Shown: positions 1 through 64,000 of the stretch, in pieces
Layout of the letters: every line of letters begins with the position of its first letter
How positions within the stretch are numbered: the first letter of the stretch is position 1
From: Clostridia bacterium
Lineage (GTDB): Bacteria; Bacillota; Clostridia; Oscillospirales; CAG-272
DNA: 64,000 nucleotides
Assembly: GCA_017503325.1 (NCBI GenBank)
Contig: JAFVTI010000038.1
Span: forward strand, 114,428-178,427
Reading direction: 5' to 3'
Program-made: the position numbers and the translations under genes
The notes under the pieces: generated by a model
What the model was told of the DNA's origin: nothing
Databases searched by the model: none
Seen by the model: only the letters and a program-made list of their open reading frames with translations

Positions 1-1877
1 TTGTAATGCTCTTCACTTGACAGATCGTGCGAGCGGATATAATCCACCAAAGCATTGAACTCATCAGCATCCGCCTGCGTTGCGTCCATGGGAACATAGG
101 GTGCGCCGGGGTTGCCGCCCAGCACCAGAGCGTCGTAGTCGCTTTCGATCAGCGCCACGTTGTCCTTATTGACACCAAAGTGGGATTCCACGTATTCGGG
201 ACTGTAACGCTCACGCGCGTTGTAAACGCCCCAGAATTCGCCATTGATAAACAGCAAAACGGGCACGTACGCCATGGTATACACGTCAAGATCGCGGCAA
301 ACGCGCTGCATATATGCGTCACGGATAAAGGAATCCATGCAGTCGTTGCCCGAATTTCGGAGCAACAGACGCGAAAAATCCGTGATGACATTGCCGTCGT
401 TATCGCGGGCGTAGCCCTCGAACAGATCGTAATTGAGATCTCCGTCCGTACCCACGGCCGTATTGTTTGCGCTCTTGTAGTATATGCGCATCGACTTCAT
501 CGGCCAGCCGGAAGAGCCATGGCCGCTGATGGCAAGCTCAACGTAGGATGCGCCGTGGCGCTGACCGTCCGAGGAGAATACCTCCAGCATGCCGGTCTGA
601 CGCTGGTTACCCGTGCCGCCGGTGCTGCTGTAATGATTGTAAAAGCCTTGGCTTCCATAGATCAGGCTCTTGTCCATAGACAAGGACATCATGGTGACGC
701 CGTAATTCTTGAAGGTCTCGGAAATAAAGTACGTATTGGTAAAGACGTCTGTAGACTCCGTGCCGTTGGTCGCATACGCCTTGATGACGTAGCCGCCCGG
801 CATGGTCTGGCTTCTCGGGCGGTAGTCGCCGCCCATGTAAGTGATCGAGCCCTTGATGGTGTCTCCCCACTGCATTTCGGATGAATCCGCCAGCGGAATG
901 GAGGCGGTGTACACCTTGCCGTTGGTACGGGGATCGGTGCCGTCGGTAGTGTAATAAATGGTATAGCCATCGCGCGCGGAAAGCTCCAGCCAAAAGCCCT
1001 GGGAATAGATGCCCGCATCGGCCGAGAACAGCACCTCGTTGACCTTTGCGCCCACGATCGTATTTTTGCCCTTGGAGCTCTCGGGACAGGTCTGATTCAA
1101 TTTCGCGGTGGTTGCCTCAATCAAATTGACCTTATGAAATCCGCTGTAATGCTTGAGCGCGGTGCGCACCGCCACCTTGCTCTTGGACATATTGTCCACG
1201 GCAAAGGGACTGTCGTAGCCAAACTCGGCGGCCACGAAATACGAAACCGTTCCGCTGATATCCTCAACGGCGCAGGATTCGTTGATCTCCTGTCCTGCGG
1301 GCGCAAGTGCCAATTGGATGTCCTTGTTATCCAGAATCACGGGCCATTCGGCATCAAAAGAATCGATTGCCAGCACGGCAAAGGAATTATCATATGCCTG
1401 CGTGCCCTCTCTGGCCTCGGCCATACGGACAAGATAATAACCGCCCGCCTCGATCACGGCGTCCTCTGCAAATGTAAACTGACGGTAGCCGTCGCCCGTG
1501 CTCTCGCGGTAGTAAAGAGCCGCGTCCTTTAAGGACACCTGCTCTGCTCCCGCATTATACAGCTGAATAAAGCCGTGCGCAACTGCCGCATCCTTGTTCT
1601 GACCCGTGCCGTACACGGCCGAGATCATCACGTCCTTGAACTGCACGGCTATCTCGTAGGTGGGATCGTCAGGGTCAAGGATGTCGTCGCCCGTCGTTTG
1701 CTCTTCACCCGGGGTATGCTCTCCCGGCTGCGTGATCAGCTCCTCGGGGGGATTGGTCCCCTCCTCGCTGCTCTGCTCGGACGGATGATTGGTTCGACAG
1801 GCGGCAAGCGTGCCCATCAGCAAGATCAATATCAACAAAAATGATAAAACGGTGCGGAAGGATATTCTTTTTTTCAC
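1..1877 (-). CDS. CotH kinase-family exported lipoprotein with lamin-tail (LTD) and Fn3-associated-like domains; C-terminus lies beyond the window edge
   Basis: Absent from the ORF track because it is open to the left edge. My translation from GTG at 1877 (GGAGG 9 nt upstream) gives VKKRISFRTVLSFLLILILLMGTLAAC (lipobox), then ISAVYGTG..FIQLYNAGAEQVSL (LTD-like), YYTTDGTDP, and LLLRNSGNDCMDSFIRDAYMQRV..LFINGEFWGVYNARERY (CotH-like). Confidence 0.7.
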   Translation of the reverse strand, partial: MKKRISFRTVLSFLLILILLMGTLAACRTNHPSEQSSEEGTNPPEELITQPGEHTPGEEQTTGDDILDPDDPTYEIAVQFKDVMISAVYGTGQNKDAAVAHGFIQLYNAGAEQVSLKDAALYYRESTGDGYRQFTFAEDAVIEAGGYYLVRMAEAREGTQAYDNSFAVLAIDSFDAEWPVILDNKDIQLALAPAGQEINESCAVEDISGTVSYFVAAEFGYDSPFAVDNMSKSKVAVRTALKHYSGFHKVNLIEATTAKLNQTCPESSKGKNTIVGAKVNEVLFSADAGIYSQGFWLELSARDGYTIYYTTDGTDPRTNGKVYTASIPLADSSEMQWGDTIKGSITYMGGDYRPRSQTMPGGYVIKAYATNGTESTDVFTNTYFISETFKNYGVTMMSLSMDKSLIYGSQGFYNHYSSTGGTGNQRQTGMLEVFSSDGQRHGASYVELAISGHGSSGWPMKSMRIYYKSANNTAVGTDGDLNYDLFEGYARDNDGNVITDFSRLLLRNSGNDCMDSFIRDAYMQRVCRDLDVYTMAYVPVLLFINGEFWGVYNARERYSPEYVESHFGVNKDNVALIESDYDALVLGGNPGAPYVPMDATQADADEFNALVDYIRSHDLSSEEHY

Positions 1878-2027
1878 AGATATCTTCCTCCTTGTAAAAA
1901 TTACTATATAAATTGGTCAAGATACAGTTTGGGATTATACATTATACCATATTTTCCTTGGCTTGTAAAGACACATTTATACCAAATTTACGAAATGCAT
2001 CTCTGTGAGCACAGAAAGCATACAAAA

Positions 2028-2049
2028 AGAGGGGGCATACGCCCCCTCT
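2028..2049 (-). terminator. intrinsic terminator after CDS 2063..3646
   Basis: Hairpin AGAGGGGGC-ATAC-GCCCCCTCT, followed on the minus strand by TTTTTG. Confidence 0.7.
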
Positions 2050-2062
2050 GCGGATATTTCAA

Positions 2063-3646
2063 TCAACCGATTGCCCACTCCATCTGTGCGCAGAGCTTTT
2101 TGAGCTGCTTTTCAAACGATCTCTCATACTTCGCCCACACAGAAGAGACCGAAGCGTTGCCGCTTTCCAGCGCGGTGCGGAACAGCATGACCTTTTCGCC
2201 GTCCGTCATGGCCATATAGTTACAGCCGAAATCAAAGGTCTTGGACTCCAGGATCAGCTGCAGCATTTCCACATCCTCGGGGCTTGAGCAAACACGCATG
2301 GAAAATTCCCCGTCATATAAGCCGTTATTGTACTGCCCCAAAGCTTCAAGCGCATAGCCCGCAAAATCCTGATTGCGCACGCTCTGCGGTACCATAACCG
2401 CGGTGGCATTGCAATCCACGTAAGAGTGATACTCCTCGACGTCCCAGTCAGCCTTGGGATACGGCATAATGCCGAATTGCGTGGAAGTATTGACCATATT
2501 CATAGCCTGCTCCAGCGTCGTGCCATAGAACAGCGCTCTGCCGTCCGCAAAGACCTTCTCGGGCACTTGCAATTGGTCATAATCCTGCATCACGTCGTTC
2601 ATGGTCACCCAGACCGAGGCGATATTATTGGTCAGATTGTAAAACACCTCGTATACCCACTCCATCTGAGGTAAGCCCTGACTAAGCACGGGGATCTGCG
2701 ATTCGTCCTTGACGATCAGGGATATACCTGCGCCCGTTGCGAAGGCTTGCGCTCCGTCAAAGGCAGAAACGTAAGAAAACAGATCCGCGTCGGCATCCGC
2801 CATGCCGTTACCGTTGAGATCCACGTAGTTGTTTGCCACCATGCCAAGCATCTTTTCCATGGTCCAGCCGCCTTCCCGGACGTAGCTGTACATATCGATA
2901 TGATTTTGCTCGGCAAGCTCAGGATTAAACAGGATCACAGAGGTCTTGAGCATGGCGTCGGGCGTGATCGAACCCGTTGCCATAGGCAGGTACGAGCCGT
3001 ATGCCAGGCCGTTGTAAATGTCCTCATCCCAGCGCTCGTGCGTCAGATCCACCCAAGGAAGCCCTGACAGATTGACCAGAGCACCGTTCTGCGCCAGGGG
3101 CGAGCCGTCGCGGGCGATTGAGCCAAATACGATGTCATAGCTGCCTTCTCCGGACACCACGTCGTTGAGCACCTGATCGTAAAGTGCAGTCTGCTCTACC
3201 AGAACGCCGTCCACCTCAATGCCGCAATAAGCCGTCAAGGCCGCATTGCGCGCATACGTGGCTTCCTCCATGGAATCTCCGGATCTCTCCGATCCAAGGT
3301 CGTGCTTGTGGATACCAAGCAGCGTCAGTCTCTCGCCCTCATACATGTGCATGGGCAGCTCGACCCAAGGGCCTTCGGTTTCGATCTCACCATAGGTCAC
3401 GTCCTCGGTCCACATTTCCTCAATCCAGGTCTCGGTTTCCCAATGTCCGTTGGTCTCGGTCTCAATGGGTACACCTCCTCCTACGGGAGGTTCAGGCTCT
3501 ATCACTCCAAGGTTCTCACCCGGCAGATCCAAATTTCCAAGCAGCTCGCCGACAATCCCGCCAAGCTCAAATTCGGCAAAATTGCAAGCGGTCAGCGCAC
3601 AGGTTAAGGTCAAACACAAAAGCGTGATCGCAATTCTCTTTTTCAT
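2063..3646 (-). CDS. orphan extracellular solute-binding-protein-like lipoprotein (divergent paralog of the 4679-12768 array)
   Basis: Internal ATG at 3646 with AAAGGAGAC upstream. N-terminus MKKRIAITLLCLTLTCALTAC (lipobox). Size and composition resemble ~500-aa family-1 sugar-binding SBPs. The ORF-track start at 3739 is an upstream extension. Confidence 0.55.
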   Translation of the reverse strand: MKKRIAITLLCLTLTCALTACNFAEFELGGIVGELLGNLDLPGENLGVIEPEPPVGGGVPIETETNGHWETETWIEEMWTEDVTYGEIETEGPWVELPMHMYEGERLTLLGIHKHDLGSERSGDSMEEATYARNAALTAYCGIEVDGVLVEQTALYDQVLNDVVSGEGSYDIVFGSIARDGSPLAQNGALVNLSGLPWVDLTHERWDEDIYNGLAYGSYLPMATGSITPDAMLKTSVILFNPELAEQNHIDMYSYVREGGWTMEKMLGMVANNYVDLNGNGMADADADLFSYVSAFDGAQAFATGAGISLIVKDESQIPVLSQGLPQMEWVYEVFYNLTNNIASVWVTMNDVMQDYDQLQVPEKVFADGRALFYGTTLEQAMNMVNTSTQFGIMPYPKADWDVEEYHSYVDCNATAVMVPQSVRNQDFAGYALEALGQYNNGLYDGEFSMRVCSSPEDVEMLQLILESKTFDFGCNYMAMTDGEKVMLFRTALESGNASVSSVWAKYERSFEKQLKKLCAQMEWAIG

Positions 3647-3752
3647 AAGCAGGTCTCCTTTCGGTTCTTTGAATCTATTATAGCAAATTTTCCCGCATTT
3701 GTAAATACGAAAAATACCTTCTACCCATATAGACGCCAAAAATGCAAAAAGG

Positions 3753-3783
3753 TTCCGCGAAATCAGAAAAAAATTTCGCGGAA
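3753..3783 (-). terminator. terminator hairpin after the metallophosphoesterase gene
   Basis: 11-bp stem TTCCGCGAAAT / ATTTCGCGGAA, followed on the minus strand by CCTTTTTGC. Confidence 0.6.
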
Positions 3784-3796
3784 TCTTAAAAAATTT

Positions 3797-4615
3797 TCAA
3801 TTTGCGGGGACCAGCGTGATCTTGCGCGAGATACCGAGGTACGCGCCGCCCGTGATATACTGCACAAGCCCGGGGGCAAGCTCGTCCTCATGCGAGAAAT
3901 GCAAGTGCCCTGCGATGATGGCGGCAATCCCCGACGCGGGATCACGCACGTACTCGCAAAACGCTTCCGTTGCCTCGTTTTTGAGGATTGCGCCCGGCCC
4001 TATGTTGATATTTCTGCGCCAATCGCGCACCGTATCGTCATGCAGCGAAGGGCAATTGATGGGGATATGCATGCAAAGCAGGATCGGCTTGCCCTTCTCC
4101 TTCAATGCCATGAGAAAATCAATATCCTCCCTCTGCACGCACTCCATGCCGTCGTCAATACCCGCCACGATCAGATCGGGATACTCCAGATAGTGCCGCG
4201 CGACATCACCGTCCGAAAGTGCTGCAAACTTGCCGTAGTGCTGCGCTCTTGCCCCCTCGGTGTGATAATCGTCCGAATACGACCAATCGTGATTGCCTAT
4301 GACAAACATGGTCCCCAGGCCGCCTGCCCCGATCTCTCGATACAGGTCGCGCACGTTGGGGTCGCTTGGCGTATCCACGATATCCCCGGTCATGAGCATC
4401 AGATCTGCGCCCCATTCGCGCGCATCGGCATAAAAGCCCTGCAGCCTTTGCACACAAGGCGTGCCGTCGGTCTCAAAAATACATCTTGCACGCAAGGCCG
4501 CCTCGTCGTGGCGGGATTGCGGGTCGTTCTCTCCCATCCCCGTCAGATGCAGATCGGTGATATGATAAAGCTTATACGTATGCTGTAAGCCTCGGATGGC
4601 AATGGTGGTTTCCAT
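3797..4615 (-). CDS. metallophosphoesterase (calcineurin-like phosphoesterase family)
   Basis: Motifs HITDLHL, GDIVD, GNHDW and GHLH in the canonical order. ATG preceded by AAGGGAGAAAAAT. Confidence 0.8.
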   Translation of the reverse strand: METTIAIRGLQHTYKLYHITDLHLTGMGENDPQSRHDEAALRARCIFETDGTPCVQRLQGFYADAREWGADLMLMTGDIVDTPSDPNVRDLYREIGAGGLGTMFVIGNHDWSYSDDYHTEGARAQHYGKFAALSDGDVARHYLEYPDLIVAGIDDGMECVQREDIDFLMALKEKGKPILLCMHIPINCPSLHDDTVRDWRRNINIGPGAILKNEATEAFCEYVRDPASGIAAIIAGHLHFSHEDELAPGLVQYITGGAYLGISRKITLVPAN

Positions 4616-4678
4616 ATTTTTCTCCCTTATAGCAAGAGGCTACCCTTGCGGATAGCCCCTGTTTGCCTGAATTTTCAA

Positions 4679-6142
4679 TTAGTAATCGTAGCCGTAGGCC
4701 TCGTAGATCTTCTTGAGCTCCTTGAGCGTCAGATTCTCATTCTTGGAAATGTCTCTGGTGATAGAGGCACTCTTTTCGTTAAGCGAGGTCTGAGCGATGG
4801 ATGCGCAAGGCAGATTGCCGAAGTGCGTATAGCCAAAGTCGAATACCTTGTGACGGATGATCACGTCAACCATCTCTGCGGACTCGGGGTCACGTGCATT
4901 CTTGGACTTAGCAACCTTATCGTACAGGGTATCGGTCACCATGTAGTAAGAGGTGGAAGCCAGGACCTCCAGCAAGTAGCCGGCATCCTCCAAAGCCTCA
5001 TCATCAAGGCTTACGGGTATGCATGCAGTGGGAGCAGCACCGTTTACGAATCCCAGGTACTCAGCCTGCTTCTCATCGTACTTAGGCTGAGGCAGGATAC
5101 CGAATTCGGTCTCCATCTCGCGCAGGCTCGTGCCATCGATCAAGGAACCTGCAAAGAACAGTGCTCTGCCCGACTTGAATACGTTGATGGGCTCAGCATA
5201 CATGGAGTTGTTTGCCAGGTATTCCTTTACGGTTACGTGGAAGGACTGCTGGGTCACAACCAGCTCGTAGATCTTGTCGTAGATCGTCTGCAGTCTGTCG
5301 GCGTTGGGCTGATAGACGGGCAGGTGGTCCTCGTCAAAGGTGAACATGGTGCAGCCGGAGCCAAACCAGAAGTTATAGTCACTTGCCATAGACCAACCTG
5401 TCAAACCGTAGAAGTCGTCGGTATAGTTTATCTTACCGTCACCGTTAAGGTCATTGGTCTGATCCTTGGTGATTTCCAGCATGTCGTCAAGTGTCCAGGT
5501 GCCGTTTCTTGCATCTTCATAAGGATAATCAAGGCTCTGCTCGTCGAACAGGGTCTTGTTGAACATCATAGCAGCGGTGAGCATCATAGAGGTAGGCAGC
5601 AGGTCGCCGCAGACCACAAACATGTTGTCACCGAACATAAAGCCGTTCTTGCAATCCTGGTCCCACCAGGGGTTGTCAAAGTTGACGTACTCCAGATCAG
5701 TCAGGTTATACAGACAGTTGCCCATACCCAGGCTGGTAGCAGCATCAACCATGTGCTGGTAAATGATGTGATACTCACCACTACCCGAGCTGACGTCATT
5801 CTTGACCTTCTGGCTCAGAGCGAGGTAGTCAAGCTCAACAATAGGATTGAGCTTTACACCGTAGTGGTTTTGAATCTTGTCGTTTCTTCTGTAAATGGCA
5901 TCCTCCAGGGGGTCGGATTTGTCCGGCTCATCAGAACCCATATCAGTCTCTGTCTGTACCAGAAGATTGAACTCCTTGCCATTCAGATCCTCATTAGGCT
6001 CCAGATCAGCACTGATCCACTGGGACTCTTCTTCGGAGGAGTCACCGGAAGACTTTTCATTTTCGTCAGTGTCAGCACAACCAACGAACATGCTGATCAG
6101 CATAAGGCCGCACAAAAGCATAGCTAAGAGCTTTTTGTACAT
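4679..6142 (-). CDS. SBP-like surface lipoprotein, tandem paralog 1
   Basis: MYKKLLAMLLCGLMLISMFVGCADT lipobox. Ends ..YEAYGYDY. Shares long identical blocks with paralogs 2 and 3 (NPWWDQDCKNGFMFGDNMF, FGILPQPKYDEKQ, VLASTSYYMV.DTLYDKVAKSKNARD). Confidence 0.6.
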   Translation of the reverse strand: MYKKLLAMLLCGLMLISMFVGCADTDENEKSSGDSSEEESQWISADLEPNEDLNGKEFNLLVQTETDMGSDEPDKSDPLEDAIYRRNDKIQNHYGVKLNPIVELDYLALSQKVKNDVSSGSGEYHIIYQHMVDAATSLGMGNCLYNLTDLEYVNFDNPWWDQDCKNGFMFGDNMFVVCGDLLPTSMMLTAAMMFNKTLFDEQSLDYPYEDARNGTWTLDDMLEITKDQTNDLNGDGKINYTDDFYGLTGWSMASDYNFWFGSGCTMFTFDEDHLPVYQPNADRLQTIYDKIYELVVTQQSFHVTVKEYLANNSMYAEPINVFKSGRALFFAGSLIDGTSLREMETEFGILPQPKYDEKQAEYLGFVNGAAPTACIPVSLDDEALEDAGYLLEVLASTSYYMVTDTLYDKVAKSKNARDPESAEMVDVIIRHKVFDFGYTHFGNLPCASIAQTSLNEKSASITRDISKNENLTLKELKKIYEAYGYDY

Positions 6143-6190
6143 GCTTGTTCCTTCTTTCGTATTTATTTTTTTGCATAGGTATACGCATTC

Positions 6191-6219
6191 ATTCTATCAC
6201 AAGAGTAAATTGTTGTCAA
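6191..6219 (-). promoter_or_regulatory. sigma-A-type promoter of paralog 1
   Basis: Minus strand reads TTGACA (6219-6214), 17 nt, TAGAAT (6196-6191), with TGTGA just upstream of the -10. Confidence 0.6.
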
Positions 6220-6286
6220 GGAAATAGTCATTGATTGTCAAGAAAAGAGTCATTGATTGTCAAGAAAAGAGTCAATAATTGACAAG
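6213..6286. repeat. three tandem 22-bp direct repeats (TTGTCAAGAAAAGAGTCATTGA) ending in the palindrome GTCAAT-A-ATTGAC
   Basis: Units at 6213-6234, 6235-6256 and 6257-6278. Palindrome at 6271-6283. Each unit carries TTGACA on the minus strand. Confidence 0.8.
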
Positions 6287-6328
6287 AATAATTTCGGCCA
6301 CATTTTGTGCAATTTGACACAAACAAAA

Positions 6329-6353
6329 AGAAACCCGCACGTGGCGGGTCTCT
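6329..6353 (-). terminator. terminator after paralog 2
   Basis: CCCGC-ACGTG-GCGGG core with extended imperfect stem. The minus strand continues TTCTTTTTGTTTG. Confidence 0.65.
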
Positions 6354-6374
6354 TGGTGGGTATTCGAATATCAA

Positions 6375-7844
6375 TTAGTAATCGTAGCCGTAAGCCTCGT
6401 AGACCGTCTTGAGTGCCTTGAGGGTCTGATTTTCGCTCTTGGAAATGTTTCTGGTGATAGAGGCACTGCCGCTGCCGAGCGAAGTCTGAACAATGGTTGC
6501 ACAAGGCAGACCCTGAACGTGGAAGTGGGTGTAACCAAAGTCGAATACCTTGTGACGAATGATCACGTCAACCATCTCGGCGGACTCCTCGTCACGTGCG
6601 TTCTTGGACTTAGCAACCTTATCGTACAGGGTATCGGTTACCATGTAGTAAGAGGTGGAAGCCAGAACCTCCAGCATGTAGCCGGCATCAGCAAGTGCTT
6701 CCGCGCCAAGGCTCTTGGGCACGCATGCAGTGGAAGCCGATCCGTTTACAAAGCTCAGGTACTCTTCCTGCTTCTCGTCGTACTTGGGCTGAGGCAGGAT
6801 ACCGAATTCGTCCGCCATCTCGCGGAAGCCGGTACCATCGGACAGGGAGCCTGCAAAGAACAGCGCTCTGCCTGCCTTGAATACGTTAGCAGGCTCAGCG
6901 TAAATAGCACTGTTAGCCTGGAAATCCTGCATGGTTACGTGGAAGGCCTGCTGAGTAATGATCAGCTCATAGATCTTATCGTAAATGGTCTGCAGTCTGT
7001 CAGTATTGGGCTGATAAACGGGCAGGTGATCCTCGTCAAAGGCGAACATGGTTGCACCGGAGCCAAACCAGAAGTTGTAGTCGCAAGCCAGAGTCCAGCC
7101 TGCAAGGCCGTAGAAGTCGTTGGAGTAGTCGACCTTACCGTCACCGTTGAGGTCACGGGTCTGGTCCTTAGTGATCTCCAGCATGTCGTCAATGGTCCAG
7201 GTGCCTTCTCTTGCATCCTCATAAGGATAATCAATGCTCTGCTCGTCGAACAGGGTCTTGTTGAACATCACGGAGGCGGTGATCATCATGGACGAAGGCA
7301 GCAGGTCGCCGCAGATCACGAACATGTTGTCACCAAACATAAAGCCGTTCTTGCAGTCCTGGTCCCACCAGGGGTTGTCAAAGTTGACGTAATCCAGCTC
7401 GGTCAGATTGTACAAATTACCACCGGTACCGAGGTTGGTTGCTGCGTCTACCATATGCTGGTAAACGATGTGGTATTCACCACTGCCCGAGGTAACGTCG
7501 TTCTTGACCTTCTGGCTAAGCGCACTGTAGTCAATTTCAACCAAAGAGTTGAGTTTGACACCGTAATAGTTCTGGATCTTGTCGTTTCTTCTGTAAACGG
7601 CGTCCTCCAGGGGGTCGGATTTGTCCGGCTCCTCTGCCCCCATATCGGTCTCACTCTGTGTAAGGATGTTGATATCCTTACCCTTCAGACCCGGGTTGGG
7701 CTCCAGATCAGCGCTGATCCACTGGGACTCTTCTTCGGAGGAGTCACCGGAAGACTCTTCATTTTCGTCAGTGTCAGCACAACCAACGAACATGCTGATC
7801 AGCATAAGGCCGCACAAAAGCATAGCCAAGAGCTTTTTGTACAT
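6375..7844 (-). CDS. SBP-like surface lipoprotein, tandem paralog 2
   Basis: Same signal peptide/lipobox and the same C-terminal YEAYGYDY as paralog 1. Full-length ORF of 489 aa. Confidence 0.6.
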   Translation of the reverse strand: MYKKLLAMLLCGLMLISMFVGCADTDENEESSGDSSEEESQWISADLEPNPGLKGKDINILTQSETDMGAEEPDKSDPLEDAVYRRNDKIQNYYGVKLNSLVEIDYSALSQKVKNDVTSGSGEYHIVYQHMVDAATNLGTGGNLYNLTELDYVNFDNPWWDQDCKNGFMFGDNMFVICGDLLPSSMMITASVMFNKTLFDEQSIDYPYEDAREGTWTIDDMLEITKDQTRDLNGDGKVDYSNDFYGLAGWTLACDYNFWFGSGATMFAFDEDHLPVYQPNTDRLQTIYDKIYELIITQQAFHVTMQDFQANSAIYAEPANVFKAGRALFFAGSLSDGTGFREMADEFGILPQPKYDEKQEEYLSFVNGSASTACVPKSLGAEALADAGYMLEVLASTSYYMVTDTLYDKVAKSKNARDEESAEMVDVIIRHKVFDFGYTHFHVQGLPCATIVQTSLGSGSASITRNISKSENQTLKALKTVYEAYGYDY

Positions 7845-7892
7845 GCTTGTTTCCTTCTTTCGTATTTATTTTTTGCATAGGTATACGCATTC

Positions 7893-7921
7893 ATTTTATC
7901 ACAAGAGTAAATTGTTGTCAA
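7893..7921 (-). promoter_or_regulatory. sigma-A-type promoter of paralog 2
   Basis: Minus strand reads TTGACA (7921-7916), 17 nt, TAAAAT (7898-7893). Confidence 0.6.
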
Positions 7922-7988
7922 GGAAGAAGTCATTGATTGTCAAGAAAAGAGTCATTGATTGTCAAGAAAAGAGTCAATAATTGACAAG
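7915..7988. repeat. second copy of the 3 x 22-bp repeat plus palindrome block
   Basis: Units at 7915-7936, 7937-7958 and 7959-7980, then TTGACAAG. The whole 232-bp spacer 7845-8076 is near-identical to 6143-6374. Confidence 0.8.
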
Positions 7989-8030
7989 AATAATTTCGGC
8001 CACATTTTGTGCAATTTGACACAAACAAAA

Positions 8031-8055
8031 AGAAACCCGCACGTGGCGGGTTTCT
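8031..8055 (-). terminator. terminator after paralog 3
   Basis: Perfect 10-bp stem AGAAACCCGC / GCGGGTTTCT with loop ACGTG, and a T-run on the minus strand. Confidence 0.7.
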
Positions 8056-8076
8056 TGGTGGGTATTCGAATATCAA

Positions 8077-9546
8077 TTAGTAATCGTAGCCGTATGCCTC
8101 GTAGATCTTTTTCAGAGCCTTAGTGGTCTGCTTTTCGCTCTTGGTAATGTCTCTGGTGATAGAGGCACTCTTGCTGTTGAGTGCAGTCTGAACGATGGAT
8201 GCGCAAGGCAGGCCATCGTTGTGGAAGTGGGTATAGCCAAAGTCGAATACTCTGTGACGGATGATGACGTCAACCATCTCAGCGGACTCCTCGTCACGTG
8301 CGTTCTTGGACTTAGCAACCTTATCATACAGCGTATCGGATACCATGTAGTAAGAGGTGGAAGCCAGAACCTCCAGCATGTAGCCGGCGTCTGCCAGAGC
8401 ATCCTCGGAAAGGCTCTTGGGTACGCATGCGGTGGAAGCTGCACCGTTGACGAAGCTCAGGTACTCTTCCTGCTTCTCATCGTACTTGGGCTGAGGCAGG
8501 ATACCGAATTCGTTCTCCATCTCGCGCAGACCCGTACCTGCGGACAGGTAGCCTGCATAGAACAGTGCTCTGCCTGCCTTGAATACGTTGGAGGGCTCCT
8601 CATACATCGAGTTGTTGGACAGGTATTCCTGAACGGTTACGTGGAAGGACTGCTGGGTCACGATCAGCTCGTAGATCTTATCGTAGACGGTCTGCAGTCT
8701 GTCGGTGTTGGGCTGATATACGGGCAGGTGATCCTCGTCAAAGGTGAACATGGTGCAGCCTGCGCCGAACCAGAAGTTGTAGTCACAGTCCAGCGACCAG
8801 CCTACAAGGCCGTAGAAGTCGTCGGTGTAAAGTACCTTACCGTCACCGTTGAGGTCACGGGTCTGGTCCTTGGTCATCAGCAGCATGTCGTCGATGGTCC
8901 AGGTGCCGTCTCTTGCATCCTGATAAGGATACTCAAGGCTCTGCTCGTCAAACAGGTTCTTGTTGAACATAACGGCAGCGGTGATCATCATAGAGGAAGG
9001 CAGCAGGTCGCCGCAGACCACGAACATGTTGTCACCGAACATGAAGCCGTTCTTGCAGTCCTGGTCCCACCAGGGGTTGTCAAAGTTGACATACTCCAGG
9101 TCGGTCAGGTTATACAGGCAGTTACCCATACCCAGGTTGGTAGCAGCGTTTACCATGTGCTGGTAAACGATGTGGTATTCACCACTACCGGAGCTTACGT
9201 CGTTCTTGACCTTGTCGCCAAGTGCAACGTAGTCAAGCTCAACCAGCGGATTAAGAGTCACGCCGTAGAAGTTCTGGATCTTGTCGTTTCTTCTGTAAAC
9301 GGCATCCTCCAGGGGGTCGGATTTGTCCGGCTCCTCTGCGCCCATATCGGTCTCGGAGTTTGCAAGAATATTGATCTCCTTGCCCTTCAGACCCTCATTG
9401 GGCTCCAGATCGGCACTGACCCAGTTGGTCTCTTCCTCGGTGGAGGCATCGGTAGAGGTTTCCTCTTCACCGGTGTCAGCACAGCCGACGAATACGCTGA
9501 TCAGCATCAGGCCGCACAAAAGCATAGCTAAAAGCTTCTTGTACAT
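8077..9546 (-). CDS. SBP-like surface lipoprotein, tandem paralog 3
   Basis: MYKKLLAMLLCGLMLISVFVGCADT. 489 aa. Ends YEAYGYDY. Confidence 0.6.
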   Translation of the reverse strand: MYKKLLAMLLCGLMLISVFVGCADTGEEETSTDASTEEETNWVSADLEPNEGLKGKEINILANSETDMGAEEPDKSDPLEDAVYRRNDKIQNFYGVTLNPLVELDYVALGDKVKNDVSSGSGEYHIVYQHMVNAATNLGMGNCLYNLTDLEYVNFDNPWWDQDCKNGFMFGDNMFVVCGDLLPSSMMITAAVMFNKNLFDEQSLEYPYQDARDGTWTIDDMLLMTKDQTRDLNGDGKVLYTDDFYGLVGWSLDCDYNFWFGAGCTMFTFDEDHLPVYQPNTDRLQTVYDKIYELIVTQQSFHVTVQEYLSNNSMYEEPSNVFKAGRALFYAGYLSAGTGLREMENEFGILPQPKYDEKQEEYLSFVNGAASTACVPKSLSEDALADAGYMLEVLASTSYYMVSDTLYDKVAKSKNARDEESAEMVDVIIRHRVFDFGYTHFHNDGLPCASIVQTALNSKSASITRDITKSEKQTTKALKKIYEAYGYDY

Positions 9547-9696
9547 ACTTGTTTCCTTCTTTCATAATATTTTGCATAGGTATACACCTACATTCTACCA
9601 CAAGAGTCTGTTCTTGTCAAGAAAAATTTTCAACCCCGATTTTATATAGTCGAAGCCTGCACCGCGGTGCAGGCTTCTCTTCTTTGTTTCGTTTTA

Positions 9697-11172
9697 TCAG
9701 CCGTCGTAGCCGTACGCCTCCAGGATCTTATCCAGTTCCTTTCGGGTATTCTTTTGCGAATTGGTCAGATCTCTGACAATAGAGGGACGCTTATCCTGCA
9801 GCGCAACCATAATGATATTGGAGCACGGCAGATTCTTGTGTGAGAAATGCAGATAGCCGAAATCAAAGACCTTGTGACGGATGATGATGTCCACCATTTC
9901 GGCAGACTCCTCGTCGCGCGCGTTCTTGGACTTGGCGATCACGTCGTACAGCGTATCCGTTACCATATAATAAGACGAGGACGCCAGCGCCTCCATCATA
10001 AAGCCGGTGGTCTCCAGCTTTTGCTCGGACAGGCTGACGGGGACGATCGCAACGCTTGCAGCCGCGTTGACAAAGCCGAGATAATCCTTTTGCGTTTCGT
10101 CATACTTGGGCTGCGGCAGGATGCCGTAGTCGTCGATCATATCACGCAGATTGGTGGTGATGGACAGATTGGTGGGAAACAGCAGCGCACGTCCGTCACG
10201 GAACACCTCAATGGTGCCAAAATACAGATTGTTGTCCTTGAGATACTCGTTATAGGTCAGGTGGTAGGTATCGGGAGACAGCAGCAGCGCGGCGGTCTTC
10301 TCATAGATCGACTGCAGCTTATCGGTGTCGGGGGCAAAGGTGGGAATGTGCTGATCATCGTAGGTGAACATGGTCGCGCCCGCACCGTAAAAGAAGTTAT
10401 AGTCGCAGTCCAATGCCCAAGAGGTAATGCCGAAGAAATCGTCGGTGTACAAAATCTTGCCGTCACCGTTGAGGTCCTTGGCCTGGTCCTTGATCATGCC
10501 CTGCATATCGTCCATGGTCCACGTGCCTGCTCTTGCATCCTCGTAAGGATATTCCCAGCCGCGCTCATCAAACAGATTCTTGTTGAACAGCACGGATCCC
10601 GGGATCAGCTGCGTTGTGGGGATCAGGTCGCCGCAGGCCATCATCATATGATCGCCGATGGCAAGACCGTTCTTGCAGTCCTGGTCCCACCAGGTCTGAT
10701 CAAAGTCCACAAATTCCAGCTCGGACAGATCGTACAAATAGCCGCCCAGGGCGAGATTGTACGCAGCGTTGCCCATATGCTGATATACGAGATTGAATTC
10801 CCCCGTTCCGGCAGCCGTATCGTTCTTGATCGCATCCGCGATCACGTCAAGGCTTGGCTCGTCGGAGTTGTTGAATACGATCCCGTATTCTGTCTGCAGT
10901 CTGTCGTTTCTGCGGTATACTGCATCCTCAAGCGGATCGGACGAATTTTCCTCCGGGCCAATATCATATCGGCTTTGCGCCAAAATGACGAATTCCTGAC
11001 CCGCAAGCGGCGTTTCAAGCTTGGAAGGGTCCAGCGTCTCGGCAACCCAAAGCTCCTTTTCTTCAGTCGCCTCCGAGGACTGCTCCTCATTTTCCCCTTG
11101 CGCGCAGCCCGCAAGCAAGCCCACAAGCATCAAAGCACTCAAAAGCAAACATAAAATTCTGTCTTTCATCAT
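9697..11172 (-). CDS. SBP-like surface lipoprotein, tandem paralog 4 (more divergent)
   Basis: ATG at 11172 or 11169 after GTGAGG. MMKDRILCLLLSALMLVGLLAGC lipobox. Conserved blocks WWDQDCKNG, YGILPQPKYDE, KSKNARDEESAEMVDIIIRHKVFDFGY. Ends EAYGYDG. Confidence 0.6.
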   Translation of the reverse strand: MMKDRILCLLLSALMLVGLLAGCAQGENEEQSSEATEEKELWVAETLDPSKLETPLAGQEFVILAQSRYDIGPEENSSDPLEDAVYRRNDRLQTEYGIVFNNSDEPSLDVIADAIKNDTAAGTGEFNLVYQHMGNAAYNLALGGYLYDLSELEFVDFDQTWWDQDCKNGLAIGDHMMMACGDLIPTTQLIPGSVLFNKNLFDERGWEYPYEDARAGTWTMDDMQGMIKDQAKDLNGDGKILYTDDFFGITSWALDCDYNFFYGAGATMFTYDDQHIPTFAPDTDKLQSIYEKTAALLLSPDTYHLTYNEYLKDNNLYFGTIEVFRDGRALLFPTNLSITTNLRDMIDDYGILPQPKYDETQKDYLGFVNAAASVAIVPVSLSEQKLETTGFMMEALASSSYYMVTDTLYDVIAKSKNARDEESAEMVDIIIRHKVFDFGYLHFSHKNLPCSNIIMVALQDKRPSIVRDLTNSQKNTRKELDKILEAYGYDG

Positions 11173-11286
11173 AAACCTCACTGTTTTCGGTATTTATACG
11201 AATATCATATCACATACTTTGCCGTCTGTCAAGAGAGCCGGGTCACACATGACCCGGCTCTCTTTATATTTGATTTGTTCGGTTGA

Positions 11287-12768
11287 TCAATCGTAGCCGT
11301 AAGCTCTCAGAATCTTCTTGAGCTCGTTTCTGGTTCTTCTCTCGGAGTTGGTGATCTCCTTGACGATCGAGGTTCTGTTTGCCTGCAGCGCGGTCTGGGC
11401 GACGTTGAAGCAGGGGAAATCCTGACCGGAGAAATGCGAATAACCAAAGTCAAACACCTTGTGACGGATGATAATATCCACCATTTGTGCAGATTCCTCG
11501 TCACGAGCGTTCTTGGACTTGGCCACAACGTCGTAAAGGGTATCCGTGGTCATGTGATAGGACGAGGACGCCAGCGCTTCCATCATAAAGCCTGCGACCT
11601 CCAGATTAGCATCGCTCAAGCTGCCCGGCACGCACGCCATGCTTGCGCTGCCGTTGACAAAGCCGAGGTAATCCTCCTGCTTTTCATCATACTTGGGGTT
11701 GGGCAGGATGCCGTAGTCATCCACCATATCACGCAAGGAAGTAGTCGTAGACAGGTAGGTCGGGAAGAACAGCGCTCTGCCGTCTCTGAACACATCGATG
11801 GTCTTGTTGTACATGCCCGGATCTGTTTCGTACTGTGCCCAGATCACGTGGAAGGAATTCTGCGTGATCAGCAGCTCGTAGATCTTTTCGTAAATTGCCT
11901 GCAATCTGTCGGTGTCGGGATCAAATACGGGCAGGTGGTCCTCGTCGTAGGAGAACATGGTCGCACCCGAGCCAAAGAACAGATTGAAGTCTGCGTCGGC
12001 TGCCCATGCGGTCACACCGAAGAAATCGTCGTCGTGGAAGATTCTGCCGTCACCGTTGAGGTCCTTGGTCTGGTCCTTGGTCAGCTCCAGCATATCGTCC
12101 ATGGTCCAGTTCCCTTCCCGTGCGTCCTCGTAAGGGTAATCCCAGCCGTTGCGGTCGAACAGGTTCTTGTTAAACAGGACCGTTGCAGTGATCAGCATCG
12201 TCGAGGGCAGCAGGTCGCCGCACACCATCATCATGCTGTCGCCAATGACAAAGCCCTTCTTGCAATCCTGGTCCCACCACTCGTTATCAAAATTGACGTA
12301 TTCCAGATCGGTCAGGTTATACAGATAATTGCCGGGAGCCAGGCTGCGCGCTGCCTCGATCATGTGCTGATACACGATGTGGAATTCACCCGTGCCCGCG
12401 GTCACGTCGTTTTTGACGTTGGTGGAAATAACCGCGAAATCGGGCTGGTACTGATTGTTGAATTCAATGCCCAGCTCTGCCTTGAGCTTGTCGTCTCTTC
12501 TGTAAACGGCATCCTCAAGCGGGTCGGACGAATTTTCCTCGGGGCTGATATCGTACTTGTTGTACGCCAGAATGTTGATCTCCTGTCCCTGCAGGCTGAC
12601 GCTCAGCTTCTCGGGATCCAGCTCAGGGTTCATCCAATACGTTTCCTCTTCGGTAACGCCCTGGGAGCCCTCCGGGGTCTCTCCCTGATCGGGCTTATCC
12701 ACGCAGCCTGCAAGCACGGCAAGCAGCATAAGCACACCGAGAAGGATGCATAAGAGTCTGATCTTCAT
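11287..12768 (-). CDS. SBP-like surface lipoprotein, tandem paralog 5
   Basis: ATG at 12768, 8 nt after AGAGAGG. MKIRLLCILLGVLMLLAVLAGC lipobox. Same conserved blocks as paralog 4. The ORF-track start at 12774 is a TTG. Confidence 0.6.
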   Translation of the reverse strand: MKIRLLCILLGVLMLLAVLAGCVDKPDQGETPEGSQGVTEEETYWMNPELDPEKLSVSLQGQEINILAYNKYDISPEENSSDPLEDAVYRRDDKLKAELGIEFNNQYQPDFAVISTNVKNDVTAGTGEFHIVYQHMIEAARSLAPGNYLYNLTDLEYVNFDNEWWDQDCKKGFVIGDSMMMVCGDLLPSTMLITATVLFNKNLFDRNGWDYPYEDAREGNWTMDDMLELTKDQTKDLNGDGRIFHDDDFFGVTAWAADADFNLFFGSGATMFSYDEDHLPVFDPDTDRLQAIYEKIYELLITQNSFHVIWAQYETDPGMYNKTIDVFRDGRALFFPTYLSTTTSLRDMVDDYGILPNPKYDEKQEDYLGFVNGSASMACVPGSLSDANLEVAGFMMEALASSSYHMTTDTLYDVVAKSKNARDEESAQMVDIIIRHKVFDFGYSHFSGQDFPCFNVAQTALQANRTSIVKEITNSERRTRNELKKILRAYGYD

Positions 12769-12802
12769 TTGCAAAACCTCTCTTTAATATAGAATTACCT
12801 GT

Positions 12803-12831
12803 ATTTTACCACTTTTGCCCGGAATTGTCAA
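12803..12831 (-). promoter_or_regulatory. sigma-A-type promoter of paralog 5
   Basis: Minus strand reads TTGACA (12831-12826), 17 nt, TAAAAT (12808-12803), with TGG extended -10. Confidence 0.6.
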
Positions 12832-12843
12832 GTCAAATTGGCT

Positions 12844-14337
12844 TCATTCTGCTTTTTTCTGTGCTTTGCGTCGGATCAGGCGTATAATCAGAAGGATCAG
12901 AACGATCACAAGCACGATGGCCACCACCGCGCCCAGAATGACCAACAGTACGGGCAGGACGAAGAACAAAAACAGAAACCAAATAAATGCAAAGCCGCTT
13001 GTCTCGATTGGATTTTTCCACTTGCACAGCGTCACGTAGTAAACACCACTTTTGGGCGTGGAGCGCTCGGACAGCGTATATCCCTTCCGATCCTTTTTGT
13101 AGTTATCAACAGAGAGGCTGTTTCTCTCGTCGGTCATGATCTTGAGCTTTGTATCGATTCTGACCGTGTACTTCCCTACCGATTTCCAATCGGAGCTGCC
13201 GTGGAAATGATAGGTGAAGGTGGCCGCCTTGGGGCTGTAATACTCCATCACGTCGGGATAAACCGGCAAGGTGATGGAATTGACCGTGCTCTCGCCCGCA
13301 CCCAGCGTGACGTCGTAGGTCAGAAATCCTTGCAGATTGGACGTAACATCCAGCTCCATCCGTGTCTGATAACCAATCAGACAGGTGTCTTTCAGCTGAC
13401 TGCATATCAACATACTAAAGACGGCATTGTACCAATCCTTTTCAGGAATGCCCGCATCCGGGTCGTACTCGCTCATGGCAAGCTCGCCAAAGGTGGTGGT
13501 GCTCTGTTCTACCAGCTGCACGTCGCAGCCTCCAACCCGTTTGCCGTCATCGGTCAGCTTCCAATTGACTTCTCCGATATCCTCACCCAGCACGTACAAA
13601 GTCACAAGCGAACCCTTTGAAACTCGCACACGCATTTGGGGAATTGCATTTTCCTCGTAAACGTCGACATGTTTATCGGAAAAGATCAACGTGCGGGATG
13701 CATCATAATCAAAGTCGGCGACCATGTCGCAATAAAAGCTTTCGTTATTTCCCGACGTAGAATAAGGCTGATAGGTATACACCGTAACGGGCAGATCGGG
13801 CGACAGGAGCGAGTGTGCAGCATAGGAATCCTGCAGATTCTCTGCCCAATCACGAGGATCATAACCGCTGCGGCCTGTTTGATAGTTTTGCGAATTAGGC
13901 GTCCATGCGTAGCGAAGCTCGGGCGTGACTCGCTCACCGCCCACCTCCACGGTATAGAATGAAGCAAGCTGCGCTCTTGTACAAAGCCTTTGCGCATAGG
14001 AGGGCGCGTTGGCTGCGGCAAACATCATTTTCACCGTTTGCTCGGTGTCGGTGGGGTTGGAAAAGGTATAGTCCAGGCGCAGCGTTGAGGAATACTTTTC
14101 CAAAAGCTCCGATTGGTCAAATTCATCTGCCGGCAGCTCGGGAATATCGTAGGTCAGTGCCAGGCTCTCCATGCTCAGCTGACTCTTGCGCCCCTTTGGG
14201 AAAACGCCAAAGACGTCTATACCGGGATCGGGCTCTATGGGCGACATGGCAGACGCGGGTAGGATGGCTAAGGCGCACAGCAAAATTGCCATCGCGCCTG
14301 CAGCCAGGTGCTTGAAAAATTTTTGATATCGATTCAT
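12844..14337 (-). CDS. exported protein of unknown family with long C-terminal hydrophobic anchor (paralog P1)
   Basis: Signal peptide ..AILLCALAILPASAMSP. C-terminus FAFIWFLFLFFVLPVLLVILGAVVAIVLVIVLILLIIRLIRRKAQKKAE. Shares TTTFGELAM..YDP.AGI...DW.NA with P2 and P3. Confidence 0.7.
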   Translation of the reverse strand: MNRYQKFFKHLAAGAMAILLCALAILPASAMSPIEPDPGIDVFGVFPKGRKSQLSMESLALTYDIPELPADEFDQSELLEKYSSTLRLDYTFSNPTDTEQTVKMMFAAANAPSYAQRLCTRAQLASFYTVEVGGERVTPELRYAWTPNSQNYQTGRSGYDPRDWAENLQDSYAAHSLLSPDLPVTVYTYQPYSTSGNNESFYCDMVADFDYDASRTLIFSDKHVDVYEENAIPQMRVRVSKGSLVTLYVLGEDIGEVNWKLTDDGKRVGGCDVQLVEQSTTTFGELAMSEYDPDAGIPEKDWYNAVFSMLICSQLKDTCLIGYQTRMELDVTSNLQGFLTYDVTLGAGESTVNSITLPVYPDVMEYYSPKAATFTYHFHGSSDWKSVGKYTVRIDTKLKIMTDERNSLSVDNYKKDRKGYTLSERSTPKSGVYYVTLCKWKNPIETSGFAFIWFLFLFFVLPVLLVILGAVVAIVLVIVLILLIIRLIRRKAQKKAE

Positions 14338-14346
14338 AAATTGTCC

Positions 14347-14637
14347 TCCGTTCGTTTAGCCGAACGGGAGCCGAACCAAGTTGGTTTTGACGGGCAGATT
14401 TTCCCGATCCCTGCATCTTTTCTCCCCGGACATATTGCCTATATGCCCTGCGAGAAAAGCTTTTGGGCTCAAAAAAATCTGCTGCGTCAAAACTGCTCGC
14501 ACCCGACGGCGAATGCATTTTTGATAGATTTTGGCGCGATTTTGCGAAGCAAGATACCAATCTTGCGAGTGAAAGCACGCCGGAAGATGCGAAAATGCAT
14601 CGTCGTCGGGCAATTCGGTTCGACTCCCGTTCGGCTA
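14347..14637 (-). promoter_or_regulatory. structured intercistronic RNA element with three mutually complementary segments, one covering the P1 Shine-Dalgarno
   Basis: Segment 14617-14637 (GGTTCGACTCCCGTTCGGCTA) is the inverse complement of 14357-14377, with 20 of 21 positions matching. The latter also pairs locally with 14347-14355, next to GGAGG. Confidence 0.45.
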
Positions 14638-14675
14638 TCCTTCATCAATCAGGACAGGATTCTTCCGTTTTGATT

Positions 14676-16160
14676 TCACTCTTGCTGCGTTTTTTTGCGT
14701 TTTTTGCGCTTGATGATCGCACGGACGATCAAAATCACAACCGCAACGGGCAGCGCAACGGCAAGCACCGGGACCAGCACGACGATCAGGATCAGCACGA
14801 GCATCAGTACCGAATAGGCATTGAAAACGCGCTTGGGATTTTCCGTGGAGCTGAGCGTAAACACCAGATCCCGCTCGGGCAAGCCGTCAATGTGCAGCTC
14901 GTAGCCCGCCTCGGTCTTGATCCACTCCCCCGGAGCTATGCTAAACTCTCCCTTTCGTTCCTTGACCATGACGTACGGCGTGTTGACGTAAATATCCAAC
15001 GTGCCGAACTCCTTCCAGAGCGAGGCGGGGGAGGTCAGATATTCATAGATGTAGATCGGAACGTCGTATCCTCCGTCAATATTCGGATAAAGCGGGGCTT
15101 TTACGGTATTGGTCAAACGCTCACCCGGGGCGATCTTGATTTGATACTCGTACCATTGCAAAAGATGCCCGGAAATATCCCAGTCGTTCACGACACCGCC
15201 ATACAGACCGATCGGCTTACCCGACTGCTCCAGCTGCGCCACGATGGCATTGAACCAATCGTGCGCCGCGATCCCCGCCGCGGGATCGTAGCATTGCATG
15301 GCAAGCTCGCCAAAGGTGGTGCTTGTCTTGTCCACCACGCTCATGCTGCCCTCGATCCGTGTCTCCAGGGAGCCGTTTTCATAAAACTCCCATTTCAACT
15401 CCCCGGCGTCCTCGCCAAACACGTACACCGTGATCTCGGGATCGGACAGGTGCACGGAAGCAAAACCCGCATTTCCGTTCTCGTCAGAGCTGTATCCGCT
15501 CATATGCTCCAGCATAAAGCGCGTCTTTTCCAATGCTCCGTCAAAATACGTAGCCGCACGTGCCGAGCGGTAGGTCTCACGGTCCACGCCGCTGACGCTG
15601 TAGGTGTAGATATATACGGGCAGATCAAAGGTCAGAAAGCTGTCGGTACGGTAATCGCTGTACAGCTTTGCCATTTCCTCGGCAGGATCAAAATCATAGA
15701 GCGATCCGCCCCAATAGCTGTGCCGAATCACGGTATCCACGTCTGCTCCGTTGACCTGTGCTCCGTATTTTGAAGCATTATCGGGGGTGACGTATTCTCC
15801 CAGCTCGGAATTGTAAAATTCCGCATAATAGGGGTTGATACCAAACGGAAACAGCAGATTTGCCGTGACCGTCATGTCACTTGGGTTATAAAAGGTATAC
15901 TCTGCCGTCACGCTTGCATCGTACGCAAGGTAGTCCTTTGCGCTGCCAAAATGATTGGCGGGAAATTCCGCAATATCAAAGGTCAGCGTTTCGTGCTCGA
16001 CCACCAACGGGCATTCCCCATCGGTGACCAATACGCCCGAAGCGTTGACGCCCTCCCAATACGACTCCGCAGAATTGGCGGACGCAGGCAGGACGGCAAG
16101 CAGGCACAGAAGTGCGGCCAACAGCGCCGCAAGGGCGACTTTTGTTTTCTTACGCATCAT
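14676..16160 (-). CDS. exported protein of unknown family with C-terminal hydrophobic anchor (paralog P2)
   Basis: MMRKKTKVALAALLAALLCLLAVLPASANS signal. C-terminus ..LMLVLILIVVLVPVLAVALPVAVVILIVRAIIKRKKRKKTQQE. Its start overlaps the P3 stop (16150-16160). Confidence 0.7.
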   Translation of the reverse strand: MMRKKTKVALAALLAALLCLLAVLPASANSAESYWEGVNASGVLVTDGECPLVVEHETLTFDIAEFPANHFGSAKDYLAYDASVTAEYTFYNPSDMTVTANLLFPFGINPYYAEFYNSELGEYVTPDNASKYGAQVNGADVDTVIRHSYWGGSLYDFDPAEEMAKLYSDYRTDSFLTFDLPVYIYTYSVSGVDRETYRSARAATYFDGALEKTRFMLEHMSGYSSDENGNAGFASVHLSDPEITVYVFGEDAGELKWEFYENGSLETRIEGSMSVVDKTSTTFGELAMQCYDPAAGIAAHDWFNAIVAQLEQSGKPIGLYGGVVNDWDISGHLLQWYEYQIKIAPGERLTNTVKAPLYPNIDGGYDVPIYIYEYLTSPASLWKEFGTLDIYVNTPYVMVKERKGEFSIAPGEWIKTEAGYELHIDGLPERDLVFTLSSTENPKRVFNAYSVLMLVLILIVVLVPVLAVALPVAVVILIVRAIIKRKKRKKTQQE

Positions 16161-17730
16161 CGTTTTTCTCCTTTTCCTCCCCTTCTGTTTCTGTGATTTT
16201 CTCGGGCTGCGGCGGGATTTGCTCTGCTGCCCTTCTCTTTTTCCTTACTTTTCTGACGATCAGAAGGATGATCAGCGCAAGAATTGCCAAAGGCACCGCC
16301 GCGGGAAGGATGACACAAACAAACAGTACGATCAGAATCACAAGCAAATACAAAAGCAATGCAATAATGGAACTGTCAAACGGTTTTTGCTTTTCGCAGA
16401 CAGAGATCACCAGATAGTCAAAATCCGTATCTCCCTCCCAGCAATAGCCGTCCTCGGTTTGCTCATATTCCTTTTGGCTCGGAGTGGGGGCATCCACGTC
16501 ACACAAATACAGATCGGTCAGAATGCGCACGCTTGTCGGTCCGCACGTGCTCCAGGCTTCCGCTGCCGTCATGGCAAAGGCGTAGGTATATACCGACGGA
16601 CTGTAATTACCGTGCTCAAACGGATGCAGAGGTGCCGTGACTTTCACCGTAGCACTCTGCCCCGGTGCCAGCGTAAGATCAAAGCTGTTCCAGGCTTGCA
16701 GGTTGCTCTCATTAAGCTCCACCGTATCTCCCATATACGTCACGGCAGTCCCCTCGGTCCGATTGCTCGTAATATATGCAATAACTGCATTATAGTAGTC
16801 GATTTCGGATACACTTCCCTGCGCGTCATAGCCTTTCATAATCAGCTCGTAAAAGGACATTGTGGTTTTTGAAACCAACGTCACGCGCGCGTCCAATCGG
16901 TCTCCGTCCGCATCCACCGTCCAAGCCACCTCTCCTACGTCTGCGCCGATCGAATAAACGGTGGGGTTTTCACGATTAAACCCGGGAAAAGAAATTCTTA
17001 CCTTGTTCTCTCCCGCATTGGCAGGATACCACGCATTGGAAGGATACCACGCATCGGTGACAAGCACCGCGCACCTTGACGGATCGGCAACCAAAGAGCC
17101 CGACACTTCAAACATATCATCCTTTTGCGAGGTATCGTATTCGGTGCGATAGGCATATACGTAAACGGTCGCATCCGGTGCAAGAATGGAGTGCGGAACG
17201 TAAGTATCCGAATAATAAGCAAGAAATGCTGAGGCAGGGTCACGTTTTCCAAGTTGCGTGGGTGCGTGATAGTAGCTGTTATCCGGCGTATAGGAATGGC
17301 GCTGTTGCGCCTGTACCTGTTCCCCATCGATCTCCACGGTGTACTTATTTGCATCCGTGCCGTACGGCAGATCGTATGCATACCAGGGATCAGTGCCGAT
17401 GGGCGTCAACATACGCTCGGTGACGGTCTGATCGGTGGGATTGTGTATCGTATATGTGGCTATCGTATTTGCACTGTACGCAAGAAACTCTTCTTCGGTC
17501 TTGTACCGACTCTTGGGCGGCAGCTCACAGGCGTTCAATTCAATCTCGGTACGTTCCAGCGCAAGCGCGGTGGCCCCGTCCGCAACGAACAAACCACCCG
17601 CCACGCTGCCGGCATATGGCCCCGCGGGGTCAATGGCTGCAAAAGAAGGCATGACGGCAAGGACGCAAAGCAAAATTGCCGTCGCGCCTGCCGTCATGCT
17701 CTTGAGTATGGCTCTAAAATTTTTCTTCAT
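16150..17730 (-). CDS. exported protein of unknown family with C-terminal hydrophobic anchor and acidic tail (paralog P3)
   Basis: ATG at 17730 after GGAGGAAACGTCT. MKKNFRAILKSMTAGATAILLCVLAVMPSFAA signal. C-terminus ..LLLYLLVILIVLFVCVILPAAVPLAILALIILLIVRKVRKKRR plus a Glu-rich tail. Confidence 0.7.
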   Translation of the reverse strand: MKKNFRAILKSMTAGATAILLCVLAVMPSFAAIDPAGPYAGSVAGGLFVADGATALALERTEIELNACELPPKSRYKTEEEFLAYSANTIATYTIHNPTDQTVTERMLTPIGTDPWYAYDLPYGTDANKYTVEIDGEQVQAQQRHSYTPDNSYYHAPTQLGKRDPASAFLAYYSDTYVPHSILAPDATVYVYAYRTEYDTSQKDDMFEVSGSLVADPSRCAVLVTDAWYPSNAWYPANAGENKVRISFPGFNRENPTVYSIGADVGEVAWTVDADGDRLDARVTLVSKTTMSFYELIMKGYDAQGSVSEIDYYNAVIAYITSNRTEGTAVTYMGDTVELNESNLQAWNSFDLTLAPGQSATVKVTAPLHPFEHGNYSPSVYTYAFAMTAAEAWSTCGPTSVRILTDLYLCDVDAPTPSQKEYEQTEDGYCWEGDTDFDYLVISVCEKQKPFDSSIIALLLYLLVILIVLFVCVILPAAVPLAILALIILLIVRKVRKKRRAAEQIPPQPEKITETEGEEKEKNDDA

Positions 17731-17850
17731 AGACGTTTCCTCCAAATCATAATGCGGTTGGGGGCTTCTATCTATACAGTCGGAAAAAATGTGTTTTCGT
17801 TCCGTTTTTCGCCAAAAAACGTTTGTTAATATTTTGTGAATGACTCGGAA

Positions 17851-18222
17851 TCAGTCTCCGTACAGTCTGTCCAGGTCGTAGAATTCTCTTGCTTCGCGGC
17901 TGAACACGTGCACGATGACGTGGCTGTAATCCAGCACGATCCAGGAGTTGTTGCCTCTGCCCTCCACGGCCTCGGCCTTGATATCTCTTTCCTCCATCTT
18001 GAACTCGACCTCACCTGCCAACGCCTTGACGTGCGTGGAGGAGGTGCCGTTTGCCAGCACGAAATAATCCGCGATGTCGGTTTTTTCCTTAATCTCTACG
18101 ATCTTGATATCCTTAGCTCTTGTATCCTCTAAAATCTCGGCAATGGCCTCTGCCAGCTGCAGAGGAGTTGCACCGACCAGCGAGGGCTTCTTTGCGTTTT
18201 CATTGTTCAGAATCTCTTCCAT
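17851..18222 (-). CDS. rsfS: ribosomal silencing factor RsfS
   Basis: ..DYFVLANGTSSTHVKALAGEVE...WIVLDYSHVIVHVFSREAREFYDLDRLYGD. ATG at 18222 is preferred over the TTG at 18258. Confidence 0.85.
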   Translation of the reverse strand: MEEILNNENAKKPSLVGATPLQLAEAIAEILEDTRAKDIKIVEIKEKTDIADYFVLANGTSSTHVKALAGEVEFKMEERDIKAEAVEGRGNNSWIVLDYSHVIVHVFSREAREFYDLDRLYGD

Positions 18223-18247
18223 GTGTGTATCCCTTTCAATTTTCGGT

Positions 18248-18886
18248 TTATTTTTCAATTCTCAGTTGCAAAATCAGACTGTTTCTGGCACAAAACGTGT
18301 CCGGGCTGACGGGTGCGCCGTCTTCAAGCAGTCCCGCAATGGTCATGTCAAACGACTGCACCAGCACGCGATAAAGGTGCTCCCGACGCGCGTCCTCTGG
18401 CATTTTTTCGGGCTCTGCATCCCAGAATGCATGACGCAAGGTGACGCAATCGGGGAAGGTGCGCGACTCATCGATATAGTCTGCAAGATACACGATCTGC
18501 TCACAGAGCGTCATGCCTTCCCTGCCCGTGGTGTGAAAGCGCACCGCCGAGATCACCTCGGAATCGGCATACTCCGCAAACTCCTCGGGGATGAGCAGCG
18601 CGGCCGTTCTCGCGTGCAGCGTCTTGGGTGCTGCCACGTCCAGCGCACTTACTTCTACGCCCTTCTCCTGCAGAAAAGCCACGTGGCGATCGGTCTTCCA
18701 CTCCTTGGTCACGTCGTGCAACAGCGCCGCGACGCGCAGCAATTGCTCCTTCTCGGGGCAATAGAGTGCCGCCAATCTTGCGGCCATTTGTTCAACGGCC
18801 AAGGTGTGCCGTGCGCGCTTTTCGGACATGTCCGCCGTGACGCGCTCGCGCAGCGTCAAAATTTCGCTTTGATTGTATTCTCTCAT
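18248..18886 (-). CDS. yqeK: HD-domain bis(5'-nucleosyl)-tetraphosphatase YqeK
   Basis: HTLAVEQMAARLA..LLHDVTKE HD motif. Lies in the conserved nadD-yqeK-rsfS context. ATGA overlap with the nadD stop. Confidence 0.8.
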   Translation of the reverse strand: MREYNQSEILTLRERVTADMSEKRARHTLAVEQMAARLAALYCPEKEQLLRVAALLHDVTKEWKTDRHVAFLQEKGVEVSALDVAAPKTLHARTAALLIPEEFAEYADSEVISAVRFHTTGREGMTLCEQIVYLADYIDESRTFPDCVTLRHAFWDAEPEKMPEDARREHLYRVLVQSFDMTIAGLLEDGAPVSPDTFCARNSLILQLRIEK

Positions 18887-19485
18887 AAATATAGTCCGTT
18901 TTCCTCTATATATGCGGCAACGCGTGCGGGCACAAGGCCTTGGATGCTCTGCCCTGCACGGATGCGCTCTCTGACCTCGGTGGAGCTGACCTCGATGGGA
19001 TCTGACACGATCCTGCGCACCACCTTGCCGTAGGTTTGATTGTATTCCGCAATCTTTTGCACGATCTCCTCGTCCAGCGCCTGATCACTCTCGCGGCGGA
19101 TATAGACGGGATAGCACAGCTCAAAGATGCGCTCGGGCGAGCGCCATGAGCCAAGCGTGAGCATCATATCCGTGCCCAGAAGCAGGAAAAGGCGGCGGTC
19201 GTCACCCGAAAGTGCCTGCAGGGTGTCCACCGTAAAGCTTTTGCCCTCCCGTCTGATCTCCATGTCGCTGACAATCACGCCCTCCACGTCGGCAAACGCA
19301 AGCTCGCACATGCGCAGCCTCTGTGCTGCCGTGACCTCGCCGTCCATTGCCTTGTGCGGCGTCACGCCCGTGGGAATGACGTACAAAACGTCCAGCCACA
19401 TCTGCTCCATAAACGCCTTGGCAGCCGCTACGTGCCCTTGGTGCACGGGGGAAAACGTGCCTCCGTAAATCCCGATACGCAGCAT
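18883..19485 (-). CDS. nadD: nicotinate-nucleotide adenylyltransferase
   Basis: MLRIGIYGGTFSPVHQGHV (the (H/T)xGH motif). Start taken at the internal ATG at 19485, directly after the yhbY stop. Confidence 0.85.
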   Translation of the reverse strand: MLRIGIYGGTFSPVHQGHVAAAKAFMEQMWLDVLYVIPTGVTPHKAMDGEVTAAQRLRMCELAFADVEGVIVSDMEIRREGKSFTVDTLQALSGDDRRLFLLLGTDMMLTLGSWRSPERIFELCYPVYIRRESDQALDEEIVQKIAEYNQTYGKVVRRIVSDPIEVSSTEVRERIRAGQSIQGLVPARVAAYIEENGLYL

Positions 19486-19487
19486 AC

Positions 19488-19781
19488 TCAGGGCAGCTCG
19501 ATGCGATTCTTCTTTTTCTCGGAGCGGCGGTACAGAATGATCTTTTTGCCGATCACACCGCAAACCTCGGCTCCCAGCTCCTCGCCAAGCGCATCTGCAA
19601 GATCGCGAGGGGTATATTCACAGTTATCCAGAACGCCCAGCTTGATCAGTTCCTTTGCTTCAAGCGCGTCCGAAAAGGTCTTGATCATATTTTCGCCAAG
19701 GCCGTTTTTGCCGATCTGCATAATGGTGGGCAGGTCGGTGGCAAGGCTGCGAAGATATGCTCTTTGCTTACTTGTAATCAT
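19488..19781 (-). CDS. yhbY: RNA-binding CRM-domain protein YhbY
   Basis: ITSKQRAYLRSLATDLPTIMQIGKNGL...ELIKLGVL. 97 aa. Confidence 0.85.
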   Translation of the reverse strand: MITSKQRAYLRSLATDLPTIMQIGKNGLGENMIKTFSDALEAKELIKLGVLDNCEYTPRDLADALGEELGAEVCGVIGKKIILYRRSEKKKNRIELP

Positions 19782-19785
19782 ATTT

Positions 19786-20391
19786 TTATTGTTCTCCGTT
19801 TTCTCGCTGCACCAGAAATTCCACCAGCAGCTGCATAGCCTTACCGCGGTGACTGATGCTGTTTTTCTCCTCTGCCGTCATCTCGGCATAGGTTTTCTCC
19901 ATGGGCGGGTAGTAGAAGAGCGGATCGTAGCCAAAGCCGCCCTCGCCCTTGTATTCGTGTGTGATCTCACCCTCGGTTCTGCCCTCAAAATAGTAGCCCT
20001 TGGAAAGATCCTCGGGGAAAACGCAGGCGATGCAGCAAACGAATGCGCCGCTTCTGTCCTGCTTGTCGGCCAGATTCTTGAGCAGCAGCTGATTGTTTGC
20101 CTCGTCGTCACCGTGCTCACCGCTGTAGCGCGCACTGTAAATGCCGGGCGCACGGTCCAGCGCGTACACCTCAAGGCCGGAATCGTCGCCCACGCCGATA
20201 TATCCGCTCTTGGCGGCTGCGTGCGCCTTGATAAAGGCATTTTCGGCAAAGGTGGTGCCGTCCTCCTCAATCTCGTCGGTCAAACCCACGTCGTCAAGAG
20301 AGAGGATTTCCACGTCCTTGACAGAGCCCGCCAGAATCTCGCGCAGCTCCTTGATCTTTTTTTTGTTGTGTGATGCAAGTACGATTTTCAT
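19786..20391 (-). CDS. rdgB: non-canonical purine NTP pyrophosphatase (RdgB/HAM1 family)
   Basis: MKIVLASHNKKKIKELREIL...FGYDPLFY...SHRGKA. Confidence 0.85.
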   Translation of the reverse strand: MKIVLASHNKKKIKELREILAGSVKDVEILSLDDVGLTDEIEEDGTTFAENAFIKAHAAAKSGYIGVGDDSGLEVYALDRAPGIYSARYSGEHGDDEANNQLLLKNLADKQDRSGAFVCCIACVFPEDLSKGYYFEGRTEGEITHEYKGEGGFGYDPLFYYPPMEKTYAEMTAEEKNSISHRGKAMQLLVEFLVQRENGEQ

Positions 20392-20404
20392 AGTTTACTA
20401 TATC

Positions 20405-21313
20405 TTACTGTTCAAAAAGTGCCTTGATAAAGTCGGCAGCCACAAATTCCTGCATGTCGTCGATCTTCTCGCCAACGCCGATAAACTTGACGGGAATGCC
20501 CAGCTCTCGCTTGATCGAGAGCACGATGCCGCCCTTGGCGGTGCCGTCCAGCTTGTTGAGCGTCAAGCCCGTGATATTGGCAGCCTTGCCGAATTCCTTG
20601 GCCTGAATGATAGCGTTCTGACCCGTGGTGGCATCCAGCACCAACAGATTTTCTCTTGCTGCACCGGGCAGCTCGCGGTCGATGACGCGATTGATCTTGG
20701 CAAGCTCGTTCATCAGATTGGTCTTGTTGTGCAGTCTGCCAGCGGTATCAATGATCAGCACGTCAGCCTGCTTTTTCTTTGCGTAGTTGATGGCGTCGAA
20801 CACCACGGCCGCGGGGTCGCTGCCCTCGTTCTGACGCACCATTTCCACACCCGCACGGTCACACCAAACCTGCAACTGGTCGATCGCTGCAGCACGGAAG
20901 GTATCCGCTGCAGCCACGACCACCTTTTTGCCCTCGGCGCGCAGGCGGTTGGAGATCTTACCGATCGAGGTAGTCTTACCCGCACCGTTGACGCCGATGA
21001 CCAGCACAACCGACGGGGTGGTGGAGAGGTTGAGCGGGCCACCCTCTCCGATCATATCTGTCAGCAGCTCCTGCAAAGAGCGCATGACGTCCTCTTTTTC
21101 CTTGATTCTGCCATCCTTGATGCGCTCGCGGAGCTCCTCGATGATCTCCTCAGTCGCACCGACGCCGACGTCTGCCTCGATCAGCAGCTCCTCCAGCTCG
21201 TCCAGCAGATCCTCGTCCACGCGGACGAAATTTGAAAGCACGTTATGGACCTTGCCGAACAGCGCGTCCTTGGTCTTTTTGAGTCCGGCCTTGAGTTTAT
21301 CCAAAAATGCCAT
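20405..21313 (-). CDS. ftsY: signal recognition particle receptor FtsY
   Basis: VIGVNGAGKTTSIGK, LIIDTAGRL, LNKLDGTAKGG. Confidence 0.9.
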   Translation of the reverse strand: MAFLDKLKAGLKKTKDALFGKVHNVLSNFVRVDEDLLDELEELLIEADVGVGATEEIIEELRERIKDGRIKEKEDVMRSLQELLTDMIGEGGPLNLSTTPSVVLVIGVNGAGKTTSIGKISNRLRAEGKKVVVAAADTFRAAAIDQLQVWCDRAGVEMVRQNEGSDPAAVVFDAINYAKKKQADVLIIDTAGRLHNKTNLMNELAKINRVIDRELPGAARENLLVLDATTGQNAIIQAKEFGKAANITGLTLNKLDGTAKGGIVLSIKRELGIPVKFIGVGEKIDDMQEFVAADFIKALFEQ

Positions 21314-24300
21314 CCCAGTTACTCTCCTTTTGTTTTTCGATATCGTTGACGTCCAGCGTCAGCACCTTGGAAATGCCGTGCTCGGGCATGGTGACGCCGT
21401 ACAGTCTGGTCGCAGCAGCCATGGTACCGCGACGGTGCGTGATCATGATGAACTGCGTGCCGTCGGTGTACTTCTTGATGTACTGCGCAAGTCTTTCTAC
21501 GTTGACCTCGTCAAGAGCCGCCTCAATCTCGTCCAGAATACAGAACGGCGTGGGGTTGACCTTGAGGATCGCAAAGAACAGCGCGACGCCGATAAAGGCC
21601 TGCTCACCGCCCGAAAGCTGCATCAGATTCTTGATGATCTTTCCGGGAGGTGCCGCCTTGATCTCAATGCCCGACTCCAGAATATTTTCGGGATCGGACA
21701 AGGACAGCTCGGCAGAGCCGCCTCCGAACAGCTCGGCAAACACTCGGCCAAAGTTCTCGTTGATCTGATTGAAGGATTCGACAAAGACCGCCTTCATCTC
21801 GACCTCCAGCTCGGCAATGATCTTGAGCGTCTCAGCTCTGGATTTTTCCAGATCCGTGATCTGCTCGTTCATTTCGTCGTATCTCTTCTTGACATCCTGA
21901 TATTTTTCCACCGCGCCAAGGTCCACATGTCCGATCGCACGCAGCTTGTTGCGGCATTCGGTCTGCAGCGCCACCATTTCGCGGCGGTTTTCGGGCGTAA
22001 TGGCGGGATAACCAAGCGCGATCGCGTCGGCTCTTGTCATCTCGTAATCATCCCAGAGCTTGCTTGAAAGCTTATCCAGCTCGTCGCGCAGATTGGCAAG
22101 CTTTGTCTCGCATCTGGTATATTCGCGGAAAATGATCTCCTTCTGGTTCATCTTCTCGCGCATGCGGTTGTTCATTTCATTGAGCTTTTTCTCAAAATCC
22201 ATGCTGTCGCTTTCAATGCCTGCGCGCTTGGAATTGAGCTCCTGCAATCTTGCCTGTCCCGCTTCGAATTTTTGTCTGTTGTCTGCCTGGAATACCGTAT
22301 AGCCCTCGATCATGTCCTCCAGCGAGATGATTCTCTCGCGGGAAGCGCGGATCTCCTCGGCGTACATATCCACGCGCGTACGGCAAACGCCCAGCAGCGT
22401 GTGCTCGGTCTCGGTATCCTTGGCGGTCTCGCTGATCTTGATGATCACGGCGGTCATGCGATCGTTGAGGTCTGCCACGTGATCCTCGAGATCCAGTCTC
22501 TGCTCGTCCTTTTTCTGACGCAGCGCGGTGATCTCCTTGACCACGTTTGCAGCGCTGCGCTCATCAGCCTGCAGCACGGCCAGGTCTTCCTCGTATCTCT
22601 CGCTCATGGCGATGATCTGCTCGTAGTCCGCACGCATTTTTTCAAGCAGCGTGTTGTTGGCGTCCATCTTGGCGTTGATCTGCTCAAGCTGCGCGCTCTC
22701 TGTGCTCATCAGCACGCCCAAAAGCTCGCGGCGATCCTCGCACGATGCCTTGTCATCGGTCGCGTCGCCAATATCCTGCTTGACGCCGTCTATGCTCTTT
22801 TGCAGCTTGTCGATCTCCTTCTGGCAAGCAGCCGCGGTCTCTTCCAATCTCTTGATCTCGGCAGCTCTGCCAAGCACACCCGTGCCCTGACGCACAGATC
22901 CGCCCGTAAAAGAACCGCCCATATTGATCTGCTGACCGTCCAGGGTGACCACGCGTACGCGATAGCGCAGCGCCTTTGCCATGGCGGTTGCATTGTCGAT
23001 GGTATCAAAGATCAGCGTTCTGCCGATCAGCGAGGATACCACGCCGCGGAATTTATCATCGCAATCAAGCAAGGTATCCGCCACGGCAATATAGCCGCGG
23101 TAGCCGGATGCATCACGCATCTCGGGCGTGGGGGTAGACGCACGCATGGAGGTCAGCGGGAAGAAGGTGGCTCTACCCGCCTCGCCCTTTTTGAGCGCAT
23201 ACATAGCTGCCTTGGCAGTCTCCTCGTCGTCCACCACGATATGCTGCAGGTTTGCACCCAGCGCGGTCTCAATGGCAGTCACGTACTTTTCGTCCACCGA
23301 CACCACCTTGGAAAGCGGGCCGTAGATCTTGCCGCAGGGTGCACCGCCGTAGGTGGTGATCTTGCCCTCGGCATAGCGGTTCATGACGTATCTGACGCTG
23401 TTTGCATATCCCTCAAAGCTCTCTTCCATGTGCTTGAAGGTCTGCACTCTCTGGCGAGCCGAATCGCGGCGCAGAATAGCTGCATTGATTTGCTCGGACA
23501 GCTCTCCGTACGTACCGTTGAGAGCCGCCAGCTTTTTATGATATTCCTCGATCTCGGCGCTTGCCTCATCGATGGCTTTCTGATAATCTGCAATGGTTTT
23601 TTGCTTGTCGGCACTCTGCTTTGCCAGCGCCTCAAGTGCGCGCTCATAGGTCTCCATGTCGGCAAGAATGTCGCTGTTGCGGTCGCTGCCGCTGTTTTTG
23701 GCGTTCTCCAAAACAGAGATGCGCACGCGGATATCGGTCGCCTCAGCCTCAGCCTCGCGGATATCGTTAAGTGCGGTGGCAATATCTGCCTCCAGCACCG
23801 CAATCTTAGCTCTGGTGGTGCGGATCTCGTCCGCAATCTCACCCTGCTCCTTTTCCAACGCTGTGCTCTGCTCGCCAAGCGCGAGAATGCGCGCGGAATG
23901 CTCCCCGCAAGCAGCCTGCTCGTCTGCCATATTCTTCTGAGAAAGCGACATGGCAGAGGTAGTTGCCTCGATCAGCTCCTTGGTATGCGCGATATTGCTC
24001 TCGGTGACGCGGAACTCGCTGTCTAACGTGTGGTTCTCCTGCGTCTGCTCACGGATCTGCGTCAGCAGCTGCTCGGATGCCATTTTGTTGGACTGGGACG
24101 CCTCAAACAGGCGGTCGTTCTGCTTTTCCATGGACTGCAGGGATTCCTCGGCATTCTGCAGATCAAACGCAGAATGCTTGAGCGCATCCTCTGCTACACC
24201 GATCTCGTTGCGGAAACGCTCGGTATCATACAGCCAAAGGCTGACGTCTGCACGCTTTTTGGAGTCCATGAGCTCGATGGCGCGCTTTGCCTTGCCCGCC

Positions 24301-24950
24301 TCCTTTTCCAAGGGACCAACCTGTGCCTGTACCTCGGAAAATACGTCCATGATACGCACCATGTTCTCCTCGGCCTTGGCAAGCTTTCTCTCTGCCTCGT
24401 TTTTCTTATGACGGTACTTGGCAATACCCGAGGCATCCTCAAAGGTACTGCGTCGCTCGTCGCTCTTACGGGATACCATTTCGGCAATACGACCCTGACC
24501 GATGATGGAATAACCGTCACGACCGATACCCGTATTCATAAACAGCTCGTAAATGTCGCGCAGTCTGACCGCGCGGCGGTTGATGAAATATTCACTCTCC
24601 CCCTGACGGAAATAACGTCTTGTGACGGTTACCTCGTCATAAGGGCAGTCCAGCTTTGCAAAATCCCCCGTGTTATCAAAGGTCACCGAGACCTCGGCAT
24701 AGCCCATGGGGCGGCGGCTGTCTGCACCGCCGAAAATGACGTCCTCCATCTTGGTACCGCGCAAGGATTTGGACGAGATCTCGCCAAGCACCCAACGCAT
24801 CGCGTCCGCGATGTTGGACTTACCGCTTCCGTTGGGGCCGACGATGACGGTCACGCCCGCCTGCTCGCCCACCATGCCGTTGTCAAACACCAGCTTGGTT
24901 CTGTCCGGGAAGGACTTGAAGCCTTGTAGTTCAATCGATTTTAAGTACAC
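21297..24950 (-). CDS. smc: chromosome segregation protein SMC
   Basis: GTG at 24950 after AAGGAGACGG. YLKSIELQGFKSF, GPNGSGKSN Walker A, long coiled coils, LSGGEQAF signature, ILDEIEAALD Walker B. Confidence 0.9.
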   Translation of the reverse strand: MYLKSIELQGFKSFPDRTKLVFDNGMVGEQAGVTVIVGPNGSGKSNIADAMRWVLGEISSKSLRGTKMEDVIFGGADSRRPMGYAEVSVTFDNTGDFAKLDCPYDEVTVTRRYFRQGESEYFINRRAVRLRDIYELFMNTGIGRDGYSIIGQGRIAEMVSRKSDERRSTFEDASGIAKYRHKKNEAERKLAKAEENMVRIMDVFSEVQAQVGPLEKEAGKAKRAIELMDSKKRADVSLWLYDTERFRNEIGVAEDALKHSAFDLQNAEESLQSMEKQNDRLFEASQSNKMASEQLLTQIREQTQENHTLDSEFRVTESNIAHTKELIEATTSAMSLSQKNMADEQAACGEHSARILALGEQSTALEKEQGEIADEIRTTRAKIAVLEADIATALNDIREAEAEATDIRVRISVLENAKNSGSDRNSDILADMETYERALEALAKQSADKQKTIADYQKAIDEASAEIEEYHKKLAALNGTYGELSEQINAAILRRDSARQRVQTFKHMEESFEGYANSVRYVMNRYAEGKITTYGGAPCGKIYGPLSKVVSVDEKYVTAIETALGANLQHIVVDDEETAKAAMYALKKGEAGRATFFPLTSMRASTPTPEMRDASGYRGYIAVADTLLDCDDKFRGVVSSLIGRTLIFDTIDNATAMAKALRYRVRVVTLDGQQINMGGSFTGGSVRQGTGVLGRAAEIKRLEETAAACQKEIDKLQKSIDGVKQDIGDATDDKASCEDRRELLGVLMSTESAQLEQINAKMDANNTLLEKMRADYEQIIAMSERYEEDLAVLQADERSAANVVKEITALRQKKDEQRLDLEDHVADLNDRMTAVIIKISETAKDTETEHTLLGVCRTRVDMYAEEIRASRERIISLEDMIEGYTVFQADNRQKFEAGQARLQELNSKRAGIESDSMDFEKKLNEMNNRMREKMNQKEIIFREYTRCETKLANLRDELDKLSSKLWDDYEMTRADAIALGYPAITPENRREMVALQTECRNKLRAIGHVDLGAVEKYQDVKKRYDEMNEQITDLEKSRAETLKIIAELEVEMKAVFVESFNQINENFGRVFAELFGGGSAELSLSDPENILESGIEIKAAPPGKIIKNLMQLSGGEQAFIGVALFFAILKVNPTPFCILDEIEAALDEVNVERLAQYIKKYTDGTQFIMITHRRGTMAAATRLYGVTMPEHGISKVLTLDVNDIEKQKESNWDGIFG

Positions 24951-25969
24951 TGTTCCGTCTCCTTTACTGATATTGTGGGAAAGGGGCAATCCGCCGCCTC
25001 AAGGCGCACGGCGTTGCCGAATTCCTCTCGGAGTCGCAAAAGATTCTGCCTGTGCTGTCCGATGGCCATCGACAGCTCGCGGGCAGGAATATATATTGTC
25101 TGCACAGGCATTTGTGCCTTATGCAGCATATCTCTGAGTTTTCTGTAATACAGCTCGCTTCGCACAAGCTCGCCCATCGCGGGATGATTCGCCCCCGCAA
25201 CGGCACAGGCGGGATCGGACAGATTGTCCGACGCGCAAAGCCCGATGCGGATCACGGGCACGCCGTGCGCCAAAAATACCTCCAGCACCACTGCGCTGCG
25301 GCTGACAGCCTCGGATTGCGTCAAAGGCACGTATGCACCGCTCTGCATCAAGGCGCAAAGCTTGGTATTTGCAAAAACCACCGTGGGGTAAATGCGCGCA
25401 GCGCGCACACCAAGCTCACAAAGATGCTTTGCAGTCTGCACCTCGCTTTGCACGGTACTGCCCGGCAGGCCGATCATCATCTGGCCTACTACGTCGTACC
25501 CCGCATCCGAAAGCAAGCGGCAGGCCTGCTCTGCACTCTTTGCGTCATGTCCGCGTCCGGATGCGACAAGCACGGCATCATCCATGCTCTGCACGCCAAG
25601 CTCAACCGTGCGCACGCTGTAGTGCGACAAGACCCGGATGATCTCTTCCGATATGTAGTCGGGTCTTGTGGACATGCGAATGCCCTGCACACGCGCCTTG
25701 CCGGCAAGCGGCTTTTGCACGTACCGCTCGGCCACGTCCAAAAGGTAGATCATCAGCTCGCGGTCGATCCCTGTAAACGAACCGCCGAAATAGGCAATCT
25801 CGGCCGTATCGTCCTCGCATGTCGTGGCAAGGGCGGCCATGATCTGCGCGTCCACGCTTTCGGGATCAAAGCTCTGCGTGCCCGAAATGCTGCGCTGATT
25901 GCAAAATACGCAGGTATGCGGACAGCCCAGGTGCGGAATGAAAATGGGGATATTCAAATGTCGGCTCAT
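24941..25969 (-). CDS. radical SAM protein (ELP3-like family, commonly found between rnc and smc in Clostridia)
   Basis: FIPHLGCPHTCVFCNQ CxxxCxxC motif. Translationally coupled at both ends. Confidence 0.75.
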   Translation of the reverse strand: MSRHLNIPIFIPHLGCPHTCVFCNQRSISGTQSFDPESVDAQIMAALATTCEDDTAEIAYFGGSFTGIDRELMIYLLDVAERYVQKPLAGKARVQGIRMSTRPDYISEEIIRVLSHYSVRTVELGVQSMDDAVLVASGRGHDAKSAEQACRLLSDAGYDVVGQMMIGLPGSTVQSEVQTAKHLCELGVRAARIYPTVVFANTKLCALMQSGAYVPLTQSEAVSRSAVVLEVFLAHGVPVIRIGLCASDNLSDPACAVAGANHPAMGELVRSELYYRKLRDMLHKAQMPVQTIYIPARELSMAIGQHRQNLLRLREEFGNAVRLEAADCPFPTISVKETEQCT

Positions 25970-26697
25970 GGCTGTACGCCAAACAGCTCCAACGCCTGAC
26001 GCGCAGCACTTTGCTCAGCGCGACGCTTGGACTGTCCTTGGCCGCGACCGATCACGTTGGAATTGAGTCGCGCCTCCACCGTAAAGGTCTTTTGGTGATC
26101 GGGTCCGCTCTCGCCAACCGTGACGTATTCAAGGAAATCGCCCTCGGTCTGCTGCACGAATTGCTGCAAAAGCGTTTTGTAATCACGGCTGCCCGTATGG
26201 CTTGCATTTGCTATTTCCCTTTGTATAAAAGGCAAAAGCAGCTCTGTCACACGCGCAATGCCCTGATTTCCCGCGTCAAGATAGATCGCAGCCAGAACGG
26301 CTTCAAACGCATCGGCCAGGATCGACTTTCGCTCTCTGCCGCGATTCTTTTCCTCGCCCACGCCCAAAAGCAGATAATCACCAAGACGGATCTCGTCGGC
26401 AAACGAGGAAAGCGCACGCTCGCAGACCAGCTCGGCACGCATGCGCGTCAGATCACCCTCCGCAAGATCGGAATAGGCCGAATACAGATATCGGCTGACC
26501 ACCAAGGAAAGCACCGAATCGCCCAAAAACTCCAGGCGTTCGTTGCAAAGCAGGTGGTGATGCTTGTCCCCTTGCTCGTTGGAATATGAGGAGTGCGTCA
26601 GCGCCTTTTGCAGATATGAGGGATTTGTAAAACGGTATCCCAGCGACTCTTCAAGCTGTGTATAGGGTCTGGGATAGCAGTTCACAGGGTTGTTCAT
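25966..26697 (-). CDS. rnc: ribonuclease III
   Basis: NERLEFLGDSVL signature plus a C-terminal dsRBD. Confidence 0.9.
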   Translation of the reverse strand: MNNPVNCYPRPYTQLEESLGYRFTNPSYLQKALTHSSYSNEQGDKHHHLLCNERLEFLGDSVLSLVVSRYLYSAYSDLAEGDLTRMRAELVCERALSSFADEIRLGDYLLLGVGEEKNRGRERKSILADAFEAVLAAIYLDAGNQGIARVTELLLPFIQREIANASHTGSRDYKTLLQQFVQQTEGDFLEYVTVGESGPDHQKTFTVEARLNSNVIGRGQGQSKRRAEQSAARQALELFGVQP

Positions 26698-26721
26698 AGG
26701 GGTCCTTTCCCTGTCACGGGA

Positions 26722-28053
26722 TCACTTGCTGATCTCGGGCAGTAATTCTTGGATGGTGGCCATGGCAGTCTCGGCGATCACCGCGTTTCTGGCTGCCTTG
26801 CCTCCCTTGACTTTCTTTTCGGGCATCTGAATAATGCCGAAATTGGCGTTCATGGGCACAAACGAGCCCACGCTGCCGTTTTGCACGTAAAGTGCCATGG
26901 CTCCCGTCATGGTGGTTCTGGGCAGGATCAGCGGCTGCATCTCTCTTGCGCGTCTTGATGCGTTGATGCCCGCGACAAGTCCGGAGGCGGCCGATTCCAC
27001 GTAACCCTCCACGCCGGTCATCTGTCCCGCAAAATATACGTTCGGACGGGACAGCATGGAATAATCTGCGCAAAGCAGACCGGGAGAATTCAGATAAGTA
27101 TTGCGGTGCATGACGCCGTAGCGCAAAAACTCCGCATTTTCAAGTCCCGGGATCAGACGGAACACGCGCCTTTGCTCCGGGAAGGTCAGATGCGTCTGGA
27201 AGCCCACCAGGTTATACATGGTGCCCTCCTTGTTTTCCTTACGCAGCTGTACCACCGCGTAAGACTCCTTGCCCACGCGCGGATCGATCAGACCCACGGG
27301 CTTGAGCGGCCCGTAGCGCAGCGTATCGTAGCCGCGGCGCGCCATGACCTCAACCGGCATGCAGCCCTCAAATACCGTCAGATCCTTCTGGGTTTCGCGG
27401 TCAAATTCCTTGAGTGCCGCCTCCTCTGCCGAGACAAGTGCCCGATAAAAGGTGTCGTATTGCTCGCGAGTCATGGGGCAATTGATATAGTCTGCGTCTC
27501 CCTTATCGTAGCGGGAGGCGAAAAACGCAACGTCCATATTGATGCTTTCCGCATCCACGATGGGCGCGGCAGCGTCGAAAAAGTGAAGTCCGCCGCATCC
27601 AAGCTGATCACGAATGTAATCGGCCATGGGGTCGCTGGTCAATGGGCCCGTGGCAATGACCGTGACACCGTCGTCGGGCAAGCGATCGCACTCGGCCTCG
27701 ATCACCTCAATATTCGGATGGTTGCGGATATGATCGGTAATAAACTCGGAAAACAGCACTCTGTCCACAGCCAGCGCAGAGCCTGCGGGCACGCGCGTGG
27801 CGTCCGCCGCCTGCATGATCAGCGAATTCATGGCACGCATTTCCTCCTTGAGCAGACCAACTGCATTGGAGGTTGCATCCGAGCGCAGCGAGTTGGAGCA
27901 GACCAGCTCGCCAAAGGTGGGAGCGTGGTGCGCGGGAGTATACTTGATCGGCTTCATTTCGTAAAGTCTGACCTTGACCCCGCGCTCAGCAGCCTGCCAT
28001 GCGGCCTCGCTGCCTGCAAGTCCCGCTCCGAGGATCGAAATATATTCTGCCAT
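26722..28053 (-). CDS. trmFO: methylenetetrahydrofolate--tRNA-(uracil-5-)-methyltransferase TrmFO
   Basis: ILGAGLAGSEAAWQ FAD motif, ..ELVCSNSLR.., FAGQMTGVEGYVESAASG. Confidence 0.9.
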   Translation of the reverse strand: MAEYISILGAGLAGSEAAWQAAERGVKVRLYEMKPIKYTPAHHAPTFGELVCSNSLRSDATSNAVGLLKEEMRAMNSLIMQAADATRVPAGSALAVDRVLFSEFITDHIRNHPNIEVIEAECDRLPDDGVTVIATGPLTSDPMADYIRDQLGCGGLHFFDAAAPIVDAESINMDVAFFASRYDKGDADYINCPMTREQYDTFYRALVSAEEAALKEFDRETQKDLTVFEGCMPVEVMARRGYDTLRYGPLKPVGLIDPRVGKESYAVVQLRKENKEGTMYNLVGFQTHLTFPEQRRVFRLIPGLENAEFLRYGVMHRNTYLNSPGLLCADYSMLSRPNVYFAGQMTGVEGYVESAASGLVAGINASRRAREMQPLILPRTTMTGAMALYVQNGSVGSFVPMNANFGIIQMPEKKVKGGKAARNAVIAETAMATIQELLPEISK

Positions 28054-30350
28054 TATGCTTCACCCTCGCCGGTCATTTCCTTCTCGGTCGCCTCTCTGCT
28101 GTATCCGCAAGCCTTATCGTGGCAAACGATGAGCGCCTTGCCCTTCTTGCGGTACAGCGTGCCGCCGCAGCCGGGGCACTTTTCGGCGATGGGCATATCC
28201 CAGGACGAGAAATCACACGTGGGATACTTTTCGCAGCTGTAGAAAACGGTCTTGTTTCTGCCGTACTTCATGACCACCTTGCTGCCGCACTTGGGGCAAG
28301 GCACGCCGATATCCTTGGTTCTGGGCTTGGTGAACGCACAGGTGGGGTAGTTTGCGCAAGCGTAGAAGCTGCCGTATCTGCCCGAGCGCAGCACCATATC
28401 GCCGCCGCACTTTTCGCACTTGAAATCAGCCACCACGACCTTTTTCTCGGTCTGCTCGCCCTCTGCTCCGTCAGCACTCTTGCCTGCAGTCAGGGGCTTG
28501 GTATTCTTGCAGGTGGGATAGTTGGGACATGCGGCAAACTTGCCAAAGCGTCCGTTCTTGACGATCATGGTCGCGCCACACTTGTCGCAAATGATATCGG
28601 TCTTTTCCACGGGCAGCTCGTAGCTGGTATCAGCCAGCGCCTTTTCAGCACTTTCCAGCTGACCCGAAAAATCGCGCCAGAACTTTTCAAGCACGTCGTT
28701 CATAACGACGCTGCCCTTCTCGATCGAGTCGAGATCGTCCTCCATGCGTGCGGTAAAGCGATAGTCCACGATCGAGTGGAAATTGTCCTCCATGAGCTTG
28801 GTCGTGACCTCACCGTATGCGGTGGGACAGAGCGACTTGCCGTCACGGGACACGTAATTCTTGGAAATATTGGTGATGATGGTCGGATAGGTGGAGGGGC
28901 GTCCGATGCCCATCTCCTCCAAGTTCTTGACCAGCGTTGCCTCGGTGTAGCGTGCGGGGGGCTCGGTAAAGTGACGTGCGGGCTGCACCTCGTCGCTGCT
29001 CCAGCTCTGACCCTTCTGCATGTCGGGCAGGCGGATATCACTCATCTGGTCGGGGTCGTTTTCGTCCGCCTTTTCGTCGGTGGTCTCCTCGTACATGACC
29101 ATATAGCCGGGGAAAGTCACGGTATAGCCGCCGGTGCGGAAGATATAGCCCTCGCAGGTAAAGTCCACGCTCAGCGTTGCCAGCTCTGCGGACTGCATCT
29201 GGCTTGCCACAAATCTCTCCCAGATCAGCTTATAAAGACGATACTGATCGGTGGTCAGGTACTTACGGATCTTGGCGGGCTCGAGATCCACCTTTGTCGG
29301 ACGGATGGCTTCGTGTGCATCCTGCGCGCCCGCCTTGACCTTATAGGTTCTGGGAGCTGCGGGACAGTACTGATCGCCGTACTTGCCTGCAATATAAGCC
29401 AGTGCTGCGCCCTGCGCCTCCTCGGAGATACGCAAGGAGTCGGTACGCATATAAGAGATCAGACCCTGTGCGCCGCCGTTCTCGGAGCCGACGTTGATAC
29501 CCTCGTAAAGCTCCTGTGCCACGCGCATGATTCTCTGCGACTGGAAGCCCAGCTTGCGCGATGCCTCCTGCATCATGGTCGAGGTGGTAAAGGGCGGTGC
29601 GGGTGCCTTGTGTCTGGTGGCACGCTTGACGTCGGATACGGTAAAGGTCTTGCCCTGCACCGCCTCCACAACTGCCCCTGCCTCGGCCTGAGAGGTCAGC
29701 TTGACCTTGCCGTTTTGGTCACCCCAGAAGCGAGCCAGCACGCCTGCACCCTGCTCGGTGTGCAGATGCGCTGCGATGGTCCAGTATTCCTCGGGCACGA
29801 ATGCGCGGATCTCGTTTTCTCTTTCCACGATCATCTTGGTTGCGACGCTCTGTACACGGCCTGCGGAAAGACCGGGCTTGACGTTCTTCCAGAGTAAGGG
29901 ACTGATCTTATAGCCCACGATTCTGTCCACGATGCGGCGAGCTCTTTGCGAGTCGACCAGATCCATATCGATTTGTCTGGGCTGCTTGATTGCCGCCTTA
30001 ACCGCGGTTTTGGTGACCTCGTTGAAGGTCACGCGCTGGGTCTTTTCCACGGGAATGCCCAGCACGGCAGCGAGGTGCCAGGAAATAGCTTCGCCTTCGC
30101 GGTCAGGGTCGGTTGCCAAAAAGACCTTGGTTGCATGCTTTGCTTCCTTGCGGATCTCCTTGATCAGATCTCCCTTGCCGCGCACGTTGATGTAGTGAGC
30201 GTCAAAGCCGTTTTCAATATCTACGGCCAGCGTGCTCTTGGGCAGGTCACGCACATGCCCCTTGGAGGCGATGACCTTATAATTGGAACCAAGGTAGCCC
30301 TTGATGGTTGTTGCTTTGGAGGGTGACTCCACGATTACCAGATTTGCCAT
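28053..30350 (-). CDS. topA: DNA topoisomerase I
   Basis: MANLVIVESPSKA Toprim, ISYMRTDS active-site Tyr region, four C-terminal Cys4 zinc ribbons. Confidence 0.9.
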   Translation of the reverse strand: MANLVIVESPSKATTIKGYLGSNYKVIASKGHVRDLPKSTLAVDIENGFDAHYINVRGKGDLIKEIRKEAKHATKVFLATDPDREGEAISWHLAAVLGIPVEKTQRVTFNEVTKTAVKAAIKQPRQIDMDLVDSQRARRIVDRIVGYKISPLLWKNVKPGLSAGRVQSVATKMIVERENEIRAFVPEEYWTIAAHLHTEQGAGVLARFWGDQNGKVKLTSQAEAGAVVEAVQGKTFTVSDVKRATRHKAPAPPFTTSTMMQEASRKLGFQSQRIMRVAQELYEGINVGSENGGAQGLISYMRTDSLRISEEAQGAALAYIAGKYGDQYCPAAPRTYKVKAGAQDAHEAIRPTKVDLEPAKIRKYLTTDQYRLYKLIWERFVASQMQSAELATLSVDFTCEGYIFRTGGYTVTFPGYMVMYEETTDEKADENDPDQMSDIRLPDMQKGQSWSSDEVQPARHFTEPPARYTEATLVKNLEEMGIGRPSTYPTIITNISKNYVSRDGKSLCPTAYGEVTTKLMEDNFHSIVDYRFTARMEDDLDSIEKGSVVMNDVLEKFWRDFSGQLESAEKALADTSYELPVEKTDIICDKCGATMIVKNGRFGKFAACPNYPTCKNTKPLTAGKSADGAEGEQTEKKVVVADFKCEKCGGDMVLRSGRYGSFYACANYPTCAFTKPRTKDIGVPCPKCGSKVVMKYGRNKTVFYSCEKYPTCDFSSWDMPIAEKCPGCGGTLYRKKGKALIVCHDKACGYSREATEKEMTGEGEA

Positions 30351-30402
30351 AAATTCTATCTATTTTCCTTTCCGTAAACGGTAAATTGTTTTCAAAGTGA
30401 GA

Positions 30403-31707
30403 TTATTTGCGCGTGTAAAGTCCGCCGGGCAGAGACTGCAAAAGGCCCTTGATCTCAAACATGGTCAGCGCGGTCATGACCTCGTGCGTGGGATAGCCGC
30501 AGCGCACCAGCCAATCGGCCGAGATCGCTTTATCCAGCGGGATCTGCGCGAACATTTCGCGCTGTCTTGGGGAAAATGCCTCCAGCACCTTGGCAGAGTC
30601 GTCCTCGTGTACCCGGGGGACGATCTTTTCGGTGTCGGCAGGCTTTGCTTGCTGTTTCTTTTCTTGCTTGAGAGTCGGTTTCTCCCGCACCTGCTCGTCG
30701 CGCACCTGTTTGACGCTTTTTGCCGGCGCTTGTGCCGCAGGCAGACCGACGCCGTATCTTGCAAAGGCTGCGGGATCGGGATCGGAGCGCTCCTGTGCGC
30801 GCATCATTCTTGCGCTGTCCACACTGTCGCGGTACAAAAACGCGTAATTCTGTAAAATATCCCGTGCACCCAGCGCAACGGCTGCGCCGTCACGGATCAG
30901 CTGATTGGTGCCCGAGGTGTTGGGATCGCCCACGTTGCCGGGAACGGCGTAAATATCCTTTCCTTGCACAATGGCTTCCCTTGCGGTGATCAGAGCACCG
31001 CTGCCAAGATCGGCTTCTACCACCACCGTGCCCGCGCCAAGGCCGCTGATAATGCGGTTGCGCAGCGGGAAATGGTAGCCTCTGGGCGGCGTGGAAGGCG
31101 GATATTCGGTGATGACCAGACCGTGCTCCGCAATGGCGCGCATCAGCCTGTCATGCTGACGGGGATACGGCACGTCAATACCGCAGCCAAGCACCGCAAC
31201 GGTATATCCCTTTGCCGAAAGCGCACCCACGGCACAAGCCGCGTCCACGCCAAGAGCCATGCCGCTGACCACCACAACGCCCGTGCTTGCCAGCTCATAG
31301 GCTATTCTATACGCCATCTCCTTGCCGTATTCACTCATGCTGCGCGTGCCCACCATGCTGATAAACAGCTGCTTTTCAAAATCGGGCAGCTTGCCTTTGT
31401 AATAAAGCACGCAGGGCGGTGCCTTGATCGCACGCAGCGTGGAAGGATACGCGTCGTCGGTATAGCACAGGATGCCCACGCTGTTTTTCTGGCAAAACTC
31501 CAGAATGCCGTACGCCTCGTCTAAGGACTTGTTGCACAGCTTTCCCTTGAAGCTGTCGCTGACGTCCAGCGCCTCGATCTCGCTCTCCTCTGCTCTGAAG
31601 ATGGCATAAGCGGAGCCAAACTGCTCAAGCAGCGACACAAATTCGGTATTGGCAATGCCCGCACAAAGCGACAGCCACACCGAGAAAAGTCTTTCATCTC
31701 TGTTCAT
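30403..31707 (-). CDS. dprA: DNA-processing protein DprA
   Basis: Internal ATG at 31707 after AAAGGAGCC. ..VVSGMALGVDAACAVGAL.., GSGALITA. C-terminal winged-helix region reached through a Lys/Glu/Gln-rich linker. Confidence 0.85.
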   Translation of the reverse strand: MNRDERLFSVWLSLCAGIANTEFVSLLEQFGSAYAIFRAEESEIEALDVSDSFKGKLCNKSLDEAYGILEFCQKNSVGILCYTDDAYPSTLRAIKAPPCVLYYKGKLPDFEKQLFISMVGTRSMSEYGKEMAYRIAYELASTGVVVVSGMALGVDAACAVGALSAKGYTVAVLGCGIDVPYPRQHDRLMRAIAEHGLVITEYPPSTPPRGYHFPLRNRIISGLGAGTVVVEADLGSGALITAREAIVQGKDIYAVPGNVGDPNTSGTNQLIRDGAAVALGARDILQNYAFLYRDSVDSARMMRAQERSDPDPAAFARYGVGLPAAQAPAKSVKQVRDEQVREKPTLKQEKKQQAKPADTEKIVPRVHEDDSAKVLEAFSPRQREMFAQIPLDKAISADWLVRCGYPTHEVMTALTMFEIKGLLQSLPGGLYTRK

Positions 31708-31733
31708 GCAAATCGGCTCCTTTCGATTTTTGC

Positions 31734-32588
31734 TTATTTTCCGCGGGTCATCTCCCACATCAGCACCGATGCCGCGACCGATGCGTTCAGAGATTCCGCA
31801 TTTCCCGCCATGGGGATATAGACCTTTTCGCAGCACGCGTCCAGCATACGCTCAGACAGCCCGTGCCCCTCGTTTCCGATCACGGCACAGTCCTCTTTGC
31901 CAAACGCAAAGCTGCCAAGCTGCCGGGCGCTCTCGTCCAGGGCTGCCGCATACACGCGTCTGCCCTTGCTTTGCAGGATGTTTACCGCTGCGGGCAGATC
32001 GTCCACGCGCAGGATCTTTTGCGAGAACAGCGTGCCCATCGCGCCGCGCAGCGTTTTGGGATTGTAAAGATCCGCGCAATCGTCGCTGAGCACCAGCCAG
32101 TCAATCCCAAAGGCAAAGGCGGTACGCACCACCGTGCCCACGTTGCCGGGGTCCCGCAGCGATTCGCAAAGCAGGATTCGCCCGCTTTCGGGTGCCGCCA
32201 GCCGGTCGAGAATTTCCTGTCTACTATTTATTGTAGCGATTTTATGAATTTTGTCAATATATTTTGCAACACATATGATGCCTTCGGGCGCATTTTCGTC
32301 CGAAATTTTTACAAAAACATCGTGCGAAAGCGTCAAAATCCGAGCATCCACGGCATCAAGTCCAAAGCCATACAGTGCCTTTGCCTTGGCGTCAACGGCC
32401 TCTGTCAGCGTTGCATCCAACAGAATAAACTCAATTTCCACGCCGCGCAAAACGGCCTCACAATACAGCTTAACACCGTCAAACCGAAGCAATCCTTCGC
32501 TCTGGCGGTGCTTTCTCTCCTGCAGCTTTGCTGCCAACGAAACGTACTGATTTTGCCTTGACGTGATGATCATGGGGGTCTGTTCCAT
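31734..32588 (-). CDS. TrmH/SpoU-family RNA 2'-O-methyltransferase
   Basis: ATG at 32588, 8 nt after GGAGG. LRDPGNVGTVVRTAFAFG, VIGNEGHGLS, ESLNASVAASVLMWE. Confidence 0.8.
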   Translation of the reverse strand: MEQTPMIITSRQNQYVSLAAKLQERKHRQSEGLLRFDGVKLYCEAVLRGVEIEFILLDATLTEAVDAKAKALYGFGLDAVDARILTLSHDVFVKISDENAPEGIICVAKYIDKIHKIATINSRQEILDRLAAPESGRILLCESLRDPGNVGTVVRTAFAFGIDWLVLSDDCADLYNPKTLRGAMGTLFSQKILRVDDLPAAVNILQSKGRRVYAAALDESARQLGSFAFGKEDCAVIGNEGHGLSERMLDACCEKVYIPMAGNAESLNASVAASVLMWEMTRGK

Positions 32589-32638
32589 CAAAAAAACCTC
32601 CGTTTTCAAGTGTTTTTACCACACCAATAAATGCAACA

Positions 32639-32669
32639 GGGGATGCCTGCGTAACGCGCGGGCATCCCC
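32639..32669 (-). terminator. terminator after rplT
   Basis: 9-bp stem GGGGATGCC / GGCATCCCC. T-rich on the minus strand downstream. Confidence 0.6.
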
Positions 32670-32678
32670 AATATGCAA

Positions 32679-33032
32679 TTACAGAGCAGCCTTAGCCTGC
32701 TCGCACAGAGCGGTGAATGCAGCGGGATCGCTGATTGCGATCTCAGACAGCATCTTTCTGTTCAGGGTTACGTTAGCCTTCTTCAGACCGTTCATGAAGG
32801 TGGAGTAGTTCATGCCGTTTGCCTTGCAAGCTGCGGAAATTCTGGTGATCCACAGACGACGGAAGTCTCTCTTCTTCATCTTTCTGCCGGCGAATGCATA
32901 GTTGCCGGACTTCATGACTGCTTGCTTAGCCATCTTGAAGTGCTTGGATTTTGCACCCCAGTAGCCCTTTGCAGCCTTCAGAATTTTATTTCTTCTCTTA
33001 CGCGCCATCATCGCGCCCTTAACTCTTGCCAT
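32679..33032 (-). CDS. rplT: 50S ribosomal protein L20
   Basis: [29 protein letters not shown]. Confidence 0.95.
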
Positions 33033-33064
33033 TTTCTTATCCTCCTTCTGCTAATTTCTTCCGA

Positions 33065-33262
33065 TTACTTCTGAATCAGTTCTCTGATGTTTGCAGCGAC
33101 CTTTGCGCTTGCGATGGTTGCACCGGTGCGCAGATGTCTCTTTCTCTTCTGATCCTTGATGCCAAGCTTGTGGCGGTGGTGGCTGTGGTTCATCTTAACC
33201 TTGCCGGTTCCGGTAACGGAAAATCTCTTAGCCGAAGCCTTATGTGTCTTAACCTTTCCCAT
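33065..33262 (-). CDS. rpmI: 50S ribosomal protein L35
   Basis: [34 protein letters not shown] at 33262 after AAAAGGAGAAAAAGTAAA. Confidence 0.9.
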
Positions 33263-33371
33263 TTTACTTTTTCTCCTTTTCAATTTTGATTGGCGTGCTC
33301 AAGGCACTATCATTTTTCCCTCGGGGCGCAATGGAAAGGACGCACCTTCGGGCTAATAAAAATGAACGATG

Positions 33372-33896
33372 TTACTTTTTCTTTACGGGGGAAACTACAA
33401 CGCTGAGCAGCTTACCGTTGAGAACGGGTTTCTTGTCGGTCGTGCCGAGGTCCTCTACGTCCGCGATAAATCTGTCGATCATGTCCTTACCCAGCTGCTG
33501 GTGGCTCATCTCACGGCCGTGGAACACCAGAACGACCTTGACCTTGTTGCCTTGCTCGAGGAACTTGCGGCCGCGCTTCATCTTGGTTTCGTAGTCGTGG
33601 GTGTCAATACGGCAGGAGAGCTGAATCTCCTTGGTCTCGATCACCTGCTGCTTTTTCTTGGCTTCCTTTTCGCGCTTATCCTTTTCAAAGCGATATTTGC
33701 CGTAGTCCATGATCTTGCATACGGGGGGATTTGCGTCGGGAGACATCATCACAAGATCCAGAGACTTGTCGTAAGCCATCTGAAGCGCTTGATCAGAGCT
33801 CATGATACCGAGCATTGCGCCGTCGGTGCCGATCACGCGGATCTGCGCACAGTTGATATCCTCATTGATAAGCGTATCTTTTTGATTGGTAGCGAT
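33372..33896 (-). CDS. infC: translation initiation factor IF-3, with a non-canonical (ATC, or ATA at 33902) start codon
   Basis: Reading upstream of the track start (GTG at 33836) in frame gives (I)ATNQKDTLINEDINCAQIRVIGTDGAMLG, the conserved IF-3 N-terminus. There is no ATG/GTG/TTG in that stretch. GGAGG at 33910-33906 lies 9 nt before the ATC. Confidence 0.8.
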   Translation of the reverse strand: MATNQKDTLINEDINCAQIRVIGTDGAMLGIMSSDQALQMAYDKSLDLVMMSPDANPPVCKIMDYGKYRFEKDKREKEAKKKQQVIETKEIQLSCRIDTHDYETKMKRGRKFLEQGNKVKVVLVFHGREMSHQQLGKDMIDRFIADVEDLGTTDKKPVLNGKLLSVVVSPVKKK

Positions 33897-33911
33897 GGGT
33901 ATGCACCTCCG

Positions 33912-34048
33912 AAAAATAAAAATCGTACAGAAGCATTCTGCCCCCGTACGCCCACTGCGCCGACCTTTATCGACACAAGAAAAGAGAATATCGACCCGTG
34001 CGCGCTCGCGGCGGCAGGGTGGAAACCGAGGGGCTTCACTTCATTTAC
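33912..34048 (-). promoter_or_regulatory. infC leader with terminator-type attenuator (L20-leader-like)
   Basis: Minus-strand hairpin CGTACGGGGGC-AGAAT-GCTTCTGTACG (33950-33924) followed by ATTTTTATTTTT, just upstream of the infC SD. Confidence 0.5.
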
Positions 34049-34054
34049 CGCGTT

Positions 34055-34083
34055 ATTTTACCACAGATCCGCTTGCTTGTCAA
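34055..34083 (-). promoter_or_regulatory. promoter of the infC-rpmI-rplT operon
   Basis: Minus strand reads TTGACA (34083-34078), 17 nt, TAAAAT (34060-34055), with TGG extended -10. Confidence 0.6.
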
Positions 34084-34344
34084 TAGGTTTTCGAAATTTT
34101 TTCCCGGTTCTTTCAAAAAAATTTTTCCTTGTTTTTCTGCCGTATGTTTGCCGCGAGAGCGCATCCGATTTTTCGCAAAGGCCACAGCGGATGCCCCTGA
34201 AAGTCGCACTTTGGGAACAAGCGTTCGGTACGACATGCATGTCTATCGGGAAAATAGCCAAAATGCTTTTGAAAAAGCGTGGAGATTTTCTCAACCGTAG
34301 TGCTTTTCACGAAATATCTCGTCAAAAATCGTCAACTTTGCTAA

Positions 34345-34373
34345 TTTACAAAACGTGCCGGATGCGGTATAAT
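34345..34373 (+). promoter_or_regulatory. promoter of the orphan small transcript
   Basis: TTTACA (34345-50), 17 nt, TATAAT (34368-73). Confidence 0.55.
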
Positions 34374-34379
34374 AATCTT

Positions 34380-34562
34380 GCTCGACGGAAGCGGATGTTC
34401 CGTCGCTATGGTGCAGCTCAAGTCGGACTTTGCGGAATATCAATCTCATGGTATCAAGCGTGCAAAGACGCCAAACGTTGTACTTGCTCCGTTCGCATCG
34501 CGACGTTTTTTACGCGGACGGATACGGAAGCGGGATCGGTTTTAACCGATTCCGTTTTTTTT
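34380..34562 (+). ncRNA. candidate small RNA or leader of unknown class (promoter-to-terminator unit of ~180 nt)
   Basis: 5' hairpin CGACGGAA-GCGGATG-TTCCGTCG (34383-34405). 3' hairpin CGGGATCGG-TTTTAA-CCGATTCCG (34531-54) followed by T8. No SD-preceded ORF. Confidence 0.4.
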
Positions 34563-34721
34563 GCATTTTTTGAAATTATTATATTATAATTGTAAATAAA
34601 CCTTGAAAGGTATGGCTTTTTCGGGGCACTTGTGCTATAATGCTAAGTTGATATAGTGTTATCCGTTCTTTTGAACCGTATATATATCGCAATTCCCCCA
34701 CCACGAAAGGAACTTTTACTT

Positions 34722-37174
<2,453 letters not shown>

Positions 37175-37175
<1 letters not shown>

Positions 37176-37789
37176 TGGCTTTACAGACTCAGAATTCGCA
37201 GCTGCAGATCAGCGCGGGACTTTCCAAGCAATTCCCCACCAATCCCATTCCCCAGGTGGCCTTTTCCGGCCGCTCCAACGTGGGCAAAAGCTCTCTTCTC
37301 AACACGCTGCTGGGCAGAAAATCCTTGGCGCGCGTATCCGGTGCGCCCGGCAAGACCATTACGGTCAACTTTTATAACGTAGATAAAAAGCTGTTCCTTG
37401 TTGACCTGCCCGGCTACGGCTTTGCAGCCCGCAAGCCCGAGGACAAGGCCAAGTGGAGCGCACTGACCGACGGGTATTTCACCAACAACCCCAACGTGGA
37501 CCTGCTCTGCCTTGTGCTGCAGCTGGTGGACAGCCGCGTGGGTCTGACACGCGACGACGAGATGATGGTGGATTTTCTCAATCAGAGCGAGATCCCCTAC
37601 GCCATCGTGGCCACCAAGGTGGATAAGCTAAACAAGACCGAGCGTGAAAAGAGCTTTGCCGCGCTGGCGTCTCACCCTCTGATCGCCGAGGGCACGCCCA
37701 TCATTCCCTTCTCCGCGCTCAAGGGAGAGGGAAAGAGCGAGGTCTGGAAGGTAATCTGTGCACACGCGGATCTGCCGACGCCCAACTGA
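37175..37789 (+). CDS. engB: ribosome-biogenesis GTPase YsxC/EngB
   Basis: FSGRSNVGKSSLLN G1 motif, DLPGYG G3 motif, TKVDK G4 motif. TAATG overlap with lon. Confidence 0.9.
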
Positions 37790-37945
37790 TGCCTGCATCG
37801 CTTACGGCGGGCATCAGTAGTGAAATGTTTCGCATAGCGAAACGTGAAATATTTCGCCGAGGGCGAAATGTGAAATTCGCGCTGCGCGCGAGTGATATGT
37901 TTCGCTGCGCGAAACGTTAAGGTGGAAATTTGCCGGGAGGCAAAT
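37786..37945. repeat. array 1: six short perfect stem-loops, five of them preceded by the heptamer GTGAAAT or a variant
   Basis: See findings. Heptamers at 37820, 37844, 37870, 37892 and 37922. Hairpins at 37786-817, 37827-43, 37851-69, 37877-91, 37899-915 and 37928-45. Confidence 0.8.
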
Positions 37946-37991
37946 TTCAATTTAATCAAAATTTTTCTACCTGTTTTACGAGGTAATTCCA

Positions 37992-39314
37992 ATGGTACTT
38001 TATCCCCATTTTGATATCAACGGGCAAGGACACCTGACCGTAGGCGGACTTGACACCGTCAAGCTGGCTGCCGAGTTCGGCACACCCGTCAATATCCTGG
38101 ACGAGAATTATATCCGCTCGCAGATACGCCTTTACAAGGCTTGTGCAGCGCAGTATTTCGGTGCGGATGCGCTTCCGCTCTTTGCATCCAAGGCGCTTTG
38201 CTGTGCCGAGATCTACCGCATCGCGGCAGACGAGGGCATGGGCATTGACTGCGTCTCCCCCGGTGAGCTTTACATTGCCGGCCGCGTAGGCTTCCCCGCA
38301 CAGCGCATCTATTTCCACGGAAACAACAAGACCGATGCCGATCTTGCCATGGCGCTTGACATGGGCGTTGGCACGTTTGTGGTGGACAATCATGAGGAGC
38401 TTTCCTCTCTTGGTGAGCTGGCAAATGCGCGCGGCATGCGTGCGCGCATCCTTCTGCGCATCACGCCCGGCATCGATCCGCACACCCACAAGGCCATCTC
38501 CACCGGTGGCATTGACTCCAAGTTCGGCTCTGCCATCGGCACGGGACAAGCCGAGCAGATCGTGGTATCTGCCTTGAACACCCCCGGCATTGACCTGCAG
38601 GGTCTGCATTGCCACATCGGCTCGCAGATCTTTGACGCGCAGCCCTTCGTGGACGCTGCCGAGATCATGGTCGCTTTTATGGCAGATATGATCCGCAAGC
38701 ACAGAGCCCCCCTTACCGAGCTCAATCTGGGCGGCGGGCTTGGTGTGCGCTACACAGAAGAGCAGTCCACGCTGGATATTGACGGCACCATGAAAACCAT
38801 TGCCGCCAAGGTCAGGGAGCTTTGCCGTGCAAACGAGATCGAGATGCCCCGCGTCATCCTGGAGCCCGGCCGCTCGCTGGTGGCTGCGGCAGGCGTGACG
38901 CTTTACACCGTTGGCTCGGTCAAGGAGATCCCCGGCTTTAAGAATTACGTATCGGTGGACGGCGGCATGGCCGACAACCCCAGATACGCGCTCTACCAGT
39001 CTCCCTACACCGCGCTGATTGCAAATAAGGCCGACCGCCCCGCAGATTTCTGCGCCACGGTTGCGGGCAGATGCTGCGAATCGGGTGACCTCTTGGGCGA
39101 GGGCATGCTACTGCAGTGCCCCGAAAGAGGCGATATTCTCGCTATGCTGGTCACGGGTGCATATCAGCACTCCATGGCCTCCAACTATAACAAGCTTCCC
39201 CGCCCGCCGCTTGTCATGATCAAGGACGGCGAGGCACGCGTCGTGGTGCGCCGCGAGACCTATGAGGATCTCATGGCTTACGACGTCACCGATCCTGTAT
39301 TCAGTACGAGGTAA
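37992..39314 (+). CDS. lysA: diaminopimelate decarboxylase
   Basis: Fold-III PLP decarboxylase: ..FASKALCC.. (PLP Lys region), HIGSQI, GGGLGV, CESGD, GAYQHSMASNYN. Confidence 0.85.
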   Translation: MVLYPHFDINGQGHLTVGGLDTVKLAAEFGTPVNILDENYIRSQIRLYKACAAQYFGADALPLFASKALCCAEIYRIAADEGMGIDCVSPGELYIAGRVGFPAQRIYFHGNNKTDADLAMALDMGVGTFVVDNHEELSSLGELANARGMRARILLRITPGIDPHTHKAISTGGIDSKFGSAIGTGQAEQIVVSALNTPGIDLQGLHCHIGSQIFDAQPFVDAAEIMVAFMADMIRKHRAPLTELNLGGGLGVRYTEEQSTLDIDGTMKTIAAKVRELCRANEIEMPRVILEPGRSLVAAAGVTLYTVGSVKEIPGFKNYVSVDGGMADNPRYALYQSPYTALIANKADRPADFCATVAGRCCESGDLLGEGMLLQCPERGDILAMLVTGAYQHSMASNYNKLPRPPLVMIKDGEARVVVRRETYEDLMAYDVTDPVFSTR

Positions 39315-39319
39315 CATTT

Positions 39320-40030
39320 ATGCTGCTTACTTTACTCTCCGAGGGCTTCAGCCGCGATGCGCTGATCTCGGTGCTGCTCTCACTTCCCGTTATCGTGCTG
39401 TCTCTTAGCCTGCACGAAACCGCGCACGGCTGGGTAGCCTATAAGCTTGGCGACCCGACCGCACACAACTTAGGCAGACTGACGCTCAATCCGCTCAAGC
39501 ATCTGGATCCTATCGGCTTTATCTTCATGCTGCTGTTCGGAATCGGCTGGGCAAAGCCCGTACCCATCAACACGCGCCACTTCAAAAATCCGCGCGTAGG
39601 CATGGCGCTTTCCGGCATTGCGGGTCCCATCTCCAATCTGCTGCTCGGCTTTCTGGGCATGCTTTTGTACGTGCTGACCATCGTGATCTGCGTCGTTGCG
39701 GGCGTTGACCCTTGGGCGATCGTATGGACCAAGGTACTGCTTTTGTTCCTTGACGTGCTTGCGTTTATGAACATCGCTCTGGCTGTGTTCAATCTCATTC
39801 CCGTGCCTCCGTTTGACGGCTCGCGCTTTGCATACGTGTTCCTGCCCACCAAGTGGTACTTCAAGGTCATGCAGTACGAAAGATACACCGGCATCGCCAT
39901 CATGGCCATCATTTTTCTGCTTTCCCGCTTTGATCTGAACCCCATCGGTATCGTGGTGAATTTCATCATGACCAACACCATGAATCTCCTGATCTTTTTG
40001 GCAAATCTCCTGCTCAACCTGATTCTTTGA
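39320..40030 (+). CDS. site-2 protease family (peptidase M50) membrane protein
   Basis: HETAHGW HExxH motif in the first TM region. NLIPVPPFDGS second motif. Polytopic. Confidence 0.8.
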   Translation: MLLTLLSEGFSRDALISVLLSLPVIVLSLSLHETAHGWVAYKLGDPTAHNLGRLTLNPLKHLDPIGFIFMLLFGIGWAKPVPINTRHFKNPRVGMALSGIAGPISNLLLGFLGMLLYVLTIVICVVAGVDPWAIVWTKVLLLFLDVLAFMNIALAVFNLIPVPPFDGSRFAYVFLPTKWYFKVMQYERYTGIAIMAIIFLLSRFDLNPIGIVVNFIMTNTMNLLIFLANLLLNLIL

Positions 40031-40046
40031 CAGTGGACGGTACAGT

Positions 40047-40841
40047 ATGGCTGAATTAAAGTATAAAATTGAATCCTTTGACTTTGATGGTCCCTTGGAT
40101 CTGCTTTTGACGCTGATCCAGAAAAACAAGGTCAGCATCGAGGATATCCCCATCGCGCTGATCTGCGACCAATATATTGCGTACATCGCGCAGGCACAGA
40201 AGCTGGACTTAGAGGTAGCCTCCGAGTTTTTGGTCATGGCCAGCGAGCTGATCTTGATCAAGACCCGCATGCTGCTCCCGCGTGACGAAAAGGCAGACGA
40301 AAAGGACCCCCGCGCAGAGCTGGCCGATGCGCTGCTCAAATACCAGCAGGCCAAGGAGGGTGCTGCCAAGCTCAAGCTGAGATTTGAGCGATACAGCGGC
40401 AGAATGGTCAAGGATACCGACGAAATTTCGGTCGACAAGACCTTCGTGGACGACCAGCAGGTCACCTCTCTTTGCGCGGCGGTGCGCCGCATCATTGCCT
40501 ACAACGAGGCAAACCAGGGCAACGAGAAGGTGGTCTTCTCGCCCATGATTTCCAAGCCCATTGTGCCGGTCGAGGCCAAGATCGTGGGCATTCTGCACCG
40601 CATGCAGAAAAAGGAATGGACGCCCATGGAGGAGCTGCTCTCGGACTCGGTGTCTCATGCCGACATGATCGCCATATTCTTAGGTGTTCTGGAGCTCTTA
40701 AAGGTGCGTGACATTCTGCTTGACGACGAGGACGCCGACGAGCACTCGCTCTACCGCTCCAGCGCAAAGCTGCGCATCAATCCCATTCCCGCGGACCAAC
40801 GCCAGCCCCAAAAACAAGACAGTGAGGTGCCCACAGCATGA
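40047..40841 (+). CDS. scpA: segregation and condensation protein A
   Basis: FDGPLDLLLTLIQKNKVSIEDIPIA...ASELILIKTRMLLP. Confidence 0.9.
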   Translation: MAELKYKIESFDFDGPLDLLLTLIQKNKVSIEDIPIALICDQYIAYIAQAQKLDLEVASEFLVMASELILIKTRMLLPRDEKADEKDPRAELADALLKYQQAKEGAAKLKLRFERYSGRMVKDTDEISVDKTFVDDQQVTSLCAAVRRIIAYNEANQGNEKVVFSPMISKPIVPVEAKIVGILHRMQKKEWTPMEELLSDSVSHADMIAIFLGVLELLKVRDILLDDEDADEHSLYRSSAKLRINPIPADQRQPQKQDSEVPTA

Positions 40842-41497
40842 ACGAACAACAAATGCCTACCATAACCGATATCGGCGAAGCCATTGAGGCCATTCTGTTT
40901 GCCGCAGGCTATCCCGTCAAATACGACAAGCTCGCAGAGGTGCTGGGGCTTTCTGCTGCCGATGTCAAGCTGTTTTGCGAGCACATGGCAACCGAGTACG
41001 AAAAGAGCGGCAGAGGCATTCTGATGCTCTGCCTGCCCGAGACCTGCCAGCTGACCACCAAGGAGCAATACATGCCCTATATCCGCGAGGCACTTGGCAT
41101 CAAGAGAGGCGGTAACCTTTCCGCATCCTCCTTAGAGGTGCTTGCCATCGTAGCCTACAATCAGCCCGTGACCCGTGCTTACGTGGACGCGGTGCGCGGT
41201 GTGGACTCCTCTTATGCCGTTGGCTCACTCCTTGACAAGAATCTGATCGAGGCTTGCGGCAGACTGGACGCGCCCGGTCGCCCCATGCTGTACGTCACCA
41301 CAGACAAATTCTTGCGCGTGTTCGGCTTGAATTCACTCTCCGAGCTGCCCGAGACCGAGGCCTTGAGCATTGCAGCCGCACAGGTGGATGCAAACGCCGA
41401 AACTGCGGAGACCGACGAGGCAGAGGCCGCAGAAGAGGCTCTGCCCGAGGGTGAATACACCGAGGTAGCAGAAGACGACGCTCGCGCGGAAATCTGA
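40838..41497 (+). CDS. scpB: segregation and condensation protein B
   Basis: IEAILFAAGYPV...SSLEVLAIVAYNQPVTRAYVDAVRGVDS. ATGA overlap with scpA. Confidence 0.9.
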   Translation: MNEQQMPTITDIGEAIEAILFAAGYPVKYDKLAEVLGLSAADVKLFCEHMATEYEKSGRGILMLCLPETCQLTTKEQYMPYIREALGIKRGGNLSASSLEVLAIVAYNQPVTRAYVDAVRGVDSSYAVGSLLDKNLIEACGRLDAPGRPMLYVTTDKFLRVFGLNSLSELPETEALSIAAAQVDANAETAETDEAEAAEEALPEGEYTEVAEDDARAEI

Positions 41498-41538
41498 TTC
41501 TTACCCAATTTTGAAAATTTCGCGGAAAGGAGGTCGCC

Positions 41539-42327
41539 ATGCCGCCCGTTGTCAGGATTTTATTGATCATACTTGGCATCATCGCAGCGCTGATTGCCGT
41601 GCTTGTGCTCTGGCTGCTGACGCTGCACATCAAAATCAAGATCGGCTACAGAGATACGTTCTCGTTCAAGCTGTACGTGGGAGGAATTCGCGTCGCCTCT
41701 CTTCCCCGTCCGCCCAAGAAGCTGCGCAGGCTGCGTACCTACACCAAGAAAAGAGCCGAAAAGGCTGCAGCAAAATATGCCCGCCAGCCTGAGGATTACC
41801 TCGAAATGGTCCGACAAAACGCGCTTTACCGCGCGCTGATGCAAAAGCGTGCCGAAAAAAACGCGCAAAAAAAGAAAGCCCCCGCCAATGCTGCCGCGCC
41901 CAAGCCCAAGCAGCCCGCGGATAAGCTGAATATCGAGATCCTTATGCAGATGATCGCCGAGATCATCGATGCCTTGTTCGAGGGCACGCGCAAGGGTCTG
42001 CACATCCACGTCTGCCGCCTGCACGTGTTCGTCGTGGGCAAGGATGCCGCCCAGACCGCGCTGATCTGCGGCGGGCTGTGGGCAGCAATCTCCAACCTGC
42101 TGGCCGTGCTGGATGCGCACGCCAAGCTGCGCGTGGGCAAAGCCGACGTCAGCATTGTCCCCGACTACACGGGCGAGAAGACAAAAACCGATTTTTCGCT
42201 GGTCATCTCGTTCGGTGTCGTGCGCACGCTGCACACGCTGCTCTCGCTGATCCCCATTTTCCTGCGTCATAAGGGCTCTCTGCTCATCAAGCAAGCGCCG
42301 ACGCAGCCAAACACGCAAAAACAATGA
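41539..42327 (+). CDS. YtfI-like (DUF2953) sporulation-associated membrane protein
   Basis: N-terminal TM ILLIILGIIAALIAVLVLWLLTLHIKIKIGY. Positioned immediately before gerW, as in other spore formers. Confidence 0.6.
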   Translation: MPPVVRILLIILGIIAALIAVLVLWLLTLHIKIKIGYRDTFSFKLYVGGIRVASLPRPPKKLRRLRTYTKKRAEKAAAKYARQPEDYLEMVRQNALYRALMQKRAEKNAQKKKAPANAAAPKPKQPADKLNIEILMQMIAEIIDALFEGTRKGLHIHVCRLHVFVVGKDAAQTALICGGLWAAISNLLAVLDAHAKLRVGKADVSIVPDYTGEKTKTDFSLVISFGVVRTLHTLLSLIPIFLRHKGSLLIKQAPTQPNTQKQ

Positions 42328-42355
42328 ATCTACATATATGAAAGGAACACTCAGT

Positions 42356-42820
42356 ATGTCTTCTGAAAACAACAAGATCCAAGAGATCATCAAGGAATCG
42401 CTTGAGAACATCCGCTCGATCATCGATGCAAACACCGTCATCGGTACGCCTATGGAGACCTCCAACGGCGTGACCATCATTCCCGTATCCAAGATCACCA
42501 TGGGCTTTGCCTCGGGTGGCGTGGATTTTGACGGCAAGAAGGAATCCAGCACCGCCAAAAACTTCGGCGGTGGCGGCGGCACCGGTCTTTCGGTACAGCC
42601 CGTGGGCTTTTTGGTCGTCTCTCACGAGGGCCGCGTGGAAATGATCAACGTAGGTCAAAAGGCTCCCAAGGACACCATTGAGCAGGTGGCGGATCTGCTG
42701 GAGCGCACGCCCGACATTGTGTACCGTCTGAAGGCTATCTTCGAAAAGTTCAACGAAATGAAGCAGGACGGCGAGCCCTTGCCCACAGTCGCGCCCGAGA
42801 CCCAAAACGAACAGGAATAA
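42356..42820 (+). CDS. gerW: GerW/YtfJ-family sporulation protein
   Basis: IDANTVIGTPMETSNGVTIIPVSKITMGFASGG..GGGGGTGLSVQPVGFLVV. ATG at 42356, 8 nt after GAAAGGAA. Confidence 0.8.
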   Translation: MSSENNKIQEIIKESLENIRSIIDANTVIGTPMETSNGVTIIPVSKITMGFASGGVDFDGKKESSTAKNFGGGGGTGLSVQPVGFLVVSHEGRVEMINVGQKAPKDTIEQVADLLERTPDIVYRLKAIFEKFNEMKQDGEPLPTVAPETQNEQE

Positions 42821-42881
42821 GACATACTCTCCCCCTCCCTGCCGTATATTGTAACAAATACGGCTTTACTATGGGGGTACT

Positions 42882-44051
42882 ATGCAAAAAAATCCGATTC
42901 ACCGCGCCATCTGCGCATTCCTTTTCTGCGCTTTGTGTATGGGCGTGCTCTGCGTTCCCGCGGGTGCGCTTGGCAACCGCATCACGCCGGACGCTCCCGT
43001 TTATGCGGGGAGTGCCGTGCTGATAGAGGCTGAGAGCGGGTGCGTGCTTTACGAGCAGCATGCGCATACGCGCATGCCAATGGCGTCCACCACCAAAATC
43101 ATGACCGCGCTTGTGGTGCTGGAGAGGTGCGATCTGCAGGCCACGGTTTGCATAGACGCGCGTGCCGTGGGCACAGAGGGCTCCTCGGTCTATTTATATC
43201 CCGAGGAATGCCTGACCGTCGAGCAGCTGCTTTACGCGCTCATGCTCTCCTCTGCCAACGATGCAGCCGCTGCGCTTGCATACGAGGTGGCGGGCAGCAT
43301 TGAGGGCTTTGCCGCCTTAATGAATCAAAAGGTGCAGGAGCTGGGGCTTCTCAACACCCATTTTGCCAATCCGCACGGGTTGGACGCACAGGGGCACTAT
43401 ACCACAGCCTACGATCTTGCCTGTATTGCGGCATACGCTTTGGAAAACCCGGATTTTTTGCGCATTGTTTCATCAGAAAAAAAGGTGATCCCCCTGCGCG
43501 AGCAAGAGGGGGCGCGCGTTTTGCGCAATCATAACAAGCTGCTTGCATCATACCAAGGGTGCATCGGCGTCAAGACCGGCTTTACCAAAAAGAGCGGCAG
43601 ATGTCTTGTCAGCGCGGCAGAGCGCGACGGTGTGCGCCTTGTGTGCGTCACGCTGGATTGTCCGGACGACTGGCGCACGCATACTGCCCTGCTGGACGGC
43701 GGCTTTGCGGCCTTTGAGCGCGTCAGCCTCACACGTGCCAATGCCTACGTGACGGCTCTGCCCGTGGTGGGAGGCACGCAGACGCAGCTGTATTTGCAGA
43801 CCAATTCTTCGGTGTCCGTGACCCTGCCCCGCGAGCGCGGTGAGATCCGATGTCACATCGAGAGTGCACATTTCCTCTACGCACCGATCGCCCAAGGCGC
43901 GCACGTGGGTGACGCCGTGTGGACGCTGGACGGAGAGGAGATCGCCCGTGCACCGCTTTTTGCCACTTACGGCGTGGAAAAGCAGATCACCAAGCGCACG
44001 CCGCTTACATGGCTGCGCGTACTACTGAACAAATTGAAGGAAATTTTATGA
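42882..44051 (+). CDS. dacB: D-alanyl-D-alanine carboxypeptidase (S11, PBP5/DacB-like)
   Basis: Signal peptide, then MASTTKIMT (SxxK), LSSANDAA (SxN) and KTGFT (KTG). Confidence 0.85.
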   Translation: MQKNPIHRAICAFLFCALCMGVLCVPAGALGNRITPDAPVYAGSAVLIEAESGCVLYEQHAHTRMPMASTTKIMTALVVLERCDLQATVCIDARAVGTEGSSVYLYPEECLTVEQLLYALMLSSANDAAAALAYEVAGSIEGFAALMNQKVQELGLLNTHFANPHGLDAQGHYTTAYDLACIAAYALENPDFLRIVSSEKKVIPLREQEGARVLRNHNKLLASYQGCIGVKTGFTKKSGRCLVSAAERDGVRLVCVTLDCPDDWRTHTALLDGGFAAFERVSLTRANAYVTALPVVGGTQTQLYLQTNSSVSVTLPRERGEIRCHIESAHFLYAPIAQGAHVGDAVWTLDGEEIARAPLFATYGVEKQITKRTPLTWLRVLLNKLKEIL

Positions 44052-44782
44052 GCGAACAAGTAAGACTTGCAAAATACTTTACCGATTGCGGCGTGCTTTC
44101 GCGCCGCGCGGCAGAGGAAGAGATCAAAAAAGGCCGCGTCAAGGTCAACGGCACCCCGGCAGAGCTGGGGCAAAAGATCACGCCGGGTGAGGACGTGGTA
44201 GAATACGGCGGCAAAAAAATCACGCCGCCAAAGCAGGCCGGCAAGGTGTACGTCATGCTCAACAAGCCGCGCGGCTTTGTGACCACCATGTCGGATGAAA
44301 AGGGACGCCCTACCGTGGCAACGCTGACAAAAGGCGTGGGCACACGCGTCTACCCCGTTGGCCGACTGGATATGGATTCCTCGGGGCTTTTGCTCATGAC
44401 CAACGACGGCGAGCTTGCCAACCGCCTGACCCACCCGCGCCACGACATTCCCAAGATCTATCACGTGCTTGTAGCGGGTCACCCCACCACGGCACAGATG
44501 ACCGGGCTTGGCTCCCCCGCCGACCTGGACGGCTATATCACGCAGCCAATCCGCGTGCGCAAGCTGGCCGAGGGCGAGCATGAAACCTTGCTTGAAATGA
44601 CGCTTTACGAGGGGCGTAACCGCCAGATCCGCCGCATTTGCGAGACGCAGGGCTTGCGCGTCAAGCAGCTGGTGCGCGTGGCAATCGGCGAGGTGGAGCT
44701 CGGCGATTTGCCCGAGGGAAAATATACGAGGCTGACAAGCAATCAGATCGCGTATCTGAAAGGAGAGAGAGATCATGTTTAA
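44048..44782 (+). CDS. rluB: RsuA/RluB-family 23S rRNA pseudouridine synthase
   Basis: ATG at 44048 (ATGA overlap with dacB). S4 domain VRLAKYFTDCGVLSRRAAEEEI. Catalytic VGRLDMDSSGLLLMTNDG. Confidence 0.8.
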   Translation: MSEQVRLAKYFTDCGVLSRRAAEEEIKKGRVKVNGTPAELGQKITPGEDVVEYGGKKITPPKQAGKVYVMLNKPRGFVTTMSDEKGRPTVATLTKGVGTRVYPVGRLDMDSSGLLLMTNDGELANRLTHPRHDIPKIYHVLVAGHPTTAQMTGLGSPADLDGYITQPIRVRKLAEGEHETLLEMTLYEGRNRQIRRICETQGLRVKQLVRVAIGEVELGDLPEGKYTRLTSNQIAYLKGERDHV

Positions 44783-45173
44783 GGTTATACCGATCCAGGA
44801 CAAGCAGATGCAGGAGCAATACTGCAAGATGTGCAGCGTGGAATTTTTGCCCGAGGATTTTTGCTACAGCGTCTGGGACGAGGGCATTTTTTCGGGCGTT
44901 TGCCAATTCAATATTTATGCCGATCACGGCGAGATACACACGCTGATCTCGTTGCCCGAGGTGGACGCTTATCAGGCCATGTTCACCGCAGGCCGCGCTG
45001 CGCTCAACTTCATTGATCTTTGCGACGTGCACCTGGCGTATTTTACGGGAGAGGTGCAGGACGAGGGCATGATCAAGGCCATCGGCTTCCGCAAAAACGC
45101 GCAAGGAGCATGGGAGATGGATCTGACCGGATTCTTCACCAAGCCTTGCTCCTGTAAGAACCACGAATCTTGA
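44775..45173 (+). CDS. hypothetical cytoplasmic protein (132 aa), translationally coupled to rluB
   Basis: Overlaps the rluB stop by 8 nt. No signal peptide and no motif that I recognise. Confidence 0.5.
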   Translation: MFKVIPIQDKQMQEQYCKMCSVEFLPEDFCYSVWDEGIFSGVCQFNIYADHGEIHTLISLPEVDAYQAMFTAGRAALNFIDLCDVHLAYFTGEVQDEGMIKAIGFRKNAQGAWEMDLTGFFTKPCSCKNHES

Positions 45174-45192
45174 TCGAATTTATAAAAAATAA

Positions 45193-45221
45193 TTGACAAC
45201 CGGGTTACCATCATTTATAAT
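45193..45221 (+). promoter_or_regulatory. consensus sigma-A promoter
   Basis: TTGACA (45193-98), 17 nt, TATAAT (45216-21). Confidence 0.65.
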
Positions 45222-45257
45222 AGTCTTGTAAATCCAACAAAAGTGAGGAGAAATACC

Positions 45258-46094
45258 ATGAAAAAGTTATTGGCTGTTCTGCTGTGTGCGCTGATGTTGG
45301 CAACTTGCCTGTCTCTTTGCACATACGCAAATGAAGAAACCACGGCTGCTGAAGAAGCTACCACCGAAGAAGCTGCGGCTATTGAGCGCACCGCTGACAG
45401 AGTCGTATTCAATGGCGACCTGGCATCCAGGCCCAACTGCATCGTCGGCATGAGCGGTCTTGCTAAGGGCAGCGGTCTTTCCAAAAAGGGCGAATGGGAA
45501 GGCGTAAAGGTTGACATCAAGGAACCCGAGGACCCCAACTTCACCTTTGATTACAAGTCGTATTGCAATAAGTACGACCTGACCCCCATGAACGGTGAGG
45601 ACGTCGGATACATCGTTCTGAAGGTTCTGGTTCCCGAAGACGGCTTTTACGACGACATTGAGATCTTCTACGGTTCAGGCGACATCACCGGTGCAACGGC
45701 GGGATACTCCGTAACCAGTGAATACTGCGGCGAAGGCAACGGATTCGTATACTTCATCTACAACCTTGACGGCTTGTGGGAAGGCGCGGTCAACATGTTC
45801 AGAATTGACCCTGTGGGCATGGACGAGGGCGAATTGCTTTACATCATGGAGCTTGCAATGTTCAAGACCGAGGACGAGGCAATTACCTGGTGCGACTTTG
45901 ACGAGGAAGAGACCGAAGAGCCCACCACCGAGGCTCCCACCACCGAAGCACCCACCACTGAGGCTCCTACCACCGAAGCAGGCACCAGACCTCCCAGAGA
46001 GGAAAAGGATGAGGGCTGCGGCGGCATCGTAAGCGTTGGTGCTGTTGTTGCTATGATCGCTCTTGGTGCTGTTTGCATTAAGAAGAAGGATTGA
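45258..46094 (+). CDS. secreted protein with Thr/Glu/Ala/Pro repeat stalk and C-terminal TM anchor
   Basis: ATG at 45258 after GTGAGGAGAAATACC. Signal MKKLLAVLLCALMLATCLSLCTYA. (PTTEA)x4 stalk. ..IVSVGAVVAMIALGAVCIKKKD. Confidence 0.7.
   Translation: MKKLLAVLLCALMLATCLSLCTYANEETTAAEEATTEEAAAIERTADRVVFNGDLASRPNCIVGMSGLAKGSGLSKKGEWEGVKVDIKEPEDPNFTFDYKSYCNKYDLTPMNGEDVGYIVLKVLVPEDGFYDDIEIFYGSGDITGATAGYSVTSEYCGEGNGFVYFIYNLDGLWEGAVNMFRIDPVGMDEGELLYIMELAMFKTEDEAITWCDFDEEETEEPTTEAPTTEAPTTEAPTTEAGTRPPREEKDEGCGGIVSVGAVVAMIALGAVCIKKKD
45921..45980 (+). repeat. 15-bp in-frame tandem repeat x4 (CCCACCACCGARGCW) encoding PTTEA
   Basis: Units at 45921, 45936, 45951 and 45966. Confidence 0.8.
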
Positions 46095-46119
46095 TAAAAA
46101 AAGAAAAAATGAATATAAG

Positions 46120-46143
46120 AAAAGCCGCCGAAAGGCGGCTTTT
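46120..46143. terminator. bidirectional terminator between convergent genes
   Basis: AAAAGCCGCC-GAAA-GGCGGCTTTT. Confidence 0.8.
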
Positions 46144-46181
46144 CTACCTTCATTCTTCATTTTGCTTTCTGCGTTCTACAT

Positions 46182-47894
46182 TTATTTGATCAAATGTCTT
46201 TTGATCTTCTTGGAGGTGGTCTTTTCAAACTCGGTCTTGCGCAGCTCAATACGGCTGACCTGCTTGAAGCTGGGCAGCTCGCGGTTGATGGCACGGATGG
46301 ATGCAAGAATGGTAGCCTTGACGTTTTCGTCCGAGCTGTCCTTTTCAAACTTATCGTAATTGGGATAAATGACCGCTACCAGCGCAGTGGGAGCGTTCTC
46401 GTCCGGCTTTCTGCCAACCACCACGCACTCCGCAATGGTATCCAGCGCACCCAGGTATTCCTCGATCTCCTCGGGGAATACGTTTTTACCGTTGTCCAGC
46501 ACGATGACAGACTTGCATCTGCCCGTGATATAGTAATACCCCTTGTCGTCGCGATAGCCTACGTCACCCGTGCGGAACCAGCCGTCGTCGGTAAAGACCG
46601 CCGCATTGGCCTCGGGGTTTTCGTAGTACCCAAGCATGACGTTCGCGCCCTTGACCTGGATCTCGCCCTCGCGGTATCCCTTGTCGTTTCTGCCGTATCC
46701 CGCGGTATCCAGGCGCAGATTGCAGCAGGAAACAGGCTTGCCGATCGAGCCGGGACGGGGTGCAAAGAAGGGGTTGAGCGTGGTCAGAGGCGAGCATTCG
46801 GTAATCCCGCAGCCCTCGTAGACCGTAATGCCAAAGCTGTCAAAGGTCTTGATCAGCGCGGGATTGAGCTTGGCACCACCGCAGATGATGACGCGCAAAT
46901 TGCCGCCGAACGCCTTATGCACGTCCGCAAACAGCTTTCTGCGCGCGTCCACACCGGTCTTGCGCAGCGCATCCGAGGTCTTCATGGCCGCACGCAAGGT
47001 CTTTGCCTTTCCCTTCTTCTCTGCCTCTGCCCAAACCTTCTTTTCCATGGTATCAAGGAACAGCGGCACCAGCGTCATGACGGTGGGCTTGAAGCGGTTC
47101 ATGTTCTTGACTACGTGGCGCAGCTTGTCGTTGATGCAGATGGTCATGCCCAAAAGCAGCTCGGCCTGCAGGCACATCAATTCATAGGTATGGTGCACGG
47201 GCAGCACGCTCAGCGAAACGTCGTCCGGCGTGATGTTGATATACTGCATCGCGGCATTGACCGTGGCATAAATGTTCTGCTGGCTGAGCATAACGCACTT
47301 GGAAGAGCCCGTCGTACCCGAGGTAAACAGCATCTCTGCAAGCTTTGCGCGATCCGCAATTCTGGGCAGATTCCAGCCCGAGCGCACGCTTGCCGCACCC
47401 ATGCGCAGCACCTTTTCGTAAGAGGTCACCTGATCGTGGTCACCTCTCTCGGGCACCATGGGAATATAGTGCTTGAGCGAAGGATGCGTATCCATCGCCT
47501 TGTCAAATTTGCCGTTGAAGGATTCGCCGTAGATCACAGCCTCGGCATCCACCGACGCGATAAACTGCTCGATCTGCTCCTGCGCCACTTCCTTGTCCAT
47601 GGGAATGATCACGCTGTCCAGCGCAAGCACCGCCACGTATGCTGCCAACCACATGGGACTTGTCTCACCAATCAGCGCAATTCTCTTTCCCTTCAGCCCA
47701 AGCGCGTCAAGGCCTGCAGCCATATCCAGGATATTGTCGCAAAATGCCTTATAGGACATGTCCTTGACCTTGCCGTCCTCAATATAGCGCAGTGCAGTCT
47801 TTTCACCGTACTCCCGCATGGCAGCGTACAGATCGGATGCATCCCAGATCTGCGGGCAATAGGTGCTTGCAGCGGGCGTTGTATTCTTCTTCAT
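46182..47894 (-). CDS. long-chain fatty acid--CoA ligase (AMP-forming, FadD-like)
   Basis: ATG at 47894 after AAAGAGG. MLFTSGTTGSSK AMP-binding motif, YGITE-like CGITEC, GWFRTGDVGY. Confidence 0.8.
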   Translation of the reverse strand: MKKNTTPAASTYCPQIWDASDLYAAMREYGEKTALRYIEDGKVKDMSYKAFCDNILDMAAGLDALGLKGKRIALIGETSPMWLAAYVAVLALDSVIIPMDKEVAQEQIEQFIASVDAEAVIYGESFNGKFDKAMDTHPSLKHYIPMVPERGDHDQVTSYEKVLRMGAASVRSGWNLPRIADRAKLAEMLFTSGTTGSSKCVMLSQQNIYATVNAAMQYINITPDDVSLSVLPVHHTYELMCLQAELLLGMTICINDKLRHVVKNMNRFKPTVMTLVPLFLDTMEKKVWAEAEKKGKAKTLRAAMKTSDALRKTGVDARRKLFADVHKAFGGNLRVIICGGAKLNPALIKTFDSFGITVYEGCGITECSPLTTLNPFFAPRPGSIGKPVSCCNLRLDTAGYGRNDKGYREGEIQVKGANVMLGYYENPEANAAVFTDDGWFRTGDVGYRDDKGYYYITGRCKSVIVLDNGKNVFPEEIEEYLGALDTIAECVVVGRKPDENAPTALVAVIYPNYDKFEKDSSDENVKATILASIRAINRELPSFKQVSRIELRKTEFEKTTSKKIKRHLIK

Positions 47895-48308
47895 TTTTTC
47901 ATACCTCTTTTTTGAATGATGCTTCGCGAAACTCGCCATGAAGCTTGTTACATTTGTTACGTACATTATACGAACACGCAGAATTTTTGTCAAGGCAAAG
48001 TCAAGTTTGTTCACAATTCCATGCAGATAATGTTACAATTGTCACTATTCGCGATACACTTCCGGTTCTTTTATCACAGTATACATTGCAAGCATTTTCT
48101 CTGCCGCAGGTGCAGATATTTGCCACGCAAAACCGTGTGAGTTTGGCTCTCTTCGGCTATACGAGCAAAAGTTTTGCTTTTCTTTTTAGTTTTGTCAAGC
48201 TTTTGTTGAAACATGAAAGAAAGAAGTTTCCATACTTCTCTCTTATATCTTGCAATTGCAAAATTTGTATGCTATAATGAATTATATTCCATATTACAGG
48301 AGGTTTTT

Positions 48309-51300
48309 ATGCGACCGTTAAAAATTGCAGCTTTCATCCTTTGCGGCTGTATGCTGCTTGGCTTTGCCGCTTGTACTCCCGAAACGCCCCCCGAGCCTTC
48401 CGACAGCTCCGCGGAGCAAACTACAACACCTCCCGAACAAACAGAACCCGAAACTCCCCCCGATCCCCCCAAGGATGCACTCGAAGTGAAAAAGGAGGAA
48501 TTGGAAGCCATGAAAAAGACGATCGGTGCAACGACCGATACCGTCCTTTATGTCAAGGACTTCGGTGCCGTGGGTGACGGCAAGACCGACGACGGTGCCG
48601 CCATCTTTGCAGCAGTCAAGGCTGCCGCAGAGCAGCATGCAACGCTCAAATTTGAGCAAGAAAAATCCTACTACATAGCATCCGTGCCCGGTAGCCGTCT
48701 GACCCCCTTTGCACTTGACAACGCGCATGATATGACCATCGACGGCTGCAATTCGACCATTCTGATCGCGCCCGACATGCGTTATATCCGCTTCTTTGAC
48801 TGCGGAAACATCAAAATGACCAATCTGCATTTTGACTACGCCGTACCGGTTTATCTGGTTGGTAAGGTCATCGCCGTAAACGGCAACGACGTTGTTTACA
48901 GCGTGGATCAGGATCCTTACGCAGATCATTATGATTTCGCACGCATCAACGGCTTTTCGATCATGTATAACGAGGGCACGCAGCAGCGTCCTCACCAGTT
49001 TATCAGCAAATCGGTCAAGACCGGGGATAAGGAAATCACGTTTACGTATGCCAACCCGCATCACTATAAGCAAGGTGATCTGGTATTTCTTCCCAATCCC
49101 GGTGTAGGCCACGCAGCAGACCAGGTCATCCACGTAGCAGGATCGGATCAGCCCATGCTGTTTGAAAACATCGGTGTCCACGCAGCATCCTCGTTTGTTT
49201 GGGCAGTGATGCATAACTCCGCCCCCGTATTTTTTGAGAACGTAGATCTCGTTCCCGCACAGAGCAACGACAAAGAGATCAAGATGGTTTCCTGGCGCGA
49301 CGGATACCATTGCAAGGACAACTCCGCCTCCCTGCACTGGAACAACTGCGAGGCTGACGTGCTGTTTGACGACGTATTCAATATTGCAGCCACGCTCGGC
49401 AACGTGATCGAGGTGGACAACAACTCCACCTTTACCATCAAGAATCTGGAGAATCCTGCCGCTGCATTCGCATGCGAGCCCGGCGACACGATCGATATTT
49501 ATCATCTTCAGGATGGCACCTACAAGGGTAGTGCGCGCGTGCGCGCAGTCGTCCGCAATGCAGACGGCTCCTGCACAATCCACCTCTATTACGGACAAAC
49601 CATTGACCAGGTCACTACGGGCTGCGTAGTGGCAAACCGCGATACGGGTGCTCCCGGCTCTACCATTACCAACTGCCATTTCCAGGGCACGTTCCGCTTC
49701 TTGCGCAACCTGTACGTGGAAAACACCGTCTTTGATATGCTGGTGACCTGGATGATGGTGGAGGGCTCTGTGGAAGGTCCTCTGCCCGGCAATGTGGACT
49801 TTGTGAATTGTACCTTCAATGGCGGTGAGGTTCAGATCGACGCCTTTAACCGCAATACTGCAAAGCGTATGAAGAAGATCGGTGAGCACATCGTGGACAT
49901 CGGCTTCTGGAGCTGTACCTTTAACAGTGACAGCCGCGTATATACCAAAACCGGCGCAGATTATACCATTTCCGAATCTTATACCACAGAGGATCTCTTC
50001 ACGATCAAGAATGCAGCCGCCAACGCTGATCCGCAAAGCATCACCCCCGCCAAGAACGATCTGTTGCTCGGCGTTACCTACGACTGGACGCTCTTTACCA
50101 TGCCCATGACGGGCGAGAGCGCAGCCATTACGCCGCTTGACAGCCTGGATTCCTCTCTGGTTGCTCTGCTCAACCAAGAAAACGTAGGTGATAACGTACT
50201 GCAGCTGACTGCAAAGCAGGGTGAGAAGCTGTATTTGGACGGTCTGAGTGCTTCCGCATTCCCTGCCCTGCATGAAAAAGGCGGCAGTTATATCGTCAAG
50301 CTGACCTATTACACCGCGTCTCCCGTCAAAGCAAGCCTTGTCATCGGAGATCAGGTGGTTTCCGAGGACCTCTTCAACATTACGGGCGAGTTGACCACGG
50401 TAACCTTCAGATATGAAGCCAACGGCACGGGTAAGATTTCTTATATTGAGTACGCAGGCGACGGCACGGCATACCTTGGCGAGCTGACTCTGGCATCGTT
50501 CGTCAATGCCAATCCCTCGATCAGCCAGCTGGAGGCAGGACACACCTTCGCCTGGGATAACAAGGTACAGATCAAGGGTGGCGAGGTACTCAAGGTTTCC
50601 GATATTCAGGACGCGGCTGTCAAGCAAGCGATCCAGGGGGCTCCCGACCGCTTTGGTGAGACCGTCATGCACCTAAGTCAAGACTTTGGCCAGTTTACGG
50701 GGATTACCAAGAAGTCTTACTTCACATCCGGTACGACCTACCATTTAAGCATTGATGCCTATATCGCCTCCCCCGTCTCGGCGGGCACCACCATGTATCT
50801 GCTTGCCATGGACGATACCGAAGGCAATCGCGTGCTCAAGGAAGGCATTTTTGCAGGCGAGGGCATGTACCACTTTGAGATGGACTGGCAGGTTGGCACC
50901 ACCGGCGAATACGAGCTCAGATTCTTTATCAACAACACCCCTGCCAAGTATGCGGACATTTACGTGGGTAACTTCTCCATAACCAAGATGCCCGGCATGA
51001 ATCCCAACTCCACCATCGTTCCCGAAAGCATGGCCGCTCCCACGGCAGATCAGCTCAAGGCAGGCTTTACCTACGATTTTGCACAGGGTATCTTCTTTGA
51101 GACTACCAAGAATACCTACGTGGATTCCTCCTGCCTCAACGCCTATACCAAAGAGAAGCTGGCCGAAGCCGGATTTGGCGAGTATGCTTACTACTTCAAC
51201 GACAACTTTGACGGCGTTGCTCTGGCAAATCCCCTGCAGGGTGGCAAAAAGCATACCATCACCATGCGCGTCTTTGACTGCAAGGGCAATCTGGACGACA

Positions 51301-51512
51301 ACGCGCGCGGCGCGTTTGTGCTGCTCAACATGACCGGCGGAGGACAAAACAGCGCGGAATGTAATTATAAGATCACGGCTGTCGAGGGACTTCCCGGCGT
51401 ATACGATATCACCTTTACGGATACGCCTCCCATGGGAACAGATACGTTCAGATTCTACCAGATCGAACCCTGCGAGTTCTATATCGCATCCATCACGGTC
51501 AAGATCGGCTAA
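48309..51512 (+). CDS. large surface lipoprotein with N-terminal pectate-lyase-superfamily (right-handed beta-helix) domain
   Basis: ATG at 48309 after ACAGGAGG. MRPLKIAAFILCGCMLLGFAAC lipobox. VLYVKDFGAVGDGKTDDGAAIFAAV is typical of Pectate_lyase_3-type beta-helix proteins. The C-terminal ~550 aa are unassigned. Confidence 0.65.
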   Translation: MRPLKIAAFILCGCMLLGFAACTPETPPEPSDSSAEQTTTPPEQTEPETPPDPPKDALEVKKEELEAMKKTIGATTDTVLYVKDFGAVGDGKTDDGAAIFAAVKAAAEQHATLKFEQEKSYYIASVPGSRLTPFALDNAHDMTIDGCNSTILIAPDMRYIRFFDCGNIKMTNLHFDYAVPVYLVGKVIAVNGNDVVYSVDQDPYADHYDFARINGFSIMYNEGTQQRPHQFISKSVKTGDKEITFTYANPHHYKQGDLVFLPNPGVGHAADQVIHVAGSDQPMLFENIGVHAASSFVWAVMHNSAPVFFENVDLVPAQSNDKEIKMVSWRDGYHCKDNSASLHWNNCEADVLFDDVFNIAATLGNVIEVDNNSTFTIKNLENPAAAFACEPGDTIDIYHLQDGTYKGSARVRAVVRNADGSCTIHLYYGQTIDQVTTGCVVANRDTGAPGSTITNCHFQGTFRFLRNLYVENTVFDMLVTWMMVEGSVEGPLPGNVDFVNCTFNGGEVQIDAFNRNTAKRMKKIGEHIVDIGFWSCTFNSDSRVYTKTGADYTISESYTTEDLFTIKNAAANADPQSITPAKNDLLLGVTYDWTLFTMPMTGESAAITPLDSLDSSLVALLNQENVGDNVLQLTAKQGEKLYLDGLSASAFPALHEKGGSYIVKLTYYTASPVKASLVIGDQVVSEDLFNITGELTTVTFRYEANGTGKISYIEYAGDGTAYLGELTLASFVNANPSISQLEAGHTFAWDNKVQIKGGEVLKVSDIQDAAVKQAIQGAPDRFGETVMHLSQDFGQFTGITKKSYFTSGTTYHLSIDAYIASPVSAGTTMYLLAMDDTEGNRVLKEGIFAGEGMYHFEMDWQVGTTGEYELRFFINNTPAKYADIYVGNFSITKMPGMNPNSTIVPESMAAPTADQLKAGFTYDFAQGIFFETTKNTYVDSSCLNAYTKEKLAEAGFGEYAYYFNDNFDGVALANPLQGGKKHTITMRVFDCKGNLDDNARGAFVLLNMTGGGQNSAECNYKITAVEGLPGVYDITFTDTPPMGTDTFRFYQIEPCEFYIASITVKIG

Positions 51513-51522
51513 ACAAACACTT

Positions 51523-51554
51523 GAAGGACAGGATTTCTCCTGTCCTTCTTTTTT
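51523..51554 (+). terminator. intrinsic terminator after the beta-helix gene
   Basis: GAAGGACAGGA-TTTC-TCCTGTCCTTC followed by TTTTTT. Confidence 0.8.
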
Positions 51555-51643
51555 CATGCCATCTTGTGTATTGACAATTCCGGCTGACTGTGTTATACTT
51601 ATTATGTATGAGTATATCAAGAATACATACGGAGGAAATACAT

Positions 51644-52627
51644 ATGAATATCAAAAACAAATGGATCGCTGCTCTGCTTGCGGCAGGCATGATTTGTGCT
51701 GTCTGCGTAGGCTGTGATCAGCAGACGGGCCCCGAGCATTCCGAAAGCACCACGGACAACGTATCCGAACAGCAGACACAGGAGCAGGCACCCGTTACCA
51801 AATACGGCAACTTTACCACCGAGGGCTCTGCACTTACCTTGGAGGAGATCTTCAAGGATGATCTCAAGCACTCAAACGATACCTTTGCAACCGGCTCCTC
51901 TTACTCGGACGAAAAGATCTCTAACGTCTACAAGATCGCCGATTACGTTGCAAACTACGAAAAGTACATCGATGAATACGATGCGCGTGAGGAGTTCGAC
52001 AAGCTGTACGCACAGACCGGCTTTACCATGGACTTTGGCTTTGGCTCGGATATGATCGCACACTTTATCGGCATGTCGGGCGAGACCTTTGACTACACCG
52101 ACAGAATGTCCGAGCTGCTTGACTTCCCCAAGGTTGCTGCAGCGCAGTCCACCAGCGTCAACGCCGCTATGAAGGCTGCGGAAAATCTGGTCAAGGACGG
52201 TCAGAGCGGCGTTTCGATCAATCAGCTCACCCCCATCAGCTTCTCCAGCCTGAAATCCACCGACGGCCCGATCTACTTTGCTCTGGGCTCTTACCACACC
52301 ATGGCAGATCTTTCCGAGGTTCAGAGAACCGGTGATACGCTCAGCGCAAAGCTGACCTTCCGCATCGTAGACTTCTACGACTGGGCAGAGGACGCAACCG
52401 AGCCCGAATTCACCTCTTACCTGGAAAAGCTGGATGATGACTATCGCCTGCTGGTTGGCGAGATCATCGACATGCCCACGCTGGAGGCCTTCTGCCAGGC
52501 AGATATGGCTCAGCTGCATTACGCAGGTCTTGCACAGAATTTCCTGGCGCACGGCACCGTGGTTTATAACATCACCTGGACCGCAGGCCAGACCTTCGAC
52601 CAGGCAACCGTTGTTCCCGTAAACTGA
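51644..52627 (+). CDS. lipoprotein of unknown function
   Basis: ATG at 51644 after ACGGAGGAAATACAT. MNIKNKWIAALLAAGMICAVCVGC lipobox. Promoter TTGACA, 17 nt, TATACT lies just upstream. Confidence 0.65.
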   Translation: MNIKNKWIAALLAAGMICAVCVGCDQQTGPEHSESTTDNVSEQQTQEQAPVTKYGNFTTEGSALTLEEIFKDDLKHSNDTFATGSSYSDEKISNVYKIADYVANYEKYIDEYDAREEFDKLYAQTGFTMDFGFGSDMIAHFIGMSGETFDYTDRMSELLDFPKVAAAQSTSVNAAMKAAENLVKDGQSGVSINQLTPISFSSLKSTDGPIYFALGSYHTMADLSEVQRTGDTLSAKLTFRIVDFYDWAEDATEPEFTSYLEKLDDDYRLLVGEIIDMPTLEAFCQADMAQLHYAGLAQNFLAHGTVVYNITWTAGQTFDQATVVPVN

Positions 52628-52670
52628 TTTTGAAAAGCGTCTACCTAATCAAATATGAAGGAGAAACATT

Positions 52671-54158
52671 ATGAAATTCCGCGCTCTTTCTTTACTTCTT
52701 GCGATCCTCTTGCTTCTCCCCTGTCTGTTTGCATGTGCCAATGCGGGCCCCGATACGACCGATGAAAGCGCTTCCAACGAAGCAGAAACCGAATTTGATC
52801 CCTTTGCCGGGCTTGATTTTGGCGACGAGGAATTCTGGATCTACACCAGTATCAACGCAGCCTCCACAGGCATGGGCAACTCCAACTTCATGATCGAGGG
52901 CGAAGGCGAGGAGGCTGACTCCTCCGATATCGTGGCATCGGCCGTTTACAAAAGAAACCTTGACACAGAGGAGCTTTTGGGCGTCAATTTGGAATACGTG
53001 CACTCCGACCTTGTCTACACCGCCGTTTCTGACGATGTCAAAAAGTTCGTCACCTCGGGATCTAACGAATTCGACCTGATCATCAACGACCTCTTTCCCT
53101 TGGCGGGACTGAGCATCAACGGTTATTTCGTCAACACACTGGACGAAAGCTACAAGTTTGATTTTGATCAGAACTACTGGTACTCGGACTACATGACCGA
53201 CGTAAGCTTTATCGAGGGCTATCAGTTCCTGCTGGCCGGCGACTACTTTGCCGACGTGATCCGCAGCGGTCACTGCCTGCTTTACAACAAGGACCTTTAC
53301 GAGGACAAATACGGCAATCCCGACGAGCTTTACGAGATCGTGCTCAACTACGAATGGACGCATGCCAAGATGCTGGAGATCATTTCCGAGAACTACGTGG
53401 ACCTCAACGGTGACGGCCAGGCCGACATGGAGGACCGCTACGGTTACGTTATCAGCGATATGTGGGGCAGCTCGATCCCGCTGATCGCCTCGGGTGATAC
53501 CAACTACATGACCCGTGAAGAAAACGGTTATCCCACGATCACCATCAACAACGAGCGTACCTACACTTTGACCGAGAGTATTTACCACCTGATGTACAGC
53601 GAAGGCACCAAGGTGTTCAACGAGGGTGACGTGCTCAACGCATTTATCAACGACCAGGCCATGATCGTTGGATATCAGCGACTTGGCTCGCTGGAAAACA
53701 TGCGCCACATGGAGCATGACGCAGGCATTATTCCCTACCCCATGCTGCTGGCAACCGACAAGCAGTATAACACCTCCTCGCACGATACCACCGAGGTTGG
53801 CGTGATTCTGACCACCGCAATCAACGATATGGAATTTATCAGCACGGTGCTCGAGGTGCTCAACCGCGAGACCGCAAAGACGGTTATGCCGCAGTACTAC
53901 GAGACCGCACTCAAGGTTAAGTACACCGATGACCCGCAGGCGGGCGCGATGATCGACATCATTCACGACAACTTCCGTAACGTGTTTGAGCTTGCATACG
54001 ATTACGCCATCGGCACGCCCATTCAGAGCATCATTTACGGCACCATCGCTGCCAAGTCCTACAGCGTATCCTCCAAGCTGGCAAAGTCGCAAAAGAGCTG
54101 TCAGAAAAAGATCAACAAGCTGATCAGCCAGTGCGAAGAAGCATTTATTGAAAACTAA
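52671..54158 (+). CDS. SBP-like lipoprotein (seventh, distant member of the family in this window)
   Basis: MKFRALSLLLAILLLLPCLFAC lipobox. 495 aa. Same length class and similar internal blocks (NYWYSDY.., IIPYPML..). Confidence 0.55.
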   Translation: MKFRALSLLLAILLLLPCLFACANAGPDTTDESASNEAETEFDPFAGLDFGDEEFWIYTSINAASTGMGNSNFMIEGEGEEADSSDIVASAVYKRNLDTEELLGVNLEYVHSDLVYTAVSDDVKKFVTSGSNEFDLIINDLFPLAGLSINGYFVNTLDESYKFDFDQNYWYSDYMTDVSFIEGYQFLLAGDYFADVIRSGHCLLYNKDLYEDKYGNPDELYEIVLNYEWTHAKMLEIISENYVDLNGDGQADMEDRYGYVISDMWGSSIPLIASGDTNYMTREENGYPTITINNERTYTLTESIYHLMYSEGTKVFNEGDVLNAFINDQAMIVGYQRLGSLENMRHMEHDAGIIPYPMLLATDKQYNTSSHDTTEVGVILTTAINDMEFISTVLEVLNRETAKTVMPQYYETALKVKYTDDPQAGAMIDIIHDNFRNVFELAYDYAIGTPIQSIIYGTIAAKSYSVSSKLAKSQKSCQKKINKLISQCEEAFIEN

Positions 54159-54170
54159 ACGCAAAAAAAT

Positions 54171-54196
54171 AACGACCCTGCCGTGGCAGGGTCGTT
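54171..54196. terminator. bidirectional terminator between convergent genes
   Basis: AACGACCCTGCC-GT-GGCAGGGTCGTT flanked by an A-run and a T-run. Confidence 0.8.
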
Positions 54197-54209
54197 TTCT
54201 TTTACTTGT

Positions 54210-54971
54210 TTACTGTGCTGCGTCCACGATTGCGGTGAACTTAGCGGCAACCAGGGATGCGCCGCCGATCAGACCGCCGTCAACGTGCTGCTTTGCAAGC
54301 AGCTCTGCTGCGTTCTTATCGTTCATGGAGCCACCGTACTGAATGGTGGTAGCCTCTGCAACCTCTGCGCCGTAGATCTCTGCAAGAGCCTCGCGGATCT
54401 GGCCGCAGGTCTCGTCAGCCTGCTCGGGAGTAGCCGTCAGACCGGTACCGATTGCCCAAACGGGCTCGTAAGCGATGATGACGTTTGCCATCTGCTCAGC
54501 AGTAACGCCTTCAAGGTCCAGCTTGGTCTGCATGGAAACGACCTCACGGGTAATGCCGGAGAGTCTCTCCTCCTTGACTTCGCCCAGGCAAAGGATAACC
54601 TTCATGCCTGCCTCAAGAGCTGCCTTGGTACGAGCATTTACGGTTGCGTCGGTCTCGCCGAAGTACTGTCTTCTCTCGGAGTGGCCAATGATGACGTACT
54701 CAACGCCGATTGCGGTCAGCATCTCAGCGGAAACCTCACCGGTGTACGCGCCGCTCTTTGCAAAGTGTACGTTCTCAGCACCGATCTTGATGTTGGAGCC
54801 TGCTGCAGCCTTCATAGCTGCATCGATGGTAACGTAAGGAGCGCAGAAAATGATATCGCAGTTATCCTTACCGGCCACCATGGGCTTGATTTCTTCAATA
54901 AAAGCAGTTGCCTGTGCGGGAGTGAAGTTCATCTTCCAGTTGCCCGCGATCACGGTTCTTCTGTTAGCCAT
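54210..54971 (-). CDS. tpiA: triosephosphate isomerase
   Basis: ATG at 54971 after GGAGGATCGACAAA. VIAGNWKMN, IIGHSERR, AYEPVWAIGTG, GGASL. Confidence 0.9.
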   Translation of the reverse strand: MANRRTVIAGNWKMNFTPAQATAFIEEIKPMVAGKDNCDIIFCAPYVTIDAAMKAAAGSNIKIGAENVHFAKSGAYTGEVSAEMLTAIGVEYVIIGHSERRQYFGETDATVNARTKAALEAGMKVILCLGEVKEERLSGITREVVSMQTKLDLEGVTAEQMANVIIAYEPVWAIGTGLTATPEQADETCGQIREALAEIYGAEVAEATTIQYGGSMNDKNAAELLAKQHVDGGLIGGASLVAAKFTAIVDAAQ

Positions 54972-54991
54972 TTTGTCGATCCTCCTGTGGA

Positions 54992-56308
54992 TTATTCCTT
55001 GTCGCCAAGGCAAGCGATACCGGGCAGCTCCAGGCCTTCCAGGAACTCGAGGGATGCACCGCCACCGGTGGAGATGTGAGTGATCTTATCAGCATAGCCG
55101 AGCTGCTCGCAAGCTGCTGCGCTGTCGCCGCCGCCTACGATGGTGGTTGCCTCGGAAGCAGCCAGAGCCTCTGCTACTGCAATGGTACCCTTAGCAAGGG
55201 TGGGGTTCTCAAATACGCCCATAGGACCGTTCCAAACAACGGTCTTTGCGTTCTTAACAGCCTCTGCGTACAGAGCCATGGTCTTAGGACCGATATCAAC
55301 GCCTTCTCTCTCAGCGGGGATCTTGTCAGCGTCGTAGATTTCCACGTCAACGGGAGCGTCGATGGGGTTGGGGAATTCAGCGATGGTGGTCACGTCGATG
55401 GGCAGCAGCAGCTTAACGCCGTTTGCCTCGGCCTTAGCCATCATATCGCGGCAGTAGTCGATCTTGCTCTCATCCAGCAGAGACTTACCAACGCCGTAGC
55501 CCTTAGCAGCCTGGAAGGTGTAAGCCATACCGCCGCCGATGATCAGGGTGTCAACCTTGCCAAGCAGGTTGTTGATAACGTTGAGCTTATCGGAAACCTT
55601 TGCGCCGCCCAGAATTGCAACGAAGGGACGCTCGGGGTTAGCCAGAGCCTTACCCATAACAGAGATTTCCTTCTGAATCAGGTAGCCGCAAACTGCAGGC
55701 AGACCTGCATGCTGAGCAACACCTGCGGTGGATGCGTGTGCACGGTGAGCGGTACCGAATGCGTCGTTTACGAAAATTTCAGCAAAGCTTGCAAGCTGCT
55801 TTGCGAATTCGGGATCGTTCTTCTCTTCCTTCTTGGTGAAGCGGGTGTTCTGCAGCAGAACGATGTCGCCGGGCTTCATAGCGGCAACCTTAGCCTGTGC
55901 ATCGGGGCCAACGGTATCCTCTGCGAATACTACGCCGCCGCCAAGCAGCTCGTTGAGCTTATCAGCAACAACCTTGAGGGAGAACTTCTTAACGTCACCC
56001 TTTGCCTTTTCAAGAGCAGCAGCGGTAGCAGCTTCTCTTTCAGCCTCGGGCAGCTTTTCGATCTTTGCGATCTCCTTCTTGTCCAGCTTGAGCTCCTTGT
56101 CAAACACGTTGTGGGGCTTGCCCATGTGAGAGCAAAGGATAACCATAGCGCCCTGCTCCTTGAGGTACTTGATGGTGGGCAGTGCTTCTACGATTCTCTT
56201 CTCGGAGGTGATGACACCGTCCTTGACGGGTACGTTGAAGTCGCAACGAACCAGGCACTTCTTACCGGCAACGTTGATGTCTTCGATATTCTTCTTGTTG
56301 TAAGTCAT
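54992..56308 (-). CDS. pgk: phosphoglycerate kinase (with a ~35-aa Lys/Glu/Ala-rich insertion)
   Basis: ATG at 56308. [48 protein letters not shown]. Confidence 0.9.
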
Positions 56309-56418
56309 GGATGTATTCCACCTTTCACAAATAATTTTTTCCACCTAATACTATAACACATTTTGCACGCATTTGCAAGAGAATTTGCACAAAAAATCAA
56401 AAATCGGCAAAAACGTAA

Positions 56419-56442
56419 GACAGGGCGCACGTGCGCCCTGTC
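56419..56442 (-). terminator. terminator after lipoprotein gene 56461..57150
   Basis: GACAGGGCGCAC/GTGCGCCCTGTC perfect palindrome, followed on the minus strand by TTACGTTTTT. Confidence 0.75.
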
Positions 56443-56460
56443 CGTTTGTATAATATGGTA

Positions 56461-57150
56461 TTATTCCTCTTCAAGCTCGGTGATGGTCAGCGAGAATTTC
56501 GCGATCATCTTTTTGTTTGCCTTACCGTTGACCCAGGACTCGATTTCGTACTTGACGTACTCCTCGGGCATGGTCGTGCTCTTGTAAGGCTTACCGGTCC
56601 AAACGCCTACGCCGTCGCCTTCGTCAACGCCGTCGCAAACCAGAATCAGATATCTGCCGCCGGGGATCTGGTTCTCTTCAAATTCGCAAACCAGGTCGCT
56701 GTTGTCCGCAAAGTCAACGAACTGCTGCGTGTAAACAGGCTCTGCAGCGACAGTGGTGTCATAATCGGTGTTCCAAGCAAATACCTTAATGGTCAGGCTA
56801 CCGATGTTATCGCCGTAGCTGGGAGCCAGTACGCTTGCTTCGTACAAGAATCCGCCCTCGGGGATGGTTACGGCAACGCCAATGCCCTTATGATGGGCCT
56901 CGATCTTCTGTGCGGTGTGATTTGCATCGTCCACGTCCCAAACGTCTACGTAAACGTCGGTCAGATCCGGAAGGCCGTCATCGGTGGTCTCTTCCCTGGT
57001 GGTCGCTGCTTCGGTAGGCTTTTCGGTAGGAGCCTCAGTCTTTGCCTCGGTGGTCTCTCTGGGAGCTCTCGGCTCTTCCTTTTCGTCACATGCTGCAAAT
57101 ACGCAGCACAGCAGCATGGCTGCCAAAAGGATCGCAAGAATTCTTTTCAT
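56461..57150 (-). CDS. lipoprotein of unknown function
   Basis: MKRILAILLAAMLLCCVFAAC lipobox, followed by a Thr/Glu/Ala/Pro-rich linker. Confidence 0.65.
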   Translation of the reverse strand: MKRILAILLAAMLLCCVFAACDEKEEPRAPRETTEAKTEAPTEKPTEAATTREETTDDGLPDLTDVYVDVWDVDDANHTAQKIEAHHKGIGVAVTIPEGGFLYEASVLAPSYGDNIGSLTIKVFAWNTDYDTTVAAEPVYTQQFVDFADNSDLVCEFEENQIPGGRYLILVCDGVDEGDGVGVWTGKPYKSTTMPEEYVKYEIESWVNGKANKKMIAKFSLTITELEEE

Positions 57151-57255
57151 GGTATGTAAACTCCTTTCAAAAGTTTCTATATTGCCATTATAGCAGATTT
57201 TTCCGCTTTTCGCAAGAGGTCAAGGACAATATTTTTACATTTTTTCAAAAAGCGC

Positions 57256-57284
57256 TTGACAAAACGCAAGCAAAAGCGTACAAT
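57256..57284 (+). promoter_or_regulatory. promoter of the TPP riboswitch-thiT unit
   Basis: TTGACA (57256-61), 17 nt, TACAAT (57279-84). Confidence 0.65.
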
Positions 57285-57295
57285 ATACGCGGACA

Positions 57296-57400
57296 ACCGC
57301 ATAAAAAATCAGGGGTGCTGAAGGCCAAGAGCCAACGGCTGAGATGCGCAGGCGCGCGAACCCTTAACCTGATACGGATAATACCGGCGTAGGAAGATTT
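57296..57400 (+). promoter_or_regulatory. TPP (THI-box) riboswitch
   Basis: CAGGGGTGC...GGCTGAGA...GAACCCTTAACCTGATACGGATAATACCGGCGTAGGAAG matches the THI-element core. Confidence 0.9.
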
Positions 57401-57425
57401 GCACATACTTGAGATAGGAATTCCT

Positions 57426-57462
57426 CAACCGCACGGAGATCTTTCGTGCGGTTGATTTGTTT
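57426..57462 (+). terminator. riboswitch expression-platform terminator
   Basis: CAACCGCACG-GAGATCTTT-CGTGCGGTTG followed by ATTTGTTT. Confidence 0.7.
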
Positions 57463-57469
57463 GGGAACC

Positions 57470-57618
57470 ACTAAATATTCTGCCATCGGCGAAGCGGCGG
57501 AATCTTTTCCATCATTCGTCACAAAGAATCTTTCGTATAGAATTCACTATACGCGCAGATTCTTTGTTTAGACTGACGAAAAATCTTCTCACCGCCCGCT
57601 CGACGCAGAATACTTAGT
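57470..57618. repeat. ~150-bp nested imperfect palindrome (long rod-like hairpin) between the riboswitch terminator and the thiT SD
   Basis: Arms ACTAAATATTCTGC / GCAGAATACTTAGT, ACAAAGAATCT / AGATTCTTTGT and CGTATAG / CTATACG, centred on GAATTC at about 57540-57545. Confidence 0.75.
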
Positions 57619-57647
57619 GCTCCCCATTATCAAAGGAGGAGGTTTTT

Positions 57648-58319
57648 ATGAATACCTCACAAAAAACCAAACGTCTGACCGTCAGCGCGATCATGCTGGC
57701 AACCGCGGTCATTCTCGCGCTGATCAGCTCGCCCATCCCGCCCCTGCCCTTTGGCGGCAGCTTCACCATTGCAAGCATGCTTCCCATCGTGCTGATTGCC
57801 TACATGTACGGCACCAAATGGGGACTGTTTTGTGCGTTTACCTACTCGGTCATTCAGATCATCATGGACCTGATGCTTGGCAAGGGCTCAACCCTGCTTG
57901 CCTATTTCCTGCCCTCAAGCGAGGACTTTATGGGCTTTGGCGTCGCGATCGGCATTTTGCTGCTTGACTACTTCGTTGCCTACACCGTGCTGGGTCTTGG
58001 CGGCGTATTGAGAAACAAGATGCACAAGGTGCCTGCCATCATCCTTGGCGTGCTCATCGCGCTTGGCGCACGCTACGCAGTGCACATTGGCTCGGGATTT
58101 CTCTTCTTTGCATCGTGGGCAGAATGGTTCTTTACTCAAGAGAGCATTTACGCAATCGGCAGCGTCATTCTCGACACCTTCAGCGGGCACGTGCTGTCCA
58201 TCGTTTACTCGATCATCTACAATGGCACCTACATGATCCCCGAGATCGTGATCACCGCCATCTGTTCCTCGGGCGTTGCATGGATCCCCTACATCAAGAA
58301 ATACGACGTCAAGTCTTGA
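57648..58319 (+). CDS. thiT: thiamine transporter ThiT/YuaJ (ECF S-component-like)
   Basis: Six predicted TM segments. Immediately downstream of the TPP riboswitch. SD AAAGGAGGAGG. Confidence 0.75.
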   Translation: MNTSQKTKRLTVSAIMLATAVILALISSPIPPLPFGGSFTIASMLPIVLIAYMYGTKWGLFCAFTYSVIQIIMDLMLGKGSTLLAYFLPSSEDFMGFGVAIGILLLDYFVAYTVLGLGGVLRNKMHKVPAIILGVLIALGARYAVHIGSGFLFFASWAEWFFTQESIYAIGSVILDTFSGHVLSIVYSIIYNGTYMIPEIVITAICSSGVAWIPYIKKYDVKS

Positions 58320-58350
58320 CTTTTTTCCCTTCTTGTGCTATAATCGCACT

Positions 58351-58714
58351 TGCAGCTTGGCTAAACGGCCGCGCCGTATGTTGCCGAAAGGTATTACGGT
58401 GAGGAAAGTCCGGGCTTTACAGGGCAAGGGTAGCTGATAACGTCAGCCGCGGGTAACCGCCGGGAAAGTGCAACAGAAATAAACCGCCGCGCATGCGGTA
58501 AGGATGGAAAGGCGAGGTAAGAGCTCACCCACTTCTATGGTAACATAGATTTGCTGTAAACCCTACTCAAAGCAACACCGTTCGGGGAATGTCTGCCCGA
58601 CAGCCGCAAGGACCCGATGGGTGGCATGAGCGTTATGCTCGGAGCTTCTTGGTGACAAGGAGCAAAGATAGATGGCCGTTCTCGACAGAACCCGGCTTAC
58701 AGGCAAAGCTGCAA
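58351..58714 (+). ncRNA. rnpB: RNase P RNA (bacterial type A-like)
   Basis: GAGGAAAGTCCGGGC (P4 5' strand), AGTGCAACAGAAA, ACAGAACCCGGCTTAC (P4 3' strand). P1 pairs GCAGCTTGGC with GCAAAGCTGC. TGTGCTATAAT promoter at 58334-44. Confidence 0.9.
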
Positions 58715-58755
58715 AAAACGCTGACGCGTTGCGTCAGCGTTTTTTGCAGCTTTGC
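58703..58755. terminator. 25-bp perfect inverted repeat (bidirectional terminator) overlapping the rnpB 3' end
   Basis: GCAAAGCTGCAAAAAACGCTGACGC-GTT-GCGTCAGCGTTTTTTGCAGCTTTGC. Confidence 0.8.
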
Positions 58756-58756
58756 A

Positions 58757-58882
58757 GTTATGATTGCCCTGCGGGCAGCTTGAAGTAACAAGGGAAATCA
58801 TATCATAACGATGCGAAGCATCTCATAACTTTTGCCGCAGGCAAAATCATAACGCTTGCAAAGCAAGCTCATAACTCATAAC
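58757..58882. repeat. array 2: short perfect stem-loops separated by the heptamer TCATAAC
   Basis: TCATAAC at 58803, 58823, 58847, 58869 and 58876. Inverted GTTATGA at 58757. Hairpins at 58765-77, 58810-22, 58830-46 and 58854-68. Confidence 0.8.
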
Positions 58883-59009
58883 TTTTTCACACTTTTTTCT
58901 TTCATTTTGTGAATCCCGACAAAAATTGATTTTTTGCTGACATTCCCTTGCAAGCAGGCCGACTTTGTGCTATAATGTATTCGTAGATTTATGCCATAGG
59001 AGCACCCTC

Positions 59010-60155
59010 ATGAAAGAATTCCACATCGGTACACAGATATATTTCGGCGAGTCGGCATTGGACAGACTTTCCGAGATCGGCTTTGATCGTGTCATCATCT
59101 TAGCCGATCCCTTTGTCGTGACCTCGGGTCTTGTCAAGCACGTCACAGATAAGCTGGACGGCGCGGGCGTGAGCTATGCCCTGTTTACCGATATCGTGCC
59201 CGATCCCCCCGTAGACAAGGTAATTGCGGGCGTGGCCGAGGTGCTCAAGGGCAAATACCCCTGCATGATCGCAGTGGGCGGCGGCTCTGCCATTGATACC
59301 GCCAAGGCGGTGCGCAAGTTTGCAGGCCAGATTGAGCCCGGCTATGCACCGCGACTGATCGCCATTCCCACCACGTCGGGCACGGGCAGCGAGGTAACCT
59401 CGTTTGCCGTGATCTCCAATCCCGCCGAGGATAAAAAATATCCGCTTTGCTCCGACGATATGATGCCCGAGGAGGCTATTTTGGACGAGGTGCTGGTCAA
59501 ATCCGTGCCTGCGGCCATTACGGCAGATACCGGCATGGACGTGATGACTCACGCCATCGAGGCTTACGTCAGCACCAACAACAATGAGTTTTCGGGCGCA
59601 CTTGCCGAAAAGGCAGTGGAGATCTGCGGTCAGTTTCTCATCCGCTCCTGGGCAGATAACAACGACGCGCACGCGCGCCGTAAGATGCATATTGCAGCAT
59701 GCCTTGCGGGCATCGCCTTCAATTCCGCCTCTCTTGGCCTTGTGCACGGCATGGCACACCAGCTGGGCGCACACCTGCACATTCCGCACGGCCGTGCTTG
59801 TGCGCTTCTGCTTCCCTCGCTGATCGAATACAACAGCGGCATTACCACCTCTTCCAGATCGCAGGCCGAATATCCGCCCTGCGTGCGCAAATATTGCAAC
59901 GTGGCAAGAATTCTGGGCGTGAGCAACTTCAACGAGATCACCACCGTACGCGCACTGATCAGCTACGTTCACTTCCTCTCGCAGGAAATGCACATGCCCG
60001 CGCACATATCCGAGGCGACCAACGTCTCGCACGAGGAATACCTCGCCTTGGTCGAAACCATGGCAGAGGGTGCTTTGTCAGACTCCTGCACCGCAACCAA
60101 TCCCCGCGTGCCCACCAAAGCCGAGGTCGTGGAGATTTATAAGGCAATTTGGTAA
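59010..60155 (+). CDS. iron-containing (group III) alcohol dehydrogenase, EutG/PduQ-like
   Basis: ATG at 59010 after ATAGGAGCA. GGGSAIDTAK, PTTSGTGSEVT, metal-binding His cluster HGMAHQLGAHLHIPHG. Confidence 0.85.
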   Translation: MKEFHIGTQIYFGESALDRLSEIGFDRVIILADPFVVTSGLVKHVTDKLDGAGVSYALFTDIVPDPPVDKVIAGVAEVLKGKYPCMIAVGGGSAIDTAKAVRKFAGQIEPGYAPRLIAIPTTSGTGSEVTSFAVISNPAEDKKYPLCSDDMMPEEAILDEVLVKSVPAAITADTGMDVMTHAIEAYVSTNNNEFSGALAEKAVEICGQFLIRSWADNNDAHARRKMHIAACLAGIAFNSASLGLVHGMAHQLGAHLHIPHGRACALLLPSLIEYNSGITTSSRSQAEYPPCVRKYCNVARILGVSNFNEITTVRALISYVHFLSQEMHMPAHISEATNVSHEEYLALVETMAEGALSDSCTATNPRVPTKAEVVEIYKAIW

Positions 60156-60170
60156 ATTGCATATAGAAAT

Positions 60171-60206
60171 ACGGTACGGATTGCTCCGTACCGTTTTTCT
60201 TTTTTC
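60171..60206 (+). terminator. intrinsic terminator after the adh gene
   Basis: ACGGTACGGA-TTGC-TCCGTACCGT followed by TTTTTCTTTTTT. Confidence 0.8.
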
Positions 60207-60272
60207 AATAGTCACATTTCTCCGCTATGTCGTAATTCATCCCTCGCAGGCGAATAGAGTTGGTAGATGCTC

Positions 60273-61082
60273 TTATTGAGCATCCATCTCCGCTCCGCCC
60301 CACTCTACTACACAAAATCCCTTGCGTTCAAACGGCTCAAACGTCTGCGGTTCGATTTCTACCGCCTCGCTAAGCGGCATATACGCCATAAACACGCGCA
60401 GCAGACTGTCGGGCGCGGGATTGATCTCCAGGACAGCCGAATCGGTATACGCGTCTGTCTGGAAGCTGATTAGATTGTAAGCGTTGTTCTGCATGCGAGG
60501 CAGCCAATAAATGATAAACTCATTGGCCTCACGGGGACTCAAACCCTGCTTAGCCAAAGCCCACTCCAAAAACGCCTCGGTATCCGCGCCAGAAACGCAA
60601 AAGCCCTTGGAGAAATCATATTCCGCATCGCTCTTTCCTTCCCAGAACAGGCAATAATACTGCTTACCGTCGGGGAATGTCAGCGTGCCGTCGGGATGTG
60701 CGACAAAATTCTGCCAGCCAAGCGTGCCGTGCGCGGGATAGGTGAAGGTCAGCTCACCGTTCAAAAGCACGCGCACGTCGCATTCGGTGGGTACTTCGGG
60801 ATACAGATAAACGACCGGCTTTTCTTCAACCACCTCATCGGTACAAACGTGGGTATCCACCTCGGTGGTCTGCTCCTCGGTCGTTTGTTCCTCGGTCGTT
60901 TGAGGATCGGTGTTCGGGATATCGGGCAAAACGTCGGTCTCGATCGGCTCGGGATCGGTGGGATAGGTGCCCGCTTGGGTGCTCTGCGCGTCAAGGCCGT
61001 AAACGGGATCGTTGTTTGCACATGCTGCAAGTGCAAACAGGCACAGAATCATTGCCATACATAAGCTCAGTTTTTTCATCAT
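60273..61082 (-). CDS. lipoprotein of unknown function
   Basis: MMKKLSLCMAMILCLFALAAC lipobox. TTEEQ repeats. No family that I recognise. Confidence 0.65.
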   Translation of the reverse strand: MMKKLSLCMAMILCLFALAACANNDPVYGLDAQSTQAGTYPTDPEPIETDVLPDIPNTDPQTTEEQTTEEQTTEVDTHVCTDEVVEEKPVVYLYPEVPTECDVRVLLNGELTFTYPAHGTLGWQNFVAHPDGTLTFPDGKQYYCLFWEGKSDAEYDFSKGFCVSGADTEAFLEWALAKQGLSPREANEFIIYWLPRMQNNAYNLISFQTDAYTDSAVLEINPAPDSLLRVFMAYMPLSEAVEIEPQTFEPFERKGFCVVEWGGAEMDAQ

Positions 61083-61166
61083 AAACCTCCTGTGTGAGTT
61101 TTCTTCTACCTATATAAACGACCGAAATACAAAAATGTTCCCCGATTACGAAAAAAAGTTGCTTTT

Positions 61167-61967
61167 TCAAGCAACTTTTTTCTTTTTCGTGATCCGCTTG
61201 ACAAGCATTGCGATCAGCAGCATGATATAGGACGCCAAGGAAAAGCCCGCGATATAGATCAAGAGGCACCACGGATACGGCACAACTGCCTGCACGCTTG
61301 AATAGACGGGCAAGGAAGGATCGCAATGGCGGCTGACAAAGAACATATTGAAGGTCTCGTCCGGCACGATGCCCACCACCACGGCAAGCTCGTTGAGCAC
61401 CACCGCTGTCAGAACCGCCACAGAGAAAACTGCCATGCCGCCAAGGATGGTTTTGTGCTCGGCCTTGACCGTACCCGTGTAATACAAAAACACGCCGATC
61501 ACCAGCATGGATGCATGGCAAAACATGCTTTGGAAATTGATCCACACGCTGCTTGTGTACACGTCACCGGGATAGACCATGACGCACGCACCCGCAAACA
61601 CCGCAAAGGTGGCAAGAAAGCTCAAAAATGCGCTTTGCACCTTGCCGCGCGTCAGACTAACCAGATACCCCACGTACATGGGGATCGAGCAAAACTGGAA
61701 CGGAAAGGCGTACCATTGATAGTCAAACTCCAAAGCCCCGTCGTAGGAAAAGCTGTACTGGATCTGCTTGTAGATCTCCAGCGCGATGACGATCACGGCT
61801 GTGACAAATACCACGCCCTTCACGTTCTTGATCTTGCCCCGCTTGTAAAGCAGACACAAAAGAACGGTCGCACCTACCGTAAGCAGCAGCCAAAGAATAT
61901 GATACCAGCCAAACCACGTAGGCGTTGTCATTTTCAAATGCATGATATCACATAAAAATTCTGCCAT
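61167..61967 (-). CDS. polytopic integral membrane protein (possibly YwaF/TIGR02206-like)
   Basis: About 7 hydrophobic segments. ATG at 61967. The family assignment is from memory only and is weak. Confidence 0.5.
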   Translation of the reverse strand: MAEFLCDIMHLKMTTPTWFGWYHILWLLLTVGATVLLCLLYKRGKIKNVKGVVFVTAVIVIALEIYKQIQYSFSYDGALEFDYQWYAFPFQFCSIPMYVGYLVSLTRGKVQSAFLSFLATFAVFAGACVMVYPGDVYTSSVWINFQSMFCHASMLVIGVFLYYTGTVKAEHKTILGGMAVFSVAVLTAVVLNELAVVVGIVPDETFNMFFVSRHCDPSLPVYSSVQAVVPYPWCLLIYIAGFSLASYIMLLIAMLVKRITKKKKVA

Positions 61968-62130
61968 ATCCGCACCCCTTCCCTCATCATTGCCCCCATT
62001 TTACCACATCCGACACACGCAGACAATCACCGCGTGCCATTCTTAATAATTTTTAATAATTGCGCGCACGGGGCTTGCCCGGGAGACTGTTTTGTGCTAT
62101 AATGAAATCAAACAACCGAAAGGAGCAGAC

Positions 62131-64000
62131 ATGATGAAGCATACGCAAAAGGATATGGCTCTTCTGAGCTTTATACAGGATCATCACGATCCCGCGAAAG
62201 TTCCCTTCACCTTCACCTTGGACAACACGCGCTACGATGGCTTTCCCGCAAAATTCTGCCCGCAGGTCGAGCGCGAGCGCATTGACGCAAATATCACGCG
62301 CTACCGCATCACCGCAAAAACCGAGGACGGTCTGCTTTTGACGGCGGATCACTACGCCTACCGCGATTTTGCCGTGAGCGAATGGGTCATGAGTATTCAA
62401 AACGTGTCGGATCACGCGTCCGCCACCATCTCGGATTGGAGATTTACCACCACATTCGAGACCGAGTCTGCGTCCTTGTACCACGGAAACGGCGACACCT
62501 GCGGTGTCAACGGCTACGAATGGCAGACCGACCGGCTGACCCAAACGCCGCTTTGCATCGCCCCTGTGGGTGACGGCACCTCGTGTAACGGCGCATTTCC
62601 CTATATGCGACTGCTGACCCCTGAGTGGGGCATCAACCTTGCCATCGGCTGGAGCGGCCACTGGAGCGCGGATTTTGCCATGACAGAGGCAGGCGCGCAC
62701 TTTACGGCAGGTCAAGGCTTTTTCAATGCTTACTTAAAGCCGGGCGAGAGCGTGCGCACACCCCGCCTGACCATGCAGATCTTTGAGGGCGGCCACGACC
62801 GCGGCAGAAACCTGTGGCGTTCCTATTATTTTGCGCACATGCTGCCCCGCGAAAAGGACGGCAAGCCTCTCTCCCCCAAGCTGTTCGTGCACACCTGGGC
62901 GATCGACGGCAAGAGCGAATTTTCGGGCACGACCGAGCAAAATCAGAAAGAGGCCATCGATACCTACCTGCAAAAGGGCTTTGAGCCGGACGGTTGGTGG
63001 ATCGACGCGGGCTGGTATCCTTGCAACTACGATTGGGGCGTGGGCGTGGGTAACTTGCGTCTGAACGAGGAGAATTACCCTAACGGACTCAAACCCGTTT
63101 CGGATCACCTGCACAAAAACGGCATTGACCTGCTTTTGTGGTTTGAGCCCGAGCGCAACTACAAGGATACCGATATGTGGCGTGAGCATCCCGAATTTTT
63201 ACTGTTCTACAAGGGAGACAACCAATTCTGGCTGACCAATGCCCTCTTTAACCTGGCAGATCCCGTTGCCTGCGACTGGCTGATCGACAAGATCGACTCC
63301 ATGATCAAGGAATTCGGCGTGGATATCTACCGCCAGGACTTCAATTTCCAGCCCATGCCCTTCTGGCAGCAGAACAGCGAGCCGGGACGCGAGGGCGTTT
63401 TGGAAAACCTGCACATTCAGGGCTACTACCGCTACTGGGACGCTTTGCTTGAGCGCAATCCCGGCCTTTGGATCGATTCCTGTGCCTCGGGTGGCAGACG
63501 AAACGACCCCGAGACCATGCGCCGCGCAGTGCCCCTGCACTACACCGACGTAGGTTACGGCGACCACTACATGAAACAGGCGCAGCACAGACAGATGTTT
63601 GAGTGGATCCCCTATTTCCGCGCACACAACTTCAACTGGTGCGGTGACGACGGCATTTACAACGGTCAGCCCCACCGCATCGACGGCTTTGCCTATCAGA
63701 ACGCCATGGCGCCTGCCATGACCGACATGACCGAGTACTATCACGACGAGGTGCAGTTTGCACAGGGGCGCGTCTATCACGCCATCTGGCGCAAGGCGGC
63801 CGAGATTATGCTGCGCGCAGACTACTACCCGCTCACAGAATGCCGCAAGGACATTCACGACTGGTACGCGCTGCAGTTCGACGAGGACGGCAAGGGCTTG
63901 ATCCAGGTCATCCGCAACGTGGCGGTGGAAAGTGACACCTTTACCGCACAGCCGTTCATATTTGACGAGAGCAAGACCTACACCTTTACCGAGGCGGTCA
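62131..64000 (+). CDS. glycoside hydrolase, GH36-like (alpha-galactosidase family); 3' end beyond the window
   Basis: Absent from the ORF track because it is open to the right edge. My translation from ATG 62131 (GAAAGGAGCAGAC upstream) gives MMKHTQKDMALLSF...GWWIDAGWYP...LLLWFEPER...VDIYRQDFN...LWIDSCASGGRRND, a TIM-barrel GH36/GH27-clan-like motif order. Confidence 0.6.
   Translation, partial: MMKHTQKDMALLSFIQDHHDPAKVPFTFTLDNTRYDGFPAKFCPQVERERIDANITRYRITAKTEDGLLLTADHYAYRDFAVSEWVMSIQNVSDHASATISDWRFTTTFETESASLYHGNGDTCGVNGYEWQTDRLTQTPLCIAPVGDGTSCNGAFPYMRLLTPEWGINLAIGWSGHWSADFAMTEAGAHFTAGQGFFNAYLKPGESVRTPRLTMQIFEGGHDRGRNLWRSYYFAHMLPREKDGKPLSPKLFVHTWAIDGKSEFSGTTEQNQKEAIDTYLQKGFEPDGWWIDAGWYPCNYDWGVGVGNLRLNEENYPNGLKPVSDHLHKNGIDLLLWFEPERNYKDTDMWREHPEFLLFYKGDNQFWLTNALFNLADPVACDWLIDKIDSMIKEFGVDIYRQDFNFQPMPFWQQNSEPGREGVLENLHIQGYYRYWDALLERNPGLWIDSCASGGRRNDPETMRRAVPLHYTDVGYGDHYMKQAQHRQMFEWIPYFRAHNFNWCGDDGIYNGQPHRIDGFAYQNAMAPAMTDMTEYYHDEVQFAQGRVYHAIWRKAAEIMLRADYYPLTECRKDIHDWYALQFDEDGKGLIQVIRNVAVESDTFTAQPFIFDESKTYTFTEAV

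Follow-up and report, generated by a model that had tools for sequence, protein, structure and literature searches.

In Gram-positive gut bacteria that degrade fibre, the uptake of oligosaccharides is thought to proceed through SBP-dependent ABC importers encoded in compact operons. The HMO clusters of Bifidobacterium longum subsp. infantis contain tandem Family-1 SBP paralogs that outnumber the permeases, an arrangement thought to widen ligand range. In Borrelia burgdorferi, the chromosomal bmpD-C-A-B (PnrA-like) and oppA1-3 genes encode head-to-tail SBP-type lipoprotein paralogs, partly with their own promoters, and the bmp genes are not adjacent to their permease. Tandem lipoprotein paralogs with conserved ends are also known from the lpl (DUF576) cluster of Staphylococcus aureus, which has a role in host interaction and whose copy number varies between strains via unequal recombination.

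Here, we describe an array of five intact lipoprotein genes, P1 to P5, which lie head-to-tail on the minus strand and encode proteins of 487-493 aa. The array is part of a 64-kb stretch of DNA, all of which was analysed and which is referred to below as the window, from the metagenome-assembled genome of an uncultured herbivore-gut member of the Clostridia.

P1, 4679-6142, minus strand: 487-aa SBP-fold lipoprotein, lipobox FVGC; derived and faster-evolving; missing in some strains
P2, 6375-7844, minus strand: 489-aa paralog; missing in the commonest strain type; a P2-type body fills the last slot in other strains
P3, 8077-9546, minus strand: 489-aa paralog; slow-evolving; counterpart of the single P3-type gene of the sister species
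P4, 9697-11172, minus strand: paralog of 490 or 491 aa, member of an old clade, lipobox LAGC
P5, 11287-12768, minus strand: 493-aa paralog of an old clade, lipobox LAGC; Pfam SBP_bac_8 match of 30 bits

Layout and promoters of the array

The open reading frame of P4 covers 9697-11181, with its probable start at the ATG at 11172 or 11169 and not at the GTG at 11181, and that of P5 covers 11287-12774, with the ATG at 12768 as the likely true start; both proposals agree with the 490- and 493-aa gene calls in relatives. Lipoboxes, read by eye, are FVGC in P1-P3, LAGC in P4 and P5, and LTAC and LFAC in two distant family members of the window, D1 and D2, and in all seven proteins they are preceded by a basic n-region and a hydrophobic h-region; acidic linkers, again read directly, come after them. 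P1-P3 have in common the signal peptide MYKKLLAMLLCGLMLIS[M/V]FVGC and the C-terminus YEAYGYDY, the array repeats with a period of 1696-1702 bp, and the spacers 6143-6374 and 7845-8076 differ in only 6 alignment columns. At the amino acid level, P1-P3 are mutually 82-83% identical, P4 and P5 are 64% identical, and P1-P3 share 53-59% identity with P4 or P5. This layout is as described in the original prediction, which had noted five minus-strand genes of about 490 aa, near-identical signal peptides and C-termini in P1-P3, near-identical 232-bp spacers and a repeat period of about 1.7 kb.

A near-consensus extended -10 promoter (11/12 matches) lies 5' of each gene.

P1 promoter, 6191-6219, minus strand: TTGACA-17-TAGAAT with TG extension
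P2 promoter, 7893-7921, minus strand: TTGACA-17-TAAAAT with TG extension
P3 promoter, 9592-9620, minus strand: TTGACA-17-TAGAAT with TG extension
P4 promoter, 11204-11232, minus strand: TTGACA-17-TATGAT with TG extension; the foot of the hairpin 3' of P5 reaches into its -35 box
P5 promoter, 12803-12831, minus strand: TTGACA-17-TAAAAT with TG extension

Among the seven best-scoring sites in 16 kb, five are these promoters; the remaining two lie upstream of D1 and of a CotH-domain gene. The pattern extends to other species, where an extended -10 promoter was found for 73 of 119 family genes and for 5 of 119 random controls. Upstream of P1 and P2, the -35 box and promoter spacer recur in a tandem 22-bp repeat whose copy number is identical in all strains.

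6201-6288, minus strand: four tandem 22-bp units (TCTTGACAATCAATGACTCTTT) upstream of P1, repeating the -35 box and promoter spacer
7903-7990, minus strand: four tandem 22-bp units of the same repeat (TCTTGACAATCAATGACTCTTT) upstream of P2

The 3' sides of the genes are less uniform.

6328-6354, minus strand: intrinsic terminator after P2, 11-bp stem followed by a T-run
8030-8056, minus strand: intrinsic terminator after P3, canonical hairpin and U-tract in sense orientation
9652-9677, no strand assigned: GC-rich hairpin after P4, with a T-run on the plus strand only
11231-11264, no strand assigned: GC-rich hairpin after P5, 15-bp stem, with a T-run on the plus strand only

A canonical sense-orientation hairpin with a U-tract is present after P3 and P2 only, and the 3' side of P1 has only a weak hairpin. 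Of the expectations for transcription, that of a TTGACA-17-TAnAAT promoter for every gene was borne out, with TATGAT as a variant -10 box, and that of a hairpin terminator after every gene held for P2 and P3 and failed for P4 and P5, which have no sense T-run, and for P1. Each gene having its own promoter, the array agrees with the earlier view of separate transcription units and not an operon, and we infer that every array gene is transcribed on its own from a strong promoter. No RNA element turned up in or near the array in Rfam and tRNA scans, and the only Rfam matches, to a TPP riboswitch and to RNase P RNA, lie a long way downstream of it.

The following neighbours and distant relatives are relevant to the discussion below.

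D1, 2063-3646, minus strand: distant family member with lipobox LTAC, 527 aa when counted from the ATG, own promoter at 3677-3705
Metallophosphoesterase gene, 3797-4615, minus strand: begins 63 bp downstream of P1
N1-N3, 12844-17745, minus strand: three tandem paralogs of about 500 aa, directly upstream of the array
D2, 52671-54158, plus strand: 495-aa family member, the most distant one in the window; lipobox LFAC

The family HMM recognises both D1 (open reading frame 2063-3739, minus strand; E=1.8e-82) and D2 (E=1.9e-46), so both had been rightly proposed as distant members, with the strand of D2 now corrected to plus. The metallophosphoesterase gene comes after the array in most relatives with this gene order, and may be co-transcribed with P1. 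In each of N1-N3, a signal peptide precedes an all-beta ectodomain, and the C-terminal TM helix leaves only a short basic tail in the cytoplasm, which lacks any signalling domain. In every related species for which the upstream flank was recovered, an array of 1-4 N-type genes lies directly upstream, on the same strand. As single-pass proteins with an all-beta ectodomain, the N-type neighbours were ruled out as transporters.

Fold and family of the array proteins

Structural comparison identifies P1-P5 as lipid-anchored extracytoplasmic proteins with a type-II periplasmic-binding-protein fold of the CUT1 (MalE-like) kind. A Foldseek search of the PDB with an AlphaFold (AF2) model (pLDDT 88, pTM 0.84) returned 837 matches at E<=0.001, with MalE-like (CUT1) oligosaccharide SBPs as the sole class among the top matches (E 1e-12 to 1e-10, probability 1.0), in support of the SBP assignment made originally. 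Nearly all of the top 50 PDB matches are CUT1 SBPs or MBP fusions, and the matches include AbnE, Lmo0181, cyclodextrin- and maltodextrin-binding proteins, RafE and CbpB; the TM-scores (by target) of the top matches are 0.55-0.67. The motif DLNGDGK is common to the array family and AbnE.

Sequence profiles barely detect this fold. Pfam SBP_bac_8 matches P2 (28.6 bits) and P5 (30 bits) marginally, at a cutoff of 27, and the SBP_bac_1 and SBP_bac_8 profiles gave no match for P1, P3, P4, D1 or D2. Many homologs carry a precomputed SBP_bac_8 assignment; of 10 distant family representatives compared with Pfam, 2 pass, 2 fall below threshold and 6 have no match. NCBIfam had no meaningful match for P1, P4, P5 or D1, and a PDB sequence-profile search with the family alignment returned AbnE only, at a non-significant E=0.23. 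P1-P5 belong to a large, barely annotated SBP subfamily, the family comprising at least 4000 clusters at 50% identity, and the closest subfamily members are confined to uncultured Clostridia/Eubacteriales of herbivore guts. Full-text literature searches on orphan or tandem SBP lipoprotein arrays returned no description of the array family, the only analogue that turned up being B. burgdorferi BmpA, the subject of a structure paper (PMC13325309).

The array evolves by birth-and-death

P1-P3 had been read as recent duplicates. Because dS among them is 0.45-0.59, recent duplication of the gene bodies is rejected, and their divergence is as old as the split from the sister species (dS ~0.5). The only young part of the P1-P3 units is a tract of about 390 bp, present twice.

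6011-6403, minus strand: tract copy A, 3' end of P2 (~9 codons), spacer S12 and 5' end of P1 (~44 codons)
7713-8105, minus strand: tract copy B, 3' end of P3 (~9 codons), spacer S23 and 5' end of P2 (~44 codons)

The two copies are 97.7% identical, compared with ~84% for the gene bodies, and pS is 0.05 within the tract and 0.4-0.6 outside it; by permutation, the portion within the P1 and P2 genes is significant at p<=0.0005. The tract marks gene conversion or unequal crossover, and on this point the suggestion of gene conversion was correct. It is the sole significant tract, and it covers the spacer, signal peptide and linker, with the mature body outside; the same GENECONV-style permutation found none in the other nine paralog pairs (best P2-P4, p=0.048, uncorrected), and no mosaic bodies were seen among the paralogs. 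An origin of P2 as a P1/P3 chimera via a simple recent unequal crossover was ruled out; the P2 body is ~85% identical to both.

All copies are under purifying selection, with dN/dS of 0.19-0.26 for all 10 paralog pairs (Nei-Gojobori) and no 40-codon window in which dN/dS exceeds 1 (pN>pS). Relative to outgroups, dN is 0.09-0.12 for P1 and P2 and 0.063-0.069 for P3, a non-synonymous rate about 1.5 times that of P3, which fits relaxed constraint or ligand-range sub-functionalisation and is no demonstration of positive selection.

Independent metagenome contigs of the same species, 96-99% identical, carry five-copy (P5-P4-P3-P2-P1), P2-less four-copy (P5-P4-P3-P1) or P1-less four-copy (P5-P4-P3-P2) arrays, and related sister species have 2-4 copies. 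The variants join within the last ~9 codons and within the spacer and 5' end, so that a P1-type body, a P2-type body or both in tandem stand between the same flanks; the conserved ends act as recombination junctions, which had been foreseen. The four-copy arrays come from short-read metagenome assemblies, in which the P2-less type could still reflect collapse of the 390-bp repeat; the longest exact match within this repeat is 125 bp, shorter than k=141, and the P1-less type cannot arise via assembly collapse. With copy number at the same position differing between close relatives, and with junctions in conserved sequence, the array evolves by birth-and-death. An ancestral pair, one P5-type and one P3-type gene, expanded to the present 3-5 genes, with the conserved 3' codons, spacer and 5' signal-peptide/linker region providing homology for unequal crossover or gene conversion. 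Such recombination between ends adds, removes or swaps entire mature-protein bodies between strains.

Possible functions and comparison with known systems

As originally stated, the 64-kb window contains no ABC permease or ATPase gene (an SMC protein and an ECF ThiT-like S component are its only related items), and our flank search extends the absence of permeases to the whole family. No ABC permease was found within 10 kb of ~170 family members in 67 genomic loci, where the EAA motif is absent from all ORFs in 1.27 Mb of flanks and no BPD_transp_1-type permease occurs, and none of 94 immediate neighbours of family genes has a permease domain. Polytopic ORFs near family members were rejected as CUT1 permeases: they are ABC-2 exporter, SpoIIIAE or TMEM164 proteins or have no Pfam match. 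Such systematic unlinking from permeases is unusual for CUT1 SBPs. The related genomes of 5 species encode a solitary MalK-type ATPase (domains ABC_tran, OB_MalK and TOBE_2) ~4.5 kb from a singleton member, and some family loci have carbohydrate-flavoured neighbours, including AraC regulators, GH127, GH115, aldose epimerase and sugar-isomerase TIM barrels.

On balance, we lean towards the view that the array encodes receptors for glycan oligosaccharides that feed a transporter encoded elsewhere and that evolve by birth-and-death. The paralogs would probably bind related yet distinct plant-glycan oligosaccharides at the cell surface and pass them to CUT1 permeases, of which one or a few pairs would be encoded at other loci, with import energised by a stand-alone MsmX/MalK-type ATPase. 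Because no permease was found at the family loci, delivery to a transporter is something that we purely infer.

It is possible, though we think it doubtful, that the proteins bind glycans at the surface and feed no transporter at all, the SBP fold having been recruited for a lectin or capture protein, a Gram-positive analogue of the SusD/E/F type that might hold polysaccharide or attach the cell to plant particles, possibly with N-type partners. The missing permease neighbours across the whole family would be explained, the strong, constitutive-looking promoters suggest abundant surface proteins, and D2 sits behind two other lipoprotein genes, one of which encodes a 1099-aa lipoprotein with a weak pectate-lyase-like match. 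The N-type array directly preceding P1-P5 on the same strand, and the N-type genes that also adjoin singleton family genes at three loci (L050, L051, L063), would fit as well; however, more distant family members have no N-type neighbours, and the adjacency may therefore be plain conserved gene order, and the N-type fold is uninformative, its sole match being the uncharacterised Legionella protein lpg2210 (TM 0.45). Moreover, the MalK-type ATPase implies CUT1 importers in related genomes, and ABC transporter receptor is the best-documented role for lipoproteins of the SBP fold. It is tempting to speculate further, and only tentatively, that the whole family has left ABC transport and, in herbivore-gut Clostridia, forms a Gram-positive glycan-capture layer at the surface, made by strongly expressed, strain-variable arrays and maybe with N-type partners of DUF4424-like fold.

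The conserved ends and variable bodies, the alternative P1-type or P2-type bodies between identical flanks and the copy-number differences between strains might also recall a variable surface-antigen or phage-receptor family that recombines to escape host immunity or phage, and diversification of antigenic type had indeed been proposed. We consider this unlikely and the proposal unsustained: with dN/dS of ~0.2 and no window above 1, 81 family residues are invariant in all five copies across paralogs of 50% identity, bodies are not mosaic and the single significant tract is located outside the mature protein. As all copies have a promoter, none is a silent cassette, and there are neither phase-variable simple repeats nor invertible elements, the number of 22-bp repeats being fixed.

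Similarly unlikely are ligand-sensing co-receptors that present ligands to histidine kinases, chemoreceptors or N-type proteins and not to transporters. Sensor-dedicated SBPs are known in cellulolytic clostridia, permeases are absent, and AraC-type regulators are occasional neighbours (3/94), but neither a histidine kinase nor a chemoreceptor is among the most frequent families of the neighbour census or anywhere among the Pfam-scanned proteins of the window, the N-type tail carries no signalling domain, and at least five strongly expressed paralogs per locus would be excessive for sensing. Finally, an erroneous tandem duplication in the MAG is a very improbable source of the fifth copy, even though contigs from other samples often break within the array, since P1 and P2, with 16% nucleotide divergence, are no duplicated read pile, and P2 followed by P1 recurs, with 100% identical proteins, in the independent assemblies L016 and L017.

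The receptor reading, were it correct, would make this array a clear natural example of a substrate range widened by adding receptors alone to a shared permease; if the proteins do not feed a permease, the SBP fold has taken on a new role at the cell surface. Either way, a divergent SBP-type lipoprotein without any linked permease occurs in this uncultured lineage in at least 7 copies per 64 kb, and one relative has at least 9 in its genome; the array, moreover, differs in size between strains of a single species. Standard annotation largely misses the family (6 of the 10 sampled representatives have no Pfam match), and transport capacity inferred from MAGs is therefore biased for these organisms.

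Compared with the variable systems Vsp/Vlp of Mycoplasma and vls of Borrelia, the array differs in having no signal of diversifying selection, silent cassettes, signs of phase-variable expression or mosaic bodies. Its likeness to S. aureus lpl is one of genome dynamics only (tandem paralogs, conserved ends, copy-number variation), as fold and family are unrelated and the role there is in host interaction. The bmp and oppA genes of Borrelia are likewise head-to-tail SBP lipoprotein paralogs, partly with promoters of their own, and for bmp the permease is unlinked too; however, they belong to other SBP clusters (nucleoside, peptide), their copy number is stable, and homology reaches no further than the superfamily fold. 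The gut glycan specialist B. longum subsp. infantis likewise has oligosaccharide SBPs as multiple tandem paralogs, but its HMO clusters contain permease and glycosidase genes, whereas the array has none linked and represents a separate, divergent clade. From the CUT1 SBP lipoproteins of Gram-positive ABC importers (AbnE, 6rjy; Lmo0181, 5f7v; RafE, 6pql; CbpB, 7x0i), the array proteins are set apart by just 11-15% identity, a mature part ~50 residues longer, scores at or below the Pfam threshold with nothing in NCBIfam, and genes that never adjoin permease genes and are predicted to be monocistronic with strong promoters of their own. Yet both groups have the two-lobe fold, a lipoprotein anchor with a flexible acidic linker and the DxNGDGK motif, and many aromatic and acidic residues are conserved between them.

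Five tandem lipoproteins and their predicted fold

The original prediction of five head-to-tail lipoprotein genes was borne out, as P1-P5 are real and intact open reading frames (ORFs) on the minus strand. A family HMM also recovers the two distant members, D1 and D2, that had been proposed elsewhere in the window.

Lipoprotein family members in the window
4679-6142, minus strand: P1, intact ORF, 487 aa
6375-7844, minus strand: P2, intact ORF, 489 aa
8077-9546, minus strand: P3, intact ORF, 489 aa
9697-11172 (ATG), minus strand: P4, intact ORF, 490-491 aa
11287-12768 (ATG), minus strand: P5, intact ORF, 493 aa
2063-3739, minus strand: D1 ORF, family HMM E=1.8e-82
52671-54158, plus strand: D2, family HMM E=1.9e-46

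P1-P3 are 82-83% identical to one another in protein sequence (84-85% in DNA) and 53-59% identical to P4 and P5, which share 64% identity. All five carry a signal peptide with a terminal lipobox cysteine (FVGC or LAGC) and then an acidic linker, end in (E/R)AYGYD, and keep the 81 residues that do not vary across the family, among which aromatic and acidic ones are frequent.

These proteins lie at the limit of what the Pfam profiles for substrate-binding proteins (SBPs) detect: SBP_bac_8 matches P2 (28.6 bits) and P5 (30 bits) just over its cutoff of 27 and does not match P1, P3, or P4, an NCBIfam search returned nothing, and the sole match in a PDB profile search was AbnE (E=0.23), through a common FNK...W...DLNGDGK segment. 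From a 52-sequence family alignment, AlphaFold2 gave a confident model of P1 (pLDDT 88, pTM 0.84), and the Foldseek matches of that model in the PDB are mostly CUT1 (MalE-like) oligosaccharide-binding proteins or MBP fusions, including Arad_9887, AbnE, Lmo0181, cyclo-/maltodextrin-binding proteins, RafE, and CbpB (E 1e-12 to 1e-10, probability 1.0, TM up to 0.67, identity 11-15%). The earlier SBP assignment is thus upheld, and an SBP fold with carbohydrate-type topology is confirmed at the level of the predicted structure. Among clusters at 50% identity, the family profile reaches 4029 at E<=1e-30 and 9332 at E<=1e-3, and most sampled representatives have no Pfam match or a sub-threshold one only.

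D2 closes a run of three plus-strand lipoprotein genes, after 48213-51512 (1099 aa, with a weak, sub-threshold pectate-lyase/RHGA-like match) and 51590-52627 (345 aa, without a Pfam match), and this cluster may represent a surface glycan-degrading module. Positions 1-1941 (minus strand) encode the N-terminal part of a protein of ~1257 aa that extends past the window start and has LTD, Fn3_assoc, CHB_HEX_C_1, and CotH domains; in the close relatives examined, this CotH-domain gene comes after D1, with the spoIIIA operon beyond.

Old gene bodies and one young tract

All five copies are under purifying selection, with dN/dS of 0.19-0.26 in all ten pairs (Nei-Gojobori). Recent duplication or gene conversion had been suggested, and this holds for a single tract but not for the gene bodies. 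Synonymous divergence (dS) within the P1-P3 group is 0.45-0.53 for complete genes, reaching as much as 0.59 when the tract is excluded, and is 0.41-0.53 to sister species with one P3-type gene; the bodies are, therefore, as old as the split from those species. The young tract (~6011-6403 versus 7713-8105) differs at 9 of 393 columns. It starts ~9 codons before the end of one gene, runs through the spacer, and stops ~44 codons into the gene downstream. The two 232-bp spacers, correctly described as near-identical, differ at 6 alignment columns, and synonymous divergence is 0.05 across codons 1-40, which belong to the tract, versus 0.4-0.6 outside it. A GENECONV-style permutation test, run as a check for gene conversion, identified P1/P2 codons 6-55 (p<=0.0005) and no significant tract in any other pair, showing one young conversion or crossover tract.

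A neighbour-joining tree resolves three old clades, of P4, P5, and P3 types, with P1 and P2 on long branches within the P3 clade. The dN of P1/P2 to outgroups is ~1.5 times that of P3, and ω is 0.19-0.22 for P1/P2 versus 0.13-0.15 for P3.

We compared the window, itself part of a MAG, with independent metagenome contigs at 96-99% identity.

Array arrangements among strains
P5-P4-P3-P2-P1: window, L016, and L017; proteins 100% identical
P5-P4-P3-P1: L010-L015 shown; P1-type protein in 23 contigs from JGI and ENA samples
P5-P4-P3-P2': L004, L006, and L007; L005 and L008 end before the fourth gene

The P2' gene has a P2-type body that turns to P1-type sequence ~30 nt before the stop codon, and it sits next to the metallophosphoesterase gene in just the position that P1 has in the window. 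The body of the mature protein therefore acts like a cassette between conserved 5' and 3' junctions, and whole cassettes are shown to be gained or lost at conserved gene ends. This comparison rests on short-read assemblies, for which the longest exact inter-repeat match (125 bp) is below k=141; the P1-less arrangement cannot come from repeat collapse. At the same chromosomal position, sister species have two copies (P5-type plus P3-type), three, or four.

Promoters and the 22-bp repeat

Each of P1-P5 is preceded by its own promoter, as predicted, of the form TTGACA-17-TAnAAT or TATGAT with a TG extension (11/12 matches), and a 16-kb promoter scan ranks these five at the top along with those of D1 and the CotH-domain gene. 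In other species, an extended -10 promoter occurs no more than 200 bp upstream of 61% of family genes, versus 4% of random controls. The hairpin terminators predicted after every gene hold in canonical form, a sense-orientation hairpin with a T-run, only 3' of P3 and P2; the strong hairpins 3' of P5 and P4 have their T-run on the opposite strand, and P1 has only a weak hairpin, with the metallophosphoesterase gene beginning 63 bp downstream. Each gene would be transcribed separately from its own strong promoter.

Four tandem 22-bp units (TCTTGACAATCAATGACTCTTT) that repeat the -35 box and promoter spacer lie at 6201-6288, upstream of P1, and again at 7903-7990, upstream of P2. They occur at these two genes alone, and P3 has a single ancestral copy. 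The first unit contains the palindrome GTCAAT-T-ATTGAC. Copy number is constant in all strains examined, and the units could serve as an array of binding sites for a regulator or as weak promoters in tandem.

Orphan status and possible roles

The window contains no ABC permease or ABC-importer ATPase gene, in agreement with the original prediction. The remainder is core chromosome (ftsY, smc, rnc, trmFO-like, topA, dprA, lon, lysA, scpAB, dacB-like, tpiA, pgk), with a TPP riboswitch (57301-57412) upstream of a ThiT-like ECF S-component gene (57648-58319) that is followed by class A RNase P RNA (58353-58715). A genome scan gave 67 family loci, several per genome, all in uncultured Eubacteriales, Clostridia, or Oscillospiraceae MAGs whose named sources are mostly ruminant, horse, or other guts. 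Across the fetched loci and the window (1.27 Mb, about 170 family members), no ORF carries the EAA permease motif, polytopic ORFs are few and none tested is a CUT1 permease, and none of 94 immediate neighbours of family members has a permease domain. Orphan status is a property of the whole family.

Recurrent neighbours are sugar-isomerase-like TIM barrels, metallophosphoesterase, and pseudouridine synthase; AraC regulators, GH127, GH115, and aldose epimerase occur occasionally. In five species, a solitary MalK/MsmX-type ATPase gene (ABC_tran, OB_MalK, TOBE_2; L026:4313-5422, minus strand, with matching genes in L023, L025, L027, and L029), without adjacent permease genes, lies ~4.5 kb from a singleton member, and a xylose-isomerase-like TIM-barrel gene is next in line after the singleton. 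The solitary ATPase implies that CUT1 importers probably exist elsewhere in these genomes. In the preferred reading, the paralogs probably differ in the plant-derived oligosaccharides that they bind and would hand these on to a permease whose genes lie elsewhere, which the solitary ATPase would power.

The main alternative is a non-transport role in surface binding, possibly with the N-type proteins, whose three tandem genes lie directly upstream of the array.

N-type genes
12844-14337, minus strand: N1, tandem paralog
14676-16160, minus strand: N2, tandem paralog
16150-17745, minus strand: N3, tandem paralog

In its favour, wherever the upstream flank was recovered in a related species, an N-type array precedes the lipoprotein array in the same orientation, and N-type genes adjoin singleton family genes at three further loci (L050, L051, and L063). 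N1-N3 are ~30% identical to each other, and in each an all-beta ectodomain lies between the signal peptide and a C-terminal TM helix that carries a basic tail. N1 matches the product of IKB28_09405, from a 'Clostridia bacterium' MAG, at 100% identity. A Pfam search gave no match for them, and the only fold match of the N-type AF2 model (pLDDT 85.6) is Legionella lpg2210 (4g2a, annotated 'putative nutrient binding protein'; E=1.3e-5, TM 0.45). The N2-N1 intergenic gap (14338-14675) is unusually long at 339 bp, and tRNA and Rfam scans of it found nothing. Diversification of antigenic type, also proposed originally, is unsupported because dN/dS is low, mature bodies are not mosaic, silent cassettes are absent, and promoter repeat number is fixed.

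By fold, the array proteins resemble CUT1 SBPs. They lack the genomic linkage expected of a transporter receptor. In organisation, the closest analogues of the array are the SBP expansions of Bifidobacterium infantis and the bmp and oppA paralog arrays of Borrelia, while the lpl cluster of S. aureus is comparable in genome dynamics only.

Follow-up and report, generated by a model that had tools for sequence, protein, structure and literature searches.

Three paralogous exported proteins of a Clostridia bacterium, remotely related to DUF4424 and preceded by an ECF-sigma-type promoter-like element

Introduction

DUF4424 (PF14415) is the family that comes closest to the proteins described here. 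Its members, which include Legionella pneumophila lpg2210 (PDB entry 4g2a), are secreted by means of a signal peptide, form a multi-sheet beta-sandwich and are functionally uncharacterised, with a substrate- or partner-binding role having been proposed on publication of the fold (PMC3848476). They occur mainly in Proteobacteria and Fusobacteria as proteins of 300-360 aa, in which the domain of about 300 aa is followed by a YARHG domain or by nothing at all. More distant comparisons can be drawn with the VIT domain (PF08487, PF13757) of inter-alpha-trypsin inhibitor heavy chains and bacterial VIT-vWA proteins, with the N-terminal domain of M1 aminopeptidases and leukotriene A4 hydrolase and, for the C-terminus, with the LPXTG substrates of sortases, in which a hydrophobic segment is likewise followed by basic residues. 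For expression, the relevant precedents are the sigM, sigW, sigX and sigV regulons of Bacillus subtilis, the products of which are membrane and envelope proteins and the promoters of which share a single architecture with a spacer of about 16 nt: a tgaAAC -35 element, a CGTC, CGAC or CGTA -10 element and a T-tract beside the -35 (PMC5758882).

Here we analyse three genes, P3, P2 and P1, from a Clostridia bacterium. Throughout, the window is the whole stretch of DNA that was analysed, 64,000 nucleotides in length.

Organization of the array

The three genes, whose products are hypothetical proteins in the NCBI annotation, lie in tandem on one strand (Table 1). P3 is the first gene of the array, and its ATG is preceded by a GGAGG ribosome-binding site and agrees with the 526-aa NCBI product. 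A preliminary description had recognized three exported paralogs of one architecture, and this is established by BLASTP, with 30% identity between P1 and P3 (E 6e-56) as well as between P1 and P2 (E 1e-43), and by the recovery of the sequence blocks that had been listed. All three are built alike: a signal peptide is followed by an ectodomain of about 415 aa, and this by a hydrophobic helix at the C-terminus and a tail rich in Lys/Arg. P1, P2 and P3 alike have a signal peptide and a basic cluster, as first reported, and each signal peptide is of the type (A-x-A) cleaved by signal peptidase I. Immediately after the cleavage site the family carries a strictly conserved Asn-Ser/Asp, which in P2 opens the mature N-terminus NSAESYWEG. 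P3 is without the conserved NSAQxxWxG form, and P1 and P3 have retained the fold and lost this N-terminus.

Table 1. Features of the array and its surroundings; positions are those of the window, and gene coordinates follow the ORF list.
Feature	Positions	Strand	Details
P3	16150-17730	-	526 aa from ATG; 531 aa from upstream TTG
P3 signal peptide	17635-17730	-	about residues 1-31/32
P3 anchor	16255-16374	-	residues 453-492, 40 uncharged; then RKVRKKRR and acidic tail
P2	14676-16160	-	494 aa
P2 signal peptide	16077-16160	-	residues 1-28
P2 anchor	14724-14819	-	residues 448-479, 32 uncharged; then RAIIKRKKRKK
P1	12844-14337	-	497 aa
P1 signal peptide	14248-14337	-	residues 1-30
P1 anchor	12883-13002	-	residues 446-485, 40 uncharged; then RLIRRKAQKK
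MITE	14356-14637		about 282 bp; terminal inverted repeats of about 21-23 bp, TA flanks; between P2 and P1
ECF-sigma-type promoter-like element	17774-17803	-	GGAAC-N16-CGACTGTAT; rsfS-P3 intergenic, ends 44 nt upstream of P3 ATG
Second ECF-type match	3727-3756	-	GGAAC-TTTTT-N11-CGTCTATAT; upstream of long SBP-like lipoprotein gene 2063-3646
Sigma-70-like promoter, first SBP-like gene	12803-12831	-	TTGACA-17-TGnTAAAAT; 11/12 matches plus TG; downstream array boundary

The array had also been called an operon of three genes, which is borne out for P3 and P2, overlapping by 11 nt, but not in the same way for P1, which is split from P2 by a mobile-element insertion that has no counterpart in the nearest relative. 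The distance of 338 bp between P2 and P1 is due to this insertion, a miniature inverted-repeat element (MITE). Its site is empty in locus L009, which holds a 92.5%-identical copy elsewhere, at a position that is empty in the window, and four metagenome contigs carry the element with four different flanks, in each case as TA followed directly by GCCGAACGG. Inverted repeats, TA target duplication, empty and filled sites, several copies in different surroundings and the lack of a transposase gene are thus all found for this element, the RNA of which is predicted to be highly structured (z = -11).

Fold and family relationships

The preliminary description found no recognisable family, and at the level of curated families this stands: Pfam, NCBIfam, PADLOC and PHROGs gave nothing above family threshold for P1, P2 or P3, and nothing significant was found by sequence searches of the PDB. 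At the level of remote homology it does not. The AF2 models of P2 and P1 (pLDDT 86 and 88.7) are mostly beta, and for both of them 4g2a was the sole Foldseek match in the PDB at E < 0.001 (E 7.4e-7 for P2, 4.5e-6 for P1, probability 1.00), with TM-scores that are modest (0.39-0.45, normalised to the target). ITIH1, a VIT-domain protein (probability 0.6 for P2 and 0.9 for P1), ERAP1 and LTA4H followed weakly. Sub-threshold matches to DUF4424 occur in 24 of 39 family members (E up to 1), and in the 10 members studied in detail the register is constant, residues 77-146 aligning to model positions 27-96. The best of these reaches E 7.5e-4; bit scores in those examined are 11-15, short of the gathering cut-off of 27 bits, on a Pfam model that gives a true DUF4424 protein 305 bits and that P1, P2 and P3 themselves do not match. 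When the family profile was compared by hhalign with 29 true DUF4424 proteins, 111 columns aligned at 95.5% probability (E 1.3e-8). This match covers only the N-terminal third, including the AN[SD] with which the mature proteins begin, together with the YxFxNxSDxxVTxxxxFP block, and the C-terminal 300 aa gave no significant profile match (E 0.16-0.25). VIT_2 is likewise sub-threshold, in 13 of 39 members (best E 0.014; 13-16 bits against a gathering cut-off of 23 bits), with residues 77-105 aligning to model positions 23-52 in those examined.

On the evidence of profiles and predicted models, P1, P2 and P3 are remote but reproducible relatives of the DUF4424/VIT-like beta-sandwiches, and the beta-sandwich DUF-type periplasmic proteins to which the N-terminal block had been vaguely likened can now be named as DUF4424. 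DUF4424 proteins have the same Asn-Ser/Asp right after the A-x-A cleavage site, and the YxFxNxSDxxVTxxxxFP and VxGxxV blocks are common to both. The present proteins differ in their greater length (494-526 aa) and larger ectodomain (about 415 against about 300 aa), in carrying a transmembrane anchor and basic tail without YARHG, and in belonging to Gram-positive Clostridia. With VIT they have in common the N-terminal beta-sandwich signature F/Y-x-N ... FP, but only about 30 residues align in sequence and there is no vWA domain. The likeness to the M1 domain is weak (probability 0.16-0.47), and neither the zincin catalytic domain nor HEXXH is present here. Searches of Pfam and the PDB therefore brought up no characterised family, DUF4424 itself being uncharacterised, and the novelty claimed at the outset is left in place. 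These are real, unstudied proteins, but they are not a new kind of system.

Seven polar residues (E55, E57, D95, R146, D168, D301, N304) are invariant or nearly so across 39 diverse members, and E55, E57, R146, D301 and N304 are candidates for a catalytic or metal site. In an enzymatic reading, the ectodomain would act on the cell wall or on peptides or glycans outside the cell, either as the enzyme itself or as a non-catalytic subunit that the enzyme cannot do without, and the N-terminal domain of M1 aminopeptidases would be the precedent. The strictly conserved mature N-terminus shared with DUF4424, the weak fold matches to ERAP1 and LTA4H and the pairing with a catalytic partner proposed for DUF4424 (PMC3848476) would fit such a role. 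However, Pfam, NCBIfam and the PDB gave no match to a catalytic family, the related domain of the M1 peptidases is not the catalytic one, and no conserved neighbouring enzyme gene was found. We regard an enzymatic function as unlikely.

Promoters and SBP-like neighbours

The element upstream of P3 has the form of an ECF promoter in its AAC -35, its CGT(C/A)/CGAC-type -10, its spacing of about 16-17 nt and its placement, the consensus being that of B. subtilis. The second match in the window, before the long SBP-like lipoprotein gene, also reproduces the T-tract beside the -35. The ECF sigma regulons of B. subtilis are not known to contain a sequence homolog of these proteins. Two matches in the window compare with none in 100 shuffles, and the motif has been conserved ahead of the array's first gene in related loci (L001, L009, L013-L015, L017, L090-L093), ahead of single-copy orthologs (L060, L062, L073, L074) and, nearly invariant, before the orthologous lipoprotein gene (L001, L009-L013, L016-L018). 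In its strict form it precedes 7 of 78 genes where 0.0026 would be expected per 150 nt (P about 2e-9). From its form and position we infer that an ECF sigma factor may use the promoter of P3. A Pfam-confirmed ECF sigma gene together with a transmembrane protein gene lies directly upstream of a family gene in L077; there is no ECF sigma gene in the window, and the occurrence of such genes close to family genes, at 11 of about 80 loci, shows no clear excess over expectation. Since only about 10-15% of family genes are preceded by the motif, with sigma-70-like promoters before many of the others, ECF control does not extend to the family as a whole.

Directly downstream on the same strand, as had been noted, lie genes for SBP-like lipoproteins. 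The large ORFs between 2063 and 17745 encode six of these, one metallophosphoesterase and the three paralogs. Within the window's clade the ECF-type motif is common to the array and one distal SBP-like gene, the long one that lies 14 kb further downstream; this suggests a small set of co-regulated envelope proteins. A closer association is conceivable, in which P1, P2 and P3 are the membrane-side partners of orphan SBP-like lipoproteins and their ectodomains dock them or hand over ligands in a clade-specific form of nutrient capture. The genes are adjacent and co-oriented both here in the window and at 14 related loci, the ECF-type motif is shared with the long SBP-like gene, and 4g2a bears the PDB title "putative nutrient binding protein". 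Nevertheless, this synteny, the lack of which in relatives had been named as an argument against a shared system, is confined to the clade of the window (14 of 79 loci). The family gene stands alone in 74 of 89 loci (a count that includes the window and a few duplicate contigs), in unrelated housekeeping contexts without SBP genes. Furthermore, the two SBP-like genes that come first after P1 are each preceded by a separate strong sigma-70-like promoter (11/12 matches plus TG), and no ABC permease or ATPase ORF of the kind needed for SBP-dependent ABC uptake occurs between 2063 and 17745. A dedicated partnership with the SBP-like lipoproteins is accordingly doubtful.

Family spread and variation

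An exhaustive search (E up to 1e-3) places at least 1,557 clusters at 50% identity in this family, and 223 stretches encode a relative in the GTDB collection with one genome per species. It is a large, unstudied family of gut Clostridia. In an NJ tree P2 has a short branch and groups with genes that other Clostridia carry in single copy, and P3 has a long branch. P2 is the canonical conserved ortholog, present once in most Clostridia; P1 and P3 evolve fast and are local duplicates specific to the lineage. Close relatives carry between 3 and at least 5 copies in the array, a recombination junction falls within the conserved 5' ends that encode the signal peptides, and an independent triplication has occurred in L007. 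The P1 ectodomain is an allelic island, with 74-75% nucleotide identity to L009 between flanks that are 94-99% identical. Such variation in copies and alleles between near-identical genomes is the pattern expected of surface-exposed binding modules.

The same observations (copy number, recombination in the 5' ends, the divergent P1 ectodomain and the separate triplication) would also be expected of a variable surface-antigen, phage-receptor or decoy locus, where variation driven by phage or host is itself the main role. Selection speaks against this, with dN/dS values of 0.19 for P2 against L009 and 0.25 for P1 (dS 0.67) being indicative of overall purifying rather than positive selection. Most species also keep one conserved copy, and searches of PADLOC, PHROGs and BFVD found no match. 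A locus devoted chiefly to variation is therefore rather improbable.

The C-terminal anchor

An unusually long hydrophobic anchor, interrupted by Pro, had been singled out in these proteins as too long for one ordinary transmembrane helix. The uncharged runs are somewhat shorter than the 40-45 residues first given (40 in P1, 32 in P2, 40 in P3), but they are indeed long in the window's clade, where the median is 39 and 40 of 41 members have at least 30. For the wider family the median is 23-26, with ordinary helices of 19-23 residues in many of its members. The long form is specific to this clade, an extended version of an ordinary type I stop-transfer anchor, and is neither puzzling nor a mark of the family. 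In the AF2 models the C-terminus is one continuous helix (residues 448-493 in P2 and 448-496 in P1), and a single helix in P3 would follow from these paralog models. The tail after the anchor has a median of 9 aa, with 5 Lys/Arg within its first 10 residues, and some family members have long tails that are predicted to be cytoplasmic. A basic tail fits a single-pass topology with the C-terminus inside, and the evidence favours a single transmembrane pass as the probable topology of P1, P2 and P3. The runs span 16-72 residues among homologs; one pass suits the shortest and three would suit the longest, and both arrangements put the C-terminus inside.

Positively charged residues flanking a membrane segment tend to stay inside, under the established positive-inside rule. 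This bears on a helical hairpin or re-entrant loop formed by the run of 32-40 residues, with the basic cluster outside the cell, a topology suggested by a run longer than the thickness of one bilayer and by Pro or Gly close to its middle. It is very unlikely, as the rule would be broken by the basic cluster that follows the run in nearly all members, the models of P2 and P1 show one uninterrupted helix, and run lengths of 19-23 residues in the wider family, or of 53-72 in part of the clade, would accord with one pass or with three. Weakest of all is a sorting signal cut by a sortase-, exosortase- or rhombosortase-like enzyme to give a wall-linked or released protein, to which the LPXTG- or PEP-CTERM-like layout of motif, helix and basic cluster, an E-x-P somewhere in the last 80 residues of 146 of 258 members and very weak Gram_pos_anchor matches in two members (E 0.089) lend hardly any probability, given that LPxT[GASN], NPxT[GN] and [SP]PxTG motifs are found in the last 80 residues of 0 of 258 members, that NCBIfam gave no CTERM sorting-domain match, that anchor length varies and P3 runs on for 26 residues past its basic cluster, that some members have the long tails mentioned above, and that no processing enzyme was found as a conserved neighbour.

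Proposed role

Our preferred explanation, held tentatively and at a little under even probability as a whole, is that these are type I membrane proteins with a DUF4424-like ectodomain, an ECF-type promoter and a non-enzymatic binding or scaffold role. The array would be transcribed from the ECF-sigma-type promoter before P3, a type used for cell-envelope stress genes, and the products would be exported by Sec and cleaved by signal peptidase I. One C-terminal helix would then tether each protein to the outside of the cytoplasmic membrane, with the Lys/Arg stop-transfer tail remaining cytoplasmic. Exposed on the outside would be the ectodomain, about 415 aa long and folded as a multi-sheet beta-sandwich, with DUF4424 as its remote kin and VIT and the M1 aminopeptidase N-terminal domain more distant still; folds of this kind are regarded as binders of substrates or partners and not as catalysts. 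By analogy with these relatives, each protein is most likely a non-enzymatic ligand-binding or scaffold protein of the space between wall and membrane, which would be expressed under envelope stress.

Three Paralogs of a Large Unnamed Family

The three open reading frames P3, P2 and P1, numbered against gene order, are present on the minus strand as first described, and NCBI holds their exact products as hypothetical proteins of an uncultured Clostridia MAG (MBR2446863-65). In each, an A-x-A-type signal peptide precedes a long hydrophilic stretch, then a single C-terminal uncharged run and last a cluster of Lys/Arg. Their paralogy, proposed in the preliminary description, is borne out by BLASTP (P1-P3, E 6e-56; P1-P2, E 1e-43; each 30% identity over nearly the full length), and the sequence blocks that it had listed as shared are visible in the P1/P2/P3 alignment. 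All three genes are intact and their products have the same fold.

Coordinates of the features discussed (window positions unless a locus of a relative is named)
Feature	Coordinates	Strand	Details
P3	16150-17730	-	526 aa from ATG with GGAGG before it, or 531 aa from upstream TTG
P2	14676-16160	-	494 aa
P1	12844-14337	-	497 aa
Mature start A/NSAQxxWxG (family alignment A2)	16050-16079		P2 residues 28-37
P1 ectodomain allelic island	12900-14062		74-75% nucleotide identity to L009; flanks 94-99%
Deletion/duplication junction	17639-17676 vs L009 6877-8484		also L090, L091
MITE	14356-14637		~282 bp; terminal inverted repeats 21-23 bp; TA on both sides
ECF-type motif GGAAC-N16-CGACTGTAT	17803-17774		rsfS-P3 spacer; ends 44 nt before P3 ATG
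Second match of the ECF-type pattern	3756-3727		before long SBP-like lipoprotein gene 2063-3646
Tandem promoter-like elements	3682-3771	-	lipoprotein gene 2063-3646
SBP-like lipoprotein genes	2063-12774		six SBP_bac_8-like paralogs and a metallophosphoesterase gene (3797-4615)
ECF sigma, transmembrane protein and family genes	L077 8817-11458		one row
ECF sigma, transmembrane protein and family genes	L086 8351-11452		pair divergent
ECF sigma, transmembrane protein and family genes	L036 3167-6102		pair downstream
Independent triplication	L007 9049-16215		family gene
TPP riboswitch	57301-57412		Rfam, 67.9 bits
RNase P class A RNA, bacterial	58353-58715		Rfam, 226.5 bits

The earlier observation that the proteins resemble no family stands for the curated resources, with nothing above noise in Pfam, NCBIfam, PADLOC or PHROGs and no significant match in PDB sequence searches. 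Direct assignments such as DUF2207_C, MetJ, the ErbB transmembrane segment and similar were noise only (E ~0.1), and a BFVD comparison for similarity to viral proteins gave nothing meaningful. A word-indexed homolog search returned 233 matches, which were without exception unnamed or “hypothetical” and carried no Pfam domain, and an exhaustive HMMER search returned 1,557 clusters at 50% identity (E ≤1e-3), of which 745 reach E ≤1e-30. Relatives are encoded in 223 stretches of the one-genome-per-species GTDB collection and include BACCAP_01692 of the cultured Pseudoflavonifractor capillosus. This is a large family, abundant in gut and rumen Clostridia, without a family name or known function.

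A Remote Relationship to DUF4424

An AlphaFold2 model of P2 (39-sequence alignment; pLDDT 86, pTM 0.77) is nearly all beta with one long C-terminal helix, and Foldseek against the PDB gave a single significant match, 4g2a (E 7.4e-7, probability 1.00), the Legionella protein lpg2210, which defines Pfam DUF4424; ITIH1 (VIT domain) and ERAP1 followed weakly. A second and independent model, that of P1 (pLDDT 88.7), also matched 4g2a (E 4.5e-6, TM-score 0.45), with ITIH1 at probability 0.9 and a weak match to LTA4H. At the sequence level, sub-threshold matches to DUF4424 are found in 24 of 39 members and to VIT_2 in 13 of 39, and their register is identical in each of the 10 members inspected closely. 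No homolog came from a search with a 98-aa lpg2210 fragment; a true DUF4424 gene, scoring 305 bits, was obtained by tblastn from a Rhizobium plasmid, and 29 diverse true members were collected for profile comparison. Profile-profile comparison of the family with DUF4424 reached 95.5% probability (E 1.3e-8) over 111 columns, which span the residues of the signal-peptidase site (A-N-S in the family, A-N-D in DUF4424) and contain the YxFxNxSDxxVTxxxxFP and VxGxxV blocks. The remaining 300 aa have no significant profile match to DUF4424. Homology over the C-terminal two thirds is unsupported, with hhalign on cropped profiles giving E 0.16-0.25; the resemblances noticed there are at motif level (WYEYEITLAPGE vs FHWEQTFPAGK, and YTYLLSPAxTW..FGxLDI vs YVLTTGANWKGPIGxFHLTI).

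Because the Foldseek, register and profile-profile evidence combine, we place the family as a remote offshoot within the superfamily of DUF4424/VIT-like beta-sandwiches, outside PF14415 by the curated cut-off. The claim of no recognizable family is thereby qualified: no curated family is reached, but a reproducible remote relative exists. The family is real and large, a new architectural and taxonomic variant of a catalogued but uncharacterized fold family, and the paralog array is not a new kind of system. DUF4424, itself without a known function, is the subject of one dedicated paper, in which a 19-stranded sandwich is likened to the N-terminal domain found in LTA4H and M1 aminopeptidases and a role in binding substrates or partners is proposed (PMC3848476). 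An enzymatic role for the paralogs is unlikely.

The mature N-terminus ANSA..W.G is found in 221 of 258 family members; it is kept in P2 and lost from P1 and P3. The Asn that directly follows cleavage hardly varies among true DUF4424 proteins either (A/NDST in their alignment, A3), and its conservation in both families suggests that the free N-terminus is functionally important. P2 would be exported by the Sec route and cleaved before Asn29.

An ECF-Type Promoter Motif and the Gene Neighborhood

Inspection of the DNA upstream of 78 family genes showed that one motif, GAAAC-N16-CGTCTATAT, recurs, and in the window an element of this type precedes P3. The strict motif lies within 150 nt upstream of 7 of the 78 genes (background rate, 0.0026 per 150 nt; P ~2e-9, which overstates independence as the genes are related, though at least four separate lineages are involved). 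The pattern GGAACN{15,17}CGWCTRTAT has exactly two matches in the 64-kb window and none in 100 shuffles; one is before P3 and the other before a long gene for a lipoprotein resembling solute-binding proteins (SBP-like). This lipoprotein gene has an ECF-type first element (GGAAC-TTTTT...CGTCTATAT) and, ~20 nt downstream, a sigma-70-like second one (TTTACA-N17-TGCTATAAT). A looser motif gave 28 matches over all loci, ~20 of them with a CGWCT -10 and upstream of a family gene or of this lipoprotein gene type, and the lipoprotein-gene version, spacer included, is nearly invariant in nine related loci. The motif fits the envelope-stress ECF promoters of Bacillus subtilis, which have tgaAAC at -35, CGTC, CGAC or CGTA at -10 and a T-tract beside the -35 (PMC5758882); the lipoprotein promoter also has the T-tract.

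A Pfam-confirmed ECF sigma gene and a transmembrane protein gene lie directly upstream of the family gene at locus L077, all three in one row and 25 nt apart, while a sigma and transmembrane-protein gene pair is divergent from the family gene at L086 and another is just downstream of it at L036. The transmembrane protein beside the sigma factor in these three unrelated lineages is a putative anti-sigma factor. ECF sigma genes are common in these genomes, and their occurrence near family genes (11 of ~80 loci) is not clearly above background; the window contains no ECF sigma gene, and the motif is absent from most family genes. No sporulation-type promoters were apparent by eye in the aligned upstream regions. 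A conserved ECF-type promoter motif is present, and ECF control is a well-supported hypothesis for the window's clade, the close relatives of P2, rather than a property of the whole family.

No conserved gene neighborhood exists for the family as a whole, the recurrent clusters being clade-level synteny only. The SBP-like lipoprotein genes, on the same strand downstream of P1, come after the array at 14 of 79 loci, all of them in the window's clade, and the two nearest to the array each have their own strong sigma-70-like promoter. Such limited synteny and separate promoters, weighed with the ECF-type element found before both P3 and the long lipoprotein gene, make a partnership between the paralogs and these lipoproteins improbable, to much the same degree as an enzymatic role. 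The SBP-like lipoproteins have FGGLVGELLG in common just after the lipobox Cys, and no ABC permease or ATPase gene was found among their genes.

Copy Number and Allelic Variation

A single family gene is present at 74 of 89 loci, and tandem arrays are limited to the window's clade and, independently, one other lineage, L007. The L007 triplication is flanked by genes for a 299-aa multi-pass membrane protein without a Pfam match and a 563-aa CvpA (Colicin_V) family membrane protein. Neighbor-joining groups P2, on a short branch, with the single-copy genes of Oscillospiraceae, Lachnospiraceae, Christensenellaceae, Anaerovoracaceae and Pseudoflavonifractor; the branches of P1, P3 and additional array copies are long and specific to the clade. 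The array is unstable: among near-identical genomes there are three copies in the window and L091, four in L009 (the nearest relative) and at least five in L090, and the junction between window and L009 at the fourth paralog lies inside a shared, conserved signal-peptide coding region. Between the window and L009, P1 shows differences clustered in patches (dS 0.67, dN/dS 0.25) and P2 a dS of 0.18 with a dN/dS of 0.19, so that the P1 island stands at 0.67 against 0.05-0.18 for P3 and P2. Every array copy is intact and under purifying selection. On the tree, the N-terminus motif and the L009 comparison, P2 is the conserved core gene, and P1 and P3 are functional, fast-diverging, strain-variable duplicates.

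Strain-variable, fast divergence is usual for surface-exposed binding proteins. A variable antigen or phage receptor would be in keeping with the patchy P1 alleles, yet with P2 conserved and all copies under purifying selection we consider this quite unlikely, slightly more so than a lipoprotein partnership.

The 338-bp P2-P1 spacer does not serve the array as a regulatory region; a MITE insertion makes up the gap instead. L009 has an empty site with a 27-bp spacer at the same junction and a 92.5%-identical copy elsewhere, at a site empty in the window. Compared with shuffled sequences, the element has a far stronger fold (z = -11). It is also found in four metagenome contigs (L094-L097), with a different flank in each, all beginning TA/GCCGAACGG. 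The spacer is neither a pseudogene remnant, blastx against family proteins having found nothing, nor a tRNA, and an Rfam gathering scan of the whole window recorded nothing in it; elsewhere in the window Rfam places a TPP riboswitch and an RNase P RNA. P2 and P1 were tightly packed before the insertion, which fits an ancestral operon.

The C-Terminal Anchor

Each paralog has one C-terminal uncharged run, as described, although at 40 (P1), 32 (P2) and 40 residues (P3) the runs are slightly shorter than the 40-45 first reported. Their length had been singled out as a striking feature, but it is confined to the window's own clade. Members at least 45% identical to P2 have a median run of 39 residues (≥30 in 40 of 41 and ≥50 in 15 of 41), compared with 23 in matches 36-45% identical to P2 (≤24 in 41 of 69) and 26 in representatives from the exhaustive search (≤24 in 51 of 131). 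The long anchor is a peculiarity of this lineage. Five homologs in the clade (P0021, P0029, P0033, P0037 and P0041) have runs of 63-72 residues that lack charged and strongly polar residues altogether and are long enough to cross the membrane three times with hardly any loop. The anchor seems to lengthen as hydrophobic segments expand.

Beyond the run, the median tail is nine residues long, with five Lys/Arg among the first 10. By the positive-inside rule, an exported N-terminus together with a basic C-terminal cluster favors crossing the membrane an odd number of times. A single pass fits runs of 19-23 residues and three would fit the 53-72-residue runs of some clade members, while the 32-40-residue runs of the window are most simply read as a single pass plus a hydrophobic extension adjoining the membrane. 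In the AlphaFold models of P2 and of P1 the anchor is a single unbroken helix. A helical hairpin, for which the window's 32-40 residues would leave room, is very improbable beside this helix and the odd number of passes. A cleaved C-terminal sorting signal, with hydrophobic run and basic tail in place and an LPXTG-like motif in 0 of 258 members, is hardly credible. The predicted topology is type I, anchored by a single pass that leaves the basic tail cytoplasmic.

Proposed Role and Significance

We envisage exported, type I-anchored proteins that would be transcribed by an ECF sigma factor under envelope stress, their concave beta-sandwich serving a non-enzymatic binding or scaffold role between membrane and wall, a binding that P1 and P3 would broaden or vary. 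In its entirety this reading is tentative and falls a little short of an even chance. A broader one joins the N-terminal site, ECF wiring and variable arrays into an unrecognized, Clostridia-wide class of membrane-tethered DUF4424-like surface receptors, and is about as doubtful as the variable antigen. The mature N-terminus Asn-Ser-Ala-Gln-x-x-Trp-x-Gly (with Ala-Asn-Asp common with DUF4424) would then be a ligand or metal site, and some lineages would have been wired to an ECF sigma factor and expanded into strain-variable arrays. If true, the arrays could be an envelope-stress-induced, antigenically variable surface layer, or a phage-receptor/decoy system.

The DUF4424 link carries an orphan family into Gram-positive bacteria in membrane-anchored form, and the solved structure 4g2a is a starting point for structural work. 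The family deserves a name, and tests in a cultured relative, for instance P. capillosus (BACCAP_01692), for which the conserved mature N-terminus is a concrete handle and the ECF-type promoter and the strain-level copy and allele variation are testable leads on function.

Follow-up and report, generated by a model that had tools for sequence, protein, structure and literature searches.

What fills the 338 nt of non-coding DNA that separate two genes of an otherwise tightly packed surface-protein operon, and does it act on the translation of the gene that follows it? The operon lies on the minus strand of a 64,000-nt stretch of Clostridia DNA, hereafter the window, and three paralogous genes bear on the question:

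12844-14337, minus strand: P1, with a signal peptide and a C-terminal transmembrane anchor and no Pfam family; hypervariable between lineages
14676-16160, minus strand: P2, a P1 paralogue with the same layout of signal peptide and C-terminal anchor
16150-17745, minus strand: P3, a further paralogue, overlapping P2 by 11 nt

Both the P3-P2 overlap and the P2-P1 gap (14338-14675) agree with a preliminary description of this DNA. The three proteins each carry a signal peptide, a C-terminal hydrophobic anchor and a basic tail, Pfam assigns none of them to a family, and an exact match to the P1 protein comes from an NCBI MAG that bears the label Clostridia bacterium. P1 is followed on its own strand by five paralogous ORFs in tandem, each of ~490 aa (4679-12774, minus strand); two of the five match solute-binding-protein families, and the one that was translated has a lipoprotein-like N-terminus. 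Two of the spacers among these tandem ORFs are exactly 232 nt long (6143-6374 and 7845-8076). The neighbourhood is that of a housekeeping chromosome, with ftsY, smc, rnc (25966-26697), trmFO and topA.

The preliminary description drew attention to three mutually complementary segments in the minus-strand RNA and proposed an anti-anti-SD/anti-SD/SD translational switch, in which segment B pairs either with segment A, leaving the Shine-Dalgarno (SD) sequence of P1 free, or with segment C, hiding it; a MITE-like insertion was offered as the alternative. Segments A (14617-14637) and B (14357-14377) lie where they had been placed and are complementary at 20 of 21 positions. Their repeat extends further, to 27-nt arms (14357-14383 and 14611-14637) that are complementary at 24 of 27 positions with 227 nt between them. 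Within the 64-kb window the 21-mer occurs at these two places only, and shuffled sequences give an expectation of 0. Segment C and the SD are also present, but one base away from where they had been put (CGAACGGAGG spans 14354-14345 and GGAGG spans 14349-14345), so that the SD stands 7 nt, and not 8, from the ATG at 14337-14335:

14345-14354, minus strand: segment C, CGAACGGAGG, which includes the P1 SD GGAGG (14345-14349); it belongs to the flank, outside the element described below, and reads CGAATCGGAGG in sites where that element is absent

The local hairpins that had been noticed in the interior are real. The spacer is predicted to fold as a three-way junction, with the A:B pairing as its closing stem and two hairpins of ~110 nt as its arms. 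The 371-nt stretch has an MFE of -156 kcal/mol on the mRNA (minus) strand, compared to -105 +/- 5.5 kcal/mol for shuffled sequences (z = -9.4), and the opposite strand of the spacer region folds to a similar extreme (z = -9.9). The spacer contains no predicted sigma-70-type promoter and no predicted intrinsic terminator, and it matches no Rfam family at gathering thresholds or at E <= 10.

The 21-mer turned out to be dispersed. With GGTTCGRCTCCCGTTCGGCTA as the query, a scan of GTDB at one genome per species returned 63 loci in 10 species-level MAGs of the Eubacteriales/Oscillospiraceae, with up to ~18 loci per MAG and unrelated flanks, which bears out the MITE-like insertion that had been held in reserve. 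Many of these loci are <150 nt from contig ends, and paired matches are spaced 259-260 nt apart, the same spacing as in the window. One metagenome project supplied 13 additional copies in a second scan, and blastn with the 281-nt element recovered 16 further full-length copies at 90-95% identity, together with ~30 copies cut by contig ends. When copies were aligned with 45-nt flanks, similarity stopped abruptly at TAGCC...GGCTA and the flanking sequences were unrelated; TA flanks all 17 full-length copies, the window's included. The family also has internal-deletion derivatives (161 nt at locus L027 and ~60 nt at L034) and a solo element end (L070); such forms, like the 47-bp ones below, are typical of MITE families.

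Two other repeat forms were observed in these MAGs. Six near-perfect palindromes of 47 bp consist of two TIRs abutted, in unrelated flanks (L020:1207-1253, L041:7874-7920, L049:2446-2492, L052:18-64, L062:786-832 and L069:4101-4147); they represent minimal derivatives or else the smallest mobile unit. A distinct GC-rich palindromic repeat, GGGGACGGCGCC..GACGTCCC, adjoins several MITE copies (L009:5150-5380, L037, L042:4620-4667 and L064:5968-6010) and is absent from the window.

Metagenome assemblies record the repeat in their own way. Contigs with an identical P1 from four Logan runs all begin at the inner edge of arm B, and a Logan contig with P2 ends 2 nt beyond the inner edge of arm A, which places the unitig breaks 27-29 nt into the element from both sides. 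De Bruijn graphs break ~k-1 bases inside repeats, and these breaks are as expected for a repeat because its 30-mers are common to other copies. Multi-k assemblies cross the spacer intact, with an identical spacer sequence.

The copy in the window comprises the following parts, in the order TIR_A, hairpin 1, hairpin 2, TIR_B on the mRNA strand:

14357-14637, minus strand: the full-length MITE copy, of what we call family 1; the site is empty in orthologous operons
14611-14637, minus strand: TIR_A, containing segment A, with the direct heptamers GCCGAAC-N4-GTCGAAC; the duplicated target TA on the upstream side is its outermost dinucleotide (14636-14637)
14502-14610, minus strand: hairpin 1, an imperfect palindrome with the apical stem-loop GCAAGAT-TGGT-ATCTTGC
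14384-14493, minus strand: hairpin 2, an imperfect palindrome with arms of ~42 nt
14357-14383, minus strand: TIR_B, containing segment B; the duplicated target TA on the downstream side is its outermost dinucleotide (14357-14358)

The element measures 281 bp with the TA at each end and 277 bp without, while the family consensus is 280 nt. The TIRs are 27 nt long including the TA (25 bp without it), and their outer 13 positions are near-invariant across the 17 copies. In the family, a directly repeated heptamer (GCCGAAC-N4-G[T/C]CGAAC) recurs in each TIR with a spacing of about one helical turn; from their sequence, the paired heptamers look like a putative bipartite binding site. We found no coding capacity, as 1-nt indels that differ among copies break any frame and no Pfam-bearing ORF lies in the element; nor does either strand of the family consensus show a promoter, even when the threshold is relaxed to 8/12. 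The apex of hairpin 1 (GCAAGAT/TTGTATC) is a recurrent breakpoint (L009/L037, L074/L093, L082, L084-L086 and L092), and at L067 a sister element is nested there.

The TIRs (14357-14377 and 14617-14637) also contain a T-loop-like GGTTCGAnTCC, and the 12 nt after it match in length a T-stem 3' strand and an acceptor 3' strand taken together. An origin from a tRNA or an att site was considered and rejected: ARAGORN detects no tRNA gene anywhere in the window, the T-arm lacks its 5' half, and the likeness was judged a coincidence.

Orthologous operons, reached via P1 homologues, capture the site before and after insertion. Two pairs of loci have a P2-P1 spacer of only 60 nt and are empty (L072/L073, with P1 69% identical, and L094/L095, with P1 73% identical). 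The empty site reads ...GATGAAGGC-TA-AACGAATCGGAGGACAATTTATG (in shorter form ...GAAGGC-TA-AACGAATCGGAGG), and the filled site in the window reads ...GATGAAGGA-TA-(GCCGAACGG...CCGTTCGGC)-TA-AACGAACGGAGGACAATTTATG (in shorter form ...GATGAAGGA-TA-(GCC...GGC)-TA-AACGAACGGAGG). The single TA at the four empty loci, compared to TA-element-TA in the window, identifies the TA as a target-site duplication. The element landed 7 nt upstream of the P1 SD, inside a pre-existing P2-P1 spacer of ~57-60 nt. P2 of the empty-site lineages is 94-95% identical to the window's in DNA, so that close relatives are polymorphic for the insertion.

A third allele occupies the same TA at L074 and L093, which come from independent samples and assemblies. 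It is a rearranged, truncated copy without TIR_B: it retains one TIR, a hairpin 2 in reverse orientation and, in forward orientation, the 5' arm of hairpin 1, and breaks off at the hairpin-1 apex directly against the TA. This arrangement was found nowhere else among 40 junctions examined. At L097, the P1 orthologue overlaps an upstream P gene, possibly P2, by 8 nt.

In all likelihood, then, the 338-nt gap is explained by a non-autonomous, TA-inserting MITE, probably IS630/Tc1-like, that is presumably co-transcribed within the operon. Segments A and B pair because they are the two transposon ends. Segment C lies outside the element and is present in the empty sites, and is consequently older than the insertion. 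Because no promoter or terminator is predicted inside it, the element would be transcribed as part of the P3-P2-P1 mRNA, where a very stable three-way junction would form with the SD left outside. The effect of the insertion on P1 is probably neutral or modest; at most, the 27-bp stem and the long hairpins may offer an RNase III-type processing site, as in the Correia elements of Neisseria.

For its mobility the element would depend on a DDE transposase acting in trans, which would bind the GCCGAAC heptamers at the ends and insert the element at TA; this enzyme would most likely be of the IS630/Tc1-mariner type, the usual source of TA duplications, with RUP and IS630-Spn1 as the precedent (PMC2229807). 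Since no autonomous parent was found, the assignment to this superfamily draws solely on the TA duplication. The search for a parent found no TIR-like pairs 600-3000 bp apart in 590 kb of loci, no match in a metagenome scan for a TIR followed by a non-MITE interior, no match in plasmid and phage collections, and no transposase adjoining the solo end at L070. MAGs usually lose IS copies, and for that reason the absence of the parent is weak evidence.

A sister family, family 2, is ~70-75% similar, has the ends TAGCCGAAGAGAGCCGAAC, and occurs in four places: nested in L067, in L020, in L096 and in the window itself, where a remnant of it survives:

48085-48159, plus strand: right-end remnant of family 2, 75 nt, with TIR TAGCCGAAGAGAGCCGAAC; 90.7% identical to L096:2247-2523, intergenic, and 53 nt upstream of the ORF at 48213-51512

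At L096 (GCA_017452945.1, JAFTLD010000081.1), a full family 2 copy (2245-2525) lies within the P1 orthologue and splits it into ORFs of 159 and 405 aa. The split gene reads TTCTATA before the copy and TATACC after it, where the intact window gene has TTCTATACC; the duplication is TATA, or the copy has an extra TA, and this is the sole misfit to a strict 2-bp TA rule. Some IS5-family subgroups produce variable duplications of 2-4 bp, and an IS5-family origin is an alternative whose variable duplication would fit the TATA at L096.

The operon genes themselves also vary. Between the window and three lineages (L072, L074 and L094), P2 is 94-96% identical in DNA and the adjacent P1 only ~78%; P1 is hypervariable or has been replaced by recombination, with the change-over at the MITE-bearing spacer. 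In one metagenome assembly of the same strain (L001:2213-3662), P2 has a 35-bp deletion whose frameshift yields ORFs of 334 and 146 aa.

A MITE origin is compatible with a later use, and the strongest rival to a mere insertion is co-option, either of the family or of this copy, as an RNA module for 5' UTRs and intercistronic regions. It might, for example, be an RNase III processing or stabilizing structure through which P1 and the binding-protein genes downstream become uncoupled from P3-P2. One line of evidence is where the copies sit. We took non-redundant element ends with at least 350 nt of flank and asked whether an outward-reading ORF of at least 100 codons, with its SD and start codon, occurs within 45 nt; the TIR_A end was the internal control, and this criterion replaced a longest-ORF pass that was noisy from long antisense ORFs. 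The TIR_B end lies just upstream of an SD and start codon in 15/45 cases, compared to 3/41 for the TIR_A end (Fisher p = 0.003; ends from loci L015-L092), with gene calls in the flanks that are crude ORF calls, and one of the three TIR_A cases is a spurious antisense ORF of P2. This bias toward ribosome-binding sites counts against a purely neutral selfish element, because such an element does not predict it. It could reflect selection on orientation within 5' UTRs, or an asymmetric target preference toward DNA that is rich in purines and SD-like; A is the first flank base at 24/46 B ends and at 12/42 A ends. Both flanks prefer TA-N-S-C reading outward, and this symmetry points, at the level of sequence, to a symmetric target.

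The structure itself is another line of evidence for co-option. Its fold is extreme (z of about -9.5), pairing is retained in 98.8% of pair cells of the family alignment (slid controls are 35-48% paired), and compensatory double changes occur at 7 pairs, compared to 2.5 +/- 1.1 in column shuffles, none of which reached that number in 500. Such conservation could come from RNA-level selection, or equally from DNA-level palindrome maintenance and templated, quasi-palindrome correction. The strand that folds better, by 14.9 +/- 6.5 kcal/mol in 17/17 copies, is the B-to-A strand, which is antisense to the operon here; this asymmetry amounts to a single observation, since the copies inherit it from one master or ancestor. 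The presence of rnc in the window and the precedents of Correia and ERIC elements (PMC2229807, PMC10969869) speak for co-option, while the close relatives that lack the element at this site speak against it. On balance, we consider co-option of the family or of this copy unlikely. The more specific proposal that the family is a portable, orientation-specific RNA module directly 5' of ribosome-binding sites, whose three-way junction in the A-to-B transcript is processed, by RNase III for instance, or shields the downstream mRNA, we hold to be quite unlikely.

A different use of the same repeats would make the locus an inverton, with the 27-bp inverted repeats as recombinase sites and the ~227-bp interior flipping to turn P1 on or off. 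The position directly upstream of a surface-protein gene, the reversal of hairpin 2 at the same site in L074/L093 and the breaking of Logan contigs at the repeat would all fit. However, the reversed allele is truncated and lacks TIR_B, with hairpin 2 alone reversed, and so is not a clean flip, and the contig breaks fit 30-mers shared with other copies. Dozens of unrelated loci carry the same element, neither orientation has a predicted promoter, and no recombinase was found among the 20 large ORFs scanned in the minus-strand operon and its neighbours (2063-30350). An inverton is very improbable.

The dedicated switch over the P1 SD fares worse still. All three complementarities exist, and the window flank even contains CGAACGG, a perfect 7-mer complement to B, where relatives have CGAATCGG. 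The B:C hairpin is likewise real, with seven perfect pairs, a bulge and two more pairs. Its predicted free energy is -12.9 kcal/mol, however, compared to -45.9 kcal/mol for A:B. The two alternatives are not comparable in stability, as the difference of 33 kcal/mol indicates; B:C enters the MFE structure only when A is barred from pairing, which costs 26 kcal/mol. Transcription reaches segment A ~240 nt ahead of B, and both internal hairpins are local folds. Moreover, A and B are transposon ends found at >60 unrelated sites, C predates the insertion, Rfam has no match, and across orthologous operons the element is missing from the 60-nt spacers, B is missing from L074/L093, and the genes overlap at L097. 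The predicted unpaired probabilities of the SD positions are 0.61, 0.61, 0.30, 0.04 and 0.06 with the element and 0.82, 0.62, 0.54, 0.16 and 0.18 in the reconstructed empty spacer, which we judge to be similar. Nothing in these models suggests a regulated alternative fold over the SD, and we give a dedicated translational switch scarcely any credence. The preliminary description had itself named dispersed ends in unrelated flanks, and loss of the spacer or of the complementarity from orthologous operons, as grounds against the switch, and both were observed.

Least credible of all is a structured non-coding RNA gene on the plus strand, antisense to the operon, for which the consistently more stable fold of that strand would speak, and against which stand the lack of a predicted promoter or terminator on either strand, the lack of an Rfam match and the inheritance of the fold asymmetry from one master sequence.

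The MITE reading places the element among well-known company. Long stem-loop transcripts, TIRs and TA termini are typical of bacterial MITEs (PMC2229807, PMC10969869, PMC2649163). The Correia/NEMIS/CREE elements of Neisseria are alike in being non-coding, in having TIRs of ~24-26 bp and TA termini or duplication, and in occurring as many intergenic copies near gene starts that are co-transcribed with their neighbours, as would be the case here (PMC2229807, PMC2649163, PMC10969869). The Correia TIR stem in transcripts is an RNase III substrate (PMC2229807, PMC2649163, PMC10969869), whereas here we see only a substrate-like 27-bp stem (-45.9 kcal/mol) and an rnc gene. The window element is also about twice as long (281 bp compared to 107-155 bp), forms a three-way junction and not a single hairpin, and has no promoter-like sequence at its ends; given their differing ends and phyla, the two are not expected to be related in sequence. 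The likeness to Correia/NEMIS is thus an analogy, not membership.

RUP and other IS630-mobilised MITEs share a Firmicutes host, TIRs, TA insertion, deletion or nested derivatives and insertion into repeats (PMC2229807). RUP, at 107 bp, is thought to be mobilised at TA by IS630-Spn1 (PMC2229807), a cognate with matching ends, in contrast to the missing parent here. The ERIC/IRU elements of enterobacteria are co-transcribed imperfect palindromes as well, and ERIC alters the stability of flanking mRNA in an orientation-dependent manner (PMC2229807); ERIC, however, is 127 bp long with very short TIRs, is enterobacterial, and acts via RNase E. Finally, the anti-anti-SD/anti-SD/SD switches of riboswitch expression platforms and thermosensors likewise have three mutually complementary segments beside an SD, but the present arrangement is not conserved with the gene, its alternatives are unbalanced, it has no aptamer or Rfam match, and two of its three segments are transposon ends. 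At 281 bp, the element exceeds the 100-200 bp of classic bacterial MITEs. It belongs to no named family; together with its sister family it adds a new example of a well-known type of element, from uncultured Clostridia that have been little studied.

The element accounts for the anomalous 338-nt gap in an otherwise tightly packed operon, and it carries a caution for annotation, in that transposon ends can be misread as riboswitch-like helices. A MITE family and its sister family have apparently been active recently in uncultured gut or rumen Clostridia; their elements are polymorphic among lineages that are ~95% identical, and they break short-read assemblies. One surface-protein operon has been struck repeatedly, by a full copy in the window, a rearranged copy at L074/L093 and a sister copy that splits P1 at L096. 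These repeated insertions in a hypervariable surface-protein operon, and the RBS-proximal orientation bias, are the only points that are possibly worth more work. If the family does serve as an RNA module, expression of P1, itself hypervariable, and of the five genes for solute-binding lipoproteins would be uncoupled from that of P3-P2. Close relatives in which the element is present, absent or rearranged would then differ in a polymorphism that slowly switches surface proteins on and off or tunes them. Should selection underlie the placement bias, this family would serve as a useful model of the rewiring of operon expression by MITEs in Firmicutes.

Follow-up and report, generated by a model that had tools for sequence, protein, structure and literature searches.

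The spacer between a gene for an EngB-like GTPase and a lysA-like gene holds a train of small hairpins, which we call array 1. It lies in a 64-kb stretch of DNA that was analysed as a whole and that we refer to as the window. Array 1 is one copy of a composite element of about 165 nt, which consists of a long hairpin that includes the upstream stop codon (H0), four hairpins that each follow a tag of the form GTGAWAT, a degenerate tag and a 10-bp terminal hairpin. The features of the locus, and a second array further downstream, are located as follows.

37175..37789, + strand: EngB-like GTPase gene, upstream (open reading frame; Pfam MMR_HSR1)
37785..37818, + strand: H0, the long 5' hairpin (arms 37785-37796 and 37807-37818, 11 of 12 positions paired)
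37787-37789, + strand: engB stop codon TGA, inside the 5' arm of H0
37818..37903, + strand: match to the Rfam covariance model Gut-1 (48.0 bits, gathering score 50)
37820..37843, + strand: unit 1, GTGAAAT (37820-26), then GTTTCGC-ATA-GCGAAAC (37827-43)
37844..37869, + strand: unit 2, GTGAAAT (37844-50), then ATTTCGCC-GAG-GGCGAAAT (37851-69)
37870..37891, + strand: unit 3, GTGAAAT (37870-76), then TCGCGC-TGC-GCGCGA (37877-91); covariation (helix 1)
37892..37915, + strand: unit 4, GTGATAT (37892-98), then GTTTCGC-TGC-GCGAAAC (37899-915); covariation (helix 2)
37916..37924, + strand: degenerate last tag and linker GTTAAGGTG (tag GTTAAG, 37916-21)
37925..37948, + strand: terminal 10-bp hairpin GAAATTTGCC-GGGA-GGCAAATTTC (helix 3)
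37949..37991, + strand: variable A/T-rich tail with the lysA ribosome-binding site (GAGG, 37980-83), outside the repeat element
37992..39314, + strand: diaminopimelate/ornithine decarboxylase family gene (lysA-like), downstream
58757-58882: array 2, tag GTTATGA, flanked by the rnpB terminator and the promoter that follows

The four inner hairpins are perfect, differ from one another and have stems of 5–8 bp with loops of mostly 3 nt. A first-pass annotation of the sequence had placed units 1 to 4 correctly to the base, and the stem of about 11 bp that it drew at the engB stop corresponds to H0. It had also counted a fifth unit. Its hairpin is real, but the unit is not a regular one: the tag is the degenerate GTTAAG, and what follows is the conserved 10-bp hairpin at 37925-48. 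Across copies, the leading GT is the sole invariant part of this last tag, and the terminal hairpin keeps its stem in all copies, with a free loop. H0 also has homologues in other copies (L222, L226, L303 and those at the scpB site described below; L-numbers denote sequences of relatives that were compared with the window). The tail at 37949-37991 has a pairwise identity of 0.53 among orthologues.

Array 1 is far above chance expectation. The heptamer GTGAAAT occurs five times in the window (8.8 expected), three of them within array 1, and the spaced tag pair occurs twice (0.01 expected). A detector for chains of tag and hairpin returned two arrays for the window, array 1 and one other; 5 shuffles gave none. 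Tandem Repeats Finder reported no repeat for array 1, because its hairpins differ from one another. As RNA, array 1 folds at −93.6 kcal/mol, compared to −60.2 ± 4.6 for shuffles (z = −7.3). The two mutually exclusive folds that had been proposed for neighbouring units are not supported: the shifted pairing in the window strain is a cross-helix of units 1 and 4, whose stems are identical, and it is not kept in relatives.

The motif is not new. The first-pass annotation had allowed for a match to a catalogued Rfam model, and array 1 indeed belongs to the Gut-1 family (RF01706). Its defining trait, at least three short hairpins that are split by (G)UGAAAU or GUGAUAU and have covarying stems, is present in array 1. 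The model aligns over its full length (model positions 1–77) with E = 2e-8 for a search of 601 nt and 2e-6 for the whole window, and the window copy itself stays below the threshold of 50 bits. The gathering score is reached by the engB-lysA orthologues of L215 (53.3 bits), L226 (52.6) and L220 (50.5). Copies at the scpB site score 57.7, 52.2 and 50.8 bits, and others 56.6 (L321), 54.3 (L334), 51.8 (L303) and 50.0 (L217:18853).

Gut-1 was published by Weinberg in 2010 without a function or a host organism, from human-gut metagenomes only (PMC2864571). A literature search for the Gut-1 RNA and the GUGAAAU tag returned nothing relevant beyond that paper. Published Gut-1 and array 1 share the alternation of (G)UGAAAU/GUGAUAU tags with short variable hairpins, and both come from gut samples. 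They differ in that Gut-1 was described as a noncoding RNA, whereas array 1 lies inside an operon, in metagenome-assembled genomes of animal-gut Oscillospiraceae/Eubacteriales. The 77-nt model also covers less than the composite of H0, four units and terminal hairpin. In turn, the Gut-1 seed sequences and the IMG/VR copies carry an inverted second half-array (hairpin followed by ATWTCAC) that is left out of the model.

How array 1 is transcribed can be narrowed down from its surroundings. Between 37600 and 38100 no promoter was predicted on the + strand and no convincing terminator was found, only a single weak consensus match within unit 3. In L216 the array is absent and the engB-lysA spacer measures 30 nt. 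Because of this short spacer, and because neither promoter nor terminator is predicted, array 1 must be transcribed within the engB-lysA mRNA. The first-pass annotation had likewise found no lysA promoter and placed the array in the operon mRNA. It had also judged that the hairpins are not ordinary terminators and that an L-box core is absent; no hairpin of array 1 is followed by a T run, and the Lysine riboswitch model has no match in a local search (E ≤ 10) or in the window as a whole (E ≤ 1). Intrinsic terminators and L-boxes can likewise form G+C-rich hairpins upstream of lysA, but array 1 has neither U tracts nor a Lysine riboswitch match. The first-pass suggestion of tandem operators of the form TTTCGC-N3-GCGAAA fails, because the stems change by compensation between orthologues and the tags are anywhere from 22 to 28 nt apart. 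None of the three, riboswitch, terminator or operator, fits array 1. As for the tag itself, parS, Rex and CRP-like operators were rejected, as the palindromic partner half-site is absent beside the tags.

Stems and tags are under constraint and the loops run free. Tags reach a pairwise identity of 0.89 and stems one of 0.88, compared to 0.60–0.68 at fourfold sites and 0.35 for loops. In other words, loops evolve faster than synonymous sites, and tags and stems more slowly. In the alignment 98.8% of cells are paired and five pairs show double-sided changes, which 0 of 500 shuffles reached; RNAalifold gives the same hairpins. Almost all pairs in the aligned copies are Watson-Crick (465 of 471, 98.7%), and 3 of 471 are T.G. 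The non-Watson-Crick counts, 3–4 G.T versus 2–3 A.C, are too few to assign the RNA strand.

A survey of 98 distinct hairpins in 51 arrays, with the tag GTGAWAT in 46 distinct arrays, yields further rules. Wobble pairs do not occur in any of the 98 hairpins. The loop has 3 nt in 61 of them and is closed by a C-G pair in 87. Loops are polar: the tag strand carries C(TNC)G and hence the opposite strand C(GNA)G or GNRA. Accordingly, tag-strand loops TGC, TTC, TTT and TGT read GCA, GAA, AAA and ACA on the other strand, next to GNRA. Triloops of the type d(GNA) are very stable, with a strong dependence on the closing pair (PMC3201870), and the mini-hairpins GCGNAGC and GCGNNAGC are extraordinarily stable (PMC13037366). 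The ends of the tag lengthen each stem by an invariant U.G and an A-U pair, in the sense RNA only, and the tag variants GTGATGT and GTGATGC preserve these pairs as G.U or C-G. Units are never found singly, and stems are shared only between the same modules of paralogous copies.

Array 1 has homologous copies at a minimum of five unrelated sites: engB|lysA, scpB|next gene, proA|proC, 3' of a tRNA and 5' of an rsuA-like gene. In 17 copies at 5 sites the modules follow the identical order ATTTYGCC, TTTGC, TCGCGC-type, GTTYCGC-type, terminal hairpin. Presence varies between species. The scpB spacer holds an array in L214, L215 and L226 and is empty in the window, L213, L217 and L220. These comparisons show that the ancestor of a small clade of uncultured gut Oscillospiraceae acquired the element between engB and lysA, that the element has paralogues in other short spacers and that it is missing from some related species. 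No duplication is seen when filled and empty sites are compared; what they share is TTTC(C/A), at the right junction, and array loss looks clean at the polymorphic sites. The arrays of the window and L213 differ as mosaics. Mosaic copies suggest exchange between copies. Assemblies also break at arrays.

Two arrays occur in the 64-kb window and up to three in 19 kb of L214, and about 1 Mb of more distant relatives contains almost none. Contexts were judged by eye and with Pfam, because automatic orientation based on open reading frames is unreliable in G+C-rich DNA. Judged this way, 9 of 10 sites with a solo array have it in the same orientation as the upstream gene or tRNA; the L303 copy is antisense to its neighbouring gene. 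Arrays begin 0–40 nt past stop codons. Many family members sit directly behind intrinsic terminators or between two convergent ones, and related arrays also occur in phage late operons. Some adjoin tRNA fragments and an integrase gene. An association with tRNAs or attachment sites is seen in only some copies. No neighbour protein recurs around the arrays; a four-helix-bundle protein, a DUF2493-like protein, an integrase and an IS256 fragment were seen. In the rnpB terminator near array 2, the loop is inverted from CGTTG to CAACG between strains.

Pattern searches of larger collections add little to this distribution. Three-tag scans of IMG/VR (GTGAWAT, GTGAAAT) gave true arrays in about 10% of the matches listed, the remainder being ordinary tandem repeats, and the GTGATAT scan gave almost no further arrays among the matches listed. 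No arrays of the GTTATGA type were found in IMG/VR. The terminal-hairpin pattern had 0 matches there and 64 loci in JGI metagenomes, only 3 of which contain the element. A blastn search with array 1 against annotated phages and plasmids found no match.

What, then, is array 1? Three roles had been offered initially, and a REP/BIME/BOX-like repeat family fits best, because copies occur at five or more unrelated sites and their presence varies between species. Another of the three, a platform of heptamers for an RNA-binding protein, stays a candidate. We consider it somewhat more probable than all other readings together (a probability of about 0.55) that array 1 is a copy of a dispersed REP/BIME-like repeat of tag and mini-hairpin, which Rfam lists as Gut-1, which acts locally as mRNA punctuation and which spreads through a single-stranded DNA stage.

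With neither promoter nor terminator in the spacer, the element would be transcribed in sense inside a lon-engB-lysA mRNA and would have to fold there as a train of hairpins. Locally, it could act as structural punctuation, in which the hairpins shield the engB segment from 3' exonucleases and the single-stranded G/AAAU linkers are open to endonucleolytic processing. Translation of lysA would presumably be unaffected, since about 30 nt separate the element from the lysA ribosome-binding site. The family may spread via a single-stranded DNA stage, with a putative enzyme that would read the C-G-closed GNA/GNRA hairpins together with the tag, just as RAYT reads GTAG-tagged REPs. A tblastn search for a mobilising enzyme over 3.6 Mb, with IS200 TnpA and RAYT queries, gave no match, which is a weak test.

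Several findings speak against this reading, besides the lack of a match to a mobilising enzyme. At one orthologous locus the stems and tags are better conserved than synonymous sites, which points to selection at the locus or to conversion between copies rather than to a selfish insert in decay. Neither terminal inverted repeats nor target duplications could be defined for the element. The lack of single units, the differing stems within an array, the sense orientation of solo arrays at 9 of 10 sites and the stem extension in RNA only count against it too, and the strand with the stable loops is the antisense one here. A MITE was rejected: its two ends should match, but the left one is H0 and the right one GAAATTTGCC..GGCAAATTTC, and no duplication separates filled from empty sites.

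The likeness to REPs is close. In REPs, one end carries an unpaired tag and the loops are short; they form inverted as well as tandem groups and sit 3' of open reading frames, between unidirectional or convergent genes (PMC3733652). Palindromes with a conserved unpaired end tag and very short loops, grouping in tandem and in inverted pairs, and dispersal in such spacers with many co-transcribed copies are common to REP/BIME and the array 1 family. There are also clear differences. REP tags are GTAG or CGTC, whereas here the tag is the 7-nt GTGAWAT. A REP family shares its stem, and here each unit has another one (98 distinct hairpins in 51 arrays). Unlike REPs, units of the array 1 family never occur singly, and they abut with the tag as their only spacer. 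The host belongs to the Clostridia, a group absent from the REP paper (PMC3733652). REPINs are mobilised by RAYT, and the weak tblastn test over 3.6 Mb gave no RAYT match here. Copy number counts neither as a likeness nor as a difference: REPs often exceed 100 copies per genome, and the genome fragments covered here have 2 arrays in 64 kb (the window) and 3 in 19 kb (L214).

Other systems share single aspects. PATEs derived from IS200/IS605 elements also have hairpins as their recognisable features, no terminal inverted repeats, strand polarity and clean loss. They carry one hairpin per end, however, and the composite has four to five in series; a transposase, a cleavage tetranucleotide and a pair of left and right ends could not be shown for array 1. 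CRISPR arrays likewise alternate constant short repeats with variable segments at a regular period. In array 1 this logic is inverted, with a constant part of 7 nt and a variable part that is a self-complementary hairpin of 11–21 nt. Moreover, array 1 has no cas genes, and its homologous 'spacers' recur at paralogous sites.

Among the alternatives, an RNA device selected by the host fares best, even if we regard it as unlikely on balance. It would be an intercistronic or 3'-UTR module whose tags are bound or cut (e.g., by an RNase Y-type enzyme or an RNA chaperone) and which sets the stability or expression of the cistrons, with dispersal being secondary. The sense orientation at 9 of 10 solo sites fits this idea and includes phage late operons, which makes replication bias an unlikely cause. 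So do the starts 0–40 nt after stop codons and the conservation of tags and stems beyond synonymous sites. The stem extension by U.G and A-U, preserved in GTGATGT and GTGATGC, exists in sense RNA only and therefore favours a role at the RNA level. Tag position 1 varies more freely in the first tag alone, where 10 of 46 have A, compared to 2 of 78 among the inner tags, and past the last unit only GT is retained. The antisense RNA folds less stably than the sense RNA (−76.9 versus −93.6 kcal/mol), and Weinberg et al. graded Gut-1 as certainly RNA (PMC2864571). However, the near absence of wobble pairs (3 T.G in 471; 0 in 98 hairpins) is unusual for RNA helices this variable. The special loops C(GNA)G and GNRA sit on the antisense strand. 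Hence the polarity signals conflict. Little transcription is expected for the many copies behind or between terminators, array 2 included, and the L303 copy is antisense to its neighbour.

It is improbable that the arrays are neutral quasi-palindromes, in which intrastrand template switching keeps the stems perfect and segmental duplication occasionally copies them, with neither function nor mobility. Template switching would account for the near-perfect Watson-Crick stems, for abrupt double-sided changes of the arms, for loops that outpace synonymous sites and for the loop inversion in the rnpB terminator. It leaves unexplained why the tag is conserved, why 87 of 98 hairpins close with C-G, why the loops are strand-polar, why the modules keep one order at five unlinked sites and why arrays occur in compact phage operons.

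Very improbable is a stand-alone small RNA gene, perhaps a sponge with several GUGAAAU copies for a protein. A single-stranded motif that recurs between hairpins does recall the sponge logic of CsrB and RsmZ. In Rfam the type of Gut-1 is small RNA, and Weinberg et al. treat the motif together with noncoding RNAs (PMC2864571). Still, neither a promoter nor a terminator is present at the locus, the array takes up the gap between two cistrons and makes contact with the engB stop codon, and other copies follow terminators so closely that a promoter would not fit. A series of double-stranded DNA sites (operators or arm-type sites at which a recombinase or transcription factor reads GTGAWAT or the palindromes) is equally hard to credit: the tags are direct within a half-array and inverted between halves, like arm sites of transposon ends or attP, and some arrays lie beside tRNA fragments and an integrase gene, but the palindromes differ between units and between orthologues, a tag spacing of 22–28 nt has no helical phasing, there is no integrase or regulator near engB-lysA, and binding to a duplex would not call for perfect hairpins whose loops are polar.

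For the annotation of the window, the gain is modest: the engB-lysA spacer contains a known repeat and not a lysine-responsive regulator. For Gut-1, our results add a host lineage (uncultured animal-gut Oscillospiraceae/Eubacteriales, plus phages), genomic contexts (operon spacers right after stop codons, sites that follow tRNA and RNase P RNA genes, and gaps between convergent terminators) and population behaviour (paralogous copies, presence or absence between species, mosaicism). Together these suggest that Gut-1 is not one small-RNA gene but a dispersed repeat. In that case Clostridia would have a REP-like system of their own, and the design of constant tag, variable hairpin and polar loop would raise the question of which enzyme or RNA-binding protein reads Gut-1. 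Only tentatively would we extend this to Gut-1 arrays in general, as the Clostridial counterpart of REP/BIME: a constant tag with diverging, perfect, polar-loop hairpins that spreads through single-stranded DNA, is shared with phages and is kept by the host as mRNA punctuation. If this mobile reading is true, an orphan small RNA of 2010 would become a new class of mobile tagged-hairpin DNA. In the alignment of Weinberg et al., the stop-codon marks, which are given without positions, number 19 on the same strand and 9 on the opposite strand.

Our results suggest that Array 1, the train of tagged mini-hairpins in the engB-lysA spacer, is best explained as a REP/BIME-like repeat, a tagged palindrome of the Gut-1 family, of which one copy has become fixed in this spacer in one clade. 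Being co-transcribed, the array must fold into a train of hairpins within the operon mRNA, and locally it would probably punctuate that mRNA, as a barrier to decay or a site of processing. REP and BIME sequences, themselves tagged-palindrome repeats, serve as our comparison system (PMC3733652). The array and its neighbours are arranged as follows.

37175-37789, + strand: EngB-like GTPase gene, upstream neighbour
37785-96 and 37807-18, + strand: arms of the long 5' hairpin H0, with the engB stop codon inside
37820-37915, + strand: four units, each a tag (GTGAAAT or GTGATAT) and a perfect hairpin
37925-48, + strand: terminal 10-bp hairpin, GAAATTTGCC-GGGA-GGCAAATTTC
37992-39314, + strand: gene of the diaminopimelate/ornithine-decarboxylase family (lysA-like), downstream neighbour

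All coordinates and hairpins that the first-pass annotation had listed for the 202-nt spacer were recovered. Four of its five units are tag and hairpin; the fifth is the terminal hairpin preceded by a degenerate tag. The array is not a product of chance, because three of the five GTGAAAT occurrences in the window fall inside it, 0.01 occurrences of a spaced tag pair are expected in the window, the RNA folding z-score is -7.3, and a purpose-written detector of tag-hairpin chains reports two arrays in the window and zero in shuffled sequences. Two claimed absences also stand: Rfam yields no Lysine riboswitch (L-box) at the locus or across the window, and neither a + strand promoter, for lysA or otherwise, nor a credible terminator is predicted in the spacer region. 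Just before lysA, CTACC...GAGGTA (37966-37985) could pair and hide the Shine-Dalgarno sequence; the CTACCTG segment occurs in the window and L213 and is absent from other relatives (L-numbers denote loci fetched from related genomes, metagenomes or IMG/VR).

The motif itself is not new. The Gut-1 model of Rfam (RF01706; consensus UGAAAU-hairpin-GUGAAAU-hairpin-GUGAAAU-hairpin-GUGAAAU) matches 37818-37903 over its full length with 48.0 bits, 2 below the gathering score. In a run at the gathering threshold, orthologous engB-lysA arrays reach 50.5-53.3 bits and paralogous copies 50.8-57.7 bits, and since these relatives exceed the threshold, the scores end our remaining doubt that Array 1 belongs to the catalogued family. 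Gut-1 was known from human-gut metagenomes only (43 representatives) and was classed as a noncoding RNA without organism or function (Weinberg et al. 2010; PMC2864571). Array 1 is real, was accurately described and is a new copy of a known but functionally orphan family. What it adds is a host lineage, genomic contexts, evidence of dispersal and a loop polarity, which together make the question "what is Gut-1?" testable.

An EngB scan of species-representative genomes gave 80 loci, all from uncultured Oscillospiraceae, Eubacteriales or Clostridia MAGs of animal guts. The engB-lysA synteny is kept in species whose EngB is at least 88% identical, and all but one of them carry an array there, with 3-5 units and tags GTGAAAT, GTGATAT or decayed GTGATGY. 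The exception is L216 (94% EngB identity), whose spacer is 30 nt long. More distant species have neither lysA nor an array at this position, and the close clade accounts for nearly all arrays in the 1.25 Mb of EngB loci.

Further copies were found in relatives. Behind scpB, L214, L215 and L226 have a homologous element in the spacer; the same spacer carries none in the window (41497-41540), L213, L217 and L220. Scanning metagenomes with the terminal hairpin revealed three more sites with Gut-1-type copies: the proA-proC spacer (L334), 3' of tRNA-Thr (L321) and, in antisense orientation, upstream of a pseudouridine-synthase gene (L303). Module order is identical in 17 of 17 copies: H0 (where present), an ATTTYGC(C) hairpin, a (G)TTTGC-type hairpin, a TCGCGC/CCGCAC-type hairpin, a GTTYCGC/ATTGCGCC-type hairpin, GTTRNG and the terminal hairpin. 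Units always occur in groups, never singly. Units 3 and 4, with their loops, and the terminal hairpin are common to the window and L213 (98% EngB identity), and H0, tags 1-3 and units 1-2 differ; this mosaic suggests exchange between element copies. A tblastn search of 3.6 Mb with IS200 TnpA and RAYT queries, a weak test for a mobilising enzyme, found no transposase. Metagenome and MAG contigs often end inside or beside arrays (L223, L224, L225, L367, L368), as might happen if repeats or differences between strains confuse assemblers.

Could the array instead be primarily an RNA-level module selected by the host? We consider this the strongest alternative, though a doubtful one. The signals conflict. 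For sense RNA count four observations. First, solo arrays run in the sense direction of the upstream gene or tRNA at 9 of 10 judgeable sites (hand-calculated two-sided binomial p ~0.02, with genes called by eye and sites not all independent). Second, the AU ending each tag and the GU opening the next add an A-U pair and an invariant U.G pair to each stem; tag variants retain these pairs as G.U or C-G. Third, only the opening tag of an array is relaxed at position 1. Fourth, Array 1 folds better as sense than as antisense RNA. For structure at the DNA level count the purity of Watson-Crick pairing (465 of 471 stem pairs; T.G only three), 3-nt loops in 61 and C-G closing pairs in 87 of 98 distinct hairpins, and strong loop polarity, with TGC/TTC/TTT/TGT on the tag strand and, opposite, GCA/GAA/AAA/ACA and GNRA; d(GNA) loops closed by C-G are textbook examples of hyperstable DNA mini-hairpins (PMC3201870, PMC13037366). 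Many family members also lie where little transcription is expected. The + strand GC skew is negative in every 8-kb block of 1-64000 (mean -0.045) despite the lon-engB-lysA-scpAB cluster lying on that strand; the cluster may be oriented head-on to replication, or the lineage's skew may be unusual.

It is unlikely that the hairpins are neutral quasi-palindromes whose perfection template switching maintains. A nearby inversion prompted this reading: compared with the window (58716-58746), the rnpB terminator loop in L367, from another strain, is an exact reverse complement (CGTTG to CAACG), the kind of inversion made by intrastrand switching. A stand-alone small RNA and duplex DNA operators both strike us as very improbable.

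In a 14-sequence alignment, the three well-aligned hairpins are 98.8% paired, against at most 57% in slid registers; five pairs show double-sided changes, a level that 0 of 500 shuffles reach, and RNAalifold recovers the same helices. Among 11 orthologues, pairwise identity is 0.89 in tags and 0.88 in stems, above the 0.60-0.68 at fourfold-degenerate sites of engB and lysA, so that tags and stems are kept, whether by selection or through conversion among copies. Identity is 0.53 in the tail after the terminal hairpin and 0.35 in loops, which turn over faster than synonymous sites.

Among the Rfam seeds and the listed IMG/VR contigs, many members are full elements, in which an inverted half-array (hairpin plus ATTTCAC or ATATCAC) comes after the forward one; they often lie between two convergent terminators or beside tRNA genes or fragments. 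A phage fragment with SPP1-type portal, scaffold and P22-type coat genes (L153) carries a forward array right after the portal gene (1516-1583), whose stop codon the first tag supplies, and a full element just before the coat gene (2622-2977). In full elements of the GTGATAT type, left-end TTTATTCGCC (TATATTCGCC in Rfam seeds) is complementary to central GGCGAATAAA (GGCGAATATA in seeds); in the GTGAAAT type, central GAAATAAATCC is complementary to right-end GGATTTATTTC. Given this long-range bracket, noted in L216 (18730-18990), L162, L168, L171 and L202, each half could fold as a closed multi-hairpin domain. GTGAAAT-type full elements adjoin a truncated transposase fragment, putatively IS256-like by its motifs (138-aa ORF in L171 285-698, L165 405-818 and L178 1610-2023; 94 aa in L126 282-566).

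The second array of the window has the same design with another tag.

58353-58715: RNase P RNA, bacterial class A (226.5 bits)
58757-58882: array 2, tag GTTATGA/TCATAAC

Array 2 is flanked by the RNase P RNA terminator and an Fe-ADH gene promoter. Behind one forward unit (GTTATGA and TGCCC-TGC-GGGCA) and a short centre stand five TCATAAC tags, which enclose three hairpins (loops GAA, GCA, AAA). It has no Rfam match in the window search, Gut-1 included, and IMG/VR gave no further GTTATGA-type array. The first hairpin has the loop TTC in L367 and TGC in the window. The RNase P RNA gene has a promoter-like TTGACT...TATAAT of its own, with a strong terminator at ~58703-58755, and a TPP riboswitch (57301-57412, 67.9 bits) precedes a ThiT/YuaJ-type thiamine transporter gene (57648-58319), an ordinary arrangement.
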